Assembly (NCBI GenBank): GCA_963783645.1
Contig: CAWAOH010000016.1
Location: forward strand, 11,782 to 75,781
Source of the DNA: Candidatus Bathyarchaeota archaeon
GTDB taxonomy: Archaea; Thermoproteota; Bathyarchaeia; 40CM-2-53-6
Length of the DNA: 64,000 bases
Direction of reading: 5' to 3'
In this document: positions 1-64,000 of the stretch, one piece after another
How positions within the stretch are numbered: position 1 is the stretch's first letter
Layout: each line of letters starts with the position of its first letter
Notes under the pieces: model-generated
What the model was told of the DNA's origin: nothing
The model's input: the letters and a program-made list of their open reading frames with translations, nothing else
Database searches by the model: none
Made by a program: the position numbers and the translations under genes

Positions 1-820
1 CTGTCATGTGAGCCGGTAGAGAGCCTGGCGGATCGCCGTTCCATGATCCTTTATCCATAAGTTCCCACGTGCCGAGGATTGGTTTACCGTTGTTAGGACC
101 ATTGGCGGTGTTGTATAGATCGGGCACTCCCAAGTTGTGAGCGAACTCAACACACCAAACACCATTTGGCACATTAGGTGGGTCCTCGAGTTCTGGTACA
201 ACGTTGAATTTCGTGAGAATTGTAGAGTTGGTCTTAACGGCTGCTCCTAGGTATGTTACTGACCAGACATCATCTTTCATTTGACTAGTTTCTTGACCTT
301 TTCCGGAATGTAGGAAGACGAAATAATCGAAATTGTTGAAGTCAACATCTTTCTCTGCCAGAGGCACGGCATCTTCCGCAATATGCCATGATTGGTTTAC
401 TCCACTGCAATCAGGGTCATTGATGCCTTTGCAGTCCCTTCCATAATGAGCTTCAGGATACGGAAGCTTGTACCATCCGTGAACGTCGCCTTGAATGGTC
501 AATTTGCCGTACGATATTTCATGGTAGTACGCTGGCACAGTCCCAAACCAATCCTTCCTTACCTGGGCGATACTCAGCGTGTAGTTGACGTCAGAAAACG
601 CCACAGCGATTACTAGAACCCGTATAACGCCTGAAACGGGAACGAACGTGGGTGCGTAGCCAATTGTGGGAAGTGGCATTGAAGGTGTTGCGAGAGGGAG
701 TAGCGAACGAGCTGCCATCGGACGAATCGATTGCGAGCTGACATTTGATGCCACGCTAGATGCAGACAAGACTGAGAGTAGACACACTAAGAGGGCTCTT
801 TCCCGTAGCGTTAAGCGCAT
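1..820 (-). CDS. Secreted M6 (InhA-like) metalloprotease homologue, N-terminal part (runs off left edge); zinc motif degenerate (VEFAH instead of HExxH)
   Basis: My own minus-strand translation: ATG at 820-818, open to position 1. It is absent from the ORF track because there is no stop in the window. N-terminus MRLTLRERALLVCLLSVLSASSVAS looks like a signal peptide. RVLVIAVAFSD and GVWCVEFAHNLGVPDLYN resemble M6 peptidase blocks. Confidence 0.6.
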   Translation of the reverse strand, partial: MRLTLRERALLVCLLSVLSASSVASNVSSQSIRPMAARSLLPLATPSMPLPTIGYAPTFVPVSGVIRVLVIAVAFSDVNYTLSIAQVRKDWFGTVPAYYHEISYGKLTIQGDVHGWYKLPYPEAHYGRDCKGINDPDCSGVNQSWHIAEDAVPLAEKDVDFNNFDYFVFLHSGKGQETSQMKDDVWSVTYLGAAVKTNSTILTKFNVVPELEDPPNVPNGVWCVEFAHNLGVPDLYNTANGPNNGKPILGTWELMDKGSWNGDPPGSLPAHMT

Positions 821-1083
821 GTTCTCTTCAACGGTTCGCCAACTCGTAAGTTTCCTAAAGCGTTTGGATGCGTTGAAGAGAGGGCTCGACAATTTACGAT
901 GGCTAGGATTAACAATTATGGCGCAACGGAAACTACCCGTTGCCTAGAGACTAGGCAGAACTACATTTTGTAGTCACAGCAATATTGGAATAATCTACCC
1001 GTCTATTACTGGATGCATCGACTCTAGAAGCAACAGATAAATCGAGCTACATAGCGTAGTCGTCGAAACTGAGGCTGTCTGAT

Positions 1084-2178
1084 ATGAAACGCAGGTCACG
1101 ACGAAAGAACAGTAACAAGATGATTGCTATCCTTGTCCTAGTGATCATTATCCTAGGATCAGTCGCACTATACTACAGCCCACTGCTTGACGGAATGCGC
1201 GCCCGGAAGCTCGACCCGGCCGATATATATGCAAACTCAAGCCAAAGCGTGGTTACAGTGCTCGGAGCGAATAGTAATTCGAGCGTACTTGGAACAGGTT
1301 TTGTGATCACGTATAATCATTCATACTATATCATAACAAACTTTCACATGGTAGATGGCTACGTGAATTCAACTGTAACTTTTTCTGACGGCAACGGATA
1401 CCCAGCTCGAGTCGTCGGATCGGACGGCTACAGCGACCTCGCAATAGTATCAGTCAACTCGCCACTATCCGAGCTTCATCCACTTCAATTAGGCTCATCG
1501 TCAAATCTCAAAGTCGGCGAAACGGTTGTCGCTATCGGAAACCCCTACGGCTTGTCTAACACAGTCACGGTAGGGATCGTGAGTCATACCGGAAGGTCAC
1601 TCCAGACAGGACTATCAGGCAATTTTGCAATAGCGGATACGATTCAATTTAGTGCTCCCATCAACCCAGGTAACTCTGGGGGACCTCTGATTAATTCTGA
1701 CGGGATGGTCGTAGGAATAACTACCGCCTCAGTCACTAACTCTCAGGGACTCGGATTTGCCATTCCTTCCGATACAATTTCGCGTGAATTACCCTCCCTC
1801 GTAACGAACGGGGGGTACAACAAACACCCGTACTTCGGCGTGCAGGTTGTGGACATGAATTACGGACTGTCTCAGGCAATGCAAACCAACGTCACGTCGG
1901 GAGTATTGATAGAGCACGTTCTTCCAGACGGACCAGCAAGCCAAGCAGGCTTCAGGGGGGGCACCCAGCAAGTCACCATTGAGCAGCAAGATTACATCAT
2001 AGGCGGCGACATCATAACGACAATCAACGGCCACAAGATCGTAAACTATGATTCGTTCTCCGCATACTTGGAGGAAAATGCAACTTCAGGCCAAACGATC
2101 CAAGTTGGAATAATCAGAGCAGGTAACTATATGATACTAACAGTGCAGTTGGGTACACGGCCACCAATCCTAGGATGA
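1084..2178 (+). CDS. htrA: HtrA/DegP-family serine protease with PDZ domain and N-terminal membrane anchor
   Basis: 364-aa ORF. TM helix MIAILVLVIIILGSVALYY, trypsin-like blocks NFHMVDG, DLAIV and GNSGGPL, and a PDZ-like C-terminal part. Confidence 0.9.
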   Translation: MKRRSRRKNSNKMIAILVLVIIILGSVALYYSPLLDGMRARKLDPADIYANSSQSVVTVLGANSNSSVLGTGFVITYNHSYYIITNFHMVDGYVNSTVTFSDGNGYPARVVGSDGYSDLAIVSVNSPLSELHPLQLGSSSNLKVGETVVAIGNPYGLSNTVTVGIVSHTGRSLQTGLSGNFAIADTIQFSAPINPGNSGGPLINSDGMVVGITTASVTNSQGLGFAIPSDTISRELPSLVTNGGYNKHPYFGVQVVDMNYGLSQAMQTNVTSGVLIEHVLPDGPASQAGFRGGTQQVTIEQQDYIIGGDIITTINGHKIVNYDSFSAYLEENATSGQTIQVGIIRAGNYMILTVQLGTRPPILG

Positions 2179-2554
2179 AACTCTCACAAAATGCGGAATC
2201 AGTCAAGTGCTTGTACTAGGGTTCTTCCTGGTAAATCCCCGAGCAAGGTCGGTTGAGGATTCATCCATTACGTTAGGCCATGATGGGTGATGTTAGATCT
2301 CAAACAGATATTCCATTAAGATCGCTACAACGCTCAAAATCACAGACGCCAGGAACGTGCCCTTCATATCAAGAATGAACTGCTTTAGTGATTGGAACAT
2401 TGGCTCGGTATGGACAACATAAGACATAACCTATCTTGACTTGGTGAATCAAATAATCCATCATTTATTTCGCGAGAGCGAACACGTTCAGCTTCAATCA
2501 TCTAGCTTAGGACTTACGTTAAGTAGTTGACCAGAGCTCATTGATGGGGCAGAG

Positions 2555-3361
2555 TTGAACTTGCAGCAAGGTCTAAAAATCGGTCTCATGCAACTCGCAG
2601 CGACAGACTCCAAAAAAGAAAATCTGGAACGTGTCGTATCTGCGACCGAGGTGTCAGAGACCTCAGATCTGCTTGTGTTCCCAGAATACTGTATGGGTTA
2701 CCCGAGCGAAGGAATGTCACGTCGATATTTGGAAGATCTTGCTGAGCCTTTGAACGGAGACTTCGTCAGCAAGGTTGCCGAGAAGAGTAAAGAGAAGCAG
2801 ATTGGCGTTGTCCTTCCCATCTACGAACGATTCAACAGGGACGTGTTTAACACGGCTGTAATCATAGATCGTGGAGAGATTAAGGGTGGCTATCGTAAGA
2901 TTCACCTGTTCGATGCTTTCGGATATAGAGAGTCCGATTTGTTCAAGGCAGGGACTGATCCGGTTCTCTTCAGAGTTCGAGATCTGGCGTTCGGAGTAGT
3001 CATCTGCTACGACCTGAGATTCCCTGAACTAGTAAAGAGCGAAGTAATGTCAGGAGCGCGAGTGGTTGTTGTGCCAGCAGCTTGGTTCCGTGGACCTCTG
3101 AAAGAGGAACAGTGGCAGACTCTTCTAATGGCACGGGCACAGGAGAATACGAGCTATGTGATTGGGGTTGGTAATGCGAACGAAGCCTTCGTGGGGAGGA
3201 GCATGGTCGTGGATCCGTTGGGAGTCAAAGTTTTGGATCTAGGATCTGGAGACCGAGTTGGGTTCTATGAAATTCATGATAATCAAGTAACTGAGGCTCG
3301 GGAGAAGTTGCCGGTGCTCCAGCAATCGACTTCGCTTAATATTCGCTGCCAACAGCTCTAG
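2555..3361 (+). CDS. Carbon-nitrogen hydrolase (nitrilase superfamily)
   Basis: 268-aa ORF. Glu-Lys-Cys triad context: VFPEY, RKIHLFD, VVICYDLRFPE. Confidence 0.8.
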   Translation: MNLQQGLKIGLMQLAATDSKKENLERVVSATEVSETSDLLVFPEYCMGYPSEGMSRRYLEDLAEPLNGDFVSKVAEKSKEKQIGVVLPIYERFNRDVFNTAVIIDRGEIKGGYRKIHLFDAFGYRESDLFKAGTDPVLFRVRDLAFGVVICYDLRFPELVKSEVMSGARVVVVPAAWFRGPLKEEQWQTLLMARAQENTSYVIGVGNANEAFVGRSMVVDPLGVKVLDLGSGDRVGFYEIHDNQVTEAREKLPVLQQSTSLNIRCQQL

Positions 3362-3420
3362 AACGTCTGCTTGAATCTTCCGAATCCTGTTCCGCAGCCA
3401 CACAGAAGTGTTAAGGGCTG

Positions 3421-4404
3421 TCAGAGAATTTTGCGGATCTCTTCCATGTTTCGGAGGAAGCTTTCCTCGTTTTGTGTGTCTGGCGAGAACGTTGGGTCCA
3501 GAATCAGTTCATCGGGTCCATAAGTTTTGACTGAAGCTATATCGTCCTTGATCTGGGCGAGTGTTCCAGAGAAGAATGCCCGATCCTTGCCTTGTGGTTG
3601 TGGAGTAATGGCAAGGTTGTAACGAACGATAACTTTCACATCAGCCGGGTTGCGGCCCGCATCCTTCACCATGTTCTTGAGTTGAGTTGATGCTGACTTG
3701 AGTTGGTCAACAGTCATGCCGACCGGCATCCATCCGTCAGCCAACCTGGCTGTTCGTTTCATTGCGCCGGGGGCGAATGCGGCTAGATAGATTGGAGGGT
3801 GAGGTTTCTGTACTGGTTTTGGTTGGATTATGGATCTCGGGAGTTGGAAGTATTTGCCATGAAACTCTGCGGGATCAGTGGTCCATATCGCTTTGAGCAC
3901 TCCAATGAACTCGTCTGCGCGCTTGCCACGTGTCTTCATAGACGCTCCCGTAGCATCATGCTCATCCTTTGACCAACCGAGACCAAACCCGACTCTTAGT
4001 CTGCCACCAGATAAGACGTCCAAGGTGGTTAGTCGACGTGCTAAGAGAACCGGGTTGTAGAACGGGATGTCTAGCACGCTTGTACCTAACGTGACGCGGC
4101 TAGTTTGCGCAGCCACGAAGGTCAGCGTTTCTAAAGGATCGAAAACCCGTTTGTATGGTTCAGGCAACGGACCACCAAAGTATGATGTCTGAGGATTAGT
4201 CGGGTACAGTAATCGTTCTGTGACCCACAAACTATCGTACTTCAGCTCCTCAGCCCTTTTTGCAGCCCTAACAATCGAATGAACGTCAGCGGCAGGACCT
4301 ATCTGGGGAAGAAAGAAACCAATTCGCATAGGCATTCTGTGACCAGCACACGTTACTGGACTATAAATCGCTTGACTTCGACCCGCGGATAAGTAAATAG
4401 CCAT
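3421..4404 (-). CDS. LLM-class (luciferase-like) F420-dependent oxidoreductase
   Basis: 327-aa ORF. MRIGFFLPQ start region, LDVLSGGRLRVGFGLGW and other typical LLM blocks. The true start is probably the internal MPMRIG (about 4335). Confidence 0.75.
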   Translation of the reverse strand: MAIYLSAGRSQAIYSPVTCAGHRMPMRIGFFLPQIGPAADVHSIVRAAKRAEELKYDSLWVTERLLYPTNPQTSYFGGPLPEPYKRVFDPLETLTFVAAQTSRVTLGTSVLDIPFYNPVLLARRLTTLDVLSGGRLRVGFGLGWSKDEHDATGASMKTRGKRADEFIGVLKAIWTTDPAEFHGKYFQLPRSIIQPKPVQKPHPPIYLAAFAPGAMKRTARLADGWMPVGMTVDQLKSASTQLKNMVKDAGRNPADVKVIVRYNLAITPQPQGKDRAFFSGTLAQIKDDIASVKTYGPDELILDPTFSPDTQNEESFLRNMEEIRKIL

Positions 4405-4514
4405 AAATTGGTAACTTGTGCATTAGGCTTCTTGGCGACCCATGTTGGAGTGGACAGCGCTAACCTACCTCTGTGTGACAATCCTGGCGTTGATGATCTC
4501 CGTCAAAGCAATAC

Positions 4515-5315
4515 ATGAATTCGGAGATAGCCTCACTCGTGAAGTGGAACGTTGCGGGATTGTGTCCAACGGATTTGAAGAGTCTGAATTGTTGGCTTAA
4601 GTCCAAGTTTCAAGTGGAATTGCTTGAGAAAGAGTCACTAATCTTAACTCGTATCGACATCCAAGGTCAACTGATTGACGTGAAAACAGAATCTGCATCC
4701 CTTCTCAAGCAAGGGTTATGGGTTGAATATGCCAGTCTGGCGTGGATGGTTGTTGAAGGGATTGTCGCTCTCTATTCAGGCATAGCAGCGTGGAGCCTAG
4801 CGTTACTCGCCTTCGGTGGCGACAGTGTGGTCGAGCTGCTTTCATCCGTTGCGGTTGTTAGGCATTTGCGACTCATGTCGAACGGTCCAGCGTCTGAGCT
4901 CCACGTGGATAGTGAACGAACTGAATGGGTGACAGCCTTACTCCTCGTCTCTCTTCTCCCAGTTATTGGACTCGGCGCGGTTTATTCCATCGTGAGCGGT
5001 GTTCGACCTGAATCATCGCCTTTAGGAATCATCGTAGCATTTGCGGCAGTTCTTATTATGCCGATTCTCTGGTCCCAGAAGAGACGTATCGGTAGGGCGT
5101 CCGGCTGCCTGCCTCTGATAATAGACGCTACCGAATCTGCAACATGTTTTCTCATGTCGATTGCATTGTTATTGGGTCTAGTCATCAACTACCTCCTGAA
5201 ACTGTTTTGGGCTGATTATGTCGCGAGTTTGATTATTCTGATATTTGTGGCAAGAGAAGCGATGGAGTCAATTCGTGAGGTAAAAGCCAAGCGGGGCCAA
5301 ACACTGGAGGCGTAA
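4515..5315 (+). CDS. Multi-pass membrane protein, weak resemblance to cation-transporter family
   Basis: 266-aa ORF with about 5 hydrophobic helices and an FGGDSVVELLSS motif. The N-terminal ~70 aa are non-membrane, and the start is uncertain. Confidence 0.4.
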   Translation: MNSEIASLVKWNVAGLCPTDLKSLNCWLKSKFQVELLEKESLILTRIDIQGQLIDVKTESASLLKQGLWVEYASLAWMVVEGIVALYSGIAAWSLALLAFGGDSVVELLSSVAVVRHLRLMSNGPASELHVDSERTEWVTALLLVSLLPVIGLGAVYSIVSGVRPESSPLGIIVAFAAVLIMPILWSQKRRIGRASGCLPLIIDATESATCFLMSIALLLGLVINYLLKLFWADYVASLIILIFVAREAMESIREVKAKRGQTLEA

Positions 5316-5588
5316 CAGAATTTACGGATCAAGCTGCAAAGGTTCGGGTAGACACTTATCCAATAGCGTGATCGAGATCCGATTTGCTATCGTGGTATTC
5401 AATGGAATAAACAACAGGCGAACATTCCGTATGTAGTAACAATCACCTTCTCACAAGATGGCTACTACTATGCAACAGTTGGAGCCACAATTCAGCAACT
5501 AGGAACGCTTAGACCTTCGTCAACGAGTGAGAATTGTACCTTGGTCTTAAATTCGCCCTAAATTCACCCATGCTCGGTAGGGTGAACC

Positions 5589-7272
5589 GTGCAGAGCACG
5601 ACGATGCGAGATAACCGTTCGCCCTCCATTGTTCAGAGACTTGGGCTCGGATTCGATAGGCTTTCTTCAAGACCGATCGTCACGAGAAGTATGTATTCGA
5701 TAGCCATCGCATTCTTCCTCGTGATCATTGTCACACCCGCTATCGCTGGGATTCTTGTTCAGTTGTTGACCTTACCCTCCCTGGCGTTAAGTGCTCCTGT
5801 CCTATCGCGGATGAGTGATGCAGTTTCTTGGTCATTCATAATTGGTCTGATCGTATCTTCACTTGACATACTCGCAGGGATACCTCTAGCGTGGCTAATC
5901 GTTAGAAAACGCGGTCGATGGACGACTTTGCTTGATAGTTTGGCAGATATTCCCTTCGTGATTCCTACTGTCGCGCTTGGATTTTCCATCCTTGAATTCT
6001 GGAGCAGCTCATCTGGCATTTCATCAATTATCGGCGTTGGAAGTCTAATTTCTCCTGGAAGTCTTCTTATCATGTTACTTCACTTCGCCTTTTCATATCC
6101 TGTAATCGTGCCGCATAATGGTCGGTGAGTTTCTCAACTATAGAGAAACCTACGAAGTGGCCGCTCGAACGCTTGGAGCGTCCGCGTTCACAGCAGTTCG
6201 AACTGTTACATTTCCGATCTTAAGACCTGGAATTTTGGCAGCCTTCCTTCTTGCACTCGCGCGATCTCTATCAGAAACAGGAGCGACGATAGTTGTTGCA
6301 GGTGCATTCGAGAATGGAACAGTGTTCATCAAGAACGCTCGAGATGCGGGCATAACAACCGCAGTCGTAGTTGCGAGCCTAGTGATGATAGTTCTTTCTC
6401 TCGTCGTTTTTGCTTTGATCAAAGTGATCTCGCCGAGGCTGAAGCTTGGGCCGATGAGAGTTTGGCCTGGTTTTGAGAAGAAGCTGAGCACTCATTCAGC
6501 TGAGAATTCGAGAGACTTCTTCAGCATACTCGTTTTCGTGATCTTCGTGCTTCTTCCCTGTCTCTTCATTGCATTCCCGGCAATACAGGCCGTTGGAAGT
6601 GGTACTGCAACTGAGGCTATCGCCGGGTCAGGGCCTTGGAAAGCATTCTGGTCGAGTATGCTCTTGTCATATGGCGTTGCAATTCTAGCCACCCTAGTTA
6701 ACATTGTATCCGGCTTGCCTGTCGCGGTGCTCATCGCTCGAAATCAGCTCAACTCGAAAGTCACGAAGATCGTTGACGCATTAGTTGACTTACCCATCAT
6801 AGTGCCCTCATTGGCCCTTGGAGTCTCGCTCAACTTTTTCTGGGGGAACATGGGAGCATTGCCAGAGTTCTGGGTTATAGTCTTAGCCCATACAACAATC
6901 ACGTACAGCTATTTTGTTCGTGCAATGTCCGCTTCAATCCAGGGAATACCTCCAGAGCTTGAGGAAAGTGCCAGAACGCTTGGCGCAATGCCTCTACGAA
7001 TCTTCAGAAAAATCACTCTTCCGCTCACAAAGTACTCTCTTCTCTCGGGTGCAGTCCTGGTGTTCACAAGAAGCGTCGATGAAACCGGCGCGACGTCGGC
7101 CGTAGCGAAGACTCTAAAAACTGCTCCAGTGTTGCTTGTCGATTGGATAAAAGGTACCGTGAACGTGACCGCTCCGGAACGAGCTCTTGGAGTCGGAATT
7201 CTAGTCTTAACTTCCTTTTTCGCACTAGTGATCCTTCGCCTCATCACTCTTCGTGGCACCAAGAAGGGATGA
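5589..7272 (+). CDS. Fused two-domain ABC transporter permease (FbpB/ThiP-like), frameshifted as assembled (+1 near 6111)
   Basis: ORFs 5589..6128 and 6118..7272 overlap. Dropping one C in GTGCCGCAT gives a continuous ...SYPVIVRIMVGEFLNYRETYEVAARTLGAS. Two EAA-type loops are present (AARTLGAS, SARTLGAM). Confidence 0.75.
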
Positions 7273-7275
7273 GAT

Positions 7276-8376
7276 ATGCCAACGGTCAGTTTCATGAATG
7301 TGTCTAAGTCCTTCGATGGAGTTTCCGCACTCGACCGTGTAACGTTCGATGTTGATGATGGAGAATATCTTTGCGTCTTGGGTCCAACCGGAAGCGGCAA
7401 GACGACGCTTCTTCGTCTGATAGCGGGATTACTCAAACCTAGCACGGGAACAATTTCGTTCGACGATGAACCTGTCAACGAGATGATTTCGCAGAACCGG
7501 AACGCTGCATATGTTCCTCAGCAATATGCGCTGTTTCCGCATCTCACTGTACTGGAGAATGTGGCGTTCGGACCCTTGGCAAGAGGAAGAACCGAAAGCG
7601 AAGCTCTCAGCATGGCGATGAAGTCATTGGAATTAGTCAGACTGGCCGGGCGTCCCACCGCTTTTCCAAAAGAGCTGAGCGGGGGAATGCAGCAACGAGT
7701 TGCTTTGGCACGTGGTCTAGCATCCGGAGCAAGACTGCTGCTTCTAGATGAACCCCTAGGCGCTTTGGACGCGAGATTGAGATTGGACCTTAGACACAAA
7801 CTGAGGCAGATTGTCAAGGAGACAGGATTAACAGCCATCCATGTCACGCATGACCGAGATGAAGCCATGAGCGTAGCTGATCGTATCATGATACTCCGGC
7901 GAGGTCGCATACAAGATTATGGAACCCCAAAGAGAGTGTACGATCGACCCACAGGAATTTTCGTTGCCAACTTGATAGGCGGTGCAGCATTTCTTGAGGG
8001 CGTAGTCGAAGCCACTAGCGGAGACTCATCGACTGTGCGATTGAGAGGGGGAGTCATTGTCAAGACGCCTTCGCATCTGCTTACCACAAATGAGCCGGTT
8101 ATCATCGGAGTGAGAAAGGAACGGACTCGTCTGGCTGACTATAATGCAGAAAACATAATCGAAGGAGATGTCCGTGAGACGAGATTCTTGGGCAATTCAC
8201 GTGAATACGTTGTACGTCTGGACAACGGAGACACGATGTATTCGCGGCAATTTCAAGAGGGCAAAAACGAGCGATTTCGGATTGGAGATAAAGTTACAGT
8301 CGGATTTGATCGATCGGATGTCCTCATCTTTGCGTATCCGCCTCAGGGGCTAGCAAGAGAACTGGAGATCGTGTAA
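7276..8376 (+). CDS. ABC transporter ATP-binding protein with C-terminal TOBE-like domain
   Basis: GPTGSGKTT, LSGGMQQRV, LLLDEP. Confidence 0.9.
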   Translation: MPTVSFMNVSKSFDGVSALDRVTFDVDDGEYLCVLGPTGSGKTTLLRLIAGLLKPSTGTISFDDEPVNEMISQNRNAAYVPQQYALFPHLTVLENVAFGPLARGRTESEALSMAMKSLELVRLAGRPTAFPKELSGGMQQRVALARGLASGARLLLLDEPLGALDARLRLDLRHKLRQIVKETGLTAIHVTHDRDEAMSVADRIMILRRGRIQDYGTPKRVYDRPTGIFVANLIGGAAFLEGVVEATSGDSSTVRLRGGVIVKTPSHLLTTNEPVIIGVRKERTRLADYNAENIIEGDVRETRFLGNSREYVVRLDNGDTMYSRQFQEGKNERFRIGDKVTVGFDRSDVLIFAYPPQGLARELEIV

Positions 8377-8377
8377 G

Positions 8378-9472
8378 TTGCCGACACTCGATGTAAGAGG
8401 TGTCTCGAAGGCTTACGGAAACATCAAAGCTCTAGATGATGTCTGGCTTCACATCGAGGACAAAGAATACGTTTGCATCGTGGGACCAAGTGGTTGTGGA
8501 AAAAGTACGCTCATAAAATGTGTCGCTGGAATCATTCAACCGACCGAAGGGGAGATACTTGTAGATGGTCATTCAGTTCTAAATGTTCCAATCGAAGATC
8601 GAAAAATAGGATACGTTTTTCAAGATATTGCACTTTTTCCTCATCTGAGCGTAAAACAAAACCTGTCGTACGGTTTAGCCGTGAGGAACGCGAGTGCGAA
8701 TACCGTAACGACCGTTACAAATGAGATGCTTGACCTTGTCAAAATGAAAGACAGATCTAAGTCGTATCCTAGAGAATTAAGCGGGGGAGCGCAACAAAAA
8801 GTAGCGGTAGGACGCGCAATTGAAAGTGGATCACACCTGTTTCTGTTGGATGAACCCCTCGGTGCTCTCGATGCACTCGTCCGTGCGGAATTGCGCTATG
8901 AGTTGCGAAGGTTAGCATCAGACTTGGGGCTCACTGTCATCCATGTAACCCATGACCAGGAGGAAGCCCTCTCAATAGCAGATCGAGTAGTCATAATGAA
9001 GGGCGGAAGAGTCGTAGAAGTCGGAAAACCTGCGGAGATCTACCACTCGCCTCAGAGTCTCTTCACGGAAAATTTCGTGGGTGAGACCAACTTACTGGAG
9101 GGAACAATCATGGAAATCGCTGAAACTTCGTGCAAAGTGAAAGTAGGAACACATATGATGAGCGTTCTTGGCAAGGGTAAGAAGGTCGGACAGAAGGTCG
9201 TTGTTGCTGTAAGGCCTGAATTCATAACACTCGGCTCGGCAGTTCCTAGTGAATGGGAATGTCGAATCAAAGAAGTGTCGTTCCTTGGCGGATTAACGCG
9301 GTATACTCTAGAGGACGATGGTGGGTTAGAAATTCTGGCACATCTCCCCTCTGGCGAAAGCCACTCTCTTCGAATTGGTGAACGCACAAACGCGTCATTT
9401 GGTGACGGAGAACATATGCTATTATTCGACTATCCCATAGAAGGGCTGGGAAAGGAGCTGGCCTTGGAATGA
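8378..9472 (+). CDS. Second ABC transporter ATP-binding protein with C-terminal TOBE-like domain
   Basis: [24 protein letters not shown]. It starts 1 nt after the previous stop. Confidence 0.9.
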   Translation: MPTLDVRGVSKAYGNIKALDDVWLHIEDKEYVCIVGPSGCGKSTLIKCVAGIIQPTEGEILVDGHSVLNVPIEDRKIGYVFQDIALFPHLSVKQNLSYGLAVRNASANTVTTVTNEMLDLVKMKDRSKSYPRELSGGAQQKVAVGRAIESGSHLFLLDEPLGALDALVRAELRYELRRLASDLGLTVIHVTHDQEEALSIADRVVIMKGGRVVEVGKPAEIYHSPQSLFTENFVGETNLLEGTIMEIAETSCKVKVGTHMMSVLGKGKKVGQKVVVAVRPEFITLGSAVPSEWECRIKEVSFLGGLTRYTLEDDGGLEILAHLPSGESHSLRIGERTNASFGDGEHMLLFDYPIEGLGKELALE

Positions 9473-9488
9473 GGGAGAGGTCTGCCTG

Positions 9489-10169
9489 ATGTCTCTGGAA
9501 AGTTGGTTATCGGCTAGACGAACTGTGAAGGCAATGACTCTTGTTGTTGAGCATGCGAAGATGACCACTTCAGCAGTCGAGCTGCTTTCTAAGTGTATAC
9601 AGAACGCGATCGACAATAAGACAGATGAGCTCCAAAGAAGTTTCAACTATTTAGAAGAAAAAGAGAGAGAAGCCGACTCGCTGCGAAGGAAGATCATCGA
9701 GGAGCTAGCTCTAGGAGAGCTCCCTGCCGACGAACGCGTAGGACTTATGAGACTGGGAAGACAAATTGACTGGATCACCGACTGGGCACATGAAGCAAGC
9801 CGAATTCTTGTTCTCTTCGATCTTTCTCAAATGCCGAAGCATACGAAGGATGTTGTACTGGAAATGTGCTCGGCAGTTACTGATTGCACGATTAAGGTGA
9901 CTGATTGCATTCAGAAATTAATGGATGGTAAATTGAATGAATCTCTAGAAGCTGCTGATGATGTCGAGAGGATCGAGGAGAAAGTCGACAAACTATACCA
10001 GAAAGCGCGCAGCAACCTGAAGGACATTCAGATAAACGGTATTCACGTCGGGTCAATTATCCTCTTGGCCCAATTTCTGGATGCGATAGAACATACTTCC
10101 GATCGCTGTGAGGACAGTTGCGATCAAGCTAGAGTAATGGCTGTTACTCTGTCAAAGAGAAAAGAATAG
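9489..10169 (+). CDS. DUF47/TIGR00153-like protein (PhoU-fold putative phosphate-transport regulator)
   Basis: 226-aa helical ORF. EKEREADSLRRKIIEEL and a C-terminal DAIEHTSDRCED pattern are typical of DUF47. Confidence 0.6.
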   Translation: MSLESWLSARRTVKAMTLVVEHAKMTTSAVELLSKCIQNAIDNKTDELQRSFNYLEEKEREADSLRRKIIEELALGELPADERVGLMRLGRQIDWITDWAHEASRILVLFDLSQMPKHTKDVVLEMCSAVTDCTIKVTDCIQKLMDGKLNESLEAADDVERIEEKVDKLYQKARSNLKDIQINGIHVGSIILLAQFLDAIEHTSDRCEDSCDQARVMAVTLSKRKE

Positions 10170-10295
10170 TGCCACGTTTCCGATGAGACCGATCATTATT
10201 CTAAATACCATTGTAATTTTCTTCGGAAGCAGCCGATAGTCGATCAATAATATTATTACCGCGTATTGTCGAGCGCCGGCTAAGGTGTCTGTGGG

Positions 10296-11519
10296 TTGCT
10301 GAATTCGGGTGACATTGCGTGGGTCATAGCGGCTACTGCCCTTGTAATGATCATGACGCCTGCTCTCGGTTTCTTCTATGGGGGACTCGTGAGGAGAAAG
10401 AACCTGGTGTCCACCATAGTACAGTGCCTAGCCATCTTCGCCGTCGTGAGCTTGGTGTGGGCTTTGTGGGGCTACACCCTAGCGTTGGGCCCCTCGATAA
10501 ATGGAGTAATCGGCAACCTTTCTGATCTCGGGTTGAACAATGTTGGGGTTGCACCTAATCCCAGTTATTCGTCAACAATTCCTGAGTTGCTTTACTTCGC
10601 ATTTCAGTTGAAGTTCGCTGCAATAACTCCAGCGCTCATCATTGGAGCGTTTGCTGAGAGAATCCGATTCAAGTCATTACTCATTTACATCGTGCTCTGG
10701 ACCACGTTCATCTATGCACCTATTGCCCACTGGAATTGGGCAGTAGGGGGCTTGCTGAAATCGATGGGGGTAATTGATTTCGCTGGTGGACTAGTCGTGC
10801 ATACTGCTGCAGGTGTTTCAGCTGTCGCCGCGGCACTTGTCATCGGCAGAAGAAAAGGACTAGACCAGAAGAAGGAGGTTCGGCCGAATAATATCCCGTA
10901 TGTGATTCTGGGCGCTTCAGTACTATGGTTTGGATGGTTCGGTTTCAATGCTGGAAGCGCTCTCGCCGCTGACGCCTTGGCTGTCAATGCCTTGGTCGTC
11001 ACAAATCTAGCTGCTGCTGCATCTGCAGTTAGTTGGATGCTGACTGATTGGATCAGAAAGGGCAAGCCCTCCGCGGTGGGAATCTCAGTTGGGGCTGTAT
11101 GTGGTCTTGTTGCGATTACTCCTGCTTCCGGGTATGTTGGTCCTTTGCCCTCAATAATAATAGGACTTGCAGCGGGAGTTCTGTGCAATTACGTGGCTAG
11201 CTGGCGAGCTAGAACTACTCTGGACGATTCATTAGATGTTTTCGCGTGTCATGGTGCAGGAGGAATCTGGGGAACTATCGCCACTGGTCTCTTCGCGTCC
11301 ACCGCGATCAACGCAGCTGGTCCTAACGGTCTGTTCTTCGGAAATCCTATCCAAGTCGTAATTCAACTTTTTGCTGTATTAATCGTCGGAGGATTCGCAT
11401 TCGTTGGCTCTTACATTCTCCTAAGAGTCATCAACGTATTCACTCCGCTGAGAGTCAGTCCAAAGGAAGAAGACGCTGGCTTGGACATTACACAACACGG
11501 CGAAGAAGCCTACGGATAG
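10296..11519 (+). CDS. amt: Ammonium transporter (Amt family)
   Basis: 407-aa ORF with 11 TM helices. DFAGGLVVHTAAG, WFGWFGFNAGS and VFACHGAGGIWG signatures. Confidence 0.95.
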   Translation: MLNSGDIAWVIAATALVMIMTPALGFFYGGLVRRKNLVSTIVQCLAIFAVVSLVWALWGYTLALGPSINGVIGNLSDLGLNNVGVAPNPSYSSTIPELLYFAFQLKFAAITPALIIGAFAERIRFKSLLIYIVLWTTFIYAPIAHWNWAVGGLLKSMGVIDFAGGLVVHTAAGVSAVAAALVIGRRKGLDQKKEVRPNNIPYVILGASVLWFGWFGFNAGSALAADALAVNALVVTNLAAAASAVSWMLTDWIRKGKPSAVGISVGAVCGLVAITPASGYVGPLPSIIIGLAAGVLCNYVASWRARTTLDDSLDVFACHGAGGIWGTIATGLFASTAINAAGPNGLFFGNPIQVVIQLFAVLIVGGFAFVGSYILLRVINVFTPLRVSPKEEDAGLDITQHGEEAYG

Positions 11520-11560
11520 GGTTCAAGTGAGAACGTCAGGCCGCAGAACTGCCTATTCAC

Positions 11561-11752
11561 TTATTCGCATGCAACCGGTATGATGCGAATCGAGGGCGCA
11601 TAAACGGTCTTTCGGGATATCTTGGCGGAACAACTGCCATGAACTCCACAGAACTCCTCGCAACTTTCCGACGTCTCTAGGTCTTCATAACCAAGACCGC
11701 AATACTCGCATTGGAAAACGATTCTGCCTCTGTACAGTTTTCGAGTTACCAT
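11561..11752 (-). CDS. Small cysteine-rich (zinc-binding) protein
   Basis: 63-aa ORF with CEYCG...CEEFCGVHGSC. Confidence 0.4.
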   Translation of the reverse strand: MVTRKLYRGRIVFQCEYCGLGYEDLETSESCEEFCGVHGSCSAKISRKTVYAPSIRIIPVACE

Positions 11753-11770
11753 TTGTAGCCGCCTAGAAGA

Positions 11771-11932
11771 TCAAGCGAGTACTAATGGAACTAGCTCGCC
11801 GTTAGTGAAGACGCCTCTAAGTCCGCAGGAATCGCAGACCGCGCCAAGTTGGAGGTCCGCGCCGTCGTCATAGTAGATGTTGAGGCTTCCTAAGCCACAT
11901 CTTGGGCATGAATTCCCAGTTGTTTTTTCCAT
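11771..11932 (-). CDS. Small zinc-ribbon protein (53 aa, below the ORF-track cutoff)
   Basis: My own translation: MEKTTGNSCPRCGLGSLNIYYDDGADLQLGAVCDSCGLRGVFTNGELVPLVLA, with two CxxC pairs. Confidence 0.4.
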   Translation of the reverse strand: MEKTTGNSCPRCGLGSLNIYYDDGADLQLGAVCDSCGLRGVFTNGELVPLVLA

Positions 11933-11989
11933 TTCAATCAACCTGTCCAAATTCGCTTGAGTTCTACTATCAACTAGGCATATTCCTGC

Positions 11990-12049
11990 AGAAGAAAGAT
12001 CCGCATGGAATTTACTGGCACACCATGAATCTACATGATTCGTATAGAA
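11990..12049 (+). repeat. 60-nt repeat, copy A (56/60 identical to 23125..23184)
   Basis: AGAAGAAAGATCCGCATGGAATTTACTGGCACACCATGAATCTACATGATTCGTATAGAA. It directly abuts the stop of the ROK remnant. Confidence 0.8.
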
Positions 12050-12050
12050 A

Positions 12051-12444
12051 TCAAAACGTATAATCGATAGCTCTCTTCGCGAGTGCTATTGCACCGAAGA
12101 CTCCGGAACGCTTTCCCAGCTTCGGCGGAACAATGTATTCAGCAATCTTGTCCTGGAGGAGCATATGGTCGAAGTAGCCATGTATCAACTCCTGGACGTT
12201 GCTTCTGATTGTTGCAAACAATTCTGTTCGCTCCATCACTCCTCCTCCAAGAACAATTCGCTCCGGAGATATTGCGAAAATTAGGTTCGTCAAACCTGCT
12301 GCTACATAATTCAAGAGACCATGCACGGTGATTGGAAGGTAACGCTTCTCCAGATACACCCCATCGTTTGAGCAGAGAAGGTCCAGAGCAAGCAAGGCCC
12401 TCTAAACAATCGCCATGGAAAGGGCAAGCACCCGGAAACGGGTC
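12051..12444 (-). pseudogene. ROK-family sugar kinase remnant (C-terminal ~130 aa only, also frameshifted)
   Basis: ORF 12051..12395 contains [12 protein letters not shown]. Upstream, in another frame, is [24 protein letters not shown] (ROK zinc motif). The N-terminal ~170 aa are absent, and the remnant begins a few nt after the pstA stop. Confidence 0.7.
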
Positions 12445-12448
12445 CGCG

Positions 12449-13306
12449 CTATTCGGCTCCTGTCACTTTAAGCTTGGATGCGGCCCTCACTACGATGTTG
12501 AGACCTAACACGATTGCGAGAAGCACTAGTGCTGCTCCCCAAGCGAGCGTATGAGCGTTGTCGTATGGCGATGTTCCGAAATCGAATATCAGAAACGTGA
12601 GAGATGTTGCCGGATCGTTAATGCCTGTCATCATGAATTGGCTTCCCAAAGCAGTAAACAGTAACGGAGCGGTTTCACCCATGACTCGTGCCACTGCCAG
12701 TGCAATTCCAGTTATCACTCCGCTCCTGGCTGAGCTTAGCAGAATGTAGATCAACGTTTTAGCCCTTGAGATGCCAAGAGCCAAGCCGCCTTCTCGAATA
12801 GAGGAGGCGACAAGTTTCAGAGATTCATGAGTAGAAATAGCAACTATTGGAATCATCATCAACCCCAGAGCAACGCCTCCGCTGAATGCCGGAGAATCTA
12901 TGCTGCGTTGCCACTATCAATTCGTAGATGAAAATGCCTGTCACAATCGATGGTACACCGGTCAAGACTTCAGCGAGTCAATCTCACATAGTAACCGAAC
13001 TTGCCCGGGTACTCGGCAAGATACGCTCCAGCAAGGACTCCAACAGGAACTCCGATTAGTGAAGCTAAGTCCAACCATCACAAGGCTGCCCTCTATGGCA
13101 TTCAGTATGCCCCCTCCACTTCCACCGATCGGTGGAGTGACTTGGGTGAATAAGCTGATGCTTAGTGCTGCGGCTCCGCGAGCGATGGTTTCGTAGAGAA
13201 TTGAAATGAGCGGAACTAAAGCTACACCAAAACAACTTGTTGCGAGAATCACGTAAATCAGGTTACTGACTTTTCGTTTATTGCGGAAACTAAACAGGTA
13301 CGTCAC
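12449..13306 (-). pseudogene. pstA: Phosphate ABC permease PstA, at least 2 frame interruptions
   Basis: Fragments 12962..13306 (N-terminal, ...GGGILNAIEGSLVMVGLS then off frame) and 12449..12862 (C-terminal, ARVMGETAPLLFTALG). The 12863..12961 stretch is in neither frame. Confidence 0.8.
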
Positions 13307-14263
13307 CTCTAACTTTGAAGCTCAATCTGTTGATTATCACTCGTCCCACCAAATTCATGACCAATGCAATCGCGAACAGTATCAACGCCAATTCGAAGAG
13401 GGCGGCAAAGTAAACATCGTTACCAGCGACTTCCGTAAACTCGTTGGCGATTACGCTCGGAATTGTCTCGGCAGGTAAGAATAATGAAGGGGAGATCCTC
13501 GCCACATTTCCTATTACCATCGTCACTGCCATGGTTTCTCCAATAGCACGTCCCATGGCAAGCACAATTGCCGCGATGATTCCTGTTCGAGCAAATGGAA
13601 GGACTGATGTTCTAACCATTTCCCAGTTAGTTGCACCTAGCGCAATGCTTGCTTCGCGTTGGCTTCTAGGTACCGCTGCTATTACTTCACGCATCACGGA
13701 AGATCCATAGGGAATTATCATAATGGCTAGGATAACGCCCGCCGTCAACATCCCAAGACCTGTAGTGGGACCGCTGAATAAGGGCAAGTACCCAAGACTT
13801 GCCTGCAATCGTGGGTTAACGTAAGTCACTCATGAACGGCACTAACACGAGTAAGCCCCAAAGGCCGTAGACGACGCTCGGAACAGCTGCCAGCATTTCA
13901 ATCAGGAACAGATGATGGTGTTCTCAGCTTTCTGGGAGCGAGCTCAGTTTGGAAGAGGGCAACTCCTAGGCTGATTGGAATCGCTAAGAGCAAGGCAAGT
14001 GCCGTCGTCACTACGGATCCATAAATTGCTGGCAATGCCCCAAGTACTGGGGGGCCGCCATTTGCAGGATTAGGGATCCAATCTGAACCCCAAAGGAAAC
14101 TGGCACCAAATGCTTCGATGGAAGGGAGGCTGCCATTACCAATCTCATAAAGCATGAGAACTGTAATAATTGGAATGATAATGGCGGCTATACCGAGAAG
14201 AATGAAAAAGAAATCGGGGGGCCGTGCCCGCTTTCGGGTACGGTTTCGGTCATGGCTACTCAT
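13290..14263 (-). pseudogene. pstC: Phosphate ABC permease PstC, at least 1 frame interruption
   Basis: Fragments 13898..14263 and 13290..13829. The missing link (IEMLAAVPSVVYGLWG-like) is readable in a third frame at 13830..13897. Confidence 0.8.
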
Positions 14264-14267
14264 ATGT

Positions 14268-15508
14268 TTACGAGCTAAGGAGTGGTTGTCCTTGGAAATT
14301 CAGGGTTCGCAGTAGCTGCTCATCTGCGCCTACGACATTTTGTGGTAAGGGAACGTAGATGAGTGCTTCGGAGTATTGTTGTCCGTCGTGAATTGCCCAC
14401 CAGAAGAATCCAGCGAGCGCTTTGGCCTTATCGATATTCAGGTCTGGATTGAGTGACATGTCCTTGTATACTAAGAGGTACGTGTAGGTAGCGATCGGGT
14501 ACGACTGATCTCCGCCTGCGTTCACAATGTGCAGACGCAAGTCGGCCGGGTTTGGAGTTCCGGTTGCATTAGCTGCTGCCCAGAGAATTGTTTGTAAGGT
14601 TGGTACAACAAAGTTGCCTGCAGCGTTCTGCACTGCGCCAACTCCCAACTGTTTCTGTTTTGCATAGATTACGTCGACATATCCTATTGCTCCTGGTGTG
14701 TTAGCGACGGTGCCTGCCACTCCGGCGTTGCCTTTTGCACCTACCCCGTTCGCAGCTTTGTCAACGGGCCATGTTACGGATGTGCTTCGTCCAACATTCA
14801 CATGTCCATGCGTGATTTACCGTGTATAAGTAGTCAGTGAAAGCATACGTCGTGCCGCTGCCGTCGGACCTGTGGACAGCAGTGATTTGGTTCGATGGAA
14901 GTGCTACTCCCGGATTAAGTTGCTGTATCGCAGGATCATTCCATTTGGTGATATTACCGTAGTAGATTGATGCTAATACGAATCCGTTGAACTGTATTGT
15001 GGTCGTGTTAGAGATGCCAGAGGGTTGAAGATTGTAAGTAACAGCGACTCCTCCTAGAGTTTCAGGAAATAGCGTAAGTCCTGGGGCCGCCGCGAATTGT
15101 GCGTCAGTGAGGGGTGCGTCGGAAGCTCCGAAATCGACCGTTTTCTGAGTAATCTGCTGGATGCCTCCTCCACTCCCGATTGGGTTATAGTTTATCGTAA
15201 CAGAGGGATTCAGACTGTTGTACTCGACTGTCCATTTCTGAATAAGTGGGGCAGGGAATGTTGCTCCGGCTCCAAGTAACGACACCGATACTGCTGGTTG
15301 CGTCGCACTTGTCAATGGTATTGTGGCGCTCATGGTTTCGGAGGTCATCGTTGATCCAGAAGTCATCATTGTTTCAGAAGTCATACTGTTTGAAGAAACC
15401 ATGTTGAATTGATAGTACAGGCCGCCCGCAATTATAGCTATGATTAGGACAGCAATAATCGCATAACGTCGTTGTCTTTCCTTTGGTTGATTGGTTTGAC
15501 ATATTCAT
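14268..15508 (-). pseudogene. pstS: Phosphate-binding protein PstS with TM anchor and S/T-rich linker, at least 2 frame interruptions
   Basis: Fragments 14761..15402 (LLGAGATFPAPL...) and 14268..14801. The N-terminal anchor RRYAIIAVLIIAIIAGGLYY is in a different frame from the ATGs at 15508 and 15502. Confidence 0.8.
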
Positions 15509-15578
15509 CATCGGTTCTTCATGTGCAAGGTGCAAGGTATTTAGTGAAATATCACTGAATTCATTTAGTTTCACGTGC

Positions 15579-15597
15579 ATCTATATGACTCGTATAG
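15579..15597 (+). promoter_or_regulatory. Promoter-like motif ATCTATATGACTCGTATAG upstream of pstB (partial copy of the 60-nt repeat 3' half)
   Basis: 17/19 match to ATCTACATGATTCGTATAG in both 60-nt repeats. It lies about 45 nt upstream of the pstB ATG at 15643 and contains a TATA-like TCGTATAG. Confidence 0.35.
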
Positions 15598-15642
15598 TTT
15601 AGGTTCAACTAGGCTGTGGCGCCGTGTTGTTGTAGACCTGTA

Positions 15643-16434
15643 ATGTTAAGTTCGGATCTTGCGGAACTTGTGAGAAAGGCTAGCCCTGAAATGAACGGGA
15701 GGTCGCTTGACGATTTGAATGATCGATTGAAAGTTGAGGAATTGAGTGCAGGTTTCGGGAAAAAAACTGTACTTGAGAAGATTAGTGTCGCTTTCAAGGA
15801 GAACGCTGTGACTGCGCTAATCGGTCCTTCTGGCTGCGGTAAGTCCACTTTCATTAGATGTCTCAATCGAATGCACGAAGTGATTCCTGGCGCATGGGTC
15901 ACTGGAAAGATAATCCTTGACAACGAAAACATTCTCTCCGATGAGATGGATCCTGTAGATGTGCGAAGAAGAATCGGAATGGTGTTTCAGAGACCTAACC
16001 CGTTTCCCACGATGTCGGTCTTGGATAATGTCGCCGCTGGTCTTCATCTGAATGGCGTCAAAGATCACAAAGTGATTGAATCCAAAGTGGAAGAAAATCT
16101 GAAGCAGGCGTTCTTGTTAGAGGAAATCGGTGACCGTCTGCACGAATCTGGAGCGAGTCTTTCAGGAGGGCAGCAGCAGCGTCTATGTATTGCACGAGCG
16201 CTCGCAGTGGAACCTGAAATAATACTCATGGATGAACCCTGTTCAGCTCTTGATCCGGTTGCGACTGCGAAGATAGAAGAACTCATAATCAAACTCAAAG
16301 ACAAGTACACCGTAATTATAGTAACACACAACATGCAACAGGCTGCTCGCGTATCAGATTATACTGGCTTTCTATACCTAGGCAAATTAATTGAGTTCGA
16401 TACGACGGAGAAGATTTTCTCGAATCCTCAGTAA
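15643..16434 (+). CDS. pstB: Phosphate ABC transporter ATP-binding protein PstB
   Basis: [24 protein letters not shown], and the PstB-typical tail TEKIFSNPQ. The track ORF begins at 15616; ATG 15643 is the more likely start. Confidence 0.9.
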
Positions 16435-16480
16435 CGAACTCACTGAACGTTACATTAGCGGAAAATTCGGTTGAGATGCG

Positions 16481-17104
16481 TTGCCCCGCTTAATGGACAT
16501 GGGACTTGAGAGATTATCAAACGCTATCGGCGACATGGGTAACCTGGCTCAAGACTCGGTGATGAAAGCTATCCAAGCTTACGCAAAAGGAGAACGCATA
16601 ACACAGGAGGCTATGAATCGCGCCCACCAGTTGTCTCTGGTGGCAAACGAAGTCGAAGAAATTGCGATGGAATTACTCGTGAGATATCAACCGGTTGCTA
16701 CTGACCTTAGATTCATCAAGTCATGTCTAGAAATCGCATACGGTTTTCAAAGATTCGGGAGGTACGCGCTTGACATCGCCCAAGTGCTAGAAATCTTCGG
16801 AGACTTATCTCAATGCGACAAGGCTGGTGTTGAAGAGATGTCTAGCATGGTGGCTCAAATGATCAACCAGAGTATCCAATCGTTCAAGTCCAGAGATACT
16901 AAGATTGCTCGATCCCTAAGGCACGAGGACGATCAAGTTGACCGGATGTATCTAGACCAAATCAGACGTATCTCAAAGGGGAATGTTCAAGTAAAATGTG
17001 CCTTGGCCTCCACACTTGTCATGCGATACTTGGAAAGAATAGCCGATCACACGTGCTACATTGGCGATTCAGTGACCTACATCGTCACAGGCAGTAAAAT
17101 ATAG
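16481..17104 (+). CDS. phoU: Phosphate uptake regulator PhoU
   Basis: 207-aa two-repeat helical protein with E.IADH-type motifs (YLERIADHTCYIGD). Confidence 0.85.
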   Translation: MPRLMDMGLERLSNAIGDMGNLAQDSVMKAIQAYAKGERITQEAMNRAHQLSLVANEVEEIAMELLVRYQPVATDLRFIKSCLEIAYGFQRFGRYALDIAQVLEIFGDLSQCDKAGVEEMSSMVAQMINQSIQSFKSRDTKIARSLRHEDDQVDRMYLDQIRRISKGNVQVKCALASTLVMRYLERIADHTCYIGDSVTYIVTGSKI

Positions 17105-17143
17105 CCCTACGAAAACTTTAACATGGAATACAGGTAAATTCAC

Positions 17144-18254
17144 ATGTGTACCATGAAAACTAGTATGGATACGGAAACGACCAACGAAGAGGATCGGCTA
17201 GTACGTCGGGTCCAGGTAACTGGTAGAGGCTCGTACATTGTCTCGATCCCCAAGCACTGGGTAGAAGCTGCTGGACTAAAAAAAGGTGGCCGCGTTGAGT
17301 TCAGCAAGCAACATCGTGGACTACTCCTCACACCTTTCAATCTTGCACGCTTTGATGACGAAAGAAGCAGCTGTGAACTGGTTTTGTCTTCGCAGGACAC
17401 AGATCCAGCGGCTGTTTCCCGAAAGATAATCTCACTATACGTAGTAGGTTACTCGACTATTGAGATAGCGGCTAAATCAGGAACTCTTGGGGCGCCTATT
17501 CGGGACTGCATACGTGACGTCGCAAGGCAGAAACTTGTTGGGACAGAGATGGTGACTGAGTCTTCACGAGAGCGCAACGCTCCAGGTCTTGCTCAACTAT
17601 CCGCAGCTTCATGTGCCCGATGCGTTACGACGCATGGGGTCAATCATGAGTTCAATGCATCAAGACGCAATCCAGGCGCTGATTACTGGAGACAAAGAGT
17701 TGGCTTCACAAGTTCTGAAGATAGATGACGAGATCGATCGGTTCAGCCTGTACATCATAAGACAACTAAAGTGGGCCGTGCAACATTTACCCCTACTTGA
17801 AAGGATAGGATTGAGTTCTCCGGTAGATTGCCTCGGTTACAGAATTGTGACCAAGAGTGTTGAACGCTCTGCAGACCACGCGTGCAGGGTGGCGCAGAAC
17901 GTACTGGCACTCAGTCATCCGTTGGAATCGTCCATGACCAAGGACGCAAACGCGTTGGCTCAACTCTCTTACAAGATGATGGAGAACGCGTTACGTGCCC
18001 TTTTTGCGAAGGACTATGCGCTCGCCGAGACTACTCTACTCGAAAAAGATAGAATGGCTGGGCTAGAGTCTAAACTACTAGAGCGTCTCTTGAAAGAGAA
18101 GATGCCAGCAAACGAATTATCTGCCATAACTCTGATTTCAGACAGTCTCAGACGTATTGGAGAATACGCCACTGATGTTGCGGAAGTAGTGCTGAATATG
18201 ACCGTTGAACGAACACTTCAACAACAGACTGTAAGGCAGACGGTGAAACAGTAA
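17144..18254 (+). CDS. AbrB/SpoVT-domain + PhoU-domain regulator, frameshifted as assembled (+1 near 17560)
   Basis: N-terminal RRVQVTGRGSYIVSIPKHWVEAAGLKKGGRVEF is an AbrB-like swapped hairpin. The C-terminal part has PhoU repeats (SVERSADHACRVAQ, RRIGEYATDVAE). ORFs 17144..17728 and 17589..18254 overlap in different frames. Confidence 0.7.
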
Positions 18255-18510
18255 CCGACCCATGCGGTGCAGCGGTCCAGAATTAGAACAATGCATCTTG
18301 CTGATTCTTGCATTGTGAAATTAGCGTGAGCGTAATAGACGCATCGTTATGGGAAACGCAAAATCGAAAACAGGTCTTCCTAACTATAGTTGCGTGCGAT
18401 ATGGTAACTCACGTGATTCACATGAACTCCCCTTAAGTACGGTATGGAGAACCATTGCCACTTGCATGCTCATCCGTGTGCAAATGCAATATTGAAGGAG
18501 AATATGGAAA

Positions 18511-21500
18511 GTGACTAAGAAACTGGCTGCAACATTCATTGTTGCCATATTTCTGTTAAGCACAGTAGCAATTCTGAACCCTGTTTCAGCGCATTTCACC
18601 TTAGGTGACCTAAAGGGAACCTATAGGTACCATGCAAATGACTTCGACCCCCACGTCCCAGGGGTTATTGGATACGTCTGGCCAGGAGGCGGACAAAGCA
18701 CATGGGGAGGTTCCCCAGGTTTTGCGAGCGTCAATAATGCGCCAGGCTATCAATCACCCTATCCGGGCGGAAAGCCCGCGGGTGCGCAGGGAGCTAACCA
18801 GTTCGGAAATGCTCCGAGCTCGTCTTGGTATCAGCTTGAAGGCGACACATACGCGCCCTTCGGAGCTGTACTAACGGGTTCTACTGGTGACCTAATCTTC
18901 GCAATCAACGCAACATACGGCTACACTTGCTCACCCCGTTGTCGCTGGGGCGGCTTGGAAATCCTAATCCCACCAGCCTTCACAGTTCCCGGACCAGAAC
19001 AGATTGTGACGTCATTCACCAACGATTACTCAGGAGTCTGGGTGGACAAAATCGGTCCTTACGATCGCTATGCGCCAGGCTGGACTGTCATAACCACATG
19101 GTCAGATGCGGGTTGCAGTGGGATCGGGGCTCCTACTGGCACCCCCTGTACTTCCGCCTTCTACAATCATCAATACATAGACTTCACGTCAGCTGGAGAA
19201 TGGTATTACGTCAGAATCAACGGCGTAACCGCGCCGAACGTTGCTGGCCGGTACTTCTTCAAAGTCCTTCTATACGGCGATAACGATATCCTCGGCAAAG
19301 CCGCAAGTGGGGAAGCAACCACTCGATTTCTCCCAGTAGAGAACTGGCCGGTTATGCTTGTGAAAGGTGAGATTGACCCGGCCATCATAACCGGAACCAT
19401 CCGGTATGCGGGCTACAACCAAACCCTATACAGTAAGCCAGTCCAGGAAGCTGGCCGTGTTGACGCAGTGATGACTACTCGTCTTGACCCATACACGGGT
19501 ATACAAAGACCAGACCTGCCAACAATAGATGGCGTTGCTTACTTCAACGCAACCGCCGCAGGCCACTACGAAGTAGAAGGCTTAGCGCCCGGCATCTACG
19601 ACCTGTACGCATCAGCTGCTGGATATCCAAAAACACTCATCCAAGCGGGCGTAACAATCCTCAAAGGGCAATCATTACACTTCGACGGTTACCTACAACC
19701 TGGAGCTGTCATTCACGGTAACGTGTTCACCAAGCACCAGTTTGGTGACGAACCATGGCCACTGAATAGTGGACCCCCCGGTCAAACAACAAATCCGAAT
19801 ACTTACATTAAGATTGAACTCTACGACGGAGTAACCCTCAACCATCAGCCGGACCCGAGCGCCTTGATGGTCTCCTGGTCTCCCCTGCCATGTGTCGCAG
19901 GTGGCCAAGAGACATACTATGGCAGACGCCACGCGGGACTTTGCGGTGATCCGAGACTCGGCGATAACGTCGCATTTCCATGGCATGAATACGTACCATG
20001 GAATGGGTATTTTGCAGGCACCGGTCCGACTCCACCTGCTTACAGCTTCTATCAAACTTCAACAGGCATATCCAACGGGGCCCAGTTCAACAAGTTAACT
20101 CAGGACCCCGAGGGTGTCGGTCCACCCCAACACTGGTTTGTGCAGGGCGGTACTACTAACCCGTTCCACTTTGAGTTCGGTGTTAAGGGTGAGTACGGTG
20201 CACCTAGGGACCTGAGCGGAATGGTTCCACAAATCTTCGCTACTTGGGTCAACGGTCTTACTCCAGGACGATACTCCGTCCGCGCATGGGTATTCCGGTA
20301 CGTGCAAGCAGCATTAGACGGCTCCACTTTCCAGGAGTATACCTTTGACGTTACTCCCAACGAATGGGCGGGGGACGTAACCTTACCAATTGACCTCCGT
20401 TTGAGTAGCTGGGTCAACAAGACGGTGCATTTCCACAATGTAATCAACGGCATAACTGAAGACCCGATCGACACGGGCGGCGGTTTCATGGGCGGCTACT
20501 TGTTGGACGCTAACGGTGTAGTGTACTCTTACAACCAGAGTGCGCTTGGTTACCTCGGCAGGTATTCCAAGGGCGCAGGTAAGGGAGCATGGACTCTACC
20601 AGGAAACGCCGGGGACCAAACAACTACTTGCTACGGCGGTACAAGTCCAAACTGTGGCGACGACCTGGATAAGGCGAAGCTGAACGCACATGCCATTGAA
20701 ACTGGACGTGCGAACATTCAGTTCTGGGGCTTCAACGATACGTGGGGAGGAGAGAACTACGGCATACCCTCCGGAACGTACGCGCCGTACGTGTACGTGT
20801 TAGGATACATAGAACAGGCACCGCAGGAACTTGTCTCGGTTACTCTCAGCGGCACCCCAACAAGCATCAGCGACCACGTATACAGAGGGGCAGGTTTCAA
20901 CGTAACCGTCTACAGTATCGACTGGGAACGACCACGAGTCTCACGCAACTGGGTATGGGGTCAGTGGGGTGAAGGTCTTACTACAAATACGGCCGCAGCT
21001 CCTGGCAATGTGGGAACATGTACACCCTACCCGTTAAAGGTCGGTAATCCAGCAGCACCAGACTCATACTGCTCAGGACAGCAACCCTACCCATGGGGCG
21101 CAGGATGGAACCAGTACAAGACGAATTATCCTCCCTGGAATAGCTTGGGTACTCCTGCAGCTGGAACCGCTCTCGGAGTCGGCCAGGAAATCGATGTCGG
21201 CTTCTACGCGAACGGTACCCTAATCGACTTCCTCAGCGACGAAGCGCAGGCTTCAGGACCCGCAGCTGCCCTAGCATCAACAATAGTAACTGACAACCTC
21301 TACCAAAACGACACCGCCTCCTGGGTCGAAGCCAATGGCGGAGGATGGAACCCACTCTACCTTGACCCAGCATCACAAAACTACGTCCCATACTTTGGCA
21401 ACGCAAATCATGCCTTCTTCGGCCAGGAACTGAAACGCGCCGGATTCGTCGGAGGCTACGGTGACGGGCGTTTCGCCTTCATGAAAGGCAAGAACCTGCT

Positions 21501-23004
21501 GGCCAAGAACTTCTTCATCAGACCAATACAGCAGGAACCCACCGCACTACCTGGTAACCAGCAATATGATCTCAGAGCCTTCACATATGGCTACGTGCAG
21601 GACAAGGACTACTCAGTCTTCGTTCAACAAAGCCAGGTCGCGGACAACAAGATCAACTTGATAATCGGCACTAACGTGACTTTGGATATTCTGTTCAAGA
21701 AAGAGCACATTATCACACCAACCGACGGCAACATGTCCGCAAGAGTTCGACTCTTCGACGACTCGGGTAACTTGGTTGCTGAGTGGATGAGTAGTGAAGG
21801 CACCTACGCAACTGGCAACGGATTCGCACGAGCCGCGGATGGAACAACACAATACCCGTTCGGTGCGACGCACCCAAACGACCCGTTCCCATTACCACTC
21901 AACGCCTACAACTATCTGCCGGGCGGCGTGACTGAACTTCACGTCCTGATGGCGGGGCTACCGCAAGTGCCTCCGGACGGCCAAGAGAGCACGGACGGCA
22001 AACCCAAAGGCACGTACTTCGGTGATCCAGTCATTCCTGTTACGCGCTCGCAGTGTTCCTTCGAAGTGAACTGCTACAGGAATCCGGGCACGGGCTGGAA
22101 TGCTCCAGGATTCTTCCCGAACTCAGGTATCCTCGGTGCACCAGACTACCAAGGCGGATGGACCGCTGAAGTAGACTTCGTCAACTGGTACGCAAACAAC
22201 ACAGGTCCAGACTGCTTTAACGGAATTGGCGTCACAACCATCAGCCACCCCACTGGCGTATCATGTCCAACACCGACCGTACCCAGCACCGAAACCTACA
22301 ATCCAGCACTCGCCCCAGTACAACCATCATACACGCCATCTACTCCGTCCGTCACTATCAATGCCCCGGCAGGAGCAATGCCACCCTTCACGGTACTAGC
22401 ACAGCAGACACCGAACTACTTCCCACCAGTAAACGGTCTACTGATGGGTGAATCCTACCACATCATCCCAGGAACCACAGCCACCTCAGGCATCAGCCTA
22501 ACGGAAGACTTAGCCCTCTCAACCCCACCGGGTGTCGGTCACAGCATGGCACCGAACCATCTAGGTCCGTACTCGCAGGAAGGTGTCTGGCAGATCTCAA
22601 GTGCTCATAACAGCGGTGAGGCAAGCGCAATCTTCGAAGTCGACCTCAACGGATTAGTCACGGGTAATGCGTTGGCGTTCACTTGGAGTAACGAGTTCCG
22701 GCCATTAAGCTGGGGCTTAGTTAACGTAGTGGGCGCACAAGGCGGAGCCGGCTGGAACTTCTACACGTACGACGGAGTCTACCAAGCCTACCTACCACCC
22801 GGAACGTACCAGTTCACCATGTCCAGTCCAGGCTATGCGACTCAATCCTGGTCAGTAGCCGTATCAAGCGGTCAAACTGGCACAGGACAAAACCTGTACC
22901 TAGAACAATCCAACATTCCAGTACCAGAATTCAGCGGCCTAGCAATCGCAGCAGTATCCGCACTAGCAGCATCACTATACGTACTACGACGCAGACGCAA
23001 GTAA
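18511..23004 (+). CDS. 1497-aa secreted surface (S-layer-like) glycoprotein candidate with PEF-CTERM-like anchor
   Basis: GTG start preceded by GAAGGAG. Signal/anchor MTKKLAATFIVAIFLLSTVAILNPVSA. Two carboxypeptidase-regulatory-like beta-sandwich segments (GHYEVEGLAPGIYDLYASAAGY; GVYQAYLPPGTYQFTMSSPGYA) and many N-x-S/T sequons. C-terminal PEF + hydrophobic helix + RRRRK at 22924..23001. Confidence 0.7.
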   Translation: MTKKLAATFIVAIFLLSTVAILNPVSAHFTLGDLKGTYRYHANDFDPHVPGVIGYVWPGGGQSTWGGSPGFASVNNAPGYQSPYPGGKPAGAQGANQFGNAPSSSWYQLEGDTYAPFGAVLTGSTGDLIFAINATYGYTCSPRCRWGGLEILIPPAFTVPGPEQIVTSFTNDYSGVWVDKIGPYDRYAPGWTVITTWSDAGCSGIGAPTGTPCTSAFYNHQYIDFTSAGEWYYVRINGVTAPNVAGRYFFKVLLYGDNDILGKAASGEATTRFLPVENWPVMLVKGEIDPAIITGTIRYAGYNQTLYSKPVQEAGRVDAVMTTRLDPYTGIQRPDLPTIDGVAYFNATAAGHYEVEGLAPGIYDLYASAAGYPKTLIQAGVTILKGQSLHFDGYLQPGAVIHGNVFTKHQFGDEPWPLNSGPPGQTTNPNTYIKIELYDGVTLNHQPDPSALMVSWSPLPCVAGGQETYYGRRHAGLCGDPRLGDNVAFPWHEYVPWNGYFAGTGPTPPAYSFYQTSTGISNGAQFNKLTQDPEGVGPPQHWFVQGGTTNPFHFEFGVKGEYGAPRDLSGMVPQIFATWVNGLTPGRYSVRAWVFRYVQAALDGSTFQEYTFDVTPNEWAGDVTLPIDLRLSSWVNKTVHFHNVINGITEDPIDTGGGFMGGYLLDANGVVYSYNQSALGYLGRYSKGAGKGAWTLPGNAGDQTTTCYGGTSPNCGDDLDKAKLNAHAIETGRANIQFWGFNDTWGGENYGIPSGTYAPYVYVLGYIEQAPQELVSVTLSGTPTSISDHVYRGAGFNVTVYSIDWERPRVSRNWVWGQWGEGLTTNTAAAPGNVGTCTPYPLKVGNPAAPDSYCSGQQPYPWGAGWNQYKTNYPPWNSLGTPAAGTALGVGQEIDVGFYANGTLIDFLSDEAQASGPAAALASTIVTDNLYQNDTASWVEANGGGWNPLYLDPASQNYVPYFGNANHAFFGQELKRAGFVGGYGDGRFAFMKGKNLLAKNFFIRPIQQEPTALPGNQQYDLRAFTYGYVQDKDYSVFVQQSQVADNKINLIIGTNVTLDILFKKEHIITPTDGNMSARVRLFDDSGNLVAEWMSSEGTYATGNGFARAADGTTQYPFGATHPNDPFPLPLNAYNYLPGGVTELHVLMAGLPQVPPDGQESTDGKPKGTYFGDPVIPVTRSQCSFEVNCYRNPGTGWNAPGFFPNSGILGAPDYQGGWTAEVDFVNWYANNTGPDCFNGIGVTTISHPTGVSCPTPTVPSTETYNPALAPVQPSYTPSTPSVTINAPAGAMPPFTVLAQQTPNYFPPVNGLLMGESYHIIPGTTATSGISLTEDLALSTPPGVGHSMAPNHLGPYSQEGVWQISSAHNSGEASAIFEVDLNGLVTGNALAFTWSNEFRPLSWGLVNVVGAQGGAGWNFYTYDGVYQAYLPPGTYQFTMSSPGYATQSWSVAVSSGQTGTGQNLYLEQSNIPVPEFSGLAIAAVSALAASLYVLRRRRK

Positions 23005-23050
23005 GACAGCGGGGACGCTGCCCGAACGCGAAAGCGATCGTAGCCCCTCC

Positions 23051-23065
23051 TTCTTTTTCTTTTTA
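23051..23065 (+). terminator. T-rich tract downstream of the surface-protein gene (possible archaeal terminator)
   Basis: TTCTTTTTCTTTTTA, 47 nt after the stop codon. Confidence 0.3.
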
Positions 23066-23124
23066 TCAAAACCGGAACGAAAGTCCAGAATCTCTTTTCA
23101 CTCATTCCTCCAGGGATATTTTGT

Positions 23125-23184
23125 AGAAGAAAGATCCGCATGGAGTTTACTGGTGCACCATAAATCTACATGATTCGTATAGAA
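23125..23184 (+). repeat. 60-nt repeat, copy B
   Basis: AGAAGAAAGATCCGCATGGAGTTTACTGGTGCACCATAAATCTACATGATTCGTATAGAA, with 4 mismatches to copy A and in the same orientation. Confidence 0.8.
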
Positions 23185-23366
23185 TGTGGCTATGAATGTT
23201 CTCTTTGCTAGCACGATCGCGCCCAATATTCTAGACCGATTTCCTAACTTTGATACTCGATTTAGTTTGCACTATGAAGATTGTAGAATCCTGTACATCG
23301 TATAGATCACGACAACCGCGTAAATAGCACAGATCAAATCTAGATTAAATAAAGGAGGACAAAGGT

Positions 23367-23444
23367 ATGAAGAAAGAAAGCAAGTCTAGACGAACGATAG
23401 ACGAAGAACTCGACAATGACACATTTTTCTGGTTCCAAGAGTAA
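23367..23444 (+). CDS. Possible 25-aa small ORF (MKKESKSRRTIDEELDNDTFFWFQE)
   Basis: ATG preceded by GGAGG at 23354..23358, and a TACATCGTATAGA motif about 60 nt upstream. No homology support. Confidence 0.2.
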   Translation: MKKESKSRRTIDEELDNDTFFWFQE

Positions 23445-23653
23445 CTTGGTTTTCTCAGTTTAGTCGTGATTTTTCAGGGTGATGGAGCACTTGCTTTTAT
23501 CCGGCATGAAAGTGCCCCCGGTAATCTATGGGCTGTCCGTTATGTAGATGATAACTTACCTGCGATGCCTATAGGCGTTTTTTCAAGGTAGAAAATTGTA
23601 CTCTTATGTTATACCCATCACGGACTGGCCATCACTCATCAAATGGCAGTGTT

Positions 23654-24451
23654 ATGCGCTTGCGAATTGTGGTTTGCGTTAAACAAGTTCCGGACGTGGC
23701 GGAGATCAGAATTGACGAAATTAAGCATACTCTGATTCGTTCAGGAGTTCCCAGCATTCTAAATCCCTTTGACGAGTTCGCTGTGGAGGAGGCTCTGAAA
23801 ATACGAGAGAAGTTGGGGGGCGAGGTGGCGGTAATCAGTATGGGTCCGTTGCAGGCCAAAGAAACGCTATTCAAGTGCCTTGCGATGGGTGCAGATCGTG
23901 CGATTCTACTTTCGGATCCCAAATTTGCGGGAGCTGACACTTGGGCTACATCGAAAACGCTCGCGATGACGATTCAGAAGATTGGCTTCGATCTTGTTAT
24001 TTGCGGAATGAAAGCAGTGGATGGCGAAACATGTCAAGTCGGCCCAGAAATGGCCGAGCTTCTAGGAATTCCTCATGTATCGTATGTAAAGCGCCTCGAA
24101 ATCAACGAGGATGGCAAATCCCTAATTGCCGAAAGAATGACAGAACAGGGTCATCAACTAGTCAGCTGTTCAATTCCATGCCTTTTAACCGCAACGAAGG
24201 CTCTGAATGTGCCTCGCATACCCACTATAATCAGTCAACTGGCGGCAAAGAAGAAGACGATTGAAATCTTCACCGCGGAAAACATCGGCGCTCAGAAGGA
24301 GCAAGTCGGGCTGCCTGGGTCACGTACACATGTATTGAAAGTATTTACTCCGAACCTTAGAACGGGAGAGGGCAAGATAGTGCGTGCAGACGACAAGGAT
24401 GCAGTCGTCCAATTACTTGCGCTTCTGAAGAAGGAGAGAATCACCCAATGA
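23654..24451 (+). CDS. etfB: Electron transfer flavoprotein beta subunit
   Basis: MRLRIVVCVKQVPD start typical of EtfB. The track ORF starts at 23606. Overlaps etfA by 4 nt. Confidence 0.85.
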   Translation: MRLRIVVCVKQVPDVAEIRIDEIKHTLIRSGVPSILNPFDEFAVEEALKIREKLGGEVAVISMGPLQAKETLFKCLAMGADRAILLSDPKFAGADTWATSKTLAMTIQKIGFDLVICGMKAVDGETCQVGPEMAELLGIPHVSYVKRLEINEDGKSLIAERMTEQGHQLVSCSIPCLLTATKALNVPRIPTIISQLAAKKKTIEIFTAENIGAQKEQVGLPGSRTHVLKVFTPNLRTGEGKIVRADDKDAVVQLLALLKKERITQ

Positions 24452-25479
24452 GTCAGAGCGCGTCGAACGGCGTGTGGATAGTTGGCGAGCAAAAGGACGG
24501 TCAGATGGCCGCCGTCACATTGGAGCTTCTAACTACTGGAAGATGGATAGCAGACTCATTGAAGCAGCAATTGACTGTCGTCATGATAGGCAACGAGTTA
24601 GACGCTATGGTCGGAACACTGGCGGAATACGGTCCAAATAGAATAATTCTCGTTTCTGGAGAAGACGCAAATCAATTCGTTCCGGAGGTGTACTCTGAAT
24701 CGATCGCAGCATTAGTCGCGAAGACACCGCCTTCAGTTATGCTTTTTCCCGCAACATACGACGGTCGAGACCTCGCTGCAAGACTGGCCGCGAAGCTAGG
24801 AGTAGGACTGGCGGCTGATTGCACCGAAGTAAGCGTCGATGACCAAGGAAGATTCGTGCAGGTCCGACCAGCCTTCGGAGGAAACCTGATGGCAGTAATA
24901 CATCAACCCGTTGCAAGACCACAGCTCGCAACATTGAGACCCCACATAACAAAACCCGTGAAATCACAAACGAAAATCACACCAGTTATTGAGCATGCTA
25001 ATGTGGTCGGATTGCCAAAACTCTTCGACAAAAAAGTGCTGGAAACGGTAAGAGAGGTGGCTGAAGAATCCGGAAACCTGGATGAAGCAGAAGTGGTGAT
25101 AGGCGTTGGAAGAGGATTGGGGAGTCTCGAGAATCTCAAAATGGTCACTCGACTCGCGGTACTGCTCGATGCCGCTGTCGGCGGATCGAGAGGAGTCGTC
25201 GATGCAGGGTGGTTGCCCCATAGTCAACAGATCGGTCTAACTGGGCGTGTTATCTCTCCCAAGATGTACATGGCCTTGGGGATATCGGGCGCAGTACAGC
25301 ACTTGGTTGGCGTCAGAACTGCGAAGGAAATTGTTGCAATTAACATAGATCCAGAGGCGCCGATATTCAAAGTGGCAACCTATGGTATCGTAGGAGACTT
25401 GTTCTCTGTACTGCCAACCCTAATCAAGGGATTGGAGTCCCAAACGGAAGGAAAGGTGGTCCCACAAGCACGGACCTAG
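24448..25479 (+). CDS. etfA: Electron transfer flavoprotein alpha subunit
   Basis: 343 aa. C-terminal FAD-binding block PKMYMALGISGAVQHLVGV...IVAINIDPEAPIF. Confidence 0.85.
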   Translation: MSQSASNGVWIVGEQKDGQMAAVTLELLTTGRWIADSLKQQLTVVMIGNELDAMVGTLAEYGPNRIILVSGEDANQFVPEVYSESIAALVAKTPPSVMLFPATYDGRDLAARLAAKLGVGLAADCTEVSVDDQGRFVQVRPAFGGNLMAVIHQPVARPQLATLRPHITKPVKSQTKITPVIEHANVVGLPKLFDKKVLETVREVAEESGNLDEAEVVIGVGRGLGSLENLKMVTRLAVLLDAAVGGSRGVVDAGWLPHSQQIGLTGRVISPKMYMALGISGAVQHLVGVRTAKEIVAINIDPEAPIFKVATYGIVGDLFSVLPTLIKGLESQTEGKVVPQART

Positions 25480-25709
25480 CCAGAAACGTACCAACTTATC
25501 ACTTGCGCATGTTCCTGTTTAACTCGAAACTTGACTTCAAACTTGCTCAGGTGTCCTTCTGGATCTTCGAAGGTTCCGTTGACTGACACCAAATCCTTGG
25601 ACTGTGGCTCTACTCGCGCGTTTAATGCGGTTATCGAGCCCTTTTCCAATTTGCTCCTCAGAAGCTCGACCGCTTTTGTTTCGAGCGCATCTAACTCCAT
25701 AGCTACCAA
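25476..25709 (-). CDS. Hypothetical small protein (77 aa)
   Basis: ORF only; no recognisable motif. Confidence 0.3.
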   Translation of the reverse strand: MVAMELDALETKAVELLRSKLEKGSITALNARVEPQSKDLVSVNGTFEDPEGHLSKFEVKFRVKQEHAQVISWYVSG

Positions 25710-25784
25710 CCAATCTGAATGATGCGAAAAACGTCCTTAAGCTCCACGTCTCATTGTCGACGTAGGATATGAGCGAAAGTATTG

Positions 25785-27164
25785 CTATCTCGTGCCCTGT
25801 CTGCGCCAACGAGTGTACAAGACTAACGAGGATAGAGCGACCAATAATATCCCAATCCCCGCTACGGTCATTTCATTCGTGAATAGTGTTAGGTTGCTAG
25901 TCGAGGTAATTGCATGTGTTGCGGGCAAATTAGGACCTTGGATAGGTGCTGGATAGGATGAAACGTTATAATCCCCTGATTGGCCCAAAACTATGGGTGG
26001 GCGGGGTTGTGAGGTGAAGTCGAAGAATTCTGACAAGGTCTGCGACTGGGCCACGTTTTGGTTGAGATAGGGCAAGTTCCAATTATCCTCAATGAAGTGA
26101 AGGAGCGACATGTGATTCAGGGTTTGTTTTGACACGTAGTTTTCTCGAGAGTAAGGAGATATTACGAGAAGGGGGACTCTCTCACCGTAGCCATGGAGAA
26201 CATGGTCGAATCCATGATCAATTGTGAGAACTTGTGGAGGCGGAACATGATCATAATAGCCGCCTCCTTCATCCCAAGTTAGTAGGATTGCAGTTGAATT
26301 CCAATCGTTGCTTTGCATGATAGCGTTTACAACGGAAACCGTCCATAATTCCCCACGCGTAACGTTCGAAGGAGGGTGTTCGTCCATGTCGTCAGTTCCG
26401 AGGGACATGACGAAACTCACCGATGGTAATCCTCCGTTTGATAAATTTCCGAAGAAGTCTGATGTGTCTTGAATGTTCTTTGTGGTGCTTGAATTGAGGC
26501 CGGTGAGATAGATGAAGGGGTAGACAGAGGAGATTGGTCCGTAGGGCTTCAGGGTGTCGAAATATGTCCATGATATGTTCGCTGCGGACAACTGATTCAG
26601 GATGGTGTTAGCAAATGGAATGGATGGTGGCGGACCATAATTGTATGATACTGGTGAGTCTCCGGCAAACAAGATCAATCTGTTCGGAGTTGTTGTCGTC
26701 ATCGCAGGAGCAAAGTAGTTGTCTGCCAAACCGTATTCCTCCGCGTAAATCCAGTATGCGCTAATTTGATGATAGTCAAAGTAGCCCATGGATTGAGGGC
26801 CTGAGAATTGCGCAAAGCCATCCATCAAGCCGCCGCTGTAATCACTCTCGTAAGTCAGCTGACCCTCGATGGGGCTTGTAGTATTGTATCCATGCACAAG
26901 GTACGGCGACACACATCCAGCGTTGAGTCTAAGGCAAATTCCATTGGGCAGTCCATTGACCGGTTGCAGGCTCGACGTGATTTTGTTCACCAGCGTCCCA
27001 TTTGCTGTAGGATATGTTCCAAAATAATTGTCGAAGCTGTGATTCTCTTGCATAATTATCACGACGTGAGAGATCGGAGTCGATGCAGATCGATCAGCGA
27101 CGTTCACGCACGTGCAGTTTGAGAAAAAGAGAATCGACAGCAAAAAAATGACTGGCGCTTGCAA
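25785..27164 (-). CDS. Secreted phosphoesterase (phospholipase C / acid phosphatase AcpA family) with C-terminal TM anchor
   Basis: HVVIIMQENHSFDNYFGTYP signature, N-terminal hydrophobic leader, and C-terminal TVAGIGILLVALSSLVLY helix followed by a basic tail. Confidence 0.8.
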   Translation of the reverse strand: MQAPVIFLLSILFFSNCTCVNVADRSASTPISHVVIIMQENHSFDNYFGTYPTANGTLVNKITSSLQPVNGLPNGICLRLNAGCVSPYLVHGYNTTSPIEGQLTYESDYSGGLMDGFAQFSGPQSMGYFDYHQISAYWIYAEEYGLADNYFAPAMTTTTPNRLILFAGDSPVSYNYGPPPSIPFANTILNQLSAANISWTYFDTLKPYGPISSVYPFIYLTGLNSSTTKNIQDTSDFFGNLSNGGLPSVSFVMSLGTDDMDEHPPSNVTRGELWTVSVVNAIMQSNDWNSTAILLTWDEGGGYYDHVPPPQVLTIDHGFDHVLHGYGERVPLLVISPYSRENYVSKQTLNHMSLLHFIEDNWNLPYLNQNVAQSQTLSEFFDFTSQPRPPIVLGQSGDYNVSSYPAPIQGPNLPATHAITSTSNLTLFTNEMTVAGIGILLVALSSLVLYTRWRRQGTR

Positions 27165-27357
27165 CGGGGTGTCGATTCTGAGTGATCGGAGAGCCTACTT
27201 AAGCGTGGCTTGAGAGAACACGTGTGATGTACTATGTGACCAATTCGGCTACCCGCCATTGTTGTAGGGACAAGCAAATCGCAACTACGTCTAACATTTC
27301 CTGTTCAGCCGATATTTCAAATAATCGAATGCCCGTCATCAAGTCAGGCTGAATTAA

Positions 27358-27894
27358 GTGGATATTGGAAGCTTAACCTCTGACCTATCGATCCTTAGCT
27401 CCTTAGCAATAATCTTGGGCGCATTATTCGTCATTGTTCAACTTCGACAAAATAATAGGCTGATAGAAGCTGCCACTGAACAGGCGAAAGCAGCAGCAGT
27501 TCAAGCGAAGTTAACTACCGAGCAGATGAAACAGAATAACGACCTTGCCAATATGGACATGATCATGAGACTTTACGAATTTGCAAACACTGGGGAAGTT
27601 CAATCAGCTTGGCTCACGGTGTTGAATTCAAAGATCGACACCTTCGAAGATTTCTTGAAGCTACAGAAACAGGATCAAGTCTCTTTCTACCAAATCGGTG
27701 CTTTGTTCGAGTCTTTGGGTGTCCTCGTCGAAAGAGCGATTGTGAAACCAGATATCATCGAGGATATGTTCCTGACGGAACTTGCCTGGGAGTCTATGAA
27801 GGTATTCGTGTTGGGTATGCGCAAGCAACATGGCGAAGAAGAGAACTACTTGGCCTTCGAACGTTTGTACAACCGAGTGAGAAGCGTCAACTAA
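27358..27894 (+). CDS. Membrane-anchored hypothetical protein (possibly DUF4760-like)
   Basis: 178 aa with a single N-terminal TM (ILSSLAIILGALFVIVQL) followed by a helical domain. Confidence 0.4.
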   Translation: MDIGSLTSDLSILSSLAIILGALFVIVQLRQNNRLIEAATEQAKAAAVQAKLTTEQMKQNNDLANMDMIMRLYEFANTGEVQSAWLTVLNSKIDTFEDFLKLQKQDQVSFYQIGALFESLGVLVERAIVKPDIIEDMFLTELAWESMKVFVLGMRKQHGEEENYLAFERLYNRVRSVN

Positions 27895-27937
27895 CTCATC
27901 GAAGGTTCATGACTCAAACCGTTCACGCTCTGGAGCA

Positions 27938-28444
27938 GTGTCGAAACTGATTGATTTCCAACTTTATCTGAATGCCGTCATCTTATGGATACACCTGTTT
28001 GCCGCAGCATTTTTTGTCGGAGGATCGTTCTTCTTCTGGCTAGTTGTCATTCCAGCGTCCCGACTCATAACAACTGACGAGTCTGAAAGAACTCAAATGG
28101 TAGGCAAGATGGCAAAAGTATTCGGAAAAACAGTCACGCCGACACTCGTAGTCTTGGTTTTGACAGGAATCTACAACGCATTATGGTATCCCCCGACCAT
28201 TTCAGACCTTTTGAGATAGCCAGGCACGATTCTCCTAACAAAAATCATTCTTGTAGTCATTCTCTTAATCTTCATTTATGTTCATAACGTCTACTTTGGA
28301 AGACGGATTACCGCTCTCGCAAGAGAACGTAAAGTCGACGAGCTAAGAAAAATCAGGAAAACGAGCAGAGTAATATCAGCCGCCAATCTCATCCTCATGG
28401 CGATAATCCTGCTTCTAGCAGTGCTAATGCAAATGCCACCTTAG
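27938..28444 (+). pseudogene. CopD-like 4-TM membrane protein interrupted by in-frame TAG at 28217..28219
   Basis: Track ORF 27938..28219 has 2 TM helices. The same frame continues for 74 more codons (PGTILLTKIILVVILLIFIYVHNVYF...ISAANLILMAIILLLAVLMQMPP) with 2 further TM helices, ending at TAG 28442. Confidence 0.55.
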
Positions 28445-28458
28445 AGGTTTGAGTCTAA

Positions 28459-29094
28459 ATGCATGAGAAAATCGTTCTGCTGAGTGATTTTGACGGTACC
28501 GTTACTGACATCGATACTGGCGCCTATGTGTTGAGCAAGTTTGCTAATGGTGACTGGCAAGAGTTGGACAATCAGCTTACACGTGGCGAAATAACCTTTG
28601 AAGAATGTCTACGGGAGCAATTCGGAATGATTAATCATCCCAAGGACGAGATCCTCAAAATGGTGGAAACAGCGGTCGCAGTAAGACGTTACTTTGGCGA
28701 CGTCGTTACCTGTTGCAAGGAAAAGGGTATCGAATTGAAACTAGTGAGCGGTGGTTTAGACTTCTGCATTAAACATATCCTCGAGAGAAACAATCTGGAT
28801 GTTGACTTCATAGCTCCCAAGACCACGTTTGGTGTCAGCGGAATCACGCTTGAGTTTCCTAGCATTACTGATACGACCTCATTCAACTTCAAGGACGACA
28901 TCGTACGGAGATATCAGCGAGAAGGCTACAATGTGGTGTATGTGGGAGACGGCTACGGAGACTACTATGCAATTAAGCAAGCTAACTTACGATTCGCGGT
29001 GAAAGACTCGGTATCGGCAGGATTGTGTCATGCAAACAATGTCACGTTCCACGAAATAACCGATTTTGAACCAGTCCTCCAGCTCGTTAGGTGA
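28459..29094 (+). CDS. HAD-superfamily phosphatase (MtnX / phosphoserine-phosphatase-like subfamily IB)
   Basis: LLSDFDGTVTD (DxDxT), SGGLDFCI, VGDGYGD. Confidence 0.65.
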   Translation: MHEKIVLLSDFDGTVTDIDTGAYVLSKFANGDWQELDNQLTRGEITFEECLREQFGMINHPKDEILKMVETAVAVRRYFGDVVTCCKEKGIELKLVSGGLDFCIKHILERNNLDVDFIAPKTTFGVSGITLEFPSITDTTSFNFKDDIVRRYQREGYNVVYVGDGYGDYYAIKQANLRFAVKDSVSAGLCHANNVTFHEITDFEPVLQLVR

Positions 29095-29260
29095 GAACGG
29101 TCGGAATATGTATAAAATTCGTTTTCGAGCTCCCGGTCCTCAGATTGTCTCACAGATTGGAGCTGCCTAACGACTGGGGGAGAGCGGTCGCCGATACGTG
29201 CAAGAGAGAAATAGGCGAATACCAAGTCATTTCATCGTCAACTCGGATGGGCTGTGCGGG

Positions 29261-29573
29261 ATGCTTCGGGTCACGTTTCAGTATTGCGATGACTGCCCTT
29301 CACATGAACAAGCATTGACTCGGTTACGAAAAGTCCTGAGCGAAGAAAGAATCGCTGCCGAGATCAAGATTATCCAGATTGAAACTGATGAGCAAGCCAG
29401 ACGTTTACGTTTTATAGGGTCACCAACGATTCTACTGAATGATGTGGATGTTGACCCACCGATCACCAATCACTACGCGGTTGGCTTGCCGAGCCTACCG
29501 ACTCGAGGATGGGAGGATCTCGCCTCTTCCGTCCGAGGAAATGATTCGACGTGCTATTCGGAGAGAATCTTAA
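29261..29573 (+). CDS. Thioredoxin-fold DUF2703-like protein, frameshifted as assembled (+1 near 29478)
   Basis: MLRVTFQYCDDCPSHEQAL...RFIGSPTILLNDVDV. The expected tail LACRAYRLEDGRISPLPSEEMIRRAIRRES is in the +1 frame and ends at TAA 29571. Confidence 0.55.
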
Positions 29574-29610
29574 AAGTAACTCGCGCCGTTGACTGCAAAC
29601 GGTGGAGTAA

Positions 29611-30141
29611 GTGACAACCGTGAAGATAGGCGACAGGGCCCTGGACTTTAGCCTCACTGGAACTGACGATAAAACTCATTCACTGAACGATTATGGAAGC
29701 AAGTACATCGCGGTGATCTTCAGCTGCAACCATTGCCCTTACGTGCGCGCATGGGAAGACCGCATGGTCAAAATTCAGGCCGATTATGCGAGTAAGGGTG
29801 TACAACTGATCGGAATAAACGCGAATGATGCGTCGAAATACCCTGATGATAGCTTTCAAAATATGAAGCTGCGAGCTCGCGAGAAGAAGTTCAACTTTCC
29901 CTATCTCCGCGATGAGGATCAAAAAGTGGCGAAGTCATATGGTGCTGAACGGACACCGGAAGTATTCTTGTTTGACAAAAACAGAATGTTACAATATCAT
30001 GGGGCTATCGATGACAATTACGATGACCCCAGCGCAGTCAAAGTCCACTACCTGCGCAATGCACTGGAGGCGCTCACGAATGGGACCAAGGTCCCCATTC
30101 CGGAAACAGCTCCTGTCGGTTGCAGTGTCAAGTGGAAATAG
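29611..30141 (+). CDS. Thioredoxin-like / AhpC-TSA family redox protein
   Basis: 176 aa, FSCNHCPYV redox motif, ERTPEVFLFD. Confidence 0.75.
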   Translation: MTTVKIGDRALDFSLTGTDDKTHSLNDYGSKYIAVIFSCNHCPYVRAWEDRMVKIQADYASKGVQLIGINANDASKYPDDSFQNMKLRAREKKFNFPYLRDEDQKVAKSYGAERTPEVFLFDKNRMLQYHGAIDDNYDDPSAVKVHYLRNALEALTNGTKVPIPETAPVGCSVKWK

Positions 30142-30218
30142 CTAACTTCCCAGTCGTCTTACAACTCTAGCGCTTGTAAACTCTTGCTGGATTACTTCAT
30201 CTAGCTGCATCATTTCCA

Positions 30219-30788
30219 TTATCTTCTGATCTGTTCGACCATTCGATAAACCTCATCCCAACTCTTGACCCTAAATATGCGTGGCATATCCTTGGCCGAT
30301 CTGTTCCAAGGTTGTGTGTACAACAGTCCAAATCCAAGCAACCTGGAAGCAATCAAGGACATCAAGAAATCTGAGTCGTCAATGAAGATATCGTAGTCAA
30401 GATCGGCCTTCGCGCTAGTGCTCGCTGTTCTGACAAACCGTTCGTAAGGGATTCTGTGATATTGCAGCCATTCCTGCGCAAAAGGGACGGTTTCCTCACT
30501 TCGACCTGTGACTATGTCGATCGTTCCAAGTTTAACAAGACGAGACACTTTTTCTCCCAAATCAGGTTCAACTGCAGGTACTTCTCTCCAATTGAACCAA
30601 GCTTCATCCAATGTTCTCAAAAACTCTTGCCTAGTGATATGTGCATTTTCCCAAGCGTTCCATCGATCAAATGCTTCAGGTGTAAGAGCGGTTGAGCGGC
30701 GACTGTTCAGGATCGTGCAGAAGGATTGCATCGTGTCTGCTAGTACACCGTCTAGGTCCAATGCGATTCGGAGCGTCGTTTTTTGCAA
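30219..30788 (-). CDS. HAD-family 5'(3')-deoxyribonucleotidase-like protein
   Basis: IALDLDGVLADT (DxDxV/T) motif and FIDDS near the C-terminus. Confidence 0.6.
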   Translation of the reverse strand: MQKTTLRIALDLDGVLADTMQSFCTILNSRRSTALTPEAFDRWNAWENAHITRQEFLRTLDEAWFNWREVPAVEPDLGEKVSRLVKLGTIDIVTGRSEETVPFAQEWLQYHRIPYERFVRTASTSAKADLDYDIFIDDSDFLMSLIASRLLGFGLLYTQPWNRSAKDMPRIFRVKSWDEVYRMVEQIRR

Positions 30789-30790
30789 TT

Positions 30791-31237
30791 TTATTCCTGT
30801 TTCAGGACGCCTGTTGCCTTGAGGCGTTCGATTGAGGCCGTAAGCAGATCCATGGGCATTGAAAGATCGAGTGCAGCATTGGATATTGAAATTACTCCAT
30901 CGTGAGCCGCTACATAATCAAAGACTCTTCTATCCTGATCGCTAAAACTCGTTGTCTGCGGTTTTTTGCAGGTAGGACATGTTATGCTTCCGAAAGGAAT
31001 ATTCACACCGCAAAAGAGGCAGGCTTGAAATGCTCTCTGTACGGGCTGATTGTATGAGATGGTCCTGCGAGCGTCAAGAAATTTCTGAACTTTCTTTCTT
31101 AGAGTTCCTTCTGCGGACGCCATTATGCTGGAAACTGATCGCGTTCCGTTAAGACCACAGAAATTGCACGAATAACTTGTTGTACTATATCTCAAAACGT
31201 AACCGCAACACGGACAACGATCAGACGAACCTGACAT
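30791..31237 (-). CDS. Zinc-ribbon protein with C-terminal winged-helix-like domain
   Basis: CPCCG...CNFCG and CLFCG...CPTC pairs. C-terminal RRVFDYVAAHDGVISISNAALDL...IERLKATGVL. Its stop is 2 nt from the downstream start. Confidence 0.5.
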   Translation of the reverse strand: MSGSSDRCPCCGYVLRYSTTSYSCNFCGLNGTRSVSSIMASAEGTLRKKVQKFLDARRTISYNQPVQRAFQACLFCGVNIPFGSITCPTCKKPQTTSFSDQDRRVFDYVAAHDGVISISNAALDLSMPMDLLTASIERLKATGVLKQE

Positions 31238-31293
31238 TCAAGATGCGGCCCGATTCGATGTCAGTGATCTCATCTATTATCAGTTACTGATAG

Positions 31294-32742
31294 CTAAGGC
31301 ATTGTTCGCAAACTGGAAATTGCCTCGCTAACGTTCGCCAAATATCCATCGGTCGTAGTGCTCTGTGACTTGGCTAACTTTCGAATGGCGTTCTCCACGC
31401 CGGTTCCATGCTGTATTGCTTTCTTGCGTCTCCAAACGATATCTTCTGACAATCCTACTTTGCGTGCGGCTTCTCTAAGAACCCATTTGCGTACAAGATC
31501 GTTCCCAGTTTTGACTTTGAATTCTAATGGGATTCGAAATGAAAAGTCGATGACGTCCAAGTTAGCGAATGGGGTTCGTAGGTCTACTCCGGAAGGACAT
31601 GTGGCTTGTTCATCACGCTCGTAGTTTACTTGAGGCGCTTCGATTATGCTACGATACAAAGCAGATACTAGCGCTCTCTTACCTTCGTTGTCAAGGATCC
31701 TCGCGTATTTGTAGTACCCACCGTACAGTTCGTCGCTGCCTTGGCCACACAGCATTACGGAGTGTCCTCGTCGAGCTGCGAGCGTCGATGCCCAGTGCAG
31801 AGGAATGGCGATACTGACTTTCATGAGATCAGGTTCTTCTATCAACCAAAGGACTCTTCGGATGAAATAGCCAAGTGAATCCGCATCATAGGTCTCAATA
31901 GTGATAGGCAGATCCAGTGCTTTCGCGTATTTTTCAACGGTCTGCAACTCGGAGGAACCTTCTAGTCCGGTGCTGATCAGCTCAACTTCCAGATTCGCCT
32001 GTTTTGCTAATAGAGCAGTAATCGCGCTATCGAGTCCACCAGAGAACGCGACTGCTACGCGATCGACGTCACTGGTGATTAGTCGAATTGATTGCTGCAA
32101 TACCCGCTTGAGTCGAGCAGCGGCATAATTCATTGTCATAGATCTTGCGTGCGGTCGAGGAAATCTGAACAGGCATTTCCTGGTTAGTCCTTGCGATTTG
32201 ACTGTGTAGAGATATCCAGGAAGAATTCGCTCAGTTCTGGTGTGTCCTATGCGCCATAGAGCCTTTCGCTCTGATGCAATTGCCGTTACGTCAGATTTGT
32301 TGGAGTAGTATAGAGGTTTGAGTCCGATCGGGTCCCTCACTGCCGAGAGAGTATTCGATCTCATGGAAACTTCTGCGAATGCTCCAGGTATTTTCGTGAT
32401 TGAATTGAATCTCTCCAGCGATTTGTGAAGAGCTATCTGAGCTTGCCCTCGCTGATTTCTCTCGAAGAATATGCCGTCCAATGCAACGGTCGCGAGTTTT
32501 GATTCCAAGAACCCCTTCCTAGGATTGTTTGATGCGTATCCAAGGCCTAGTTGAGGGCGCTCATTTGAGTATGCAAGGATGAAGTCGTTGCTGCCTCTGT
32601 GCTTCAATGCGGATAGCATGTCATTAACAAGACCCTTCACATCTTGGCCTTTAGTAGAATAAGCGGCTGCAAGGGCAGTCATTTTGCTTCTGCATCTTTT
32701 GTTTGTGTTGGCTTTATAACTGAACTGTTCAAGTAGGAGCAC
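31294..32742 (-). CDS. Asparagine-synthase-like PP-loop ATPase lacking the N-terminal Cys nucleophile
   Basis: VAFSGGLDSA PP-loop. The N-terminal Ntn-like domain begins MTALAAAY (likely start about 32682) instead of MCG. Confidence 0.7.
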   Translation of the reverse strand: MLLLEQFSYKANTNKRCRSKMTALAAAYSTKGQDVKGLVNDMLSALKHRGSNDFILAYSNERPQLGLGYASNNPRKGFLESKLATVALDGIFFERNQRGQAQIALHKSLERFNSITKIPGAFAEVSMRSNTLSAVRDPIGLKPLYYSNKSDVTAIASERKALWRIGHTRTERILPGYLYTVKSQGLTRKCLFRFPRPHARSMTMNYAAARLKRVLQQSIRLITSDVDRVAVAFSGGLDSAITALLAKQANLEVELISTGLEGSSELQTVEKYAKALDLPITIETYDADSLGYFIRRVLWLIEEPDLMKVSIAIPLHWASTLAARRGHSVMLCGQGSDELYGGYYKYARILDNEGKRALVSALYRSIIEAPQVNYERDEQATCPSGVDLRTPFANLDVIDFSFRIPLEFKVKTGNDLVRKWVLREAARKVGLSEDIVWRRKKAIQHGTGVENAIRKLAKSQSTTTDGYLANVSEAISSLRTMP

Positions 32743-32751
32743 GAGACACCG

Positions 32752-34116
32752 TTGCCTATACTTCCAATCGATACTGGGCGTTATGGGAGTCCGGAAATAC
32801 GCAGTGTTTTCGACGAGAGTACCAGATTTCAGCGTATGCTTGATGTTGAAGCTGCACTAGCCTGGGCGAGGGCGGAGGTCGGTGATATACCAAAAGAAGC
32901 AGGCGCCGAAATCTTGAGACATGCATCTCTGCAATACGTAAAGTTGGAACGAATTCTAGAAATCGAGAAGACTACTGATCACGAAGTGATGGCGCTTGTT
33001 GACGCACTAGCTGAAGTCTCTGGAATAGGCGGAGCATACGTACACCTTGGCGCCACCTCCGCAGACATACTTGACACTGCACTAGCACTGCAAATGAAAG
33101 ATGGATTAGCTCTGATATCACAGAAGATGGACAGGCTCGAAGAGGTCATCCTTGACCTTGCAAAACGATACCGTGACACACTGATTATTGGGCGTACTCA
33201 CGCACAGCACGCATTGCCAATGACTCTTGGACTAAAATTCGCAGTATGGTTACGAGAGATTGGCAGGCATATTGAACGCCTCAATGAATGCAAGCAGCGG
33301 GTCCTCGTAGGAAAAATGAGCGGCGCGATTGGTACGATGGCGGGATTCGGCAAGAACGCGATTCAGATACAGAATCTGGTCATGGAGAGGCTCGGCCTTA
33401 ATGCACCTGAGGTGACTAGCCAGATAGTTCAGCGGGATCGTTACGCTGAGCTGGTATGCCTATTTGCAGTGGTCGCCAGCTCTTTGGACAAGTTCGCGAC
33501 TGAAATCCGAAACCTACAGAGACCAGAGATTGATGAGCTAAGTGAACCGTTTCAGACAGGAAAGCAGGTAGGTAGTTCAGCGATGCCGCAAAAACGAAAT
33601 CCGTGGAGAAGCGAGAGTGTCTCGAGTATAGCAAAAATCGAACGTAGCCTAGTTGCTCCAGCTTTAGAAGGAATTGTTACGTGGCATGAAAGGGACCTTT
33701 CCCAATCTGCTTCCGAACGTTTTGTGATCCCAGAGTCATTCATTCTCATGGATCACGTCTTAGGTTCAATTACCCGAATCCTTAGCGGACTTCGAGTAAA
33801 CGAAGATAAAATGCTGAGCAATTTGATGAAATGGAAAGATCCGATGATGACTGAGTCCGTGATGATTGCGCTCGTCAACAAGGGCATGCCTCGACAGGAA
33901 GCTCACAGGCTGCTTCAACAGCTTGTCTTTAGCAGTCAGCAAACTGGGGAGAGCTTAGGTACCGTACTGCTGAAAAACGACGCTGTATCAAAGCTCCTGA
34001 GCCCATCAGAAATCGAATCTTGCTTGGACCCCAAGTCGTACCTAGGTATGTCCGGTAACCTCGTCGATTTGGCAGTGAGTAAAACGAAGGGTGAACGGTT
34101 AGCTCGCGGCCTATAG
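32752..34116 (+). CDS. purB: Adenylosuccinate lyase
   Basis: 454 aa, fumarate-lyase signature GSSAMPQKRNP. Confidence 0.9.
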   Translation: MPILPIDTGRYGSPEIRSVFDESTRFQRMLDVEAALAWARAEVGDIPKEAGAEILRHASLQYVKLERILEIEKTTDHEVMALVDALAEVSGIGGAYVHLGATSADILDTALALQMKDGLALISQKMDRLEEVILDLAKRYRDTLIIGRTHAQHALPMTLGLKFAVWLREIGRHIERLNECKQRVLVGKMSGAIGTMAGFGKNAIQIQNLVMERLGLNAPEVTSQIVQRDRYAELVCLFAVVASSLDKFATEIRNLQRPEIDELSEPFQTGKQVGSSAMPQKRNPWRSESVSSIAKIERSLVAPALEGIVTWHERDLSQSASERFVIPESFILMDHVLGSITRILSGLRVNEDKMLSNLMKWKDPMMTESVMIALVNKGMPRQEAHRLLQQLVFSSQQTGESLGTVLLKNDAVSKLLSPSEIESCLDPKSYLGMSGNLVDLAVSKTKGERLARGL

Positions 34117-36374
34117 TTAACTTGTTTCGTCTTCGTGATAATCTGTTAGCAAACTCTGTTCAGTACCTTCGACAGCTCCTGACTTCAAACTCTCCCATTC
34201 GTCAGCTTTGATTAGTCCTCCAACTTGCTCCTTGATTTTTTTCGCTACGGTGGGGCCGATCAAAGGTACGTTCATGAGGTCTGTTACTGAGGCATGTTTG
34301 AGTTCCTCAATTGTCCTATAACCGGCGTTGAATAGTGCACGGGCGCCCGGCCGACGCTATCAATTTCGACCAGGGGCACTAGTTCCGATTTCACTCCTTT
34401 GGCGCAACGGACTTGGAGCTCTTTCGTAATTTTCATCAGATCCTTGTGGCCGAAGAGTTCAGCTAGCTCGTAGGTTGCATGAAGGAGCCATTTGGAAGTA
34501 TCCACTATCCTGAGAATGTCTCCTGGTTCCACTTTGTGAGCTTCCAATATTCCGTCCTCAGAGGTCTCATTGATCCATTCGTAGAGTACTCGTGCGCATT
34601 TTATCTCGGAAAGGAATTCTTCGTAAGTTATACCGTTTGTCTCTCCATAGAATTCCGGGACTTCGCACATGTATTCGCCTTCATGCTCGCGAGCAAAGAG
34701 ATCGAGCATTTCGTCCTCTCCTCTTCGCGGGTAGAGTCGAGGAGCAATGTCAGGTGTCCTGGAGATTAGGTGCAGGAAGCTCACATCAGTTACATGTTTC
34801 GCTCGTGTGTAGAGGCCGTCACGTAAGATTACAGCTGATACTGGGTCTATGTACAGCTCTGATACCCTTCGTCCGAATCTAGTTGCTTTGAGCTCTTCAC
34901 CATCGAATTCAACCATTTGTTCTCTGCCTAGAAATCGCAGAATATCACCGAGCTTTGATCGAATCATTTTCGGATCGTATTGATATGCGTAGAATGTTTT
35001 CGCAAAGAAATTAATGAGGCCGTCTTCGCTATTCGCGAATCGGGTAGCTATGGTAGCGAGCACGTGCGGGCGAAGGACCTTCTCCGCACCGAGTTTTGAC
35101 CAGATCCGTTCCGGTTCTGCAAGCGCATAATTCTTCAAGAGATAGTCCTGCTCGTCTTCCGTCCTTGCCATGAGGATTGCCTCGCCATATTTGTCGTAAC
35201 GTGGGCGGCCAGCTCGTCCGCAGAATTGCTTGTATTCCAAGACTGAAATAGGGTATCGACCGTATCCGGCCTCGTACCTCTCGTAACTGGTTATGATGAC
35301 TGTCCTCGCTGGCAAATTTACTCCTGCAGCGAGGGTAGGGGTTGCCGATAGAATCTTCAGTCGGCTTGACTTGAACCCCTCCTCAATGATCTTCCTGTGT
35401 CCTCCTGTTAGGCCAGCATGATGGAACGCAGCGCCGTTTAGTGTTTGCTCAGCAAGCGTTTCACTTAGTCGTGTTCTTTCCCCGACCGATAAGATGCGCT
35501 GTGCTATTATTTCGAGTCCTCTGCGGTCGCCTTTGGAGAGGTTCCGTCGAAGCAGTGCTGAGGCTTTCTTCCCCATATCTACTGCGAGTCGTCGTGTCTC
35601 AGCGAATAACAGAACCTGTCCGTCATTGTTAACGACGTCGAGCGCAATATCGAAAATCGGATTTTGTTCACTGCGTGGGATTATTCGAGATGATCCATCC
35701 TTGAACTGTATCTGCCCGTCGTAGTACACACCCTCTCTAAGTGGAACGGGGCGCCACTCCGTCGTCACAGGGACTCCGTTAAGCCATTCCGCGATTTCGG
35801 TTGCGTTCTTGATAGTTGCACTAAGGGCGAGCAGCTGGAGTCTTGGATTGATCTTCAACAAACGAGTAAGGACAACTTCAAGGGTTGGGCCTCTACCTGC
35901 TTCTGTTAGTAAATGAATTTCATCAGCAACAACGACGGCTACGTCGGATATCCAAGGAGGTCTATGCCTTAGCAGCGAGTCAGCTTTCTCATTAGTTGAG
36001 ATGATAATGTCGTAGTTGGCAAGGTAAATGTCGGAACTATCATATTCGCCACTGGTGAGTGCAACTCGAATTTTCTTTCCAGGACTCTTTTCGATCGATG
36101 TGTATTTCGAGAAGTCTTCGAATTTTTCACTCGTGAGTGCTCGGAGTGGTGTCAAATAGAGGGCTTTTCCACCCTTCTCCAGGACTGCCTTCAGGATCAC
36201 GAGTTCAGCGATGAGTGTCTTCCCAGATGCTGTCGGACTGGCCAGAATGATGTTCTTTCCGTCTAATGCTCCTGCAATAACGGCATCTTCTTGCGGTGGG
36301 TATAATGTGTCATATCCAGCTTTCGCTAAGACCGCTTTTATGGAATCAGGTATGGAGAGTTCATCGATGTGCAA
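34117..36374 (-). CDS. hel308: Hel308/Hjm-type Ski2-like DNA helicase; C-terminal HhH domain out of frame as assembled (shift near 34345)
   Basis: SPTASGKT, VVADEIHLL. Track ORF ends at 34284, but ARALFNAGYRTIEELKHASVTDLMNVPLIGPTVAKKIKEQVGG... is readable in another frame down to TAA 34119..34117. Confidence 0.85.
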
Positions 36375-36388
36375 TGATCGGGATTCTT

Positions 36389-38427
36389 CTATACTGCTGT
36401 TCTTTTAACGTGACCAGGTTTGGGTTGGTAGAGCAACCCTTCTTTCAACATTTGCTGTATGAGTGATCTCGCATCAGACTCGGACACTTCGACTTTGGTT
36501 GATACCACCTTTATCAGCTCCGTCTCTTCGACAACATCCACTTGCCTCTCCATTTCTTTGACCGTGCCTAGGATTATTTGCATTCGATCATTCTGGTTCC
36601 TGCTCTTCCCCGTCATTAAGATGTCGATGTCCATCTTGCCTGTTTCAGTGTCTATGCCCACTTCTTGCATCGATATGGTGAAGAGCCGTATGATCGCCTG
36701 AGTGTCCTCAACGAGTATTCTGTCGCGGAGAAAGGCTCTAGCTCGAGCTTCTGAGAGTCTGACGAGCGCTTCGAGTTGACGAGGCGTAATTGGAACAGGT
36801 GATTCAGTGGAGCCGGACATAGAACGCATTCTCAGGTAATATTCCCGGATGGAGGCAGCGGCTTCGTCCGTCAAGATGGGTTCCACTCTCTTCGCGTAGG
36901 AAATGTACTTTCGAAGCATGTCCGACGACAGCGGTGTTTCAACTGGGGCTCGCCTTGTGTGGTGAATTGTGAGGATATGATCGGACATTTTGCCATCTGC
37001 GTCAGGATCAGGAGTATCCTTCATTATGAAATAGAGATCAAAACGTGACAATAGGGTGACGGGCAGGTTGATGTTGTCTGCGATTGTCCTGTACGGATTG
37101 TATCTTCCGAATTGAGGGTTAGCTGCGGCAAGAACGGCCGTTCTTGCGTTGAGCGTTGCTACAATTCCTCCTTTTGCGATGCTTACAGTATGCTGTTCTA
37201 ATGCTTCGTGGATGGCAACTCGATCTTCGGGTCGCATTTTGTCGATTTCATCAATTGCAGCCACCCCTTTGTCGGCTAGAACCAACGCGCCTGCTTCAAG
37301 AATCATGCCCCCATTCTTTTGCGTATCACTGCAGCAGTGAGGCCTGCAGCTGTGGTGCCTCTTCCGCTCGTGTAAAGTCCTCGCGGAGCTATTCTAGAGA
37401 CGTACTGAAGGAGTTGACTTTTTGCGACTCCCGGGTCTCCAACTAACAGGACGTTAATTTCACCACGAATGTTGACGCCATCTACTAGATGCTTCGGAAC
37501 TCCTCCGAAGATCAGGTAGAGCAACGCTTCCTTGATGTCTCCGTACCCATAGATCGAGGGAGCCAGCGATGCTATGAGTTTTCGATGAATTAAAGGATCG
37601 ATTGCAAGCTCACGAATGTGACGTTCATCGTCGGCCGTTATTTCTACAACATCTACTTCCTTTCCGACTACTTCTACATAATTAGCGTCCAGGAGCAAGT
37701 CGAAGGTGCGAAGTCTTGCTTTTTGCCCGACGAATTCCTGTTGCGCTTTAGCGACACCTGTCACGGCAACACGGTCGCCTGGTCTTGCCACGTCGACTAG
37801 GTCCTCGAGGAGTTTGATGTCCAACACTCTGGGTAATTGGCCTGGAGGTAGATCTTCTGGACGTTCTTGGATACGAATCTCTTGAGAATTCACGAATGCT
37901 GATTGTTTCTCCAAGAATTCAAAGAGCTTGGATCTGCAGTGCGCGCAAATTCCAGGGCCGCGCATCAATATTCCACCTTGTTCTACGTATGTTAGCGCAT
38001 TGCATTTGCGACACTGAAACGCCGCTTTGAGGAGGAGTGGTTTCACTGTGGTCGATCGAACGATAATGCCATCAATCAGGAGGAGTTTGCCAATATTCTC
38101 GGAGCCGATCTTACGGAATAGATGCTTCTCGGGAAGTTTTCTGAGCCTAATGCGAAGAGACTTGATCGACTCCGCATACTCTGGATCCTCTATTTTGAGT
38201 TGAGCCCATGCGCTTCTGTCTAGATATCCAAGATACTCGTCTGGTTTCGCGAGAATCAAACGCGCAAGCTCAGGATCGACGGCGATCAAGTCTTCAAAGT
38301 CAACGATAATTGAGCGTGACCCAGTAAGAGCAGCATTACCAAGACGTTTACGATACTTGTATTCGCCTTCTACGGCGTAAGACCTCAGGAAGTCCTGGAA
38401 CCGCTCTTCAGGACTCTGTGACGTCAT
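36389..38427 (-). CDS. mcm: MCM replicative helicase, split by a single -1 shift at a C5/G5 run (37308..37312)
   Basis: Zn finger CRKCN...CAHC, GDPGVAKSQLL, IDEIDKM. The two ORFs meet at ...TAAVIRKRMG / MILEAGALVLADKG. Confidence 0.9.
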
Positions 38428-38430
38428 TCT

Positions 38431-38986
38431 TTAGACTCCTGAAGCAGTGTAGACTTTCCACTCCTCGATGGTTTTGTTGAGAACGGCGTAGAGCGATTTC
38501 TCTTCCAGTGTTAATCCTTGCATTATTTCCTCAGAGGCTGCGGGTGACGCAGCGAGTGCAACAATCTTCCTTACCCGACAGTTCACGATATCCCTAACGA
38601 GGGTCTCAGTTCTTTCCAGCTCGCGTAATTTCACTTGATCCTGTTTGCTCTGTTTTCTAAGCTCATTGAGATGCCGCCGCAATAGGCAGTAGAAATTAGC
38701 TTGCAGCGACGGAATTCGCCTGGAGTCCAGGAATTGTCTCTCGCCAATGAATCTTTGAGAGCGAGTTGAAAGTGAGGACATCTTCCTCTCGGAATCTCGC
38801 ATATCCGAGTTGAACGAGCTCCCTTGCGGTCCAGTATGGTACCTCAGCCTCCTGGCCGATCCTGACGGACGTGAGTTTAGGCATTCTTGGCATCTCAGGC
38901 AGCTCTCTAATCAGGACTATTCTAATCGGAGAGTTCTCGAAGTCGAAGTCAATGTCTCCTACTGAAATCAACGCCGCTTCCGCCAA
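38431..38986 (-). CDS. GINS subunit (Gins23-like domain order), frameshifted as assembled (+1 near 38745)
   Basis: ORFs 38696..38986 and 38431..38802 overlap. Joined reading is ...LSKIHWRE|RQFLDSRRIPSLQANFYCLLRRHL. It sits immediately upstream of mcm on the same strand. Confidence 0.55.
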
Positions 38987-39224
38987 CTCCTCACCGCTTG
39001 CGTCTTCATGATTTAAGTCCTATGTCTAGTGTTACATTCTGTTTAGTCTAATTTTCCTGTGGAGAGTTGTTTGTAAGGGGAGAGAGATCACTGAAAGTGT
39101 TGTCGCTTTTTTCGTGTTCAAGTTCCACCAGAAACTCATGCCAAGGCTTTTGAAGGACGCATGCAGACTCTGCCTGCACTGGAAATCAGATTGAGGAAAA
39201 ATCATCTTGAGCCAAAACGGTCTC

Positions 39225-40187
39225 ATGTGGATAGAGAAGTATCGACCTAGAACGCTTGATGCCGTAGTTAATCAGCGGGAGAGCGTTGAGAGCATCAAAG
39301 CTCTCCTGAAAACTCCCGCAACGATGCCCCACCTCTTGTTCTCAGGCCCGCCTGGAACGGGGAAGAGCACTATGGCTCTTTGTATCGCTCGCCAGCTGAT
39401 GGGAGACAACTTCAGGCGACTCGTTCTGGAATTGAACGCTTCCGATGAACGTGGTATTGGGGTTGTACGGGAGAGAATCAAAGGTTTTTCACAGGTAATT
39501 CAGACTGCGCCTTCAGGAGTTCAGTATGGGCTTGTCATACTGGATGAATGTGATGAGATGACTAGAGATGCTCAGACTGCCTTACGTAGGATTATGGAGA
39601 CATCATCCAGAACATGCAGGTTCATCCTCATCTGTAATTACCAGAGTGGGATCATTGAACCGATTCAAAGCCGATGCTCCATATTCCGATTCAAGCAACT
39701 CGAAAAGAAAGATGCAATCGTTTACCTTTCAATGATCTGCAAAGCAGAGAAGGTTAGCGCAGATGAGGATGCGATAGAGCGCATCTTTGACCTTTCTGAG
39801 GGAGACCTAAGAAGGGCAATCAATTACCTCCAAGTAGCAACCACGAGCTCAAAGGCAGGGAAGCTTGATCTTACTCAACTTAACAAGATGGCTCCAAACG
39901 ACGAGGGCGATAGCGTCCGTGCTATGCTGCTAACTGCCATTCAAGGAAACTTTCTGAAAGCTCGTGACCTAATGTACGAGCTAATGGGAAAGCACGGGAT
40001 GAGTGGGAGAGAGATAATCCGTATCGCAAACCGCGAAGTAGTTCAGATAGTTGAGTTAGAAGCAAAGAAGCAAGTTGAAGCAGTCCGGTTACTCGGCGAA
40101 TATGACTTCAGACTCTCACAAGGGGCTAACGAGGATATTCAACTAAGCGCAATGCTCGCACAGATCAGTCTACTAGGAAGCAAGTAG
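39225..40187 (+). CDS. rfcS: Replication factor C small subunit
   Basis: MWIEKYRP, GPPGTGKST, DECDEM, QSRCSIFRF (SRC motif), GDLRRAINYLQ. Confidence 0.9.
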   Translation: MWIEKYRPRTLDAVVNQRESVESIKALLKTPATMPHLLFSGPPGTGKSTMALCIARQLMGDNFRRLVLELNASDERGIGVVRERIKGFSQVIQTAPSGVQYGLVILDECDEMTRDAQTALRRIMETSSRTCRFILICNYQSGIIEPIQSRCSIFRFKQLEKKDAIVYLSMICKAEKVSADEDAIERIFDLSEGDLRRAINYLQVATTSSKAGKLDLTQLNKMAPNDEGDSVRAMLLTAIQGNFLKARDLMYELMGKHGMSGREIIRIANREVVQIVELEAKKQVEAVRLLGEYDFRLSQGANEDIQLSAMLAQISLLGSK

Positions 40188-40192
40188 CAAAC

Positions 40193-41981
40193 TTGCAGGC
40201 TAAGTCGTGGGCGGAGAAATACCGGCCACAGAGTTGCGCAGATCTTGTCGGGAACGAAGAAGCCGTTTCTAAGTTTGGATCTTGGCTTGGATCGTGGACG
40301 TCAAGACGAGGCAAGACCAAGAAAGCGTGTCTCCTAGTAGGACCGCCCGGAGTAGGGAAGACGTCTCTCGCAAGAGCAGCTGCTAACGATTTCCGTTTCC
40401 GAGTGGTTGAGCTGAACGCAAGCGATGTAAGGACTGAGAAGGCCATAGAGAAGGCGCTTGTACCAGCAAGCGCGCTCACTCTCTGACTCATACTCAGAGG
40501 CCAGTCATGGCAACCTAATATTGCTAGACGAAGTTGACGGTGTTTTCGGTAGGGAAGATAGAGGCGGAATAGGCGCCATATTATCCGCAGTAGAGGTCTC
40601 GCCTGTCCCCATAATTCTCACCGCCAACAATGTCGAGGACGAACGATTTGATGATTTGAGGAAAGCATGCTCAGTAATCGAGCTTTTCGAGATTCGGCCA
40701 AGATTGCTCCTCATGCTCGTTCAGAGAATCATAGCGGAAGAACGTGTCAATGTTAGTCCTAGAGTAATCGAAGCGATCGTCCGGAGGTCACAGTGGAGAC
40801 CTACGGTCCACTATAAATGACGCCCAGGCTGCTGCAGCCGGAGTTTTCGATGTGTCAGGCATCACGAACACAAAAACTAGATGAGGGGTTGACTCTGAAA
40901 GGACTATTTGAGTCACATGAATTCGGTAAAGCCAGAAGAGCGTTGAACGATACGGAGATTCCGCTCTACAAAGATGAGTTGCTGCTTCTACTGCATGACC
41001 TCCTTCCGTACGTGTACACTTCGCGCCTGAAATTGGCCCTAGCTTACGACAGCCTGTCGCACGCAGACATTGCATATGGAAGAATCGGGGCTAGCAGATC
41101 CAGGGGCATGGAGCCACCACCCTTTAACATGCCACGACGAGACTCAGTTCCACAATGGAACCTGCTCCCTGTTGCCTTGAACGAGTTGGCCTCAGTAGGA
41201 GTGCAAGAAACAGACAACAGTGTGGAGAACGCTTTGAGTTCTTCAACGCAGTCTATCGCAAAAGACTGCCGAACGTTACCAGTACCGTCTATGGACAATT
41301 AATCGAGTATGCGGGAAGATTGCAAGGACTTGCCATGTCTCGAAGAGAACTGCACTGCGTCATGTATTTCCGTTTCTCATTGGTCTATTTCGCAGCTGAC
41401 GAGACTTCGGGAATAGAGACCGCGACTGCAATGGAGCTGGAAGAGAGAGATATAGAGTTCCTGAAAGGAGAAGCCAAGTCGGCTGTTACGCTAACGGGTT
41501 CCGCAGAGATGCTGGATCCAGCGGACTTCAAGCTGCCATATATGGGAAAAGACAAGTTCATTCAACTCATGCGTGTCGGAATAAAATACAACTCAAGCGC
41601 TCGACATTTTCTGTGCGTCGGATGGATAATCTTGATTCAGTCGAGGAGAGCCTCTCGCAGATAGTCGGGAAACCCGTGAAGTTCGTACGCCCAGAACTAA
41701 TATCCGAACTAAAGCATGTCAGCGAGAACATAACGATGGTGTGCTATGTTGACGGTAAGGAGATATCCTGCGATACGTGTGACTTTGTTGAATCATGTCC
41801 GACCCGTTTCTTACAGGATCTGAAGTATTGCATCTGTAAAGAGACGCTATCTGATGAGCAAGCGTACAGAGAGTATATAACGAAAAACCAGGAATTCTTG
41901 GAGGAAATGATACCGGCCAAAAAGGTAGCTGTCAAGAAGCCGAAAGCTGGAAAGAGAAGAAAGACTAGTGTTCGCGACTAA
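40193..41981 (+). pseudogene. rfcL: Replication factor C large subunit, at least 5 frame interruptions
   Basis: Pieces 40193..40486 (WAEKYRP, GPPGVGKTS), 40458..40820 (LILLDEVDG), an unlisted frame with GGDLRSTINDAQAAA (about 40795..40890), then 40817..41302, 41155..41664 and 41613..41981. Confidence 0.8.
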
Positions 41982-42499
41982 CCTTCAACATGTGGCCAAT
42001 CTCAGGAAGAATCAGCTGTTCCATTGCTGTCTCAACCCCATCAGGTGAACCTGGAAGACAGAAGATTAGCTTTCCCTTTGCTGATCCAGCAAGTGCGCGG
42101 CTCAGCATGGCTGCTGAGCCGATCTTTTCGAAGCTAATCTTCCTGAAGAGTTCTCCGAATCCAGGAATCTCCTTCTGAAGGAAAGGTGAGACGCTCTCGA
42201 TAGTCACGTCTCTTGGCGATAGTCCTGTTCCACCCGTAATGATGAGTGCGTCGATTATCGGAGAGGATATGGTTTTCCTCACCAGTCTCCGAATCATTGG
42301 TTTCGAGTCTGAGATGAGTTGTCGTACCTGCCACTCGGTGACCCACCTGCAACACGAAGCTCTCAATAATGTCGCCAGACTTGTCGTCAGGTTTTTCTCC
42401 AGCCTTCTGCTGTGCGAATTTTGAGGTGCTGCAGGTTACGATAGAAATTCCAAGAGACTTAGGTGACATGTGCTTGTGAAGTTCAGCGACTTTGCTCAT
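41965..42499 (-). CDS. moaB: MoaB/MogA-like molybdopterin biosynthesis protein, frameshifted as assembled (near 42330)
   Basis: ORFs 42134..42499 and 41965..42366 overlap. C-terminal part has ALIITGGTGLSPRDVT and LPGSP. Confidence 0.7.
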
Positions 42500-42508
42500 T
42501 CATTTCCC

Positions 42509-42944
42509 TTAATCTTCTTCTCGACTCTTAGCGTACGTGATCGCAGTTGAGGGATATTGACCGTTAGTGTCTTTCTCATACTGTTTAGTCATATCCCAAA
42601 TCGTGAGAAGATAAGCTGAGGCAGCCGTTAGTGCCTCCATCTCGACTCCAGTCTTTGCTTCACCTTTAACATAGGATTCAACGCTGATAGTATCACGACC
42701 AATCTTATGTTCAGTTCGAACAGTTGTAATGGGTATTGAATGGCAGAATGGAAGAATTCGTGGCGTATTCTTTGCAGCCATTATTGCAGCAACTTCAGCA
42801 GCTGCTATAGCGTCTCCTTTCTCAATTGTTCCAGACTCTAAGGCGTGCGATTGTGCTTGGTTTGAGTTTGATTTCGCCAACTGCAACAGCCTCTCTCGTG
42901 ACAGTCTTCTTCGCTGAAATATCAACCATTGAGAAACGGCGCAT
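42509..42944 (-). CDS. moaC: Cyclic pyranopterin monophosphate synthase MoaC, frameshifted as assembled (+1 near 42850)
   Basis: MRRFSMVDISAKKTVTREAVAVGEIKLKPSTIA in one frame, then SGTIEKGDAIAAAEVAAIMAAKNTPRILPFCHSIP in the track ORF frame. Confidence 0.75.
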
Positions 42945-44253
42945 GAATCATCGAGTAGTAAGAGGAGTATGGGAGATAGCTATTATGCTCCCTGACGATT
43001 GATGTACTAATTTCTGTGGAGTTTCTTGCGGTTGACGTTAGTGCTTTTTCTAACTGTTCACGCATAGTAGAAGCAGGTATACTCTGCAACCCAAGCAGAG
43101 TCGTCTTCCCTCGCACTCCTTCACCGGATTTGGAGGCAGCTATTATTCCAATTGCGCCTAAACCGCGAGCATACTTCCAAATCTGAGTATGTTTTCGTGG
43201 TTCATCATCATACTCTTCGCAAACTGCTTTGTACTCGCGTTCTACGGCGCCTATGTTGCATATGCTTCTTGAGATTCTTCGAGAACTCGAGCTAACGCAA
43301 GTAGCATGTATTTTTCATGAGAGGATAGGGCGTTGATGTACTCGCCTCTCAATGTTGGATATACGCTTCCGGCGGCTTTTCGAACATGATCTGCGGAAAC
43401 ACGTTTCGAAGCTTCAGAATCAGCATATTTGCCTGCACGCCAGAGAAGTTCAATCGAGTATCGTGCATCGCCACTCTGGCCGCCGATGTCGGCGACGAGT
43501 TGAAGTGCTTCATCAGATAATGTGTTCTCTTTGAAAGCTAATTCAACTCGATCATTAAGAATTGTAATCAATTGAGAGAGTCGTACTTGTCGAGTTTGAC
43601 GATGTTCCGTTGGAGAGTATCGGTGGTGCTCTTGTCAAGCTGCTGAAGATATTCTTGTTCGCGGAGGATGCAAATGAGTGAGAGGCGTATCGGTTTGCCG
43701 ACGCGTTCTTCCTGGATGCGTGTAAGGTTGTAAATGGGATTAGGCCCTTCTGTTCTGATGAGATGTTCCAGCTCGTCTAGTGCAAGTATCAGGTGCATGT
43801 TCTTGTCGTCAAGTATGTCCATTAACGTTTGCAGAAGTTCTTCCGGTGCAAAACCACGTTTTGGGAATTCGGGTTCGAACTGTGTCAGAACCCGTTTTAT
43901 GATCATGAAGAGGCTGCCTTTCGCTTCGCGACAGTTTACGTGGATATATTGAAGGTTGATTTTGCGATTCTTAGCCGCCCTAACAAGGTCTGCTCCGAAG
44001 CGTTGGGATAGAACGGTCTTTCCTGTTCCCACATCTCCTGTGATGAGTACACGTTGACTAGTCGAGAATGGGCTCTCGATAGAGAATCGAAAGAGTTGGG
44101 TGAGAAAACGCATCTGTGCGTCGCGATGCAGCAGTCGTCGGCGGCATATATTCCAAGGAGAGGGGTGTCTCGTCTTTGAATACGGTGGGTCCGCGCTAAC
44201 GTTTCGTTTACGATGTCTGATGACAATTGAACGAGAGCCCCTACTCTCGACAA
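42922..44253 (-). pseudogene. cdc6: Orc1/Cdc6 initiator, at least 4 frame interruptions
   Basis: VFKDETPLSLEYMPP (one frame), RLLHRDAQ...ITGDVGTGKT...ALDELEHL (43568..44113), the lid domain (43251..43571), and a winged-helix part GVRGKTTLLGLQSIP in 42922..43250, all in different frames. Confidence 0.8.
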
Positions 44254-44438
44254 GCTTAGATTACCTCAATCTTATGTGCTTTTGTTGCGTGATCAGATAA
44301 AAGCCAGAGAGCTAGGTGAAAATGATGGTGTTCCCACGTTGAGCTCGAAGACTCGAATCACGTGGGTTGATCCTATTCTATTGATTCTTGCAATCCTAGC
44401 GGCTGAAGTTAGCTATGGCATAGCGGGAATGTGAAAAA

Positions 44439-45470
44439 TCAGCTTCCATGTGTTTCAATGACTCGATATAGCTCATCACGTTCGGATGCTGTGATCTCAG
44501 TTGTCGACCCATCTGCTCTGACTAGTTTTCTTCCTTTCTTGCGATCTGTGAATTTGCCTATTATCTCAGCTTCAATTCCTTTTTGTCTGAGACGACGTAC
44601 AATGTGATTGGCTTTTCGATTGTCTGCTGCAATGAGTAGGCAGCCCGAACTCATTAGTCGCAAAGGATCCACATGAAGCATGGCGCAAATTCGCCTAGTC
44701 TCATCGCGTATAGCAATTTTCGTTTCGTCAACCAAGAAGCCTACCTTGGACGCTTCTGCAATTTCCCATATCCCTTGCAGAACTCCTCCTTCTGTAGGGT
44801 CGTGCATGGCGCTAACTCCGCCGACTCCAACTGCAACCATGGCATCTCCAACGATGCTGATTGAATGTCGCAGACCCTTCGCTCGGGCAAGGACTTTATT
44901 ATCAACCTTCAATCTGCGAGAGAAATCCATTGCGAGTAAGGCTGTGCCCTCAATACCAGCAGATTTGGTCATAATCAAGTTGTGATTCGGACGTGCACCA
45001 CTCGAAGTGATAAACTTCTTTTCGTCGACGACACCAACCATGTAGCCAACAACAATTGGCTTCTTAAGACCGGGAGTGACTTCGGTGTGCCCTCCAACTA
45101 CGGCCACGCGGAGTTCCTTTGCAGCAGCGTCGACCTGTCGCATTATCAATTCGACGGTGCGAGCGTTCGATTTCTCAGGTAGAAGCAAATCGCAAAGGAA
45201 CCATCGTGGCCTTGCTCCCCTACACGCAATGTCGTTTGCGTTGATGTGAACCGAGAGCCAGCCAATATCAGAAGCTGTACCAGTAACCGGGTCCGTCGTA
45301 AACACAAGAACCTTACCGCGAAACGAGACTAATGCAGCGTCTTCACCAATAGAGGATCCGAGAATAACGGAAGGATCATTACGCCCTCTGTATCGAAGGA
45401 CTGTACGAACCAATATGTCCGTGGGAATCTTGCCGGTCCTAAACGGGCGCATAGGTATCAGCTCACACAT
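44439..45470 (-). CDS. AIR-synthase-related protein (PurM/HypE/ThiL superfamily)
   Basis: 343 aa. GEDAALV, the N-terminal dimerisation block and a C-terminal PurM-like domain. Confidence 0.65.
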   Translation of the reverse strand: MCELIPMRPFRTGKIPTDILVRTVLRYRGRNDPSVILGSSIGEDAALVSFRGKVLVFTTDPVTGTASDIGWLSVHINANDIACRGARPRWFLCDLLLPEKSNARTVELIMRQVDAAAKELRVAVVGGHTEVTPGLKKPIVVGYMVGVVDEKKFITSSGARPNHNLIMTKSAGIEGTALLAMDFSRRLKVDNKVLARAKGLRHSISIVGDAMVAVGVGGVSAMHDPTEGGVLQGIWEIAEASKVGFLVDETKIAIRDETRRICAMLHVDPLRLMSSGCLLIAADNRKANHIVRRLRQKGIEAEIIGKFTDRKKGRKLVRADGSTTEITASERDELYRVIETHGS

Positions 45471-45525
45471 GACATATCATGCTTTAAATTACGTCGTTAC
45501 CTCATGAACCGCCAGTGAAACCGAA

Positions 45526-45876
45526 ATGATTCGATCGATTATTAACGTGGCCATCGTAGTATCCGATGCTCAAAAATCCTCCGAATGGTACCGAGACAAA
45601 TTGGGTTTAGAGATCCGATCGAACGAAGGCCACTGGATAACAGTGGCACCAAAGGGCTCCGATGTAGTCATACACTTGTGTGCACCATACGAGGGAAACC
45701 CACTCGAACCTGGCAACACGGGGATAGCATTTCGCGTCAACGATCTCGACAGCACCTACAATGAATTTAGCAAGAAAGGAGTAGAATTCACGGTCAAACC
45801 GAAAAAAGAAGAGTGGGGAAGCTACGCCATGTTCAAGGATCCAGATGGAAACGTATTCTGGCTCATGCCAGAATAG
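45526..45876 (+). CDS. VOC (glyoxalase/bleomycin-resistance) family protein
   Basis: 116 aa. VSDAQKSSEWYRDKLGL and FKDPDGNVFWL blocks. Confidence 0.8.
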   Translation: MIRSIINVAIVVSDAQKSSEWYRDKLGLEIRSNEGHWITVAPKGSDVVIHLCAPYEGNPLEPGNTGIAFRVNDLDSTYNEFSKKGVEFTVKPKKEEWGSYAMFKDPDGNVFWLMPE

Positions 45877-46056
45877 AGCTCATACTCAGTCCGGAGATCA
45901 AAGCGGCTCCTATCCTCCTAGCTTTTCTTAGGCATGTTCTAGGAAAGTGCGGGCTCGATACTCAAGATCTATTTCATTCAGAAATCAATTGGGCCAGACT
46001 CGTCATCGCCCGCCATTGCAATTCATTAGAGACTTGCTAATTTGCATATCTAGTGC

Positions 46057-47040
46057 GTGAAGAAAGTGCAGTCGATTAGTGTAATTCCCATCGGCTTTGA
46101 AAGTCTCGGCGTGAGATCAATGTGTACATTCGTCGAGACGCCCGATGTAAGAATGCTAATCGACGCGGGAGTTGCATTGGGACCACGGTTTGGGAAAAAA
46201 CCACATCCCAGAGAATATCAAGCACGCACGTTATGCCGCTCCAAGATCAGAGAGTACGCGTTAAAATCGCAAGTTATCTTTGTATCTCATTACCACAACG
46301 ATCATCACACGCCCAACTATACCGAAACGGTGTGGTTGGGAAGCAGCGCAGAAGAAGCAGAACAAATCTACAGAGACAAAACTGTGATTATGAAAAGCTT
46401 TCGAGACTCAATAAACTTCTCCCAGCGCAAGCGCGGTTGGATGTTCCAAAGGTTCCTCAAAGGAATCGGCAGCAAATGCGCAGTTGGAGACGGAACCAAG
46501 TTCGAATTTGGAAACACGATAGTGAAAGTGTCTAAACCAGTTCCGCATGGCGAAAGAGCGTCAGGACTTGGCTGGGTAATAATGACAACGATTGAGTCGG
46601 AACAAGAGAAGATCATGCACGCATCTGATGTTCAAGGGCCAATGTCAAAACAGACTACGAATACAATTCTGAAGGAGAAACCGGATCTACTCGTTCTTGG
46701 TGGACCACCATTCTACCTCGACAAAGTGAAAGTGGACACGAAAGCAATTCAGGAAGGCATCGCTAACGCTAGCAGGATCGCTCGTAGCGTGCCGACCGTG
46801 ATCTTCGAACACCACGCTCTCCGCTCAGAGAACTGGCGTGAGGAAATTCGGCCAATATGTGATGCTGGTAGAGGAGTCGGTCATACAGTCATTACGGCAG
46901 CAGAATATCTCGGGTTGAAGCCTAACGCGCTCGAGTCGATGCGACAACAACTATATGCAGACGATCCACCACCTGAATCGTTTCTCAAATGGTGCGCACT
47001 AGAGCGGGACAAGCAGAAGCACATCCCTCCCCCCATCTAA
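46057..47040 (+). CDS. MBL-fold metallo-hydrolase (archaeal UPF0282-like)
   Basis: 327 aa. VSHYHNDHH metal motif. Confidence 0.6.
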   Translation: MKKVQSISVIPIGFESLGVRSMCTFVETPDVRMLIDAGVALGPRFGKKPHPREYQARTLCRSKIREYALKSQVIFVSHYHNDHHTPNYTETVWLGSSAEEAEQIYRDKTVIMKSFRDSINFSQRKRGWMFQRFLKGIGSKCAVGDGTKFEFGNTIVKVSKPVPHGERASGLGWVIMTTIESEQEKIMHASDVQGPMSKQTTNTILKEKPDLLVLGGPPFYLDKVKVDTKAIQEGIANASRIARSVPTVIFEHHALRSENWREEIRPICDAGRGVGHTVITAAEYLGLKPNALESMRQQLYADDPPPESFLKWCALERDKQKHIPPPI

Positions 47041-47141
47041 GATTCATTGTTTCCTCTGGCATTATATCGTAAATTTAGTAAATACTCAGACGTTATTTCA
47101 CTTCTCCCAGACTAACCTACTGAGCAAGTCACGGAAGAGCG

Positions 47142-49055
47142 TTGTTCAGTTTGATTTCAAATTTGAAAGGGAGCAAGGTGGAGTATCCTCCCAAACTAAC
47201 AGCCATGCTGAAACACGCTCTCGAAGATCCAGAAGGGTTCTGGGGAGAAATTGCAGGAGAACTCCACTGGTTCAAACAATGGGACAAGGTTCTCGAATGG
47301 AATCCTCCAGACTTCACATGGTTCAAAGGGGGAGTAACCAATCTCGCCTACAATTGCCTAAACATGAACATCAAAAAGGGCAGAGGCAGTCGTGCTGCTA
47401 TCATATGGGAAAGTGGAGAGGGCTTACCGACTCGCACCATAACATACGATCAACTGTATCGAGATGTCGGAAAGTTTGCGAATGCCTTGAAGGCACTGGG
47501 TGTCGGTCGAGGCGACAGAGTCACCATCTACATGCCCATGGTGCCTGAAGCGGCGGTCGCAATGTTAGCGACGACCAGAATAGGGGCAATACACTCGGTG
47601 ATCTTCGGAGGCTTTGGATTTGGAGCGATAGCCGACCGCATCGAAGATGCTGACTCAAAAATCGTAGTGACCGCGGACGTCGCTTACCGACGCGGAGGCG
47701 AGGTCAAACTCAAAGAGATTGTTGACGAAGCTCTGATAGCTTCAGGTAAAAAGATCGAGAAAGTAATAGTTCTGAAACGAGGAAACAAGAACCTTCCAAT
47801 GATGGCGGACAGAGACATTTCATGGGAAGACGCAGTATCGCACGGCAAAAGCGCCGAAGTTGAGAAGATGCGTGCAGATGAGTTGGCGTTTATACTTCAC
47901 ACTTCAGGAACAACGGCGAAACCGAAAGGTACCGTGCAGCCACACGGAAGTTATCAAGTCTACATCTACGCGATGGGCAAATGGGTCTATGACATGCAAC
48001 CTGATGATGTCTGGTGGTCTACTTCAGACATTGGCTGGATCGTTGGACACAGCTACGTTGTGTATGCACCGCTCCTCTTCGGTTGCACCACAATCATGTA
48101 CGAAGGATTACCTGACTATCCAACGCCAGACATTTGGTGGCGTATAATCGAAAAGAACCGTGTCACCAAACTGTGGATCTCACCCACCGGTGCACGGAGC
48201 CTAATGAAATATGGCGACGAATACCCAAAGAAGTATGACCGAAGCTCAGTGAAGCTGGTAGCTTGCGCAGGCGAGGTGCTCAACCCACCTGCTTGGGAAT
48301 GGCTGCAAAAAACTGTGTTCGAGGACAGAATCCCCGTCATTGACCACATGTGGCAGACCGAGACGAGTGGTCCGCTGGTAGGAAACCCGTACGGAATCTC
48401 ACTGCTTCCGATCAAACCTGGATCGGCGGCCATTCCGCTTCCAGGAGTGGATGCTTTGATTGTTGATGAGCAAGGAAATCCTGTGAACACAGGAGTCGAA
48501 GGCACTTTCGTAGTGAGAAGGCCATTTCCCGGCCTAACGCCAAGCCTCTGGCGTGATCATCAAAGGTACGTCGAGAATTATTGGAACCGGATCCCTGGCG
48601 TATACACAACCGGCGACGCGGCAATGATGGATGGTGATGGATATCTCTGGTTTTTGGGAAGAGTTGACGAGGTCATAAAGATCTCCGCTCATAGAATTGG
48701 TACCATCGAAATTGAGAGCGCATTGCTTCGACACCCAAGCATCGCGGAAACTGCGGTGATTGGTCGAGCTGACCAACTTCGAGGAGAAACGGCATGTGCA
48801 TTCGTCGTCCTGAAATCCGGGTCAGCGCCAAATGAGATTCTGAAGGACGATTTGAGGCAACTCGTCCGAAAGACTCTGGGACCAATAGTGATCGTCAGTG
48901 ACATTTACTTTGTTAACAAGCTACCAAAAACTCGAAGCGGAAAGATAATGCGACGTGTGATCAAGTCCCTGGTTGCAGGGAAACCGTTGGGCGACTATTC
49001 AACCATAGAGGACGAAACCTCAATCGACGAACTTAGGAAAGCCGTATCAGGGTAA
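47142..49055 (+). CDS. acs: Acetyl-CoA synthetase (AMP-forming)
   Basis: 637 aa. HTSGTTAKPKG, YTTGDAAMMDGDGYLWFLGRVDEVIK, PKTRSGKIMRR. Confidence 0.9.
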   Translation: MFSLISNLKGSKVEYPPKLTAMLKHALEDPEGFWGEIAGELHWFKQWDKVLEWNPPDFTWFKGGVTNLAYNCLNMNIKKGRGSRAAIIWESGEGLPTRTITYDQLYRDVGKFANALKALGVGRGDRVTIYMPMVPEAAVAMLATTRIGAIHSVIFGGFGFGAIADRIEDADSKIVVTADVAYRRGGEVKLKEIVDEALIASGKKIEKVIVLKRGNKNLPMMADRDISWEDAVSHGKSAEVEKMRADELAFILHTSGTTAKPKGTVQPHGSYQVYIYAMGKWVYDMQPDDVWWSTSDIGWIVGHSYVVYAPLLFGCTTIMYEGLPDYPTPDIWWRIIEKNRVTKLWISPTGARSLMKYGDEYPKKYDRSSVKLVACAGEVLNPPAWEWLQKTVFEDRIPVIDHMWQTETSGPLVGNPYGISLLPIKPGSAAIPLPGVDALIVDEQGNPVNTGVEGTFVVRRPFPGLTPSLWRDHQRYVENYWNRIPGVYTTGDAAMMDGDGYLWFLGRVDEVIKISAHRIGTIEIESALLRHPSIAETAVIGRADQLRGETACAFVVLKSGSAPNEILKDDLRQLVRKTLGPIVIVSDIYFVNKLPKTRSGKIMRRVIKSLVAGKPLGDYSTIEDETSIDELRKAVSG

Positions 49056-49069
49056 TTGGAGATGAAGGT

Positions 49070-49849
49070 TTGCCACTGGTTCTAAGCGAAATTGACGGGC
49101 CCCTCGGCACAATAACTCTGAATCACCCCGAGAAGCGCAACTGTCTGAGTGCGCCTCTCATCACTGAGCTTTGCAGTACGCTGGATAGGTTCGAGGAAAC
49201 CGGTATCAGAGTAGTCATACTGCGTGCAAAGCCAGGCGTCAAAGTATGGTCGTCCGGATATGATGTTAACGAACTCAGTCGACCCGGGCGTGATCCTCTT
49301 CCCTACGAAGCACCCTTTGAGCACCTATTACGACGCGTCCAGAGCTACCCCGATCCCGTCATTGCGATGATTGAAGGCAGTGTTTGGGGTGGTGCATGTG
49401 ACTTGGCGTATACATGCGACATTCTGATCGGATGCGAAACTGCCTCTTTTGCTCTCACACCTGCAAAACTCGGAATTCCATACACAACGTCTGGAATGAT
49501 ACATTTCATCAACATGGTTGGACTCAACAAAGCCAAGGAAATGTTCTTCACAGCAGCTCCGATTGCAGCTTCTGAAGCTTTAGCCGTCGGCATCTTGAAT
49601 CATCTAGTACCAGTCACAGAACTTGAAAACTATGCTCATGAAATAGCCAATAGGATCCTTCAAAATGCTCCTCTCGCAGTGAGAGGGTTCAAAGAACAAT
49701 TCCGCTTGCTATCCAAGGGGCATTCTATAGATGCTGAAACCGCTGAAAAGATCCAATCTCGGCGCCGCCTAGTATACGACAGCGAAGACTACATAGAAGG
49801 TGTACGGGCATTTCAGGAGAAACGCCCGCCCAGATTCAAAGGCAAATGA
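49070..49849 (+). CDS. Enoyl-CoA hydratase/isomerase (crotonase) family protein
   Basis: 259 aa. ITLNHPEKRN and GSVWGGACDLAYTCD oxyanion-hole region. Confidence 0.85.
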   Translation: MPLVLSEIDGPLGTITLNHPEKRNCLSAPLITELCSTLDRFEETGIRVVILRAKPGVKVWSSGYDVNELSRPGRDPLPYEAPFEHLLRRVQSYPDPVIAMIEGSVWGGACDLAYTCDILIGCETASFALTPAKLGIPYTTSGMIHFINMVGLNKAKEMFFTAAPIAASEALAVGILNHLVPVTELENYAHEIANRILQNAPLAVRGFKEQFRLLSKGHSIDAETAEKIQSRRRLVYDSEDYIEGVRAFQEKRPPRFKGK

Positions 49850-49911
49850 ATCTGCAGTCCATCAACCTGATAAAATAACAGGGAAAAGTGGGGATAGGGA
49901 CTTACCACAGG

Positions 49912-50079
49912 TTAAGCACCCGCGAGCTTTGTCGCTTGACGGAACTTCTTACCGCATTGCGGACATGAGTAATGTTTGATGTGCAGCGCTGGACCTCGAC
50001 CGTCCTTCGGGTGCATGTCCCATTCCTTAGCTGGTCCTATCACTTCGCCTCCGCATTTCATGCATTTTACCAAAAACAT
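49912..50079 (-). CDS. Small zinc-ribbon protein (55 aa, below the track cutoff)
   Basis: My own translation: MFLVKCMKCGGEVIGPAKEWDMHPKDGRGPALHIKHYSCPQCGKKFRQATKLAGA. Confidence 0.45.
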   Translation of the reverse strand: MFLVKCMKCGGEVIGPAKEWDMHPKDGRGPALHIKHYSCPQCGKKFRQATKLAGA

Positions 50080-50218
50080 TCACCTCGATTTGGCCACAGC
50101 CAGGCGGAAGACATGGAGGGAAACAGCAAAGCTTGGCGGGCTATTGACACAATTAGGTGGGGGTTACTCCATGTCCAAACCGCTTGTGCTGTCATGATGC
50201 GTCCATACTGCTTTAATG

Positions 50219-50254
50219 GTATATTAGTGTTTCATTTACGGTACACTAATATAC
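50219..50254. promoter_or_regulatory. Perfect 12-bp inverted repeat GTATATTAGTGT-N12-ACACTAATATAC in a divergent intergenic region
   Basis: Read directly. Both arms contain TATA-like TAATATA. It lies 62 nt upstream of 50316 (+) and 140 nt from 50079 (-). Confidence 0.4.
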
Positions 50255-50315
50255 TCCCAACCTTACTGTACAGCCATTAGGTTATCACAAAGCATTGTCA
50301 GGAGGTTGAGAAATA

Positions 50316-50483
50316 ATGAATGGAGAATCAAGACGAAGCTTCGCAGTGGTGCTTGCTTCTTTCGCAATTGGAGCGACTGTTGCAGCGATTCTGGGCAACT
50401 CGAAGACTCGCGAAAAGCTAGCTGAGCATGGGAAGAAGGCTGCTGAACGGAGCAAGAAACTTCTGCACCGTGCTGAGGCGTGA
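50316..50483 (+). CDS. YtxH-like small membrane-anchored protein (55 aa)
   Basis: AGGAGG 8 nt upstream. MNGESRRSFAVVLASFAIGATVAAILGNSKTREKLAEHGKKAAERSKKLLHRAEA. The 75-aa minus-strand ORF here is probably spurious. Confidence 0.5.
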   Translation: MNGESRRSFAVVLASFAIGATVAAILGNSKTREKLAEHGKKAAERSKKLLHRAEA

Positions 50484-50588
50484 ACAGATGAGGCGGTCTT
50501 AGGCCCGCCCATACCCTTCTAATTTTCCGTTCCCGAGTTACCGAATAATTTTAAATTGAGTGCATGCGTGGTTTACTGGGGCGCGTGA

Positions 50589-51176
50589 GTGGGGCCTCCC
50601 ACCCGTTGCGCCAGAGAAACCCCGGTGTCGGGAGGTAAACAGTTGAAGAGTAAGAACGCAATCTACATGACCCTAACCGCCGTATTCGCGGCGCTCTACG
50701 CAGTGGGTGTAGTTTTCCTAGCGCCGATCAGTTTTCAAGTGTTTCAAGTAAGGATAGCAGACGCGCTCCTTCCATTGGCGATGCTCTTCGGGTGGCCAGC
50801 AATCGTAGGCTTGAGTCTAGGCGCATTCGTCGCTAACTTCTTCGGTGGTCTCGGCCCTGTTGATATTATCGGAGGAGCCATAGCGAATTTCATTGCTACA
50901 TTAGTCGCCTGGAAGATTGGTCACGGGAGGAGACGCACGAGTGTATTGGCAGGTATCGTGGCGGAAATTGCCATAATTACCTTCATTGTTGGCCCGTACC
51001 TGAGTTACTTGATCGGCATGCCACTGACCATCGGATTACTCGGTGTCTTCTTGGGAAGTGTAGTTGCGATTGGTGTTCTAGGTAGCATCCTCTTCTTTGC
51101 GCTCTCAAGCTCGCGAGTGGCTTCTATGTTTAGATCTTCGAATGTCTTCAAGCAGCCGTCGTCATCTGAAGACTAA
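50589..51176 (+). CDS. queT: QueT-family (queuosine-precursor) transporter; true start probably TTG 50643 or ATG 50667
   Basis: FQVRIADALLPLAMLFGWPAIVGLSLGAFVANFFGGLGPVDIIGGAIANF matches the QueT pattern. The first ~18 codons of the track ORF overlap a GC-rich structured leader. Confidence 0.6.
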   Translation: MGPPTRCARETPVSGGKQLKSKNAIYMTLTAVFAALYAVGVVFLAPISFQVFQVRIADALLPLAMLFGWPAIVGLSLGAFVANFFGGLGPVDIIGGAIANFIATLVAWKIGHGRRRTSVLAGIVAEIAIITFIVGPYLSYLIGMPLTIGLLGVFLGSVVAIGVLGSILFFALSSSRVASMFRSSNVFKQPSSSED

Positions 51177-51205
51177 CAATCCATCATACTCTGCAGGTGA
51201 GTTGG

Positions 51206-51726
51206 ATGACCGGAAGAATCGAATTAGCGTTGGGTGATATAACACTACAGAAAGTTGATGCTATTGTCAACGCCGCAACAGTACCCTCCTGGGCGGAGGG
51301 GGAGTAGATGGAGCTATTCATCGCGCAGCTGGTCCTCAGTTGCTCGAAGAATGTAGGCAATTGGGAGGATGTCCAACAGGTGAGGCAAGGATTACTAAAG
51401 GATACAGAATATCTGCGAAGTACGTGATTCATACGGTTGGGCCAATTTGGAGAGGGGGCGATCGAGGAGAGGACGATCAGCTGCGTAATTGTTATCGGAA
51501 CACTATGAGGTTGGCAGCAGAGAACAGAGTTAAGACGATCGCGTTTCCGTCGATTAGCACCGGAGCCTATGGTTTTCCCATAAATCGTGCAACAAAGATC
51601 GCTGTCTGGACAGTAACCGAGTGCCTTGATATGCTGAAGACATTTGAGCGAGTGATTTTCATATGCTTTTCAAAAAACGATTACGCCGTATACCAGCGTG
51701 AGTTAGTAGGGCTGAGCGAATCTTGA
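51206..51726 (+). CDS. Macro-domain protein (ADP-ribose / O-acetyl-ADP-ribose hydrolase type), -1 frameshift at 51277
   Basis: [24 protein letters not shown], then one missing A. The downstream frame reads [20 protein letters not shown]... and continues into track ORF 51340..51726. Confidence 0.8.
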
Positions 51727-51739
51727 TCGAGATTCGGGT

Positions 51740-51946
51740 TTATGCGTCTGATGGCATAGGCATTTCCAAGTTCAGTCTCAGAATCTTCTTGAAAGTGTTA
51801 GTGATCTGCACATCTTGGTAAGAGTTCATCCATTCGTTTTGCAGATCTCTCCCAAGTCTAAGAGTTAACTCAAAGTCAGGCAGGTAATCCCCAAGCATCA
51901 GCAAAGCATCAGTGATCCCACGTGGGGTTCTCTCCGTCGGTTTCAT
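51740..51946 (-). CDS. Hypothetical small protein (68 aa)
   Basis: ORF only. Confidence 0.3.
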   Translation of the reverse strand: MKPTERTPRGITDALLMLGDYLPDFELTLRLGRDLQNEWMNSYQDVQITNTFKKILRLNLEMPMPSDA

Positions 51947-52063
51947 CTTCTTCTCTTCTGTCTGTTGATGGATGCGGTAGCTTCGTGGATCGTGATGAAT
52001 GTGACGGTTAATTGCCTAGAAGCAAGTAGAAAAGAGGGAATAAGCCAGCTATTGTGACTTACG

Positions 52064-52462
52064 TTGTCGTCTGAGCTGAAAGTAGGACTGATCGGTGAGG
52101 TTAGTCAAAAAGTCACCGAAGAAGATACAGCTGCACGGTGGGGAAGCGGGCTCGTTGATGCTTATTCTACCCCGGCGTTGATAGCGCTAACGGAGAAAGC
52201 AAGCGTTAGAGCCATTGAGAAATTCTTGAGCGTCAACCAAGCAAGTGTTGGGGTTGAGGTCAATGTGAAACACCTTGCGGCGACGCCCATAGGCATGGTT
52301 GTGAAGGCTAGGGCAGAACTCGTAGAAATAGATGAAAGGCGGCTGAAGTTCAGGATTGAGGCCTGGGACGAGAAGGAAAAAGTCTGCGAGGGGGCGCATT
52401 TTCGAGCCATCGTTGATAGATCTCGTTTTGTCAATAGGTTGATGCAAAAGGTAGAAGGGTGA
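52064..52462 (+). CDS. Hotdog-fold thioesterase (FlK-like family)
   Basis: 132 aa. WGSGLVDAYSTPALIALTEKA...VGVEVNVKHLAATPIG...RLKFRIEAWDE. Confidence 0.65.
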   Translation: MSSELKVGLIGEVSQKVTEEDTAARWGSGLVDAYSTPALIALTEKASVRAIEKFLSVNQASVGVEVNVKHLAATPIGMVVKARAELVEIDERRLKFRIEAWDEKEKVCEGAHFRAIVDRSRFVNRLMQKVEG

Positions 52463-52496
52463 CCAGAGAGACGTTAGCGTGCCACGTTTGTCGCTT

Positions 52497-52571
52497 CGGA
52501 ACGTTTCGAAACGTTCCGCGTTCCGAAACTGAGTAACATCTTGCTGTTTCGAAACGCGTTTCGATACTCAG
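52497..52571. repeat. Array of TTCGAA-centred palindromes (4 copies of GTTTCGAAAC-like decamer)
   Basis: A 22-bp perfect palindrome at 52497..52518 and a 16-bp perfect palindrome at 52549..52564. Decamers at 52503, 52520, 52546 and 52558. Outer inverted repeat CTGAGTA/TACTCAG at 52529..52535 and 52565..52571. Confidence 0.8.
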
Positions 52572-52621
52572 CTAACGTTGGTAGGCAGGGTAGTCCCACA
52601 TGTAGGAGTATTGGTCAGAGT

Positions 52622-52783
52622 TGGTGCGGCCGCCGGGATTCGGACCCGGGTGACCTCGTTGTTAAGGCAACATTGAGGCTTGGGAAGCCCCCGTCATAGA
52701 CCAGGTTGTCCTTCCAGAAGGAAACTGGACCACGGCCTAATGGAGGATCTCTCTCGCACTCGGATGCCAGCCTTTTCGACCGC
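52622..52783 (-). tRNA. tRNA-Gly(CCC)-like gene with multiple extra sequence blocks (candidate multi-intron tRNA, or a decaying tRNA)
   Basis: T arm CCGGG-TCCGAAT-CCCGG, 3' acceptor CGGCCGC-A-CCA, anticodon arm GGGGC-TTCCCAA-GCCTC, and D arm TG-GTCC..GGAC. Anomalies: 162 nt long, C at position 55, and the 5' acceptor next to the D arm reads TAGGCCG, while GCGGTCG lies 44 nt upstream. Confidence 0.5.
52652..52672 (-). other. Candidate 21-nt BHB intron at tRNA position 45/46
   Basis: CCUC:GAGG 4-bp helix flanked by 3-nt bulges AAU and UCA, with internal hairpin GUUG-CCUUAA-CAAC. Excision leaves a 4-nt variable loop AAAC. Confidence 0.45.
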
Positions 52784-52804
52784 AATGAGAATTCCTCGAG
52801 CTTA

Positions 52805-52812
52805 GGATAAAA
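52805..52812 (-). promoter_or_regulatory. TATA-like box TTTTATCC about 26 nt upstream of GCGGTCG (52783)
   Basis: Reverse complement of GGATAAAA. The spacing fits an archaeal TATA-to-start distance. Confidence 0.35.
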
Positions 52813-52929
52813 GCGTCGCGACGGTTCGCGCAAGCAACGCCTAAGACTGTTAAGTGTCCGGCTTCGCTTGGCGGAGGAAATTAGACCAAAAAAGTTGCCC
52901 TCAAGAAAAGGGGGCATGAATGGTTATGG

Positions 52930-55143
52930 TTAGTCTACGAAGTCCTGTGGAGTCGGCGGCTCGGGTGCTAGGCCCTTACGTTTGCGGATATCAGTGATTA
53001 CTTGAGTTACTAGTGACTGCGGAACTGGTGCCCAACGTGCAAATTCTAGTCCCCAAAATGCTCTACCCTGAGATTGGCTTCGCATCACTTCTGACAGGTC
53101 GAATGTTTCAGCAGTAGGTAATTCTCCGACTACATATACAAGGTGCCCTCGTTGATCAACCGAGACTATTTTACCCCGCTTTTGGGAGATCACACTTGTG
53201 GCTGCTCCCAGAAGGTCCGGTGGCACCTTAACGGTAATTCTTTGAATCGGCTCTAGGAGTACTGGGTTGGCGCTTAGGAATGCGATGAAGAACGCTCGGC
53301 GACTCATGGGCATAATCTGAGCTGGCCCACGGTGGACAGGATCTTCGTGCAATGATACGTCAGTCAGCGTGACTTTGATGCCACGAATTTGTTCGTATGC
53401 CAGCGGGCCCTCTTTCAGTCCCCACCTGTATCCGCCTAAGATCATTTCCTTGACTTCCTGCAGGTATTGAGCGCCTTTTGTGACCTCTACCAGCATGTTG
53501 CTCCCTTCATCAACACTCCAGACGCCACGTGCCTGGTCCGGCGGCCAGCCTTCATCTCGAAGGATTTTGGCCAGTTCATGTCGATCTTGGTATTCGCCGA
53601 TCTTTCCTTCCTTTATCATATCTACGATCTTGTCCGGAAGCGGCTCAACGGATAGGTAGACCTTGTTATGTTTGTTAGGCGACTTTCCTTCAACCGGTCC
53701 AGCTGATCCCTTAACGCTTTCCCGATAGATGACAATGGGGGTTGTTGTTGCAATCTCGAGACCGGTCTTCGTGATCAATGTTATAGCAATTTCTAAGTGG
53801 AGTGTTCCCATCCCTGCGATCAAATATTCGCCGGTTTCCTCGTTGATCTTAGTTACGAGGTTCGGATCTTCAAGGGTTAATCTTCGAAGAAGTTCAACTA
53901 GCTTCGGTAGATCCCTGCTATACTTCGGCTCTACAGCGATCGTAACGACTGGTTCAGTAACGTAGTGAACCGACTCGAAAGGAGCGATATCCTTCACCGT
54001 TGACAATGTTTCTCCCGATTTGGCAGCATCCAGTCCTAAAAGTGCGGGAATGTTTCCAGCGTTGATAGTCCCAATTATCTCTCTGTACGGCCCCATGAAG
54101 ATGCAGACTTGTTGCACACGTTGGTCAACGCGAGCTCCGAGAAGATGGAATGTTGAACCTTCTTTGATAGTTCCAGAGAATAATCGACCGACCGCTACTA
54201 CTCCGGCCTGTGGGTCAACGACAATGTTCGTGATCGCCATGACCACTGGACCCTCATCATCGCAGTTCATCATGGCCTTGCCAACCTCACTTTCGATGTC
54301 CCCCTTCCAGATCTTCGGAATACGATACCTCTGTGCCACGTGTGGAGGAGGCATCGCTTCAACTGACATGTTCAGTATCGCTTCGTGCAGTGGTGCACGT
54401 TCGCGAAGTTGTGCGACCGTATCTTGTGTGTAAGCGTCAACAACATCCTGGAATTTCACACCCTTCTCCTTTGCTACTTCAGCGTTGAATCCCCATCGAT
54501 CTTTGGCTGAACCCATGGCAACCGTGTTGCCCGCGAAACTAACTTTCCACTTCTCGCGGTATTCAGGCTCCGCATACAATTCAATCAGTCTATTGAATTC
54601 GGTAATAATTCGACTGATTCTTTCCTGAATTTGCTCCGGATTCAATCGGAGTTCTTTGATCAGTCTATCAATCTTGTTGATGTAAAGAACAGGTCTCACT
54701 CTCTCCTCAAGCGCCTGTCTAGTGACCGTTTCAGTCTGAACCATTATCTCTTCGACCGAGTCGACGACAACGACAGCACCGTCAATGGCACGCAGAGAGC
54801 GTGTCACCCTACCGGAGAAGTCAACGTGACCAGGAGTATCGATCAGATTGATGACGTATGGAATTCCATTTCTTTCATGAAGCAAACTAACGTTCGCTGC
54901 TTTGATCGTCATCTGACGTTTCTGTTCTTCCTCCATAAAATCCAGCGCTAGCGCTGTTCCAGCCATTCCAGGAGACAGGAGACCAGCTGCGGCAAGGAGT
55001 GAATCGCTCATCGTCGTCTTTCCGTGATCGACGTGGGCGATGATTCCCATATTTTCCGGACGTAGGTCTACCTACGGCTTACGGATTTGCTCCTTGTTCG
55101 TGATGATCTTCTGTATTTCAGTTGTGCTCTTGTAGCGGGGCAT
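52930..55143 (-). CDS. fusA: Translation elongation factor aEF-2, interrupted by a 27-nt insert carrying an in-frame TAG
   Basis: Track ORF 52930..55050 starts MGIIAHVDHGKTT and lacks the N-terminus. Upstream in the same frame, ATG 55143 encodes MPRYKSTTEIQKIITNKEQIR, then KP-TAG-VDLRPE. Also DTPGHVDF and the diphthamide-site HRGPAQ. Confidence 0.9.
55053..55079 (-). other. Candidate 27-nt bulge-helix-bulge intron inside aEF-2
   Basis: See the first finding. Central helix UCCG:CGGA, bulges UAA and AAA, and an internal hairpin. Excision gives ...EQIRNMGIIAHVDHGKTT. Confidence 0.55.
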
Positions 55144-55312
55144 TTGTACTCAACTTTCTGTGAAATTGTGATGGCAACATGACTAAATGTCATTAAAGCA
55201 TTGCTGTTGAAGACCTCACCACAACAAGGATGCAAACAAAGGGGAAAAAGAGGACTGCCTGAGAAAGTTAGCAACCGATTTCGATCGGATCCACATTCGA
55301 GCTGAGCCAACG

Positions 55313-56341
55313 TTGGGCTTCAACCTTACGCCCATAGTGGTCAAGCAACGTCTTACGCTGAACGAGCTTTGGGGGAGAGTTCTTGCTGTAGATGCAAACA
55401 ACATGCTTTACCAATTTCTGGCTCTAATCCGGATGCGTGATGGTAAGCCATTTACCGACTCCGCAGGGCACGTCACGTCACATTTGATAGGTCTTGTTCT
55501 CAGGACAACTCGCCTGATCGCTGAATTTGATATTCGCCCTGTGTTCGTGTTTGACGGAAAGCCTCCGGCACAGAAAATGCGAACTCTTGAGAAACGGCAT
55601 TTCGCTCGCGACAAGGCTAGGAGGGATTGGGAGCTCGCTGTAGGCCGGGGTGACTATGCCACTGCAATGTCAAAGGCTGTACGCATGGATTCCTTGACGC
55701 ATGAGATGAAGGAAGATGCAAAGCGAGCACTGTCACTACTTGGTATACCTACGATCCAAGCTCCTCAAGAAGGCGAAGCTCAAGCCGCTCACATGGCTAG
55801 ACGCGGAGACGTCTGGGCTGTCAACAGTCGCGACTATGACTCTGTATTATTCGGTTCTCCCCGCATGATTCGCTATTTGACAATATCAGGCCAAGAGTAT
55901 CTTCCAAGCAAGGGCGTGTCCCGGCCTCTCATCCCCGAGCTCATTGATCTTCAGAAAATGCTAGCGGCGTTGCATATCACGCTGGAACAGTTAGTTGACT
56001 TGGCAATACTCGTTGGAACGGATTTCAACGAGGGCGTTCGAGGGGTCGGACCGAAAACCGCATTGAAACTGATCAAGAAACACCACACGCTGGAGAATTT
56101 TCCGACGGAAATTATAGAGAAGCTCCCGCAGGACTTGGAAGGACTACGTGACTTGTTTCTTCATCCAGAGGTAACGAATGAGTACGATCTGCGTTTTTCG
56201 GCGACTGATGAAGAAGGACTTGTTCAGTTCTTATGTAGGAAAAGAGGTTTCGCAGCTGATAAGTTAGATCTTGCGATTCAGCGAATGCGACTCTTCAGGG
56301 CTCGAAGTTCGAAACTGAGTTCGTGGTTTGATTCGAAATGA
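55313..56341 (+). CDS. fen: Flap endonuclease FEN1
   Basis: 342 aa, TTG start. MGFNLTPIV..., AVDANNMLYQFL, QAPQEGEAQAAHM, VGTDFNEGVRGVGPKTALKL. Confidence 0.9.
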   Translation: MGFNLTPIVVKQRLTLNELWGRVLAVDANNMLYQFLALIRMRDGKPFTDSAGHVTSHLIGLVLRTTRLIAEFDIRPVFVFDGKPPAQKMRTLEKRHFARDKARRDWELAVGRGDYATAMSKAVRMDSLTHEMKEDAKRALSLLGIPTIQAPQEGEAQAAHMARRGDVWAVNSRDYDSVLFGSPRMIRYLTISGQEYLPSKGVSRPLIPELIDLQKMLAALHITLEQLVDLAILVGTDFNEGVRGVGPKTALKLIKKHHTLENFPTEIIEKLPQDLEGLRDLFLHPEVTNEYDLRFSATDEEGLVQFLCRKRGFAADKLDLAIQRMRLFRARSSKLSSWFDSK

Positions 56342-57961
56342 CCAACGTGCCTCAAACTCCTTTTTCAGATTTTGTTAACATATGCAGGCAGATTGAATCG
56401 ACTACGAAGAGGAACCAAAAGGTCGCAGTCTTAGCTAGCTTCCTAAAGTCGCTACACCCTGCTGAGATAATCCCGGCGGCCACCTTTTTCTCGGGACACG
56501 CCTTTCCAGAATCCGACGAACGTGTACTAGATGTTGGCGGTCGAACCATCTGGAAGATGGACAGGAAAACCAACCAATCAACCTTGGTCGTCCAACCTGT
56601 AGCTCTGTTGGACGTGTACGAAACCTTCGGCCGGATTGCCGAAGCTTCTGGTTCTGGTTCCCGTCAGAGAAAAGAGGCGCTTCTGGAGACACTGCTAGGT
56701 CGTCTGGGCGCTTCGGATGCCGAATACCTGATGAGAATTATCTTCGGTGAAATGCGCATCGGAGCCGTAGAAGGCGTAGTGCTTGAGGCGATTGCTCTTG
56801 GGAGTAACCTTCAGCTGGATGATGTGAGGCGAGCGTACATGCTCCTAGGCGATCTCGGGCGTGTTGCAAAACTCTGCCTGACCGAAGGATTCACTGGAGT
56901 GCAAGCAGTTGGTGTACAACTCTTCGTTCCAATAAGACCAATGCTTGCCGAGATGGCGCAGGATATAGAGGAGGTACTCAGAGAGCACGGAGGAATCACT
57001 GCCCTCGAATACAAATACGACGGGGCAAGAATTCAAATTCACGGAAAAGACGAAATCATCCGAATCTTCAGTCGTAGACTGACTGAAGTAACGGACAGCC
57101 TTCCAGATATCGTGAGGTTGGTTAGGGATGGAATCTTGCCCGGAACAAGACAGTTCCTCGTGGAAGGAGAAGTTGTGGCTGTGGCACTAGATGGTAGACC
57201 ATATCCGTTCCAGGAGTTGATGAGACGCTTCAGGCGCGTCCACGATAGTTCAATCAATGTCAGCGCAAATCCCACTCAGACTTCACCTCTTCGATATCAT
57301 CTATCTCAACGGTAAGATGCTGATAGACGCGTCCAACGATGACCGTTGGACAACCCTGCGAACTCTTGTTGGGCCCGAGTTGCTGGCAACTAGAATAGTG
57401 ACTTCCAAAGTGGAGGATGCGAAGGTACTGATGGAGCAGGCAATTCGTTCTGGCCATGAAGGAATAATGGCAAAGGATTTGAAAAGCAATTATACGCCTG
57501 GCGTACGCGGAAAGAAATGGTTCAAGATCAAGCCAGTCGAAACACTTGACGTCGCGATCATAGCTGCAGACTGGGGCTCCGGCAGAAGAAAGGGATGGTT
57601 GAGCAACTACCATCTTGCAGTCCGAGATGACCAAACGGGAGAATATCGGGTAGTTGGGAAGACTTTCAAAGGTCTTACAGACGATGAATTTGCAACGGTC
57701 ACTGAGAAGCTTTTGGAATTAAAGACGCGGGAAACTGAATACACCGTGTATGTTAAGCCGTCAATCGTTGTGGAAGTCGCATTCAACGAAATACAGAGGA
57801 GCCCGCACTACGTGTCCAAGTTCGCTCTACGATTCGCCCGTATTACCAGATTCCGAGATGACAAACGTCCAGAAGATGCAGATACTCTGAACAGATTGGA
57901 GACTCTTTATGAAAATCAGTTCAAGTTCAAGGCAAAGACCAACTTCGGTGTCGACTCATGA
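56338..57961 (+). CDS. lig: ATP-dependent DNA ligase, frameshifted as assembled (+1 near 57265)
   Basis: EYKYDGARIQIH (KxDG), LVEGEVVA, then FQELMRRFRRVHD / SAQIPLRLHLFDIIYLNG in overlapping ORFs 56338..57315 and 57257..57961. Confidence 0.9.
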
Positions 57962-58638
57962 AAGTTGCTTCCCTATTCAGTGGTGGCAAGGACAGTGCTT
58001 TTGCACTCTGGTGTGCCCAAATGCAGGGCTGGGATGTAGTAACACTCGTCACCGTTATTTCAGAGTCCAGCGAATCCTGGATGTTTCACTACCCCGCTAC
58101 TGAATGGACTACGTTGCAGTCTGAAGCGATGCGCATTCCGAGAACCGTGATCAGAACCAAGGGAGTGAAGGAAGAGGAGCTAAGCGACCTCGTAGCGGGT
58201 CTGCGCGGTCTGATCAAAACTACTGGAATCGAGGGAATCGTGTCGGGAGCTGTCGCCAGCGAATATCAGAGAACCCGATTGGATAATGTGTGCGAGGAAC
58301 TCGGTATGAGAAGCTTCGCCCCCTTATGGCACAAGAATCAGCAACAACTTGTACGGGAGCAAATCGAATCCGGATTCGAGATTATAATCACCGCCTGCAA
58401 TGCTCTGGGACTGACGAGATCCTGGTTAGGACGGAGACTGGACATAGTGAACTTCCAGGAACTCGTACAGCTCAGTCAGAAGTACGGCTTGAGCGTTGCA
58501 TTCGAGGGGGGTGAGGCTGAAACGTTTGTTCTGGGAGCTCCTATGTTCAATGGAAGAATTCAGGTAGCACGCTCGGTCCCTCATTGGAGAAATGAATCGG
58601 GTTACTTGGAACTTGAGGAACTGAGTCTGATCCAGTAA
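57958..58638 (+). CDS. dph6: Diphthine-ammonia ligase (Dph6 / MJ0570-like PP-loop ATPase)
   Basis: MKVASLFSGGKDS PP-loop; 226 aa of the alpha-hydrolase type. Confidence 0.7.
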   Translation: MKVASLFSGGKDSAFALWCAQMQGWDVVTLVTVISESSESWMFHYPATEWTTLQSEAMRIPRTVIRTKGVKEEELSDLVAGLRGLIKTTGIEGIVSGAVASEYQRTRLDNVCEELGMRSFAPLWHKNQQQLVREQIESGFEIIITACNALGLTRSWLGRRLDIVNFQELVQLSQKYGLSVAFEGGEAETFVLGAPMFNGRIQVARSVPHWRNESGYLELEELSLIQ

Positions 58639-58642
58639 TCTA

Positions 58643-59949
58643 TTACTTTACCAGTTTCGTTGCTAGCTCTTGAGTTTTCGCACATACTGCTGCCAAATCA
58701 AGTGACTTGATGATTCTGTTTTGCATTAATACCCGCCCGTCAACTATGGTTGCATCAACGTTCCCCGACGACGCTGAATAAACCAGATCGGAGACTACTG
58801 TTTCTCGACTGTGAAGCGGTCTCAGGTTGGGAGCATTCCCATCCAGCAGGATAAGGTCCGCTCTCTTGCCTAATTCTATGCTTCCAACCTCTCGATCTAC
58901 CCCAAGCGCTCTTGCTCCTTCAATCGTAGCTAAGTCAAGAGTTTTCTGAGCGTGGAGAACCGTGGGATCCCAGCGATGTGCCTTGTGAATTAAGGCACAC
59001 ACTTTCATGGTCTCGAACATATCGAGACTGTTGTTGCTTGCTGCTCCATCCGTTCCCAATCCTACTGGAATTCCCGCCTCGAACATTTCCGGCAAAGGAG
59101 CTACGCCACCGCTCGCGAGTTTCATGTTAGAAACAGGGCAATGAGCAACCTTTACCCCAGATTTTGCTAAGAGCTTCACTTCGGTCTTCGTCAGCCATAC
59201 GCAATGGGCAGCCAGCATATTCTTAGAGAGAGCCCCAATCTTATCCAGATATTCTACAACACGCATCCCGTGTTGCTTTTGAGAGTCGGATTGTTCGCAA
59301 CAGCGTTTCGGCGATGTGAATGTGAATTAGCGTATTGTTCTTTTCGGCAAACTCCTTTGTCCATTGAAGCATTTCGGCTGAACAAGTGTAAGGCGCGTGG
59401 GGCCCTAAGACGAATCTGATTCTTGGGTTTCCTAATTGTCTGAGGTAATCATAGAATTTCTGAACGTTAGCGCGCTCCATACGTGATTTTGCCGCGTCAA
59501 AGAGGTCGATTGTACCGTAGGCTAAGAATCCGCGCAAGCCTGATTCAGCGACGGCTTTTGCAACACTCTCCATGTGAAAGTACATGTCGACGAAGCTTGT
59601 GGTTCCTGATCTGATCATCTCGGCCGCTCCTAAGAGGGCGCCGAAGTAGCAGTCCTCGTCACTAAGTTTCGCTTCAAGGGGCCAGATCTTCTTCTGGAGC
59701 CAATCCTGAAGTTGCATGTCATCAGCGTATCCACGAAAGACTGTCATCGAGAGATGGGTGTGCGCGTTTTATGAGTCCGGGCAGAGCGATCTTGCCCGAC
59801 CCGTCAATCTCATTATCGGCGGAGCTCGTTATACGACCCACTTGCCGAATTACCCCATCATCAACAAGGATCGAAGCATTGCGCAGAACTTCTCGGCTGT
59901 CGTTCTGAGTTACGAGCCACTCACAATTCTTGATAAGTAAGGAAGGCAA
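58643..59949 (-). pseudogene. mtaD: MtaD-like amidohydrolase (5-methylthioadenosine / S-adenosylhomocysteine deaminase family), 2 frame interruptions
   Basis: Pieces 59722..59949, 59241..59747 and 58643..59266. Removing one A from the A4 run (T4 on the + strand, 59767..59770) gives ALPGLINAHTHLSMTVFRGYADD. The second shift falls between HIAET and MRVVEYLDKIG (about 59290). Confidence 0.8.
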
Positions 59950-60039
59950 AACTTGATCGTATGATGCATGTTCGAGTGACGTTAAAAGTCAAGCGATTCG
60001 TCCCTGATCATAATTGTTTAATCCACACACAACATTCGA

Positions 60040-61308
60040 ATGAAAAGAATCCGTGGTCTGATTAGGATGAGTCGAGTCAAAGATCCATCTCTAGCCCCGC
60101 AAGGACAACTTAAGATCGAATGGGCAAGAAATCACATGCCTGTACTTGAAAAGATTCGTTCCCGATTGGAAAAGGAGCAAACCTTCAAAGGTTTGACGAT
60201 TGGCATGTGCATGCATTTAGAAATGAAAACAGCAGTCCTAGGTCAGGTTCTTCAGTCTGGAGGTGCAAGGGTCGCAATAACGGGTAGCAACCCTCTTTCT
60301 ACACAGGATGACGTTGCCGCAGCTCTGGCCATATCCGGCCCGAGTGTGTATGCCTGGAGAGGAGTCACTGAATCCGAGCATCAACAGAACCTATCGAGTG
60401 TCCTTGCTCACGAGCCTGATATCTTGATCGACGATGGAGGTGAACTGTCAATGACCGTGCACACGAGTATGATTGAGCTGAAGAACAAGATTATCGGAGC
60501 ATGCGAAGAGACAACGACTGGTGTTCATCGGTATAGGGCTATGGAAGCTGAGGGTGTACTTGCCTACCCAGTCATGGCCGTCAACGACGCATATACGAAG
60601 TATCTGTTTGATAGTCAACACGGAACTGGCCAATCTGCCCTTGAAGGGATCATGCGGGCGACAAACCTGCTGATCGCAGGCAAGACGATTGTAGTATGTG
60701 GCTTTGGCTGGGTTGGGCGCGGTATCGCGCTTAGAGCAAAGGGATTTGGCGCGAAAGTGGTCGTTACAGAAGTAGATCCGGTTAGAGCTCTCGAGGCAGC
60801 AATGGAAGGCTATCAAGTCATCAGCATGCGTGAGGCTGCAGACATCGGTGACATTTTCATCACTGCCACAGGATGTAAAGACATCATAGTCCCAGAACAC
60901 TACGCCAAAATGAAGGATGGAGCAATTTTAGCGAATTCAGGGCATTATGATGTGGAGATAGATGTAAAATCTCTCCGCAAAATCGCCACATCCGTTAGGG
61001 TCGTGCGTCAAAACGTTGAGGAATTCAGGCTAACTAATGGAAGGCGGCTTTACCTTCTCGCAGAGGGACGACTAGTGAATCTGGCGGCCGCAGATGGTCA
61101 TCCGGCCGAGGTAATGGATATGAGCTTTGCAAATCAAGCTCTAGCCGCTGAATATCTGGTAAAAAACCGAGGAAGACTTGAGCGCAAGGTCTACAGAATC
61201 CCACTAGAAATCGATCGAGAGATTGCATCTCTCTGGCTTGAAACCCACCAGCTGACCATTGATTCGCTTAGCGATGAGCAGCAACGCTACTTGGCTTCAT
61301 GGCGCTAA
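60040..61308 (+). CDS. ahcY: Adenosylhomocysteinase
   Basis: 422 aa. DDGGEL, EETTTGVHR, VCGFGWVGRGIA NAD-binding site. The true start may be MSRVKD (60067). Confidence 0.9.
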   Translation: MKRIRGLIRMSRVKDPSLAPQGQLKIEWARNHMPVLEKIRSRLEKEQTFKGLTIGMCMHLEMKTAVLGQVLQSGGARVAITGSNPLSTQDDVAAALAISGPSVYAWRGVTESEHQQNLSSVLAHEPDILIDDGGELSMTVHTSMIELKNKIIGACEETTTGVHRYRAMEAEGVLAYPVMAVNDAYTKYLFDSQHGTGQSALEGIMRATNLLIAGKTIVVCGFGWVGRGIALRAKGFGAKVVVTEVDPVRALEAAMEGYQVISMREAADIGDIFITATGCKDIIVPEHYAKMKDGAILANSGHYDVEIDVKSLRKIATSVRVVRQNVEEFRLTNGRRLYLLAEGRLVNLAAADGHPAEVMDMSFANQALAAEYLVKNRGRLERKVYRIPLEIDREIASLWLETHQLTIDSLSDEQQRYLASWR

Positions 61309-61991
61309 CCATCTAACCCTAAGGTTAGCTTGGTTTGCTTCGGTGAGTTTCGCCGATACTCGGTGTCCAGTAGCTCTTGTATTCGCTTGGCTCGAGCTTC
61401 GCCGATGCCTCCCTTAACTGCGAGTTCAACCCGTGAAGCAAGGAAGATGCTTCGAACTGACCCAAATGCTCGAAGAAGCTTGTCTGCAAGCTTTGGTCCG
61501 ATTGTTGGAAGAGCCTCTAGCACCATAAGTTGCCAATCTCTTGCTGTGCCCATTCGGGGCTTTCTGACCAAAAGTGGTCTGCCACTTTTCCCACCTGCTG
61601 TTTTTCTTGCTAGTAGAGAGATGACATCTGCCGTTTGCTCTTGGTCCAGTGTGAAGAGAATCTTGAAGTCAAAGTCTAAAGCAAGCGCGAGTAAGGCACC
61701 CCAATATGCCCTCGGGTTTTTCATATCTGCCAAAGAGTCTTGTATATCGCCTTCAACGATCAGCATGAATTTCTGATAGGCGCGCGATATTCTTTCGGCT
61801 TGCTCGAAAAGTCGTCCACTGTATAGAGATGAAATGAAATCGCGTGCTGTTTTCCTCTCGATTACACATTGACCTACGATGTAGTCGCCTACGTCGAGCA
61901 CTTTCCGCTGGACATAAACCCCTTCTCTTTCGAGTTCTTCTGGTATGCCTGACGCAGCCTCCCGCGCGTCGGCAATAATTCTGGAAACCAC
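61305..61991 (-). CDS. xpf: Short-form XPF/ERCC4 nuclease with HhH2 domain
   Basis: VGDYIV...IERKTARDFISS (ERCC4 motif). C-terminal LPTIGPKLADKLLRAFGSV...GIGEARAKRI. Confidence 0.8.
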   Translation of the reverse strand: MVSRIIADAREAASGIPEELEREGVYVQRKVLDVGDYIVGQCVIERKTARDFISSLYSGRLFEQAERISRAYQKFMLIVEGDIQDSLADMKNPRAYWGALLALALDFDFKILFTLDQEQTADVISLLARKTAGGKSGRPLLVRKPRMGTARDWQLMVLEALPTIGPKLADKLLRAFGSVRSIFLASRVELAVKGGIGEARAKRIQELLDTEYRRNSPKQTKLTLGLDG

Positions 61992-62005
61992 GTTCCTATC
62001 ACTGG

Positions 62006-62782
62006 TCAGAAGATCTTTGGTAGCTGTATTGGGATGACTAAGATTGGCAACGGAACGCGGAAGTACACGTAGATGGCTACGGCAAGGCCGAGGATTGTGC
62101 CGATAATCGCGAGGTAATCGGCAAAATGCAACTTAAGGGTGACTATCGCGGTGCGATGGTCCGTGGCACCAAATGCTCGTGATTCCAAAGCCTCAGCAAG
62201 TTCTACACTCCTCCGTATTGCAGAGATGATAAGTGGAATTAGGATCGGTATGTAATTTCTCACTCTTTTCATGAAGTTGCCTTTGTCGAGTTCGAGTCCT
62301 CTGGAGCGTTGAGCATCAACGACAGTTTGTGCATCGACGGCCATCGTTGGAACTAGTCTTACAGCGGTGGTGAAGGTGAATGAGATAGAATAAGGAACAT
62401 GAATCTGTTCTAATGCAAGTCCGAGATCGTCCGCTGAAGTGGTCATGAAGAAGAATGAAAATGCGGACATGATTGTGAAGAAGCGTAGAGTGAATGCAAT
62501 AGAGAGAACCAACGCTGTGCCGAAAATAAAGTTCATAATGAAAATGAAAACGCCAAGGAATAGCCCTCCTCTCATGGATCTAAGCCATTTTCGGCTTGTT
62601 TTCGCCATTAAAATGAGCGGAATCTGAAAAAGAAAGATCGTAATCAGTGCAAAGACGTTCGTGAACATGAGAGCTGTCGTGAAGATTCCGATCGTTAGAA
62701 TAAACTTTGCGCGCGGATCCATCCTGTGAATCGGGCTATCAATTCTCGTGAACTTGAATCCTTCAACGAACCGGAGTGACAA
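62006..62782 (-). CDS. ecfT: ECF transporter transmembrane (T) component (CbiQ family)
   Basis: 258 aa, multi-TM, with the ARSRGLELD-type loop (AQRSRGLELD). Confidence 0.8.
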   Translation of the reverse strand: MSLRFVEGFKFTRIDSPIHRMDPRAKFILTIGIFTTALMFTNVFALITIFLFQIPLILMAKTSRKWLRSMRGGLFLGVFIFIMNFIFGTALVLSIAFTLRFFTIMSAFSFFFMTTSADDLGLALEQIHVPYSISFTFTTAVRLVPTMAVDAQTVVDAQRSRGLELDKGNFMKRVRNYIPILIPLIISAIRRSVELAEALESRAFGATDHRTAIVTLKLHFADYLAIIGTILGLAVAIYVYFRVPLPILVIPIQLPKIF

Positions 62783-62787
62783 TTATT

Positions 62788-63633
62788 TCACCGCCAATGG
62801 CCAGAAGTCTGGACTGCTTCTCGGAGTTTGGGAACAAGAAACTCTCTCGCTGCGTAGGCATCTATTATGTCAAGAGTTTTTCCTGATATTGGTAGTTGAT
62901 GCATTAACTCGGCAATTTGCGGCCTCACCAGGGATGCTTGCGCAAGTAATTCATCGTTTGTTAGGATCTTCGTGGCAGCGTCGTCAGCGATTACCGTTCC
63001 TTTTGAGAGGAGAACTACACGGGGTTTGCATTCAGCCACGAATTCAACATCATGTGTAACAATGACAATGGTTTTGCCCTGCGAAATTAGTTGCACGATG
63101 AAGTTCCTTAGCCGGTCTTTCTGCAGATAGTCTTGTCCTATCGTCGGTTCATCCATAATGATGTGCTTAGGATCCCAGACTAAAATGGCCGCAAGTGCAA
63201 CGCGCTTTCGTTCGCCACCGCTCAAAACAAAGGGAGAAGAGTCAACGTATTTCTCAAGATCCAGCGCCGTCAGTATGTTTGTGACCCTTCGTTTGACGAC
63301 TTCCTCATTGAAGCCGAAATTCCGTAAAGAGAAGCTAAGTTCTTCAGAGACCGTCTCAGCGAACAATTGATGGTCTGGATTCTGAAAGATCAGTCCAACA
63401 TCACGAGAAAGCTGCGCCACTGATTTCTCCCGTGTGTCTGTGCCGTCGATCATTACGCTTCCAACCCGCGGTTTCAACAATCCGTTGAACATTTTGACGA
63501 GTGTCGTCTTGCCCGCTCCATTCTCGCCCATTATCGCAACGAACTCACCGTCCTTAATCTGGAGGTTCACGTTAGTGAGAACATCAGATGAGGCACCGAT
63601 ATACCGGAAACTCGTGTTGTTGACAGAAATCAT
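62788..63633 (-). CDS. ecfA: ECF transporter ATPase component
   Basis: GENGAGKTT, LSGGERKR, IIMDEPT. Confidence 0.85.
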   Translation of the reverse strand: MISVNNTSFRYIGASSDVLTNVNLQIKDGEFVAIMGENGAGKTTLVKMFNGLLKPRVGSVMIDGTDTREKSVAQLSRDVGLIFQNPDHQLFAETVSEELSFSLRNFGFNEEVVKRRVTNILTALDLEKYVDSSPFVLSGGERKRVALAAILVWDPKHIIMDEPTIGQDYLQKDRLRNFIVQLISQGKTIVIVTHDVEFVAECKPRVVLLSKGTVIADDAATKILTNDELLAQASLVRPQIAELMHQLPISGKTLDIIDAYAAREFLVPKLREAVQTSGHWR

Positions 63634-64000
63634 TGATGAAGCACCTTTCTCAACTCACTTGAGGCCTGTTCGACTGTTATGGGATTAGTTGCTATGGGAA
63701 ATCCATCACGCCTCAGTAAATGGAATAGCGTGGTCACTTTAGGTAAACCAATGCCAATTAGACGTGCTTGATCGCCATATACTGCTTGGGGGGATCCGTC
63801 GAGCGCCACTTTTCCCTTATCCATTACAATGACTCGATTTGCGTAACGTGATACTATGTCTAGTCTATGCTCGACCAAGAGCGTCGTCAGTTGTAATTCC
63901 TGGTTCAGTTTGGCTATTACACCTACAATGTCTTCAGCGGACCGTGGGTCGAGGAAGGAAGTGGGTTCATCAAGGACAATTATGCTCGGCTTCATTGCCA
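63630..64000 (-). CDS. ecfA: ECF transporter ATPase component, C-terminal part (continues beyond right edge)
   Basis: IVLDEPTSFLD Walker B and H-loop LVEHRLD. Overlaps the downstream ATPase by 4 nt. Confidence 0.8.
   Translation of the reverse strand, partial: AMKPSIIVLDEPTSFLDPRSAEDIVGVIAKLNQELQLTTLLVEHRLDIVSRYANRVIVMDKGKVALDGSPQAVYGDQARLIGIGLPKVTTLFHLLRRDGFPIATNPITVEQASSELRKVLHQ

Follow-up and report, generated by a model that had tools for sequence, protein, structure and literature searches.

A block of core replication genes on one contig of a Bathyarchaeia draft genome reads as broken in frame, which raises the question of whether the breaks belong to the DNA of the organism or to the assembly that represents it. 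The source is a metagenome-assembled draft whose 20 contigs total 1.59 Mb and whose completeness is estimated at 76%. The window, that is, the whole stretch of DNA analysed, is 64,000 nucleotides long, and the locus at 34.1–44.3 kb of it corresponds to C16:45,900–56,100 of the source assembly. An earlier note on this DNA had described hel308, mcm, gins, rfcL and cdc6 as frame-disrupted and the rfcS lying among them as intact. This was confirmed by the open reading frames and by Pfam, which identified Sld5, Cdc6_lid, Rep_fac_C, Helicase_dom4_arc and the MCM P-loop domain at the locus, and the catalytic motifs are indeed preserved across the shifts.

State of the genes as assembled

The comparison relied on four independent, near-identical conspecific assemblies (98.5–99.7% nucleotide identity), which represent other strains of the species and differ from the window by 0.3–1.5%. 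These were L050 (JGI Ga0209777, 99.2%), L060 (JGI Ga0187877, 99.7%), L131 (ENA ERZ27247850) and L132 (NCBI GCA_049522295.1), the last two being both 98.5% identical across window positions 33001–52397. Three congeneric species at ~80% nucleotide identity served as more distant comparators, with open reading frames listed for one of them (G002).

Table 1. Features of the locus, in window coordinates, with their state in the source assembly
Feature	Position	Strand	State
hel308 (Ski2-type helicase)	34117..36374	-	696 aa, with a tail of 52 aa in a different frame
mcm	36389..38427	-	split into 374 + 305 aa
gins (Sld5-type)	38431..38986	-	pieces of 96 + 123 aa
rfcS	39207..40187	+	intact, 326 aa, zero private indels
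rfcL	40193..41981	+	five pieces of 97/120/161/169/122 aa
moaB (MoCF_biosynth)	41965..42499	-	broken by insertion at 42324
moaC	42509..42944	-	broken by insertions at 42532 and 42837
orc1/cdc6	43009..44253	-	at least 4 pieces
divergent patch	41500..44400		19–91 private substitutions per kb vs 0–6 in flanks

Against the near-identical contigs, hel308 has lost 4 nt at 34345 (GGGCG[CGTC]CGCGG to GGGCGCCCGG), and this loss throws the C-terminal HhH part (34117–34275) out of frame. The 1-nt loss in mcm at 37320 (TTTTCGCG to TTTTGCG) falls within the P-loop domain, which Pfam finds broken at about profile positions 105/110. The gins gene has gained a single base at each of two sites, 38729 (TCC[A]GG) and 38455 (GAC[T]TTCC). 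Six events were mapped in rfcL. Five are insertions, at 40484, 40792, 40857, 41250 and 41394, each placed within a C|G step, and the sixth is the loss of 1 nt at 41603. A further five lie in cdc6 (losses at 43030, 43255 and 43575; insertions at 44139 and 44195), and the moaC/moaB junction has lost 1 nt at 42502. The rfcS gene differs from that of L131 by 7 substitutions, 6 of which are synonymous, and its intactness amid broken neighbours is within chance. It was also observed that moaB and moaC, between rfcL and cdc6, are broken too, which had been overlooked before.

The same genes in relatives

All eight genes are single full-length open reading frames in L131 and L132 (Cdc6 415, MoaC 142, MoaB 177 and RFC-L 594 aa). 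MCM (679 aa), GINS (186 aa, within a conspecific range of 181–186 aa), RFC-S (326 aa) and Hel308 (753 aa) are intact in L050 and L060, where RFC-L is open up to the contig end. When the intact MCM of L050 was looked up as an exact protein, it matched its own L050 contig only. Relative to the conspecifics, the window contains 23 private indels between 34345 and 44195, 18 of them in genes; these comprise 14 insertions of one base, one insertion of two bases, seven losses of one base and one loss of four bases. Every one is absent from all four conspecific assemblies, and none was found in the three congeneric species, which share their gene order with the window. In G002, only hel308 is split, at a different place than in the window, and the other seven genes are intact. 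Because four independent conspecific assemblies carry every gene intact, the frameshifts are very probably consensus errors of one draft assembly and not features of the organism's DNA.

The five intergenic events occur within just 315 bp, and some of those in the diverged moaC-cdc6 spacer may be genuine differences. An argument from an equal density of indels in intergenic DNA, which would have marked them as unselected, was dropped since three of the five lie in this strongly diverged spacer.

Extent in the genome and relation to strain divergence

Frame changes were found in 29 of 216 sampled orthologue-like genes (13%), amounting to 34 changes in 191 kb on many contigs, and a second cluster of breaks lies at 12.4–18.2 kb of the window. 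Private indels recur on contigs C7 and C15 of the source assembly when these are compared with independent near-identical contigs. A patch at 8–12.2 kb of C15 alone has 28 of them, and the genes hit there probably include some of the mevalonate pathway. A reference-free scan, which took the share of stop-to-stop open reading frames of at least 150 codons per 5-kb window, left the region unflagged and was judged insensitive.

The density of private indels followed that of private substitutions (Spearman 0.70, p = 1e-6, both counted per kb), and rose from 0.33 indels per kb in the low-divergence bin to 1.6 in the middle and 4.6 in the high one. Indel density peaks in the divergent patch of Table 1. 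Since the substitutions in this patch are chiefly synonymous, it is a divergent allele that came in via recombination or via a chimeric assembly path.

Selection, copy number and the possibility of real frameshifts

The earlier note had proposed a search for second copies of mcm, rfcL and cdc6 and an estimate of dN/dS over the fragments. The latter indicated strong purifying selection, with values of 0.054 for cdc6 (dS 0.36), 0.084 for moaC (dS 0.47) and 0.063 for mcm, as low as those of intact neighbours (0.048 for rfcS). After frame correction there were zero in-frame stops across the corrected genes, and the substitutions look like true divergence under such selection. The organism's own genome has one MCM only, no second RFC-L or GINS was found in this ~76% complete genome, and the one Orc1/Cdc6 paralogue, on C7, is distant (28% identity). 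Ordinary pseudogenes, which had been thought of as a combination of intact paralogues elsewhere and relaxed selection here, were rejected on these grounds. If the genes were truly broken, the organism would be without a replicative helicase or clamp loader. The earlier reading that the shifts are either very recent or artefactual agrees well with the intact conspecific assemblies, the low dN/dS and the absence of in-frame stops.

The first of these two options, in which true and very recent frameshifts mark young pseudogenes of a decaying or non-viable lineage (e.g. a mutator or relic DNA), draws on the presence of the indels in the deposited sequence and on the origin of the comparison contigs from other strains or samples. 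We consider it very unlikely, as about 13% of the sampled genes are hit, including the single-copy essential MCM, RFC-L, GINS and Cdc6, and the 28 private indels of the C15 patch probably add mevalonate-pathway genes to these. Furthermore, the indels follow the strain-divergence patches, and natural frameshift mutations prefer homopolymers, which are under-represented at these sites. The low-divergence stretch at 33–41.5 kb, where some 10 private indels accompany 50 substitutions, seems too indel-rich for decay, by expectation and not by a tested rate. Pseudogene-rich degrading genomes, such as those of Mycobacterium leprae and recent endosymbionts, resemble the source assembly in having many frameshifted genes. 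Unlike them, the source assembly combines a dN/dS of 0.05–0.08 over a dS of 0.36–0.47 with zero nonsense codons, its essential single-copy replication genes are hit, and conspecifics with 99% identity are intact.

Sequence context of the indels

The context of single-base insertions was analysed in a set of 37, consisting of 14 in the window and 23 on C7 and C15. Only 9 of the 37 duplicate a neighbouring base, vs a null of 44%, and in the window only 1 of 14 does so. In 20 of the 37, the inserted base and a neighbouring one are transition partners (null 29%). The indel context is non-random and unlike slippage. Plain 454 or nanopore homopolymer error was rejected, as homopolymer-type insertions are under-represented. 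Per-site BLAST showed that the inserted base equals the allele of other lineages at the adjoining position at 38729, 41394, 44139, 42837, 40792 and 40857, and that the bases deleted at 43255 and 43030 lie at polymorphic positions. Because the inserted bases often match adjoining-position alleles and are rarely homopolymer extensions, they suggest a consensus that was poorly polished or collapsed from mixed strains.

Half of the window insertions (7 of 14, p = 7e-6) fall inside CpG, and several deletions, those at 37320, 41603 and 51276, take away one base of a CpG. These features could fit another kind of artefact, in which native-DNA nanopore data are consistently miscalled at a modified motif such as methylated CpG. 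This origin is very doubtful, given that only 1 of 23 insertions on C7 and C15 lies inside a CpG, unlike in the window, and that a motif-driven error would not predict the link with strain divergence. Nanopore consensus errors are biased to deletions and homopolymers, which the excess of insertions and the scarcity of homopolymer errors misfit. Hypermutability of CpG as the whole cause of the bias was rejected as well, the approximately twofold enrichment of strain SNPs at CpG being too small to account for 7 of 14.

It is barely conceivable that the DNA is correct and that expression is rescued by programmed ribosomal frameshifting, transcriptional slippage or RNA editing, for all that the catalytic motifs are intact and protein homology resumes in the new frame after each shift, much as it does past a defined point in programmed +1/-1 frameshifting (prfB, dnaX and the widespread +1 frameshifting of Euplotes). 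Unlike in those systems, the 23 sites (15 insertions, 8 deletions) have neither a heptameric slippery motif nor a context in common and are nearly without homopolymers, corrections of both +1 and -1 are needed, up to six per gene, similar indels occur in intergenic DNA, and no site is conserved in relatives, with conspecifics and congeners in plain frame at every one of them. No such recoding system is known in Archaea. The inconsistent shift directions and the lack of a shared slippery motif had already been taken in the earlier note to speak against programmed frameshifting, and they bear this out. Equally hard to credit is that the indels are real and full-length MCM, RFC-L, GINS and Cdc6 are still made through a novel correction at the RNA or translation level; such a correction, if true, would act outside homopolymers and in many cases within a CpG.

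Discussion

The evidence thus favours consensus error, and a course of events can be proposed for it. The contigs would derive either from noisy reads, probably long ones, or from co-occurring strains that were collapsed into one consensus. Where the strains differ, such a consensus may have kept both alleles, giving a 1-nt insertion, or neither, giving a 1-nt deletion; the step in which both alleles are kept is suggested by a handful of sites, counted without a formal null. The rfcS gene may have been spared by chance or through a locally better consensus. Within this reading of the breaks as artefacts, we lean modestly towards mixed-strain collapse, with plain low-coverage, unpolished long-read error as a tentative second candidate, and the two can act together.

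INDEL errors, along with apparent frameshifts, are known to arise close to allelic variants in long-read assemblies with collapsed alleles (PMC8445201). The errors in the collapsed PacBio assembly of T. brucei (PMC8445201) share several features with the window: single-base indels are private to one assembly, conserved genes are split into adjacent open reading frames of different frames, and the errors are enriched where co-assembled alleles differ, and accurate assemblies of the organism carry the genes whole. The window differs in its scarcity of homopolymer errors, which are typical of nanopore consensus, and in the CpG bias of its insertions, for which the roughly twofold excess of SNPs at CpG accounts only in part. 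For gene-fragmenting indel errors of this type, proovframe and Kastor are frameshift-correction tools.

The finding matters as data quality. The source assembly seems to stand for its species in the searched set of 199,900 representative genomes; about 1 gene in 8 is frame-broken in it, which probably depresses its completeness estimate too. Where a finding in this assembly depends on genes that are split, truncated, "fused" or "tandem", it should first be checked against conspecific contigs; suitable ones are GCA_049522295.1, ERZ27247850 and the contigs used here from JGI metagenomes of peat and soil. The frameshifts carry no biological weight, and the organism's own replication genes are almost certainly normal.

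Frame-broken genes in the window and in the rest of the assembly

The assembly under study is of 1.59 Mb in 20 contigs, and the window corresponds to C16:11782–75781. Gene fragmentation in the window was assessed by ORF listing and three-frame translation, and the genes were named by Pfam. The five replication genes between 34117 and 44253 (hel308, mcm, gins, rfcL and cdc6) were each spread across two to five frames and the rfcS lying among them was a single ORF, both as an earlier note made from the sequence had claimed. The moaB and moaC genes within this block, which that note did not list, are likewise broken. In the Macro-domain gene, a single G is missing at 51276 (CCGC[G]AAC in L131 and L132), which truncates the gene from 173 aa in conspecific contigs to a 128-aa ORF (51340–51726).

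When ORFs from 400 kb of a relative in the genus (G003) were searched by tblastn against the whole assembly, frame changes were found in 29 of 216 orthologue-like genes (13%), amounting to 34 changes in 191 kb over many contigs. The window has a second cluster of frame-broken genes at 12452–18227, where four single ORFs of G003 (284, 287, 437 and 365 aa) match with one or two frame changes each; the ORF pair 17144–17728 and 17589–18254 represents a single 365-aa gene interrupted by a frameshift. Contigs C7 and C15 also carry private single-base indels, that is, indels absent from further independent near-identical contigs. The densest error patch seen, at 8.0–12.2 kb of C15, holds 28 private indels and 58–130 private substitutions per kb. 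Judged by the gene order of a conspecific contig (L138), mevalonate-pathway genes (MVD-like, GHMP kinase, UbiD and AcnX) probably lie in this patch, to which the indels were assigned as a whole.

Genes and contigs compared (window positions unless a contig is named)
Feature	Position	Strand	Description
hel308	34117–36374	minus	frame-split
mcm	36389–38427	minus	frame-split; the Pfam match to the P-loop domain of MCM breaks at profile position ~105/110
gins	38431–38986	minus	frame-split
rfcS	39207–40187	plus	whole, 326 aa
rfcL	40193–41981	plus	frame-split
orc1/cdc6	43009–44253	minus	frame-split
L050	35124–41499		JGI contig Ga0209777_10021421, 99.17% identity
L060	32438–37180		JGI contig Ga0187877_1013858, 99.7% identity
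L131	33001–52397		ENA ERZ27247850 k141_2430256, 98.5% identity
L132	33001–52397		NCBI GCA_049522295.1 JBEKNZ010000026.1, 98.5% identity
Distant Orc1/Cdc6 paralogue	G000 (own assembly) C7:96352–97452		single frame
Densest error patch	G000 C15:8000–12300

The same genes in relatives and conspecifics

The gene order is common to three other species of the genus (~80% nucleotide identity; MCM amino-acid identity 93–94%), in which the genes are full-length except for hel308 of G002, and alignment with other species of the genus marked ~27 single-base indels as private to the window. More decisive were the contigs of four independent same-species assemblies, which had single ORFs for Hel308 (753 aa), MCM (679), GINS (181–186), RFC-S (320–326), RFC-L (594), MoaB (177), MoaC (142) and Cdc6 (415).

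The hel308 break in G002 (entry L017 3170–5431) is at a different place from that of the window. MCM was in 2–3 pieces in G012, G016 and G018, also assemblies of the genus, although the assemblies of G016 and G018 consist of only three and five contigs, and gene-fragmenting errors seem common among assemblies of this group. The MCM open frames of 1062–1228 aa in G007, G010 and G025, against ~680–690 aa elsewhere, suggest that the MCM genes of some lineages of the order contain inteins.

Private indels follow strain divergence

Comparison with L131 and L132 gave 23 private indels at 34345–44195 (14 single-base insertions, one 2-base insertion, 7 single-base losses and one 4-base loss) and the one further at 51276. 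The seven broken genes hold 18 of the 23 and rfcS none; those in the diverged intergenic moaC–cdc6 spacer may reflect true differences between strains. With events falling locally about once every 290 bp (38455–44195), the probability of an event-free 981-bp gene is ~0.03, and that of such a gap anywhere among some 20 intervals is ~0.2, so the intactness of rfcS needs no special explanation.

Private substitutions against the same contigs were 1–6 per kb at 33–41 kb, then 19, 71, 91 and 16 in successive kb of 41–45 kb, and 0–2 per kb at 45–53 kb. Private indels correlated with private substitutions (Spearman 0.70, p = 1e-6, 38 one-kb bins), rising from 0.33 per kb in bins with ≤3 substitutions per kb to 1.6 at 4–20 and 4.6 above 20. 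The patch at 41500–44400 diverges by 7–9% from the conspecific contigs, mostly at synonymous positions, and both its flanks are ~99.8% identical. The two alternatives are that recombination brought in a divergent allele of rfcL-3'/moaB/moaC/cdc6, or that the assembly followed a chimeric path into a second population living alongside.

The substitutions appear to be real divergence and do not come from noise. After frame correction, dN/dS was 0.063 for mcm, 0.048 for rfcS, 0.054 for cdc6 (dS 0.36) and 0.084 for moaC (dS 0.47), and no frame-corrected gene had an in-frame stop. Thus, strong purifying selection has acted on these genes over essentially all of their divergence, and this, together with up to six frameshifts per gene, is at odds with pseudogene decay.

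Origin of the frame breaks

Taken at the level of sequence, the frame breaks are very probably an artefact of assembly and no real feature of the organism. The earlier note had offered very recent or artefactual shifts, and the second option is supported by the intact genes of independent conspecific assemblies, the genome-wide frame breaks and the purifying selection.

At positions that vary among the co-assembled strains, the consensus may have retained both alleles or dropped both, which we infer from few sites and with no formal null. Among 37 single-base insertions, only 9 repeated a neighbouring base (random expectation 44%) and in 20 the inserted base was the transition partner of a neighbour (expectation 29%). 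At several sites the inserted base matches the adjacent-position allele of other lineages: at 38729 TCC-GG versus TC-AGG in other lineages, the window reading TCCAGG, and at 41394 CGC-GCT versus CG-AGCT, the window reading CGCAGCT. The pattern recurs at 44139 (T/C) and 42837 (C/T), 40792 and 40857 fit too, and deleted bases lie at polymorphic positions at 43255 (C/T) and 43030 (A/G). INDEL errors and apparent frameshifts beside allelic variants have been reported for collapsed long-read assemblies (PMC8445201).

The main alternative is plain low-coverage long-read error in stretches from a rarer strain. Half of the single-base insertions in the window (7/14) fell inside CpG (CpG frequency 6%, p = 7e-6) and only 1 of 23 on C7 and C15 did so; this bias is accounted for only in part. 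Under either sub-mechanism the frame breaks have a technical cause.

Genuine pseudogenes of recent origin are an unlikely explanation: the breaks affect one in eight genes, including the only MCM, RFC-L and GINS of the assembly, and the indels follow assembly patches. No second MCM, RFC-L or GINS was found in the assembly (76% estimated completeness), and of the intact paralogues that the earlier note had considered, the sole extra homologue in it was the Orc1/Cdc6 on C7, with 28% identity to the window cdc6. Nor was the relaxed selection expected of ordinary pseudogenes seen. Recoding of the frame-broken genes is also unlikely, since it would require both shift directions with no shared motif, as had already been argued against programmed frameshifting, and with no site conserved in any relative, and similar indels lie in intergenic DNA. 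The practical value of these findings is caution over the use of the assembly under study.

Follow-up and report, generated by a model that had tools for sequence, protein, structure and literature searches.

A probable tRNA-Gly(CCC) gene interrupted by three short introns

We analysed 64,000 nt of DNA (the window) from Candidatus Bathyarchaeota archaeon (assembly GCA_963783645.1, contig CAWAOH010000016.1, positions 11,782-75,781 of the forward strand). The minus strand from 52783 to 52622 carries a 162-nt locus with the layout of a tRNA-Gly(CCC) gene, comprising a 26-nt 5' leader and introns of 18 nt (tRNA position 3/4), 19 nt (15/16) and 21 nt (45/46), here called introns A, B and C (Table 1). 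We consider this to be a functional tRNA-Gly(CCC) gene split by three short introns, with a probability of roughly 0.85. The four exons are collinear on one strand within 52783..52622, and the gene is thus neither split nor permuted.

Table 1 Features of the tRNA-Gly(CCC) locus in window coordinates. A vertical bar marks a cut.
Feature	Position	Strand	Description
Predicted archaeal promoter	52805..52822	-	TATA-like TTTTATCC at 52812..52805, preceded by conserved GTCGCGA at 52822..52816; predicted function
5' leader, 26 nt	52758..52783	-	GCGGUCG (52783..52777), variable 2-4-nt loop, conserved GGCUGG (52772..52767)
Exon 1, GCG, tRNA positions 1-3	52755..52757	-	Directly 5' of the BHB 5' cut (CG|A)
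Intron A, 18 nt, AGAGAGAUCCUCCAUUAG, position 3/4	52737..52754	-	BHB
Exon 2, GCCGUGGUCCAG, tRNA positions 4-15	52725..52736	-	GCCG invariant in all orthologues
Intron B, 19 nt, UUUCCUUCUGGAAGGACAA, position 15/16	52706..52724	-	BHB
Exon 3, tRNA positions 16-45	52673..52705	-	D-loop remainder, D-stem UGAC, anticodon arm, A44 A45
Intron C, 21 nt, UGUUGCCUUAACAACGAGGUC, position 45/46	52652..52672	-	BHB
Exon 4	52622..52651	-	A46, C48, T arm CCGGG-UCCGAAU-CCCGG (C55), acceptor 3' strand CGGCCGC, A73, encoded CCA

The three introns are built alike. The boundaries of each lie in two opposite-strand 3-nt bulges with a 4-bp central helix between them, which defines a BHB, and to this are added a 2|1 cut in both bulges, an inner hairpin and one outer closing G-C pair. 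In intron A, the central helix is AGUG (52760..52757)/CAUU (52742..52739), the bulges are CG|A and AG|G, the inner helix is GAG/CUC and the closing pair is G 52761-C 52735; cutting at 52755|52754 and 52737|52736 joins GCG to GCCG. The corresponding elements are GUCC (52730..52727)/GGAC (52711..52708), AG|U and AA|C, and UUCC/GGAA for intron B, and CCUC/GAGG, AA|U and UC|A, and GUUG/CAAC for intron C. In the strict hBHBh' form the outer helix has 2 bp or more, and each motif here has a single conserved closing G-C pair. These are therefore relaxed, HBh'-like motifs, which would need a broad-specificity endonuclease, such as an (alpha-beta)2 or epsilon2 enzyme with the specific loop. A Pfam scan of eight ORFs near the gene found no endonuclease subunit among those eight.

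The letters quoted for 52783 to 52622 in the initial annotation match the sequence verbatim, and the elements that it named are present: the T arm with C55, CGGCCGC followed by ACCA, the anticodon arm (GGGGC-UUCCCAA-GCCUC), and the 21-nt block with CCUC/GAGG, AAU/UCA and GUUG/CAAC, whose assignment as a 45/46 intron with a BHB stands exactly as described. The remainder had been read as three further blocks, four in all, and is resolved here into two introns and the leader, the two blocks in and beside the D arm merging into the single intron B. The GUCC/GGAC pairing taken for the D stem is the central BHB helix of this intron, and the real 3' strand of the D stem is the UGAC at 52696..52693. 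The acceptor 5' strand had been placed either at UAGGCCG or at a GCGGUCG lying, as we confirmed, 44 nt upstream, with an insert between the two copies. It is neither. A canonical BHB joins GCG (52757..52755) to GCCG, making the true exon 1 the GCG inside GAGUGCGAGAG, and this junction identifies 52783..52758 as a 5' leader. Clean BHBs exist for all three introns, including where none had seemed convincing. The CTCATT/CTCCATT context that had suggested a diverged direct repeat is not conserved in orthologues, in which the acceptor-like 7-mer alone is retained.

The neighbouring aEF-2 mRNA has a conserved BHB intron of its own (55079..55053), approximately 2.3 kb upstream in the window. Its architecture is that of the three tRNA introns, a likeness already pointed out in the initial annotation and borne out here. 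This mRNA intron looks more novel than the tRNA-Gly case. The split DNA-ligase gene (56338..57961) was also considered as a BHB-intron candidate, and rejected in favour of a simple frameshift, since its orthologues read through and it holds no convincing BHB. A T-arm pattern scan of the 64-kb window matched the tRNA-Gly gene alone and revealed no other hidden tRNAs.

Removal of the introns restores an exact cloverleaf

Removal of 52754..52737, 52724..52706 and 52672..52652 leaves a 78-nt product, GCGGCCGUGGUCCAGCCUGGUCUAUGACGGGGGCUUCCCAAGCCUCAAACCCGGGUCCGAAUCCCGGCGGCCGCACCA, with junctions at 52755|52736, 52725|52705 and 52673|52651. We judged this product by ARAGORN and by alignment to intron-less orthologues, which stood in for a tRNA covariance model. 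It has an acceptor stem of seven Watson-Crick pairs out of seven, A73 and an encoded CCA, and ARAGORN calls it tRNA-Gly(CCC). It is 81% (L060) and 77% (L079) identical, with at most one gap, to the intron-less tRNA-Gly(CCC) that other archaeal lineages encode at this locus, and the 15/16 junction rebuilds a D loop, AGCCUGGUCUA, identical to that of both. The unusual features of this tRNA are C55 and a C13-U22 mismatch.

The unspliced gene escapes standard detection. ARAGORN found no tRNA in the window, and none in the unspliced gene with or without its intron mode, and Rfam returned nothing at the gathering score; a permissive Rfam scan gave a 13.4-bit partial tRNA match, short of the 29-bit cut-off of RF00005.

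The loose BHB pattern is common, and in the final 203 nt of the gene region a BHB scanner listed 23 candidates. Candidate BHB introns were removed in silico in every combination of three or fewer, 451 in total, and ARAGORN was run on each product. All of the ARAGORN-positive products required removal of intron B. When A, B and C were all taken out, the 78-nt product resulted; its acceptor stem pairs throughout and its variable loop has 4 nt. A single other product was fully paired. It came from reading the 45/46 intron in a displaced register, with GCCU/AGGU and a length of 23 nt, and was rejected for its variable loop of 2 nt. For archaeal and eukaryal GlyRS, G1-C72, C2-G71, G3-C70, A73 and C35/C36 matter for glycine identity; the full set occurs in the A+B+C product only, the first three pairs being provided by exon 1. 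Two findings go beyond chance. The exact cloverleaf follows when the three sites are spliced by a single rule of 4-bp helix, 3-nt bulges and 2|1 cut, and the three sites are themselves conserved, with their pairing, in 11-23 orthologous genes.

BHB pairing is retained as intron sequences drift

Among 80 related loci, 35 have the 3' exon of the tRNA-Gly gene just downstream of aEF-2, and this synteny marks the gene as the regular tRNA-Gly(CCC) gene of the lineage. Ten orthologues share the three-intron layout of the window. Their spliced exons are 95-100% identical to those of the window, and completely so in eight of the ten; their introns are 42-89% identical and vary in length. The GCG of exon 1, part of the conserved GAGUGCGAGAG, shows no change in any of 15 genes (15/15), and the three nucleotides before the invariant GCCG of exon 2 vary among orthologues (UAG, UUA, CGA, UAA, UGG).

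Intron A is present in 15 genes (the window and 14 orthologues, 18-23 nt), intron B in 23 (19-41 nt) and intron C in 11 (the window and 10 orthologues, 20-24 nt), with 95%, 95% and 99% of the BHB pairs being standard, respectively. In a control where the 3' partner was slid by 1-3 nt, 31-64% of pairs were kept, against 95-99% in the true register. Compensatory changes are found in each intron. The central helix of intron A changes from U-A to C-G (L039) and its fourth inner pair is C-G or G-C; the inner helix of intron B covaries strongly, with U-A, G-C or A-U as its first pair; and the second inner pair of intron C changes from U-A to C-G. The BHB structure is kept with covariation while intron sequence and length drift, the pattern of a multi-intron tRNA gene. 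Together with the exact spliced cloverleaf, this conservation supports the multi-intron reading put forward in the initial annotation.

The introns differ in their distribution. The 15/16 intron occurs in three clades and the 3/4 intron, with the leader, in two, while the position of the third intron depends on the clade (45/46, 29/30 or 37/38). Clade-3 orthologues have a canonical 37/38 intron (UUCC(32-35)/GGAA, bulges CA|U and AC|A) and lack intron A. Splicing L075, from this clade, by the 2|1 rule produces an ARAGORN call of tRNA-Gly(CCC). That the clade-3 intron obeys the same cut validates the rule inside the gene family. C55 occurs in 15 of the 35 loci with the 3' exon (L001, 2, 4, 7, 8, 11-15, 18, 19, 22, 37, 39) and U55 in L010, clade 3 and more distant lineages; being common to 15 related loci, C55 is a trait of the lineage.

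RNAalifold independently predicts several of these elements: the hairpin of intron A, both the central and the inner helix of intron B, and, for intron C, the inner helix. The anticodon arm and the T arm also appear in its fold. The BHB conformers are absent from the single-sequence MFE fold (-62.3 kcal/mol, compared with -29.5 for the conformer with all three BHBs), and the overall fold is not more stable than shuffled sequences (z = -1.38). Thermodynamics alone is uninformative here.

A conserved leader and a predicted processing pathway

The centre of TTTTATCC lies approximately 26 nt upstream of 52783, as the initial annotation had it. In the clade 1-2 orthologues measured, TTTTAT/GTTTAT is found approximately 29-31 nt upstream of the first G of the leader, and most clade-1 orthologues have GUCG[CU]GA upstream of the TATA box. 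The first G of the leader is at the same distance from the TATA box as the mature 5' end in the clade-3 orthologues measured. The leader is conserved in 15 genes (the window and 14 orthologues), which keep the 7-mer and GGCYGG and vary in the loop and linker. Its GCGGUCG nearly repeats the 5' strand of the mature acceptor stem. This 7-mer can form a 5-bp hairpin with GGCUG, which becomes CGGCC/GGCCG in clade 2, or else base-pair with the 3' acceptor strand, as in the RNAalifold and single-sequence MFE folds.

From these sequence features we infer how the gene may be expressed and processed. Transcription would start at or adjacent to G 52783, some 26 nt downstream of the centre of the conserved TATA box, giving a primary transcript of approximately 162 nt that includes the leader and the introns at 3/4, 15/16 and 45/46. 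Each intron is predicted to fold locally into its BHB, with a 4-bp helix formed by exon (or leader) and intron, opposite-strand 3-nt bulges, an intron hairpin and the closing G-C pair. The archaeal splicing endonuclease (EndA) would then cleave each bulge after its second nucleotide, and the exons would be joined by an RtcB-type ligase. RNase P presumably releases the leader by cutting ahead of G 52757. The three BHB motifs do not overlap, so they could form simultaneously and no order of removal is required.

Rival readings of the locus

The tRNA might instead begin at the leader. If GCGGUCG (52783..52777) were the true 5' strand of the acceptor stem and U5 paired with G68, one large intron would span the 44 nt to 52733, at 7/8, or at 3/4 with 52783..52781 as exon 1. 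The pairing of GCGGUCG with the 3' acceptor strand in both folds, kept by the variants C5 and U6, agrees with this. So does its distance from the TATA box, at which measured clade-3 orthologues that lack the block have their mature 5' end. ARAGORN also accepts the resulting product. However, no BHB has cuts at 7/8 and 51/52; the sole 4-bp helix, CGGU/GCCG, would place its cut after G53, with loss of U8 and G9; and a 3/4 cut at 52781|52780 has a helix that pairs at 2-3 of 4 positions and, by our own reading of the sequences, is unconserved across orthologues. The BHBs that we tried with this upstream copy as an exon (junctions 2/3, 3/4, 4/5 and 7/8) paired at 2-3 of 4 positions or gave the wrong product, none was conserved, and all were rejected. 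A start at the leader would also leave unexplained the invariant GAGUGCGAGAG, the covarying canonical BHB that cuts right after the internal GCG, and the invariant GCCG after three variable nucleotides. We regard it as unlikely. The initial annotation had raised a further alternative, a decaying pseudogene whose inserts are junk, with another tRNA-Gly(CCC) in use. Standard detectors do miss the gene, C55 replaces the near-universal U55, the C13-U22 mismatch is unusual, and this genome is viewed through a window of 64,000 nt. Decay is nevertheless hard to reconcile with exons that are identical in eight of ten orthologues, whose aEF-2 proteins are 87-96% identical, whereas the introns have diverged. 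Compensatory changes keep the BHB pairing, promoter and synteny are conserved with no sign of relaxed constraint or promoter decay, and C55 is a lineage trait shared by 15 related loci. A pseudogene is thus highly improbable.

The functional three-intron gene leaves room for a larger part for the leader than that of a segment removed by RNase P alone. Tentatively, its 7-mer may be the ancestral acceptor 5' strand, still at the old start, displaced by the insertion of a unit of approximately 44 nt with its own 'GCG + BHB intron'. Selection may now keep it either as a 5' hairpin or as a stand-in for the acceptor strand; it would hold on to the precursor's 3' end while intron A is still in place and then, as a surrogate strand, give way to the perfectly pairing GCG+GCCG. 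Several features are consistent with this: the 7-mer and GGCYGG persist next to a variable loop and linker; exon nucleotides 1-4 are unavailable to the 3' strand in the intron A BHB conformer; the 7-mer pairs with the 3' strand in both RNAalifold and MFE folds; its TATA distance is that of the clade-3 mature 5' end; and it carries a G-U wobble (U5, or U6 in L011) that makes it weaker than the true strand. However, the leaders of L012 and L018 are a perfect GCGGCCG, so weakness by design is not general, and the 3' strand never varies, which makes a covariation test impossible. A plain 5' hairpin that stabilises the transcript accounts for the same conservation. We therefore rate a surrogate strand as possible but rather doubtful.

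Discussion

The introns at 3/4 and 45/46 have counterparts elsewhere, as both positions have been reported before; a list of known tRNA intron positions is said to be given by Sugahara et al. 2008. The three-intron arrangement is of a known but rare type, and for the Bathyarchaeia lineage it is unreported in searchable papers, in which we found no link between this lineage and non-canonical tRNA introns. Multiple-intron tRNA genes are known from Thermoproteales (Crenarchaeota) and Thaumarchaeota, including the tRNA-Pro(UGG) of Pyrobaculum islandicum with introns at 25/26, 37/38 and 56/57 (PMC4090602, PMC4033280, PMC8450103), and the BHB geometry found here is that of the published motif description (PMC4090602). 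The present gene shares with them up to three short BHB introns per gene, some at non-canonical positions, relaxed motifs with exon sequence in the central helix, and fast gain and loss of introns between relatives. It also shares a 5'-end intron whose motif uses flanking sequence, a property for which tRNAscan-SE 2.0 extends its candidates by 60 nt (PMC8450103). Unlike these cases, the gene belongs to a mesophilic lineage of Bathyarchaeia from soil or peat and lacks a canonical 37/38 intron, a strongly conserved 26-nt leader opens with a copy of the acceptor strand, and C55 replaces U55 across the lineage.

The canonical 37/38 intron, in its strict hBHBh' form, has the same 4-bp central helix, 3-nt bulges and cut positions, and differs from the introns described here in its location and in their outer helix of one G-C pair. 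A tRNA-Gly is also affected in Caldivirga maquilingensis, where it is encoded by a split or tri-split gene. Such genes resemble the present one in joining exons at BHB-like motifs that involve leaders, but here one predicted promoter would serve all four exons, which are collinear on a single strand over 162 nt, and no trans-splicing is required. Split tRNA genes are also found in Nanoarchaeum equitans (PMC4033280). The BHB intron of the crenarchaeotal cbf5 pre-mRNA (PMC2738675, PMC7714728) and the aEF-2 insert are endonuclease substrates of one class, in different genes and lineages; this comparison bears on the aEF-2 insert and not on tRNA-Gly.

Because ARAGORN and Rfam overlook the gene, genomes of this abundant soil and peat lineage seem to lack tRNA-Gly(CCC), which lowers their apparent completeness and distorts inferences on codon usage. 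The orthologue series offers a clean natural experiment in intron gain and loss within a single gene. Searchable papers on endonuclease-dependent splicing deal mainly with the tRNAs of Thermoproteales and Thaumarchaeota, the cbf5 mRNA and one Haloferax 5' UTR. The tRNA-Gly gene and the aEF-2 mRNA intron suggest that such splicing is broader in Bathyarchaeia than these papers document. If the leader does act as a surrogate acceptor strand, it would record the entry of an intron into an acceptor stem and add an assisted step to tRNA maturation. Together with the aEF-2 mRNA intron, it would then make the soil Bathyarchaeia a second, mesophilic hotspot of endonuclease-dependent splicing.

Intron structure of the tRNA-Gly(CCC) gene

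Re-reading of the minus strand from 52783 to 52622 reproduced the sequence quoted in the initial annotation verbatim, with all the elements listed there. ARAGORN called no tRNA in the whole 64-kb window, and Rfam returned no match at its gathering score. A permissive Rfam scan of 52450..52950 gave a partial tRNA match to the unspliced gene (13.4 bits against a 29-bit cut-off), in which the block at 45/46 was handled as an insertion. Thus, the tRNA-Gly gene is unseen by standard detectors.

In the published bulge-helix-bulge (BHB) geometry a 4-bp central helix lies between two 3-nt bulges that hold the splice sites, and in a 37/38 intron the first two anticodon bases sit in the central helix (PMC4090602). 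From this geometry, each central-helix strand is followed on its 3' side by a bulge, with the cut after the second bulge nucleotide. The rule was upheld in the clade-3 orthologues, which lack intron A and carry the canonical 37/38 intron (UUCC, positions 32–35, with GGAA; bulges CA^U and AC^A, ^ marking the cut), and the related locus L075, spliced accordingly, was called as tRNA-Gly(CCC) by ARAGORN. The same rule identifies three introns in the window. All three have relaxed motifs, in which the outer helix is a single G-C pair, and such motifs require an (alpha-beta)2 or epsilon2 endonuclease (PMC5829648, PMC4033280).

Introns of the tRNA-Gly(CCC) gene and the aEF-2 coding sequence (window coordinate = 52784 - i; ^, cut)
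Feature	Index i	Window coordinates	Strand	Length	tRNA position	Central helix	Bulges	Inner helix	Remark
Intron A	30-47	52754..52737	minus	18 nt	3/4	AGUG/CAUU	CG^A, AG^G	GAG/CUC	
Intron B	60-78	52724..52706	minus	19 nt	15/16	GUCC/GGAC	AG^U, AA^C	UUCC/GGAA	
Intron C	112-132	52672..52652	minus	21 nt	45/46	CCUC/GAGG	AA^U, UC^A	GUUG/CAAC	
aEF-2 CDS		55143..55080 + 55052..52930	minus						insert removed

Removal of all three introns leaves a 78-nt RNA, GCGGCCGUGGUCCAGCCUGGUCUAUGACGGGGGCUUCCCAAGCCUCAAACCCGGGUCCGAAUCCCGGCGGCCGCACCA, which ARAGORN called as tRNA-Gly(CCC); its acceptor stem is wholly Watson-Crick and its variable loop has 4 nt. Candidate BHB introns of the gene region were spliced out in all 451 combinations of at most three, and each product was passed through ARAGORN. 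Removal of intron B was a prerequisite for every tRNA-positive product, and the sole other product with a fully paired acceptor, from a shifted register of intron C, had a variable loop of just 2 nt. The 78-nt product is 81% and 77% identical, with at most one gap, to the intron-less tRNA-Gly(CCC) genes at the same locus in one Nitrososphaerales and one Marsarchaeota genome, respectively, and the D loop spanning the 15/16 junction, AGCCUGGUCUA, is the same in both.

The initial annotation therefore holds as an observation and in part as an interpretation: a multi-intron gene had been offered as one of two readings, and intron C had been placed exactly. It had found no convincing BHB in the remaining extra nucleotides, where one cut rule fits introns A and B as well as C. 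The blocks proposed separately after position 25 and in the D loop are the single intron B; GUCC/GGAC, taken for the D stem, is its central helix, and the real 3' strand of the D stem is UGAC. The extra block proposed at the 5' acceptor resolves into intron A and a 26-nt leader.

Conservation and turnover of the introns

The aEF-2 gene (Pfam; ORF 52930..55050) lies directly upstream on the same strand, and, within species-representative genomes, its closest counterparts come from Bathyarchaeia MAGs of soil and peat (top two 96% and 95% identical). Of the 80 loci fetched, 35 have the tRNA-Gly 3' exon downstream of aEF-2, and these provide an orthologue series for a single tRNA-Gly gene. Four locus contigs (L001, L006, L007 and L027) carry bacterial MAG names (Methylomirabilota, Acidoferrum, Acidiferrales, 'bacterium') and are probably mis-binned.

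Pairing was scored for the closing pair, the central helix (four pairs) and the start of the inner helix (its first four pairs), with the 3' partner slid by 1–3 nt as the control and the window included in the gene counts. Standard pairs made up 95% in intron A (15 genes, 18–23 nt; 31–58% when slid), 95% in intron B (23 genes, 19–41 nt; 35–59%) and 99% in intron C (11 genes, 20–24 nt; 33–64%). Compensatory changes were found in each. Intron A has a central-helix U-A to C-G in L039 and C-G/G-C at inner pair four; in intron B the first inner pair is U-A, G-C or A-U; in intron C the second inner pair changes from U-A to C-G. For the window and its ten orthologues of the same layout, RNAalifold independently recovered the anticodon and T arms, the hairpin of intron A, both helices (central and inner) of intron B and, in intron C, the inner helix.

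A decaying tRNA gene was the other reading initially offered. Spliced exons are 100% identical to the window in 8 of the 10 same-layout orthologues, whereas the introns are 42–89% and the leader 65–96% identical. A weak point of the three-intron reading is that the three-BHB conformer lies far from the predicted MFE (-29.5 against -62.3 kcal/mol), and the single sequence is no more stable than its shuffles (z = -1.38). The normally invariant U55 is C55 (52645) in the T loop UCCGAAU (52640..52646). C55 is a lineage trait and not decay, since it is kept in 15 related loci (UCCGAAU or UCCAAAU); U55 occurs in L010, clade 3 and remoter lineages (UUCGAAU or UUCAAAU). Putative handling of C55 by C-to-U editing or a G18-C55 pair is possible. 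Because of the exon identity, intron divergence, kept pairing and RNAalifold helices, the comparison of sequences argues for a functional interrupted gene and not a pseudogene. The best explanation is very probably (about 0.85) a functional three-intron tRNA-Gly(CCC) gene.

The anticodon loop of tRNA-Gly(CCC) starts with CCCCC in L012, L018, L023, L042 and L079 (CCCCCAA in the first three), which puts C at the almost universal U33.

Comparison of the orthologues reveals intron turnover. Three clades have the 15/16 intron in common; for intron A together with the leader, the number is two. The third intron is at 45/46 in the window's clade, at 29/30 (22–23 nt) in L012, L013, L014 and L018, and at the canonical 37/38 in L027-L033, L040 and L075. 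Remoter genes have one intron near the anticodon (L019, L022, L023, L042) or none (L060, L079).

The leader and the 5' end

The predicted TATA box, TTTTATCC at 52812..52805, and GTCGCGA upstream of it are both conserved. The distance from the TATA box is about 29–31 nt to the first G of the leader GCGGUCG in the clade 1–2 orthologues measured, and 30–32 nt to the mature 5' end in the measured clade-3 genes, which lack intron A. We infer a transcription start at about 52783, with GCGGUCG as the ancestral 5' end.

This 7-mer had been proposed as the 5' strand of the acceptor itself. The cuts needed, at 7/8 and 51/52, have no fitting BHB, and splicing by the sole 4-bp helix there would remove U8 and G9. 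With the cut set after 52781, the required helix is paired at 2–3 of 4 positions and is unconserved. That model also leaves without explanation an invariant, exactly registered internal GCG and the pattern of three variable nucleotides followed by invariant GCCG. Exon 1 is instead the GCG within the conserved GAGUGCGAGAG.

Within the leader, the 7-mer and GGCYGG are conserved, and the loop and linker between them are variable. The two can form a 5-bp hairpin (CGGCC/GGCCG in clade 2); in RNAalifold and the single-sequence MFE fold the 7-mer pairs with the 3' acceptor strand instead. Since exon nucleotides 1–4 are barred from pairing with that strand in the BHB conformer of intron A, the leader copy may stand in as a surrogate acceptor strand up to the point of splicing. 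The 3' acceptor strand itself is invariant.

A candidate BHB intron in aEF-2

A 27-nt insert with a TAG stop codon (55079..55053, minus strand) interrupts the aEF-2 gene, and removal of the insert restores the reading ...KEQIR/NMGIIAHVDHGKTT. As initially noted, it shares the BHB architecture of the tRNA introns (central helix UCCG/CGGA, bulges UA^A and AA^A). Inserts with a BHB are present at this junction in 29 of the related Bathyarchaeia loci (within L003-L026, L034-L036, L038, L039 and L041-L043); L001 and L002, the nearest relatives of the window, have the same interruption. The inserts are 25–32 nt long, often a non-multiple of three, and their inner helix covaries. The clade with neither tRNA intron A nor intron C does not carry the insert; loci without it are L027-L030, L032, L040, L044 and L045.

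Apart from tRNA and rRNA, the substrates named in the reviewed literature are limited to cbf5 mRNA and a single Haloferax 5' UTR (PMC7714728), and no relevant paper came up in a search on elongation factor 2 together with BHB. As cbf5 is the only archaeal coding sequence with a BHB intron in that literature, the aEF-2 insert may be a new protein-coding BHB intron.

Neighbouring features

A frameshift near 57245..57260 (RRVHD/..VQSMSAQIPL) divides the ATP-dependent DNA ligase gene (56338..57961, plus strand) into two ORFs that overlap. A BHB intron was considered and rejected: a convincing BHB is absent and the orthologues in L002, L008, L011, L015 and L039 read through uninterrupted. The break appears to be a simple indel, from either an error of assembly or a pseudogene, and not an intron.

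Downstream of the tRNA, palindromic repeats of the CGTTTCGAAAC type (52502..52556, minus strand) gave just a chance-level miRNA-like Rfam match (15 bits) and could be a putative terminator or protein-binding site between the tRNA and thioesterase genes. A 100-aa ORF from the mechanical ORF list (52615..52917, minus strand) covers the entire tRNA gene and its promoter and is almost certainly spurious; gene callers could label it a hypothetical protein.

Comparison with known systems

In Thermoproteales, as many as three BHB introns are documented in one tRNA gene at non-canonical positions, and multiple non-canonical tRNA introns in Thaumarchaeota (PMC4033280, PMC8450103, PMC4090602). The three-intron type itself is thus known, and tRNAscan-SE 2.0 provides for 5'-end introns whose motif draws on flanking sequence (PMC8450103). 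Our searches found no literature linking Bathyarchaeota with non-canonical tRNA introns. The additions to the known multi-intron tRNA genes are the conserved acceptor-like leader and C55, and the tRNA-Gly gene gains interest as part of an intron-rich Bathyarchaeia locus.

Follow-up and report, generated by a model that had tools for sequence, protein, structure and literature searches.

The motif termed bulge–helix–bulge (BHB) of introns processed by the tRNA-splicing endonuclease (EndA) consists of a 4-bp helix and two 3-nt bulges on opposite strands (PMC5829648). An (alpha-beta)2 EndA with broad specificity and a specificity loop is conserved in the TACK archaea, according to a survey that covered Thaumarchaeota, Crenarchaeota and Aigarchaeota and did not specifically include Bathyarchaeia (PMC5829648). 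Archaeal tRNA introns are 11–175 nt long (PMC2738675). In Crenarchaeota, a BHB intron is also found in the pre-mRNA of cbf5, which encodes the aCBF5 pseudouridine synthase (Watanabe 2002; Yoshinari 2006; Yokobori 2009, PMC2738675), and this intron is missing from Cenarchaeum and Nitrosopumilus (PMC2738675). Since 2002, no archaeal protein-coding sequence other than cbf5 has been known to carry a tRNA-type intron (PMC7714728, 2020). A BHB in the mRNA of HVO_1309 of the euryarchaeon Haloferax volcanii is likewise processed by the tRNA-splicing endonuclease, but it lies in the 5′ UTR (PMC7714728). The original prediction for the locus described here had called cbf5 essentially the sole archaeal mRNA case, which is right for coding regions but overlooks HVO_1309.

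The locus is the gene for translation elongation factor aEF-2 within a 64,000-nt stretch of DNA of a soil archaeon, Candidatus Bathyarchaeota archaeon (GCA_963783645.1, CAWAOH010000016.1, positions 11,782–75,781, forward strand), hereafter the window. A short insert interrupts its coding region and resembles the cbf5 introns in its relaxed BHB, a form frequent in cbf5, in a patchy presence and absence indicative of gain and loss, and in its restriction to lineages expected to have a hetero-oligomeric, broad-specificity EndA. It differs from them in its host gene, an essential GTPase, in its lineages, Bathyarchaeia and Nitrososphaeria, in its position, 64 nt from the ORF start and immediately ahead of the P-loop codons, with a stop in the upstream frame of every copy, and in the existence of a second site, with two introns in one genome. 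It was rejected as a member of the cbf5 intron family because the host gene is aEF-2, although the element is of the same kind. Splicing of cbf5 has been demonstrated experimentally, whereas that of aEF-2 is predicted from sequence. Unlike the HVO_1309 intron, which interrupts no reading frame, it splits a codon. With tRNA introns it shares the size range, a hairpin-like intron body, the 4-bp helix, a 3-nt bulge 3′ of each strand and predicted cuts past the second bulge nucleotide; its exons are protein-coding mRNA and not a tRNA body, and codons make up the helix strand on the exon side, so that structure and coding constrain the same bases. Unconventional HAC1/XBP1 splicing in the cytoplasm (PMC13149111) offers a parallel, in which an endonuclease and tRNA ligase/RtcB excise a short mRNA intron independently of the spliceosome and thereby alter the protein, but the endonuclease is IRE1, the substrate has twin stem-loops and the reaction is stress-regulated.

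The split aEF-2 reading frame

The ORF finder lists only 52930..55050 (706 aa), a protein starting with MGIIAHVDHGKTT, and exon 2 matches the EF-2 domains PF00009, PF03144, PF14492, PF03764 and PF00679. Upstream on the minus strand, the exon-1 codons are followed by AAG CCG TAG, and the ATG at 55050 is in the same frame (Table 1). Removal of 55079..55053 gives ...EQIRNMGIIAHVDHGKTT, which aligns without a gap to intronless homologues such as L029 (VPRFKSSQDILRIVSNKDQIRNMGIIAHVDHGKTT). The predicted spliced DNA junction is CGUAAUAUGG, that is, ...CAAAUCCGUA joined to AUAUGGGAAUC..., and encodes NMGIIAHVDHGK, in which the Asn codon is the one split by the intron. On re-reading of the minus strand, the coordinates originally given for the insert, exons, TAG, helix and bulges were exact; the aEF-2 N-terminus cited with them was correct, and the gap-free colinearity claimed for the repaired protein agrees with the intronless homologues.

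Table 1. Features of the aEF-2 locus in window coordinates; splicing and regulatory features are predicted.
Feature	Position	Strand	Remark
TATA-box-like TTTAAT	55192..55197	-	about 54 nt upstream of the exon-1 start codon
Shine-Dalgarno-like GUUGAG	55149..55154	-	5 nt upstream of the exon-1 AUG
Exon 1 of aEF-2	55080..55143	-	ATG 55143..55141; 21 codons (MPRYKSTTEIQKIITNKEQIR) and first base of the Asn codon
Candidate BHB intron, 27 nt	55053..55079	-	top match of the frame-blind strict BHB search; frame restored
Exon 2 of aEF-2	52930..55052	-	AT of the Asn codon, then MGIIAHVDHGKTT... up to the stop codon
UAG stop, exon-1 frame	55072..55074	-	third codon past Arg
Outer (exon-exon) helix, 5′ strand CAAA	55086..55089	-	weak
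Central 4-bp helix, 5′ strand UCCG	55082..55085	-	from exon-1 Ile-Arg codons AUC CGU
5′ bulge UAA	55079..55081	-	predicted cleavage between 55080 and 55079
Intron-internal hairpin	55059..55078	-	inner helix h′ GCCGUAGG/CCUACGUC, loop UAGA, one C.U mismatch
Central 4-bp helix, 3′ strand CGGA	55055..55058	-	last paired bases of the intron
3′ bulge AAA	55052..55054	-	predicted cleavage between 55053 and 55052
Outer (exon-exon) helix, 3′ strand UAUG	55048..55051	-	weak

Gene callers and the NCBI/JGI annotations place the start of 706-aa proteins at Met 55050, and the window's clade has an ATG at this position, as expected if aEF-2 starts there without any splicing and the 21 codons before it form a leader or a small ORF that has nothing to do with aEF-2. 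However, the N-terminus of intronless aEF-2 is matched colinearly by exon 1, whose mean pairwise differences at the three codon positions are 0.19, 0.14 and 0.445; judged by this pattern, exon 1 is under coding selection. In a sister clade, the codon corresponding to Met 55050 is ATC, ATT or ATA and the next Met lies past the P-loop, so that the called protein would be without GKTT. Moreover, the insert divides a conserved Asn codon, and promoter-like and Shine-Dalgarno-like elements precede exon 1. An A/T-rich box (GCTTTAATGA, GCATAAATGA, GTATAAAAG, GTTTAAAAGT) is present at a distance similar to that in the window in most of the 38 intron-bearing loci described below, as read off the printed upstream sequences, only some variants being matched by the regular expression; it is probably the promoter of exon 1. 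The sister clade has GGAGGA where AGTTGAG is kept in the window's clade, suggesting that GUUGAG is a putative ribosome-binding site. A start at Met 55050 is therefore highly improbable.

The candidate bulge–helix–bulge motif

Canonical BHB substrates are cut after the second nucleotide of each bulge, and cuts so placed in the window rebuild the frame. Each 3-nt bulge sits 3′ of its own strand of the central helix, and the 3′ bulge fits only if the outer helix forms. In the window, the outer helix comprises A-U, A.A, A-U and C-G, and adding its pairs raises the computed energy of the BHB conformer from -11.5 to -8.6 kcal/mol, the minimum free energy (MFE) being -12.6 kcal/mol. This helix had been called weak in the original prediction, and the two A-U pairs around a mismatch, together with their energetic cost, agree with that description. 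Since the outer helix is weak, the 3′ bulge is poorly closed, and the motif is relaxed (HBh′-like) and does not reach the strict hBHBh′ form.

In single-sequence folding, the MFE structure of the window sequence contains the inner hairpin only, with z = -0.9, which is not significant alone, and so such folding is uninformative by itself. When the 27 intron bases were shuffled and the junction was anchored by protein homology, all four central pairs together with at least 7 of 8 inner pairs arose in only 3 of 200,000 shuffles. The loose BHB geometry is common by chance, with about 1,200 occurrences when both strands of the window are counted. In motif-only scans of the window, 32 matches were seen against 28–47 in resamples; the tighter version passed over the aEF-2 intron because its script stopped early. 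Because motif-only matches are as frequent as randomly expected, such scans are useless for locating further introns.

Conservation, covariation and alternative readings

Besides the window, 37 public assemblies, from Bathyarchaeia and some Nitrososphaeria, have an insert at the same site (38 loci in all). Among them, L002, L008 and L003 stem from peat and soil sets such as those of SPRUCE and Microflora Danica. The intron-bearing Bathyarchaeia form one clade (33/33) that adjoins an intronless sister clade, and on this distribution the site-1 intron is vertically inherited. The 38 loci are thus not 38 independent events, because most of the introns come from a common ancestor. Exon 2 of the NIG clade offers no start codon ahead of the P-loop, and the called proteins of 693/694 aa, which begin after GKTT, would be without the P-loop. 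When a strict BHB search was run without regard to reading frame, most of the 38 loci had their top match at the same nucleotide, restoring MPRYK...QIRN[IM]GIIAHVD. In none of the 38 loci does the 5′ bulge deviate from 3 nt.

Among the 31 distinct sequences, all 124 cells of the central helix are paired (100%). A compensatory change from UCCG/CGGA to UUCG/CGAA, in which a C-G pair becomes U-A, accompanies the Ile codon AUU in L042, L047 and L054, and in L050 and L057, where Arg is AGG, the central helix is CAGG/CCUG and both cuts are moved by 1 nt with the Asn codon kept. Consistently, the Ile-Arg codons of intron-bearing genes are confined to ATC CGA (28), ATC CGT (5), ATT CGA (3) and ATC AGG (2), as against 21 combinations in intronless genes. 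In the inner helix, 6 of 8 pairs are changed on both sides across the relatives; overall, 80% of cells are paired, against at most 51.6% with slid partners, and none of 500 shuffles reaches the observed covariation score. In agreement with this, RNAalifold predicts the central helix, the 3-nt 5′ bulge and the inner helix de novo from untrimmed sequences. The outer helix retains two invariant A-U pairs around the mismatch, with C-G in 11 of the 31 sequences and 60.5% of cells paired; no covariation was found in it among these sequences, and none is to be expected, since its positions are all constrained by coding. The conserved helix-bulge pattern and its compensatory changes argue for the relaxed BHB that had been proposed, with cuts in both bulges predicted to yield an in-frame junction.

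Bacteriophage T4 gene 60 is translated by bypassing, with a hairpin and a stop codon past the take-off site. A stop codon followed by a hairpin straight after the interruption resembles this arrangement, and the insert length in the window is divisible by 3, so that readthrough of UAG or its decoding as pyrrolysine, programmed frameshifting or gene-60-type bypassing could in principle overcome the insert during translation. Across the relatives, however, the inserts measure 25, 26, 27, 28, 29, 30, 31, 32 or 45 nt. They fall into the three modulo-3 classes as 14, 12 and 12, and 24 of 38 are not multiples of 3. Since all three length classes are equally used, no single recoding rule works. A stop interrupts the exon-1 frame in all 38 introns, and 37 of them have it at one and the same codon; it is TAG in 36 and TGA in L047 and L054, which argues against UAG readthrough or pyrrolysine. 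Readthrough would also place 9 extra residues, missing from intronless homologues, ahead of the P-loop. The exon-1-frame stop is kept even where its pairing partners are lost (alignment columns 20–21), and stops in the other two intron frames are only sporadic. Comparison with orthologues had been proposed as a check on the intron, and orthologues do not have the insert as open coding sequence, apart from a single apparent exception, P0125/L081, dealt with below.

The Asn codon bears on recoding as well. Read unspliced in the exon-2 frame, the codon just ahead of exon 2 is Tyr in 19, Asp in 10, Asn in 6, His in 2 and Cys in 1 of the 38 loci (TAT, GAT, AAT, CAT, TGT), and an intact Asn codon is thus missing in 32. 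The Asn is universal in homologues and is formed only by joining at the BHB sites; canonical cuts rebuild AAT in all 38 loci, whatever the length of the intron. Exon-1 codons covary with the 3′ end of the intron, a link for which bypassing has no need. These observations make translational recoding very unlikely.

EndA also cuts substrates that are not introns, such as rRNA precursors (PMC7714728), and the BHB might accordingly be real and its cleavage regulatory or degradative without productive ligation, functional EF-2 being supplied by another route. Such a cut would leave the body of the sole EF-2 gene without its start codon and without 21 conserved codons. Exact rebuilding of the Asn codon in every locus, including those in which both sites have shifted by 1 nt, is inexplicable without ligation, and cleavage alone is very unlikely.

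Least probable of all is an assembly or sequencing artefact or a decaying pseudogene, for which a 1-nt frameshift in the window's neighbouring DNA ligase gene and indel errors in the relative L081 could be cited, but against which stand the same-site insert in 37 other independent assemblies, produced in different studies and on different platforms, the outcome of a check set out with the original prediction, as well as purifying selection on both exons with 75–100% protein identity across the clade, and the absence of any second EF-2 locus of the same assemblies from the best 80 of 251 matches, one of them on a 2.36-Mb contig. EF-2 is essential.

The apparently open insert of P0125/L081 was rejected as counter-evidence, as this contig is frameshifted elsewhere: EF-2 is broken at about residue 113 and FEN1 is split in two, and relative to its relatives one A is missing from the bulge run. 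A self-splicing group I or group II intron was also rejected, the insert being 25–45 nt long against a ribozyme core of hundreds of nucleotides, and giving no Rfam match.

Proposed splicing pathway and wider occurrence

The aEF-2 gene of the window thus very probably carries a 27-nt BHB intron at 55079..55053 of the minus strand, which would be removed along the following route. Transcription would start at a promoter upstream of exon 1. In the pre-mRNA, UCCG of the exon-1 Ile-Arg codons would pair with CGGA of the intron, the remainder of which would form a hairpin, placing both splice sites in 3-nt bulges on opposite strands. The enzyme that cuts past the second nucleotide of either bulge would be the tRNA-splicing endonuclease, which in TACK lineages is expected to be an (alpha-beta)2 EndA tolerant of relaxed motifs. 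An RtcB-type ligase would presumably then join A to AT to complete the Asn codon, giving the mRNA for a 728-aa factor (...EQIR-N-MGIIAHVDHGKTT...). On unspliced RNA, ribosomes would translate 23 codons (21 from exon 1, then Lys and Pro), halt at the conserved UAG and so make no aberrant EF-2, which may be the purpose of the stop.

No protein among 5.8 billion contains the contiguous junction at an identity of at least 90%, and no contiguous junction was found in JGI contigs of the window's clade. Three JGI junction matches for the sister clade were rejected as spliced products, being ordinary intronless relatives.

In other lineages (L017, L051 and L053), the P-loop codons of aEF-2 contain a second BHB intron site, and one genome carries two introns in this gene. 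No strict BHB was found in the insert of L069. P0119 was rejected as a case of an intron with an intein; it has an intein only and belongs to the intronless clade. Within the window, Rfam and tRNA scans found nothing, and an ORF-fusion screen, too permissive at 349 candidates, included the aEF-2 intron and no further convincing one. The DNA ligase split at about 57254 was rejected as a second intron because comparison with intact relatives points to a 1-nt insertion.

No earlier report of an EF-2 intron was found in the open-access literature, an absence that is no proof. By the published record found, the sequence comparisons make aEF-2 the second archaeal protein-coding gene family predicted to need tRNA-type splicing. 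A second host gene would make mRNA splicing by the tRNA endonuclease more than a one-gene curiosity, all the more in a gene that is essential, highly expressed and a universal phylogenetic marker, and with an intron maintained over a class-level clade. Because the intron splits the N-terminus, EF-2 proteins in databases are annotated as truncated: many public Bathyarchaeia and Nitrososphaeria entries are short by 22 or 35 residues, the latter class being without the P-loop, and such calls affect marker-gene phylogenies and completeness estimates.

At least two sites at or in the P-loop codons, two introns in one gene, the stop in every site-1 copy and the helix made of exon codons together raise the possibility, which we regard as rather doubtful, that aEF-2 is a TACK hotspot for endonuclease-spliced mRNA introns and that the site-1 intron is a checkpoint and not a passive passenger. 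If so, synthesis of the translocation factor would depend strictly on EndA and RtcB activity, tRNA maturation capacity would be coupled to translation elongation capacity in an archaeal counterpart of HAC1/XBP1 splicing, and protein-coding BHB introns would be far commoner in uncultured archaea than cbf5 by itself suggests, masked by truncated gene calls. The aEF-2 intron would also offer a tractable case for the co-constraint of structure and coding and for splicing versus coupled translation, and it bears on whether the conserved DNA encoding the P-loop is a shared target of introns and inteins.

The insert in aEF-2 and its junction

On the minus strand of the window, an ATG (55143..55141) and 20 more codons encode MPRYKSTTEIQKIITNKEQIR, which is followed by AAG CCG TAG and, downstream of the TAG, by GTA GAC CTA CGT CCG GAA AAT. 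The exon 2 side then reads ATG GGA ATC ATC GCC CAC GTC GAT CAC GGA AAG ACG ACG. The sole ORF-finder entry for the gene is a 706-aa ORF (Table), the homologues of which are archaeal EF-2 proteins with the complete set of EF-2 Pfam domains, the nearest named ones coming from Candidatus Bathyarchaeia. The codons, the TAG and the ORF confirm the interruption of aEF-2 noticed in the original prediction, and each base pair and bulge of the motif drawn there, a bulge-helix-bulge (BHB), the structure cut by the archaeal tRNA-splicing endonuclease EndA, is found in the window at its coordinates.

Coordinates of features in the window and in aEF-2 loci of relatives (L-numbers)
Feature	Position	Strand	Size	Remark
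Window, TATA-like box	55197..55192	minus		~54 nt upstream of exon-1 start
Window, SD-like GUUGAG	55154..55149	minus		precedes exon-1 start; sister clade has GGAGGA there
Window, exon 1	55143..55080	minus		
Window, insert (site 1)	55079..55053	minus	27 nt	
Window, TAG in insert	55074..55072	minus		
Window, exon 2	55052..52930	minus		
Window, ORF-finder entry	52930..55050	minus	706 aa	N-terminus MGIIAHVDHGKTT
Window, DNA ligase	56338..57961	plus	325 aa and 234 aa	two ORFs
Window, extra A in ligase	57252..57257	plus	1 nt	ATC-A-ATG
L017, site-2 insert	252..293		42 nt	hot-spring Bathyarchaeia
L051, site-2 insert	2519..2554		36 nt	Nitrososphaeria
L053, site-1 insert	2469..2498		30 nt	Nitrososphaeria; two inserts in one gene
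L053, site-2 insert	2519..2551		33 nt	Nitrososphaeria; two inserts in one gene
L069, insert	~2590..2620		~30 nt	between VDHGK and TTMSDS

EF-2 proteins of relatives at 74-79% identity have 728-730 aa and span the entire spliced query. The DNA 5' of the G1 motif was read in 80 loci from species-representative genomes, the best 80 of 251 matches; in 37 of these, as in the window, an insert separates ...QIR from N-[IMF]-G-[IV]-I-A-H-V-D-H-G-K-T-T (site 1), and 32 others lack it and run colinear to the window sequence after splicing. Counts over 38 loci refer to the window plus these 37, L053 being a further insert carrier outside them. The carriers are mostly Bathyarchaeia, four being Nitrososphaeria (L047, L050, L054 and L057). 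The inserts are 25, 26, 27, 28, 29, 30, 31, 32 or 45 nt long, with 14, 12 and 12 loci in the three modulo 3 classes. A strict BHB search (4-bp helix, 3-nt bulges, cuts after the second bulge base), which is blind to reading frame, places its top match at the same nucleotide in most insert loci, where splicing gives MPRYK...QIRN[IM]GIIAHVD.

The predicted canonical cuts build AAT (Asn) in 38/38 loci, and Asn is universal at this position among intronless homologues. Without splicing, the exon-2 frame would encode Tyr at this codon in 19 loci and Asp in 10; 6 loci would have Asn, 2 His and 1 Cys. This codon comparison and the many insert lengths that are not multiples of three together rule out decoding of the intact message by a single frameshift rule or by gene-60-type bypassing, and readthrough of the stop, including pyrrolysine insertion, is likewise excluded. 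The EF-2 of one close relative (P0125, locus L081, ENA ERZ25039509 contig_189555) has a 27-nt insert without a stop, QIR-RRRLVHSPEY-MGII. Translation of this insert was rejected because it looks like a sequencing or assembly error, given that the contig is missing one A from the bulge run and has other frameshifts, with EF-2 out of frame near residue 113 and FEN1 in two pieces.

When the spliced N-terminus was used as a query, no protein at 90% identity or above had a contiguous junction. In JGI contigs, a degenerate DNA pattern of the contiguous junction had no match for the window's clade and only three for the sister clade, all ordinary intronless relatives.

Pairing and covariation

The comparative layout of the helices is anchored solely on protein homology. 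In the central helix, the exon-1 Ile-Arg codons (A-UC CG-N) supply the 5' strand and the intron end supplies the 3' strand. The helix is UCCG/CGGA in the majority of loci and UUCG/CGAA in L042, L047 and L054, where a synonymous Ile change is matched within the intron; a U.G wobble occurs in L003 and L021. L050 and L057 encode Arg by AGG and have a CAGG/CCUG helix that is displaced by one nucleotide, and both predicted cuts move along with it, so that the Asn codon is built as AA|T rather than A|AT. The Ile-Arg codons of intron-bearing genes are ATC CGA (28), ATC CGT (5), ATT CGA (3) and ATC AGG (2), against 21 different combinations in intronless genes, a near-fixation that would follow from a constraint of RNA pairing on synonymous sites.

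In a formal count over 31 distinct sequences in the same register, 80% of the cells are paired, compared with at most 51.6% when the partners are slid, and 0/500 shuffles match the observed covariation score. The central helix is 100% paired, and changes on both sides occur in 6/8 pairs of the inner helix. RNAalifold, run on untrimmed input with an alignment of its own, recovers the 4-bp helix, the 5'-strand bulge of 3 nt and a stacked inner helix, with 5/9 pairs compensatory. Aligning the aEF-2 genes of relatives, a check named in the original prediction, found the insert in many of them, with the central and inner helices kept by compensatory changes. The outer exon-exon helix consists of two invariant A-U pairs flanking a mismatch, every base being fixed by coding; it is 60.5% paired without covariation, in agreement with its earlier description as weak, and the motif is of the relaxed kind for this reason.

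The MFE fold of the window RNA is the inner hairpin alone, with a z-score of -0.9, and the BHB conformer lies near it (-11.5 vs -12.6 kcal/mol). Loose BHB geometry occurs ~1,200 times over both strands of the window together, and a tighter scan of the window found no excess, the number of matches equalling that in random sequence. The fold alone is unremarkable. The significance of the motif comes from its position, which is fixed by protein homology: with the junction taken as given and the 27 intron bases shuffled, only 3/200,000 permutations reach 4/4 central pairs with at least 7/8 inner pairs.

The junction in 38 loci, the insert lengths and the covariation support the original reading as a BHB intron, and aEF-2 very probably contains an intron that is truly spliced by the endonuclease; such doubt as is left concerns splicing at the RNA level and the weak outer helix.

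Exon 1, the intron stop and inheritance

Over the 21 codons of exon 1, the mean pairwise difference is 0.445 at codon position 3, 0.19 at position 1 and 0.14 at position 2. An ATG, GTG or TTG start stands at one place in nearly all loci, the exceptions being L022 (CTG) and L057 (TCG), and TATA-like and SD-like elements precede it in the window. Past Asn, exon 2 of the sister clade opens with ATC, ATT or ATA, and therefore the called proteins begin after GKTT, without the P-loop. An EF-2 lacking the P-loop cannot act as a functional GTPase. Judged from these sequence patterns, exon 1 belongs to the aEF-2 gene.

Read in the exon-1 frame, all 38 introns contain a stop (TAG in 36, TGA in 2), a count inflated by shared ancestry, and it is the third codon past Arg in 37/38, including the window, and the fourth in L057. 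Stops in the remaining two frames are sporadic. The TAG is retained where pairing is lost, columns 20-21 being unpaired in 14/31 sequences. Because 3n introns would otherwise give an EF-2 with nine extra residues before the P-loop, this suggests that the stop is selected for ending translation of unspliced RNA.

A neighbour-joining tree of EF-2 proteins places the Bathyarchaeia that have the intron in a single clade, with the intron in 33/33, adjoined by an intronless sister clade. Site 1 is also occupied in L042, a deep-branching Bathyarchaeota MAG, and in a Nitrososphaeria group. By this distribution, the site-1 intron is old and stably maintained; the three intron groups may go back to a single origin followed by losses, or to gains that recurred at this site.

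Other insertions, neighbouring genes and known systems

A second candidate BHB intron site lies within the P-loop codons, where it separates IIAH from VDHGKTT (site 2; Table). Each insert of L017, L051 and L053 contains in-frame stops, and in L017 and L051 the top strict-BHB match, which is frame-blind, restores the G1 motif. The stop-containing insert of L069 (Thaumarchaeota archaeon KW1-S15_144) contains the hairpin CGAGUAUACUCG, and its exons could pair in a 5-bp helix CGUAG/CUACG, but the canonical 4-bp helix with 3-nt bulges was not found in it; either an assembly problem or a third intron site of a very relaxed kind could account for it. An intein of ~540 aa with Intein_splicing and LAGLIDADG domains follows DHGK, the point at which the L069 insert also lies, in the P-loop of L031, L033 and L085 (protein match P0119), and of P0116 and P0120, which belong to the intronless Bathyarchaeia clade. 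Across lineages, inteins and BHB introns hit the same few conserved P-loop codons.

The ATP-dependent DNA ligase gene near aEF-2 is split by one extra A and is uninterrupted in L001, L002 and L007 (RRFRRVH..IPLRLHLFD); an intron was rejected in favour of a plain frameshift, by assembly error or mutation. MAGs labelled Methylomirabilota, Acidoferrum, Acidiferrales, Saccharimonadales or plain 'bacterium' (L001, L006, L007, L027; P0015, P0031) carry this archaeal EF-2 beside archaeal FEN1 and DNA ligase genes, probably through binning contamination.

Among known systems, the nearest is the intron in crenarchaeal cbf5, which is short, often relaxed and tied to the hetero-oligomeric endonuclease (PMC2738675). 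The original prediction had named cbf5 as essentially the sole case; it is indeed the closest one, and a 5'-UTR intron newly found in Haloferax was described besides it in 2020 as the only other archaeal mRNA BHB intron (PMC7714728). An (alpha-beta)2 endonuclease cutting relaxed motifs is reported to be conserved throughout TACK lineages (PMC5829648), in keeping with where the aEF-2 intron occurs. Full-text searches of open-access papers gave no report of an aEF-2 intron. The intron adds a host gene to a known kind of splicing, the mechanism not being new.

Because the intron is invisible to gene callers, the EF-2 proteins of close relatives are cut short at an internal Met, and P0001-P0120 stand in public databases at 706/707 aa, with 22 N-terminal residues absent, or at 693/694 aa, with 35 absent including the P-loop. 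This amounts to a systematic mis-annotation of EF-2, a marker gene in wide use.
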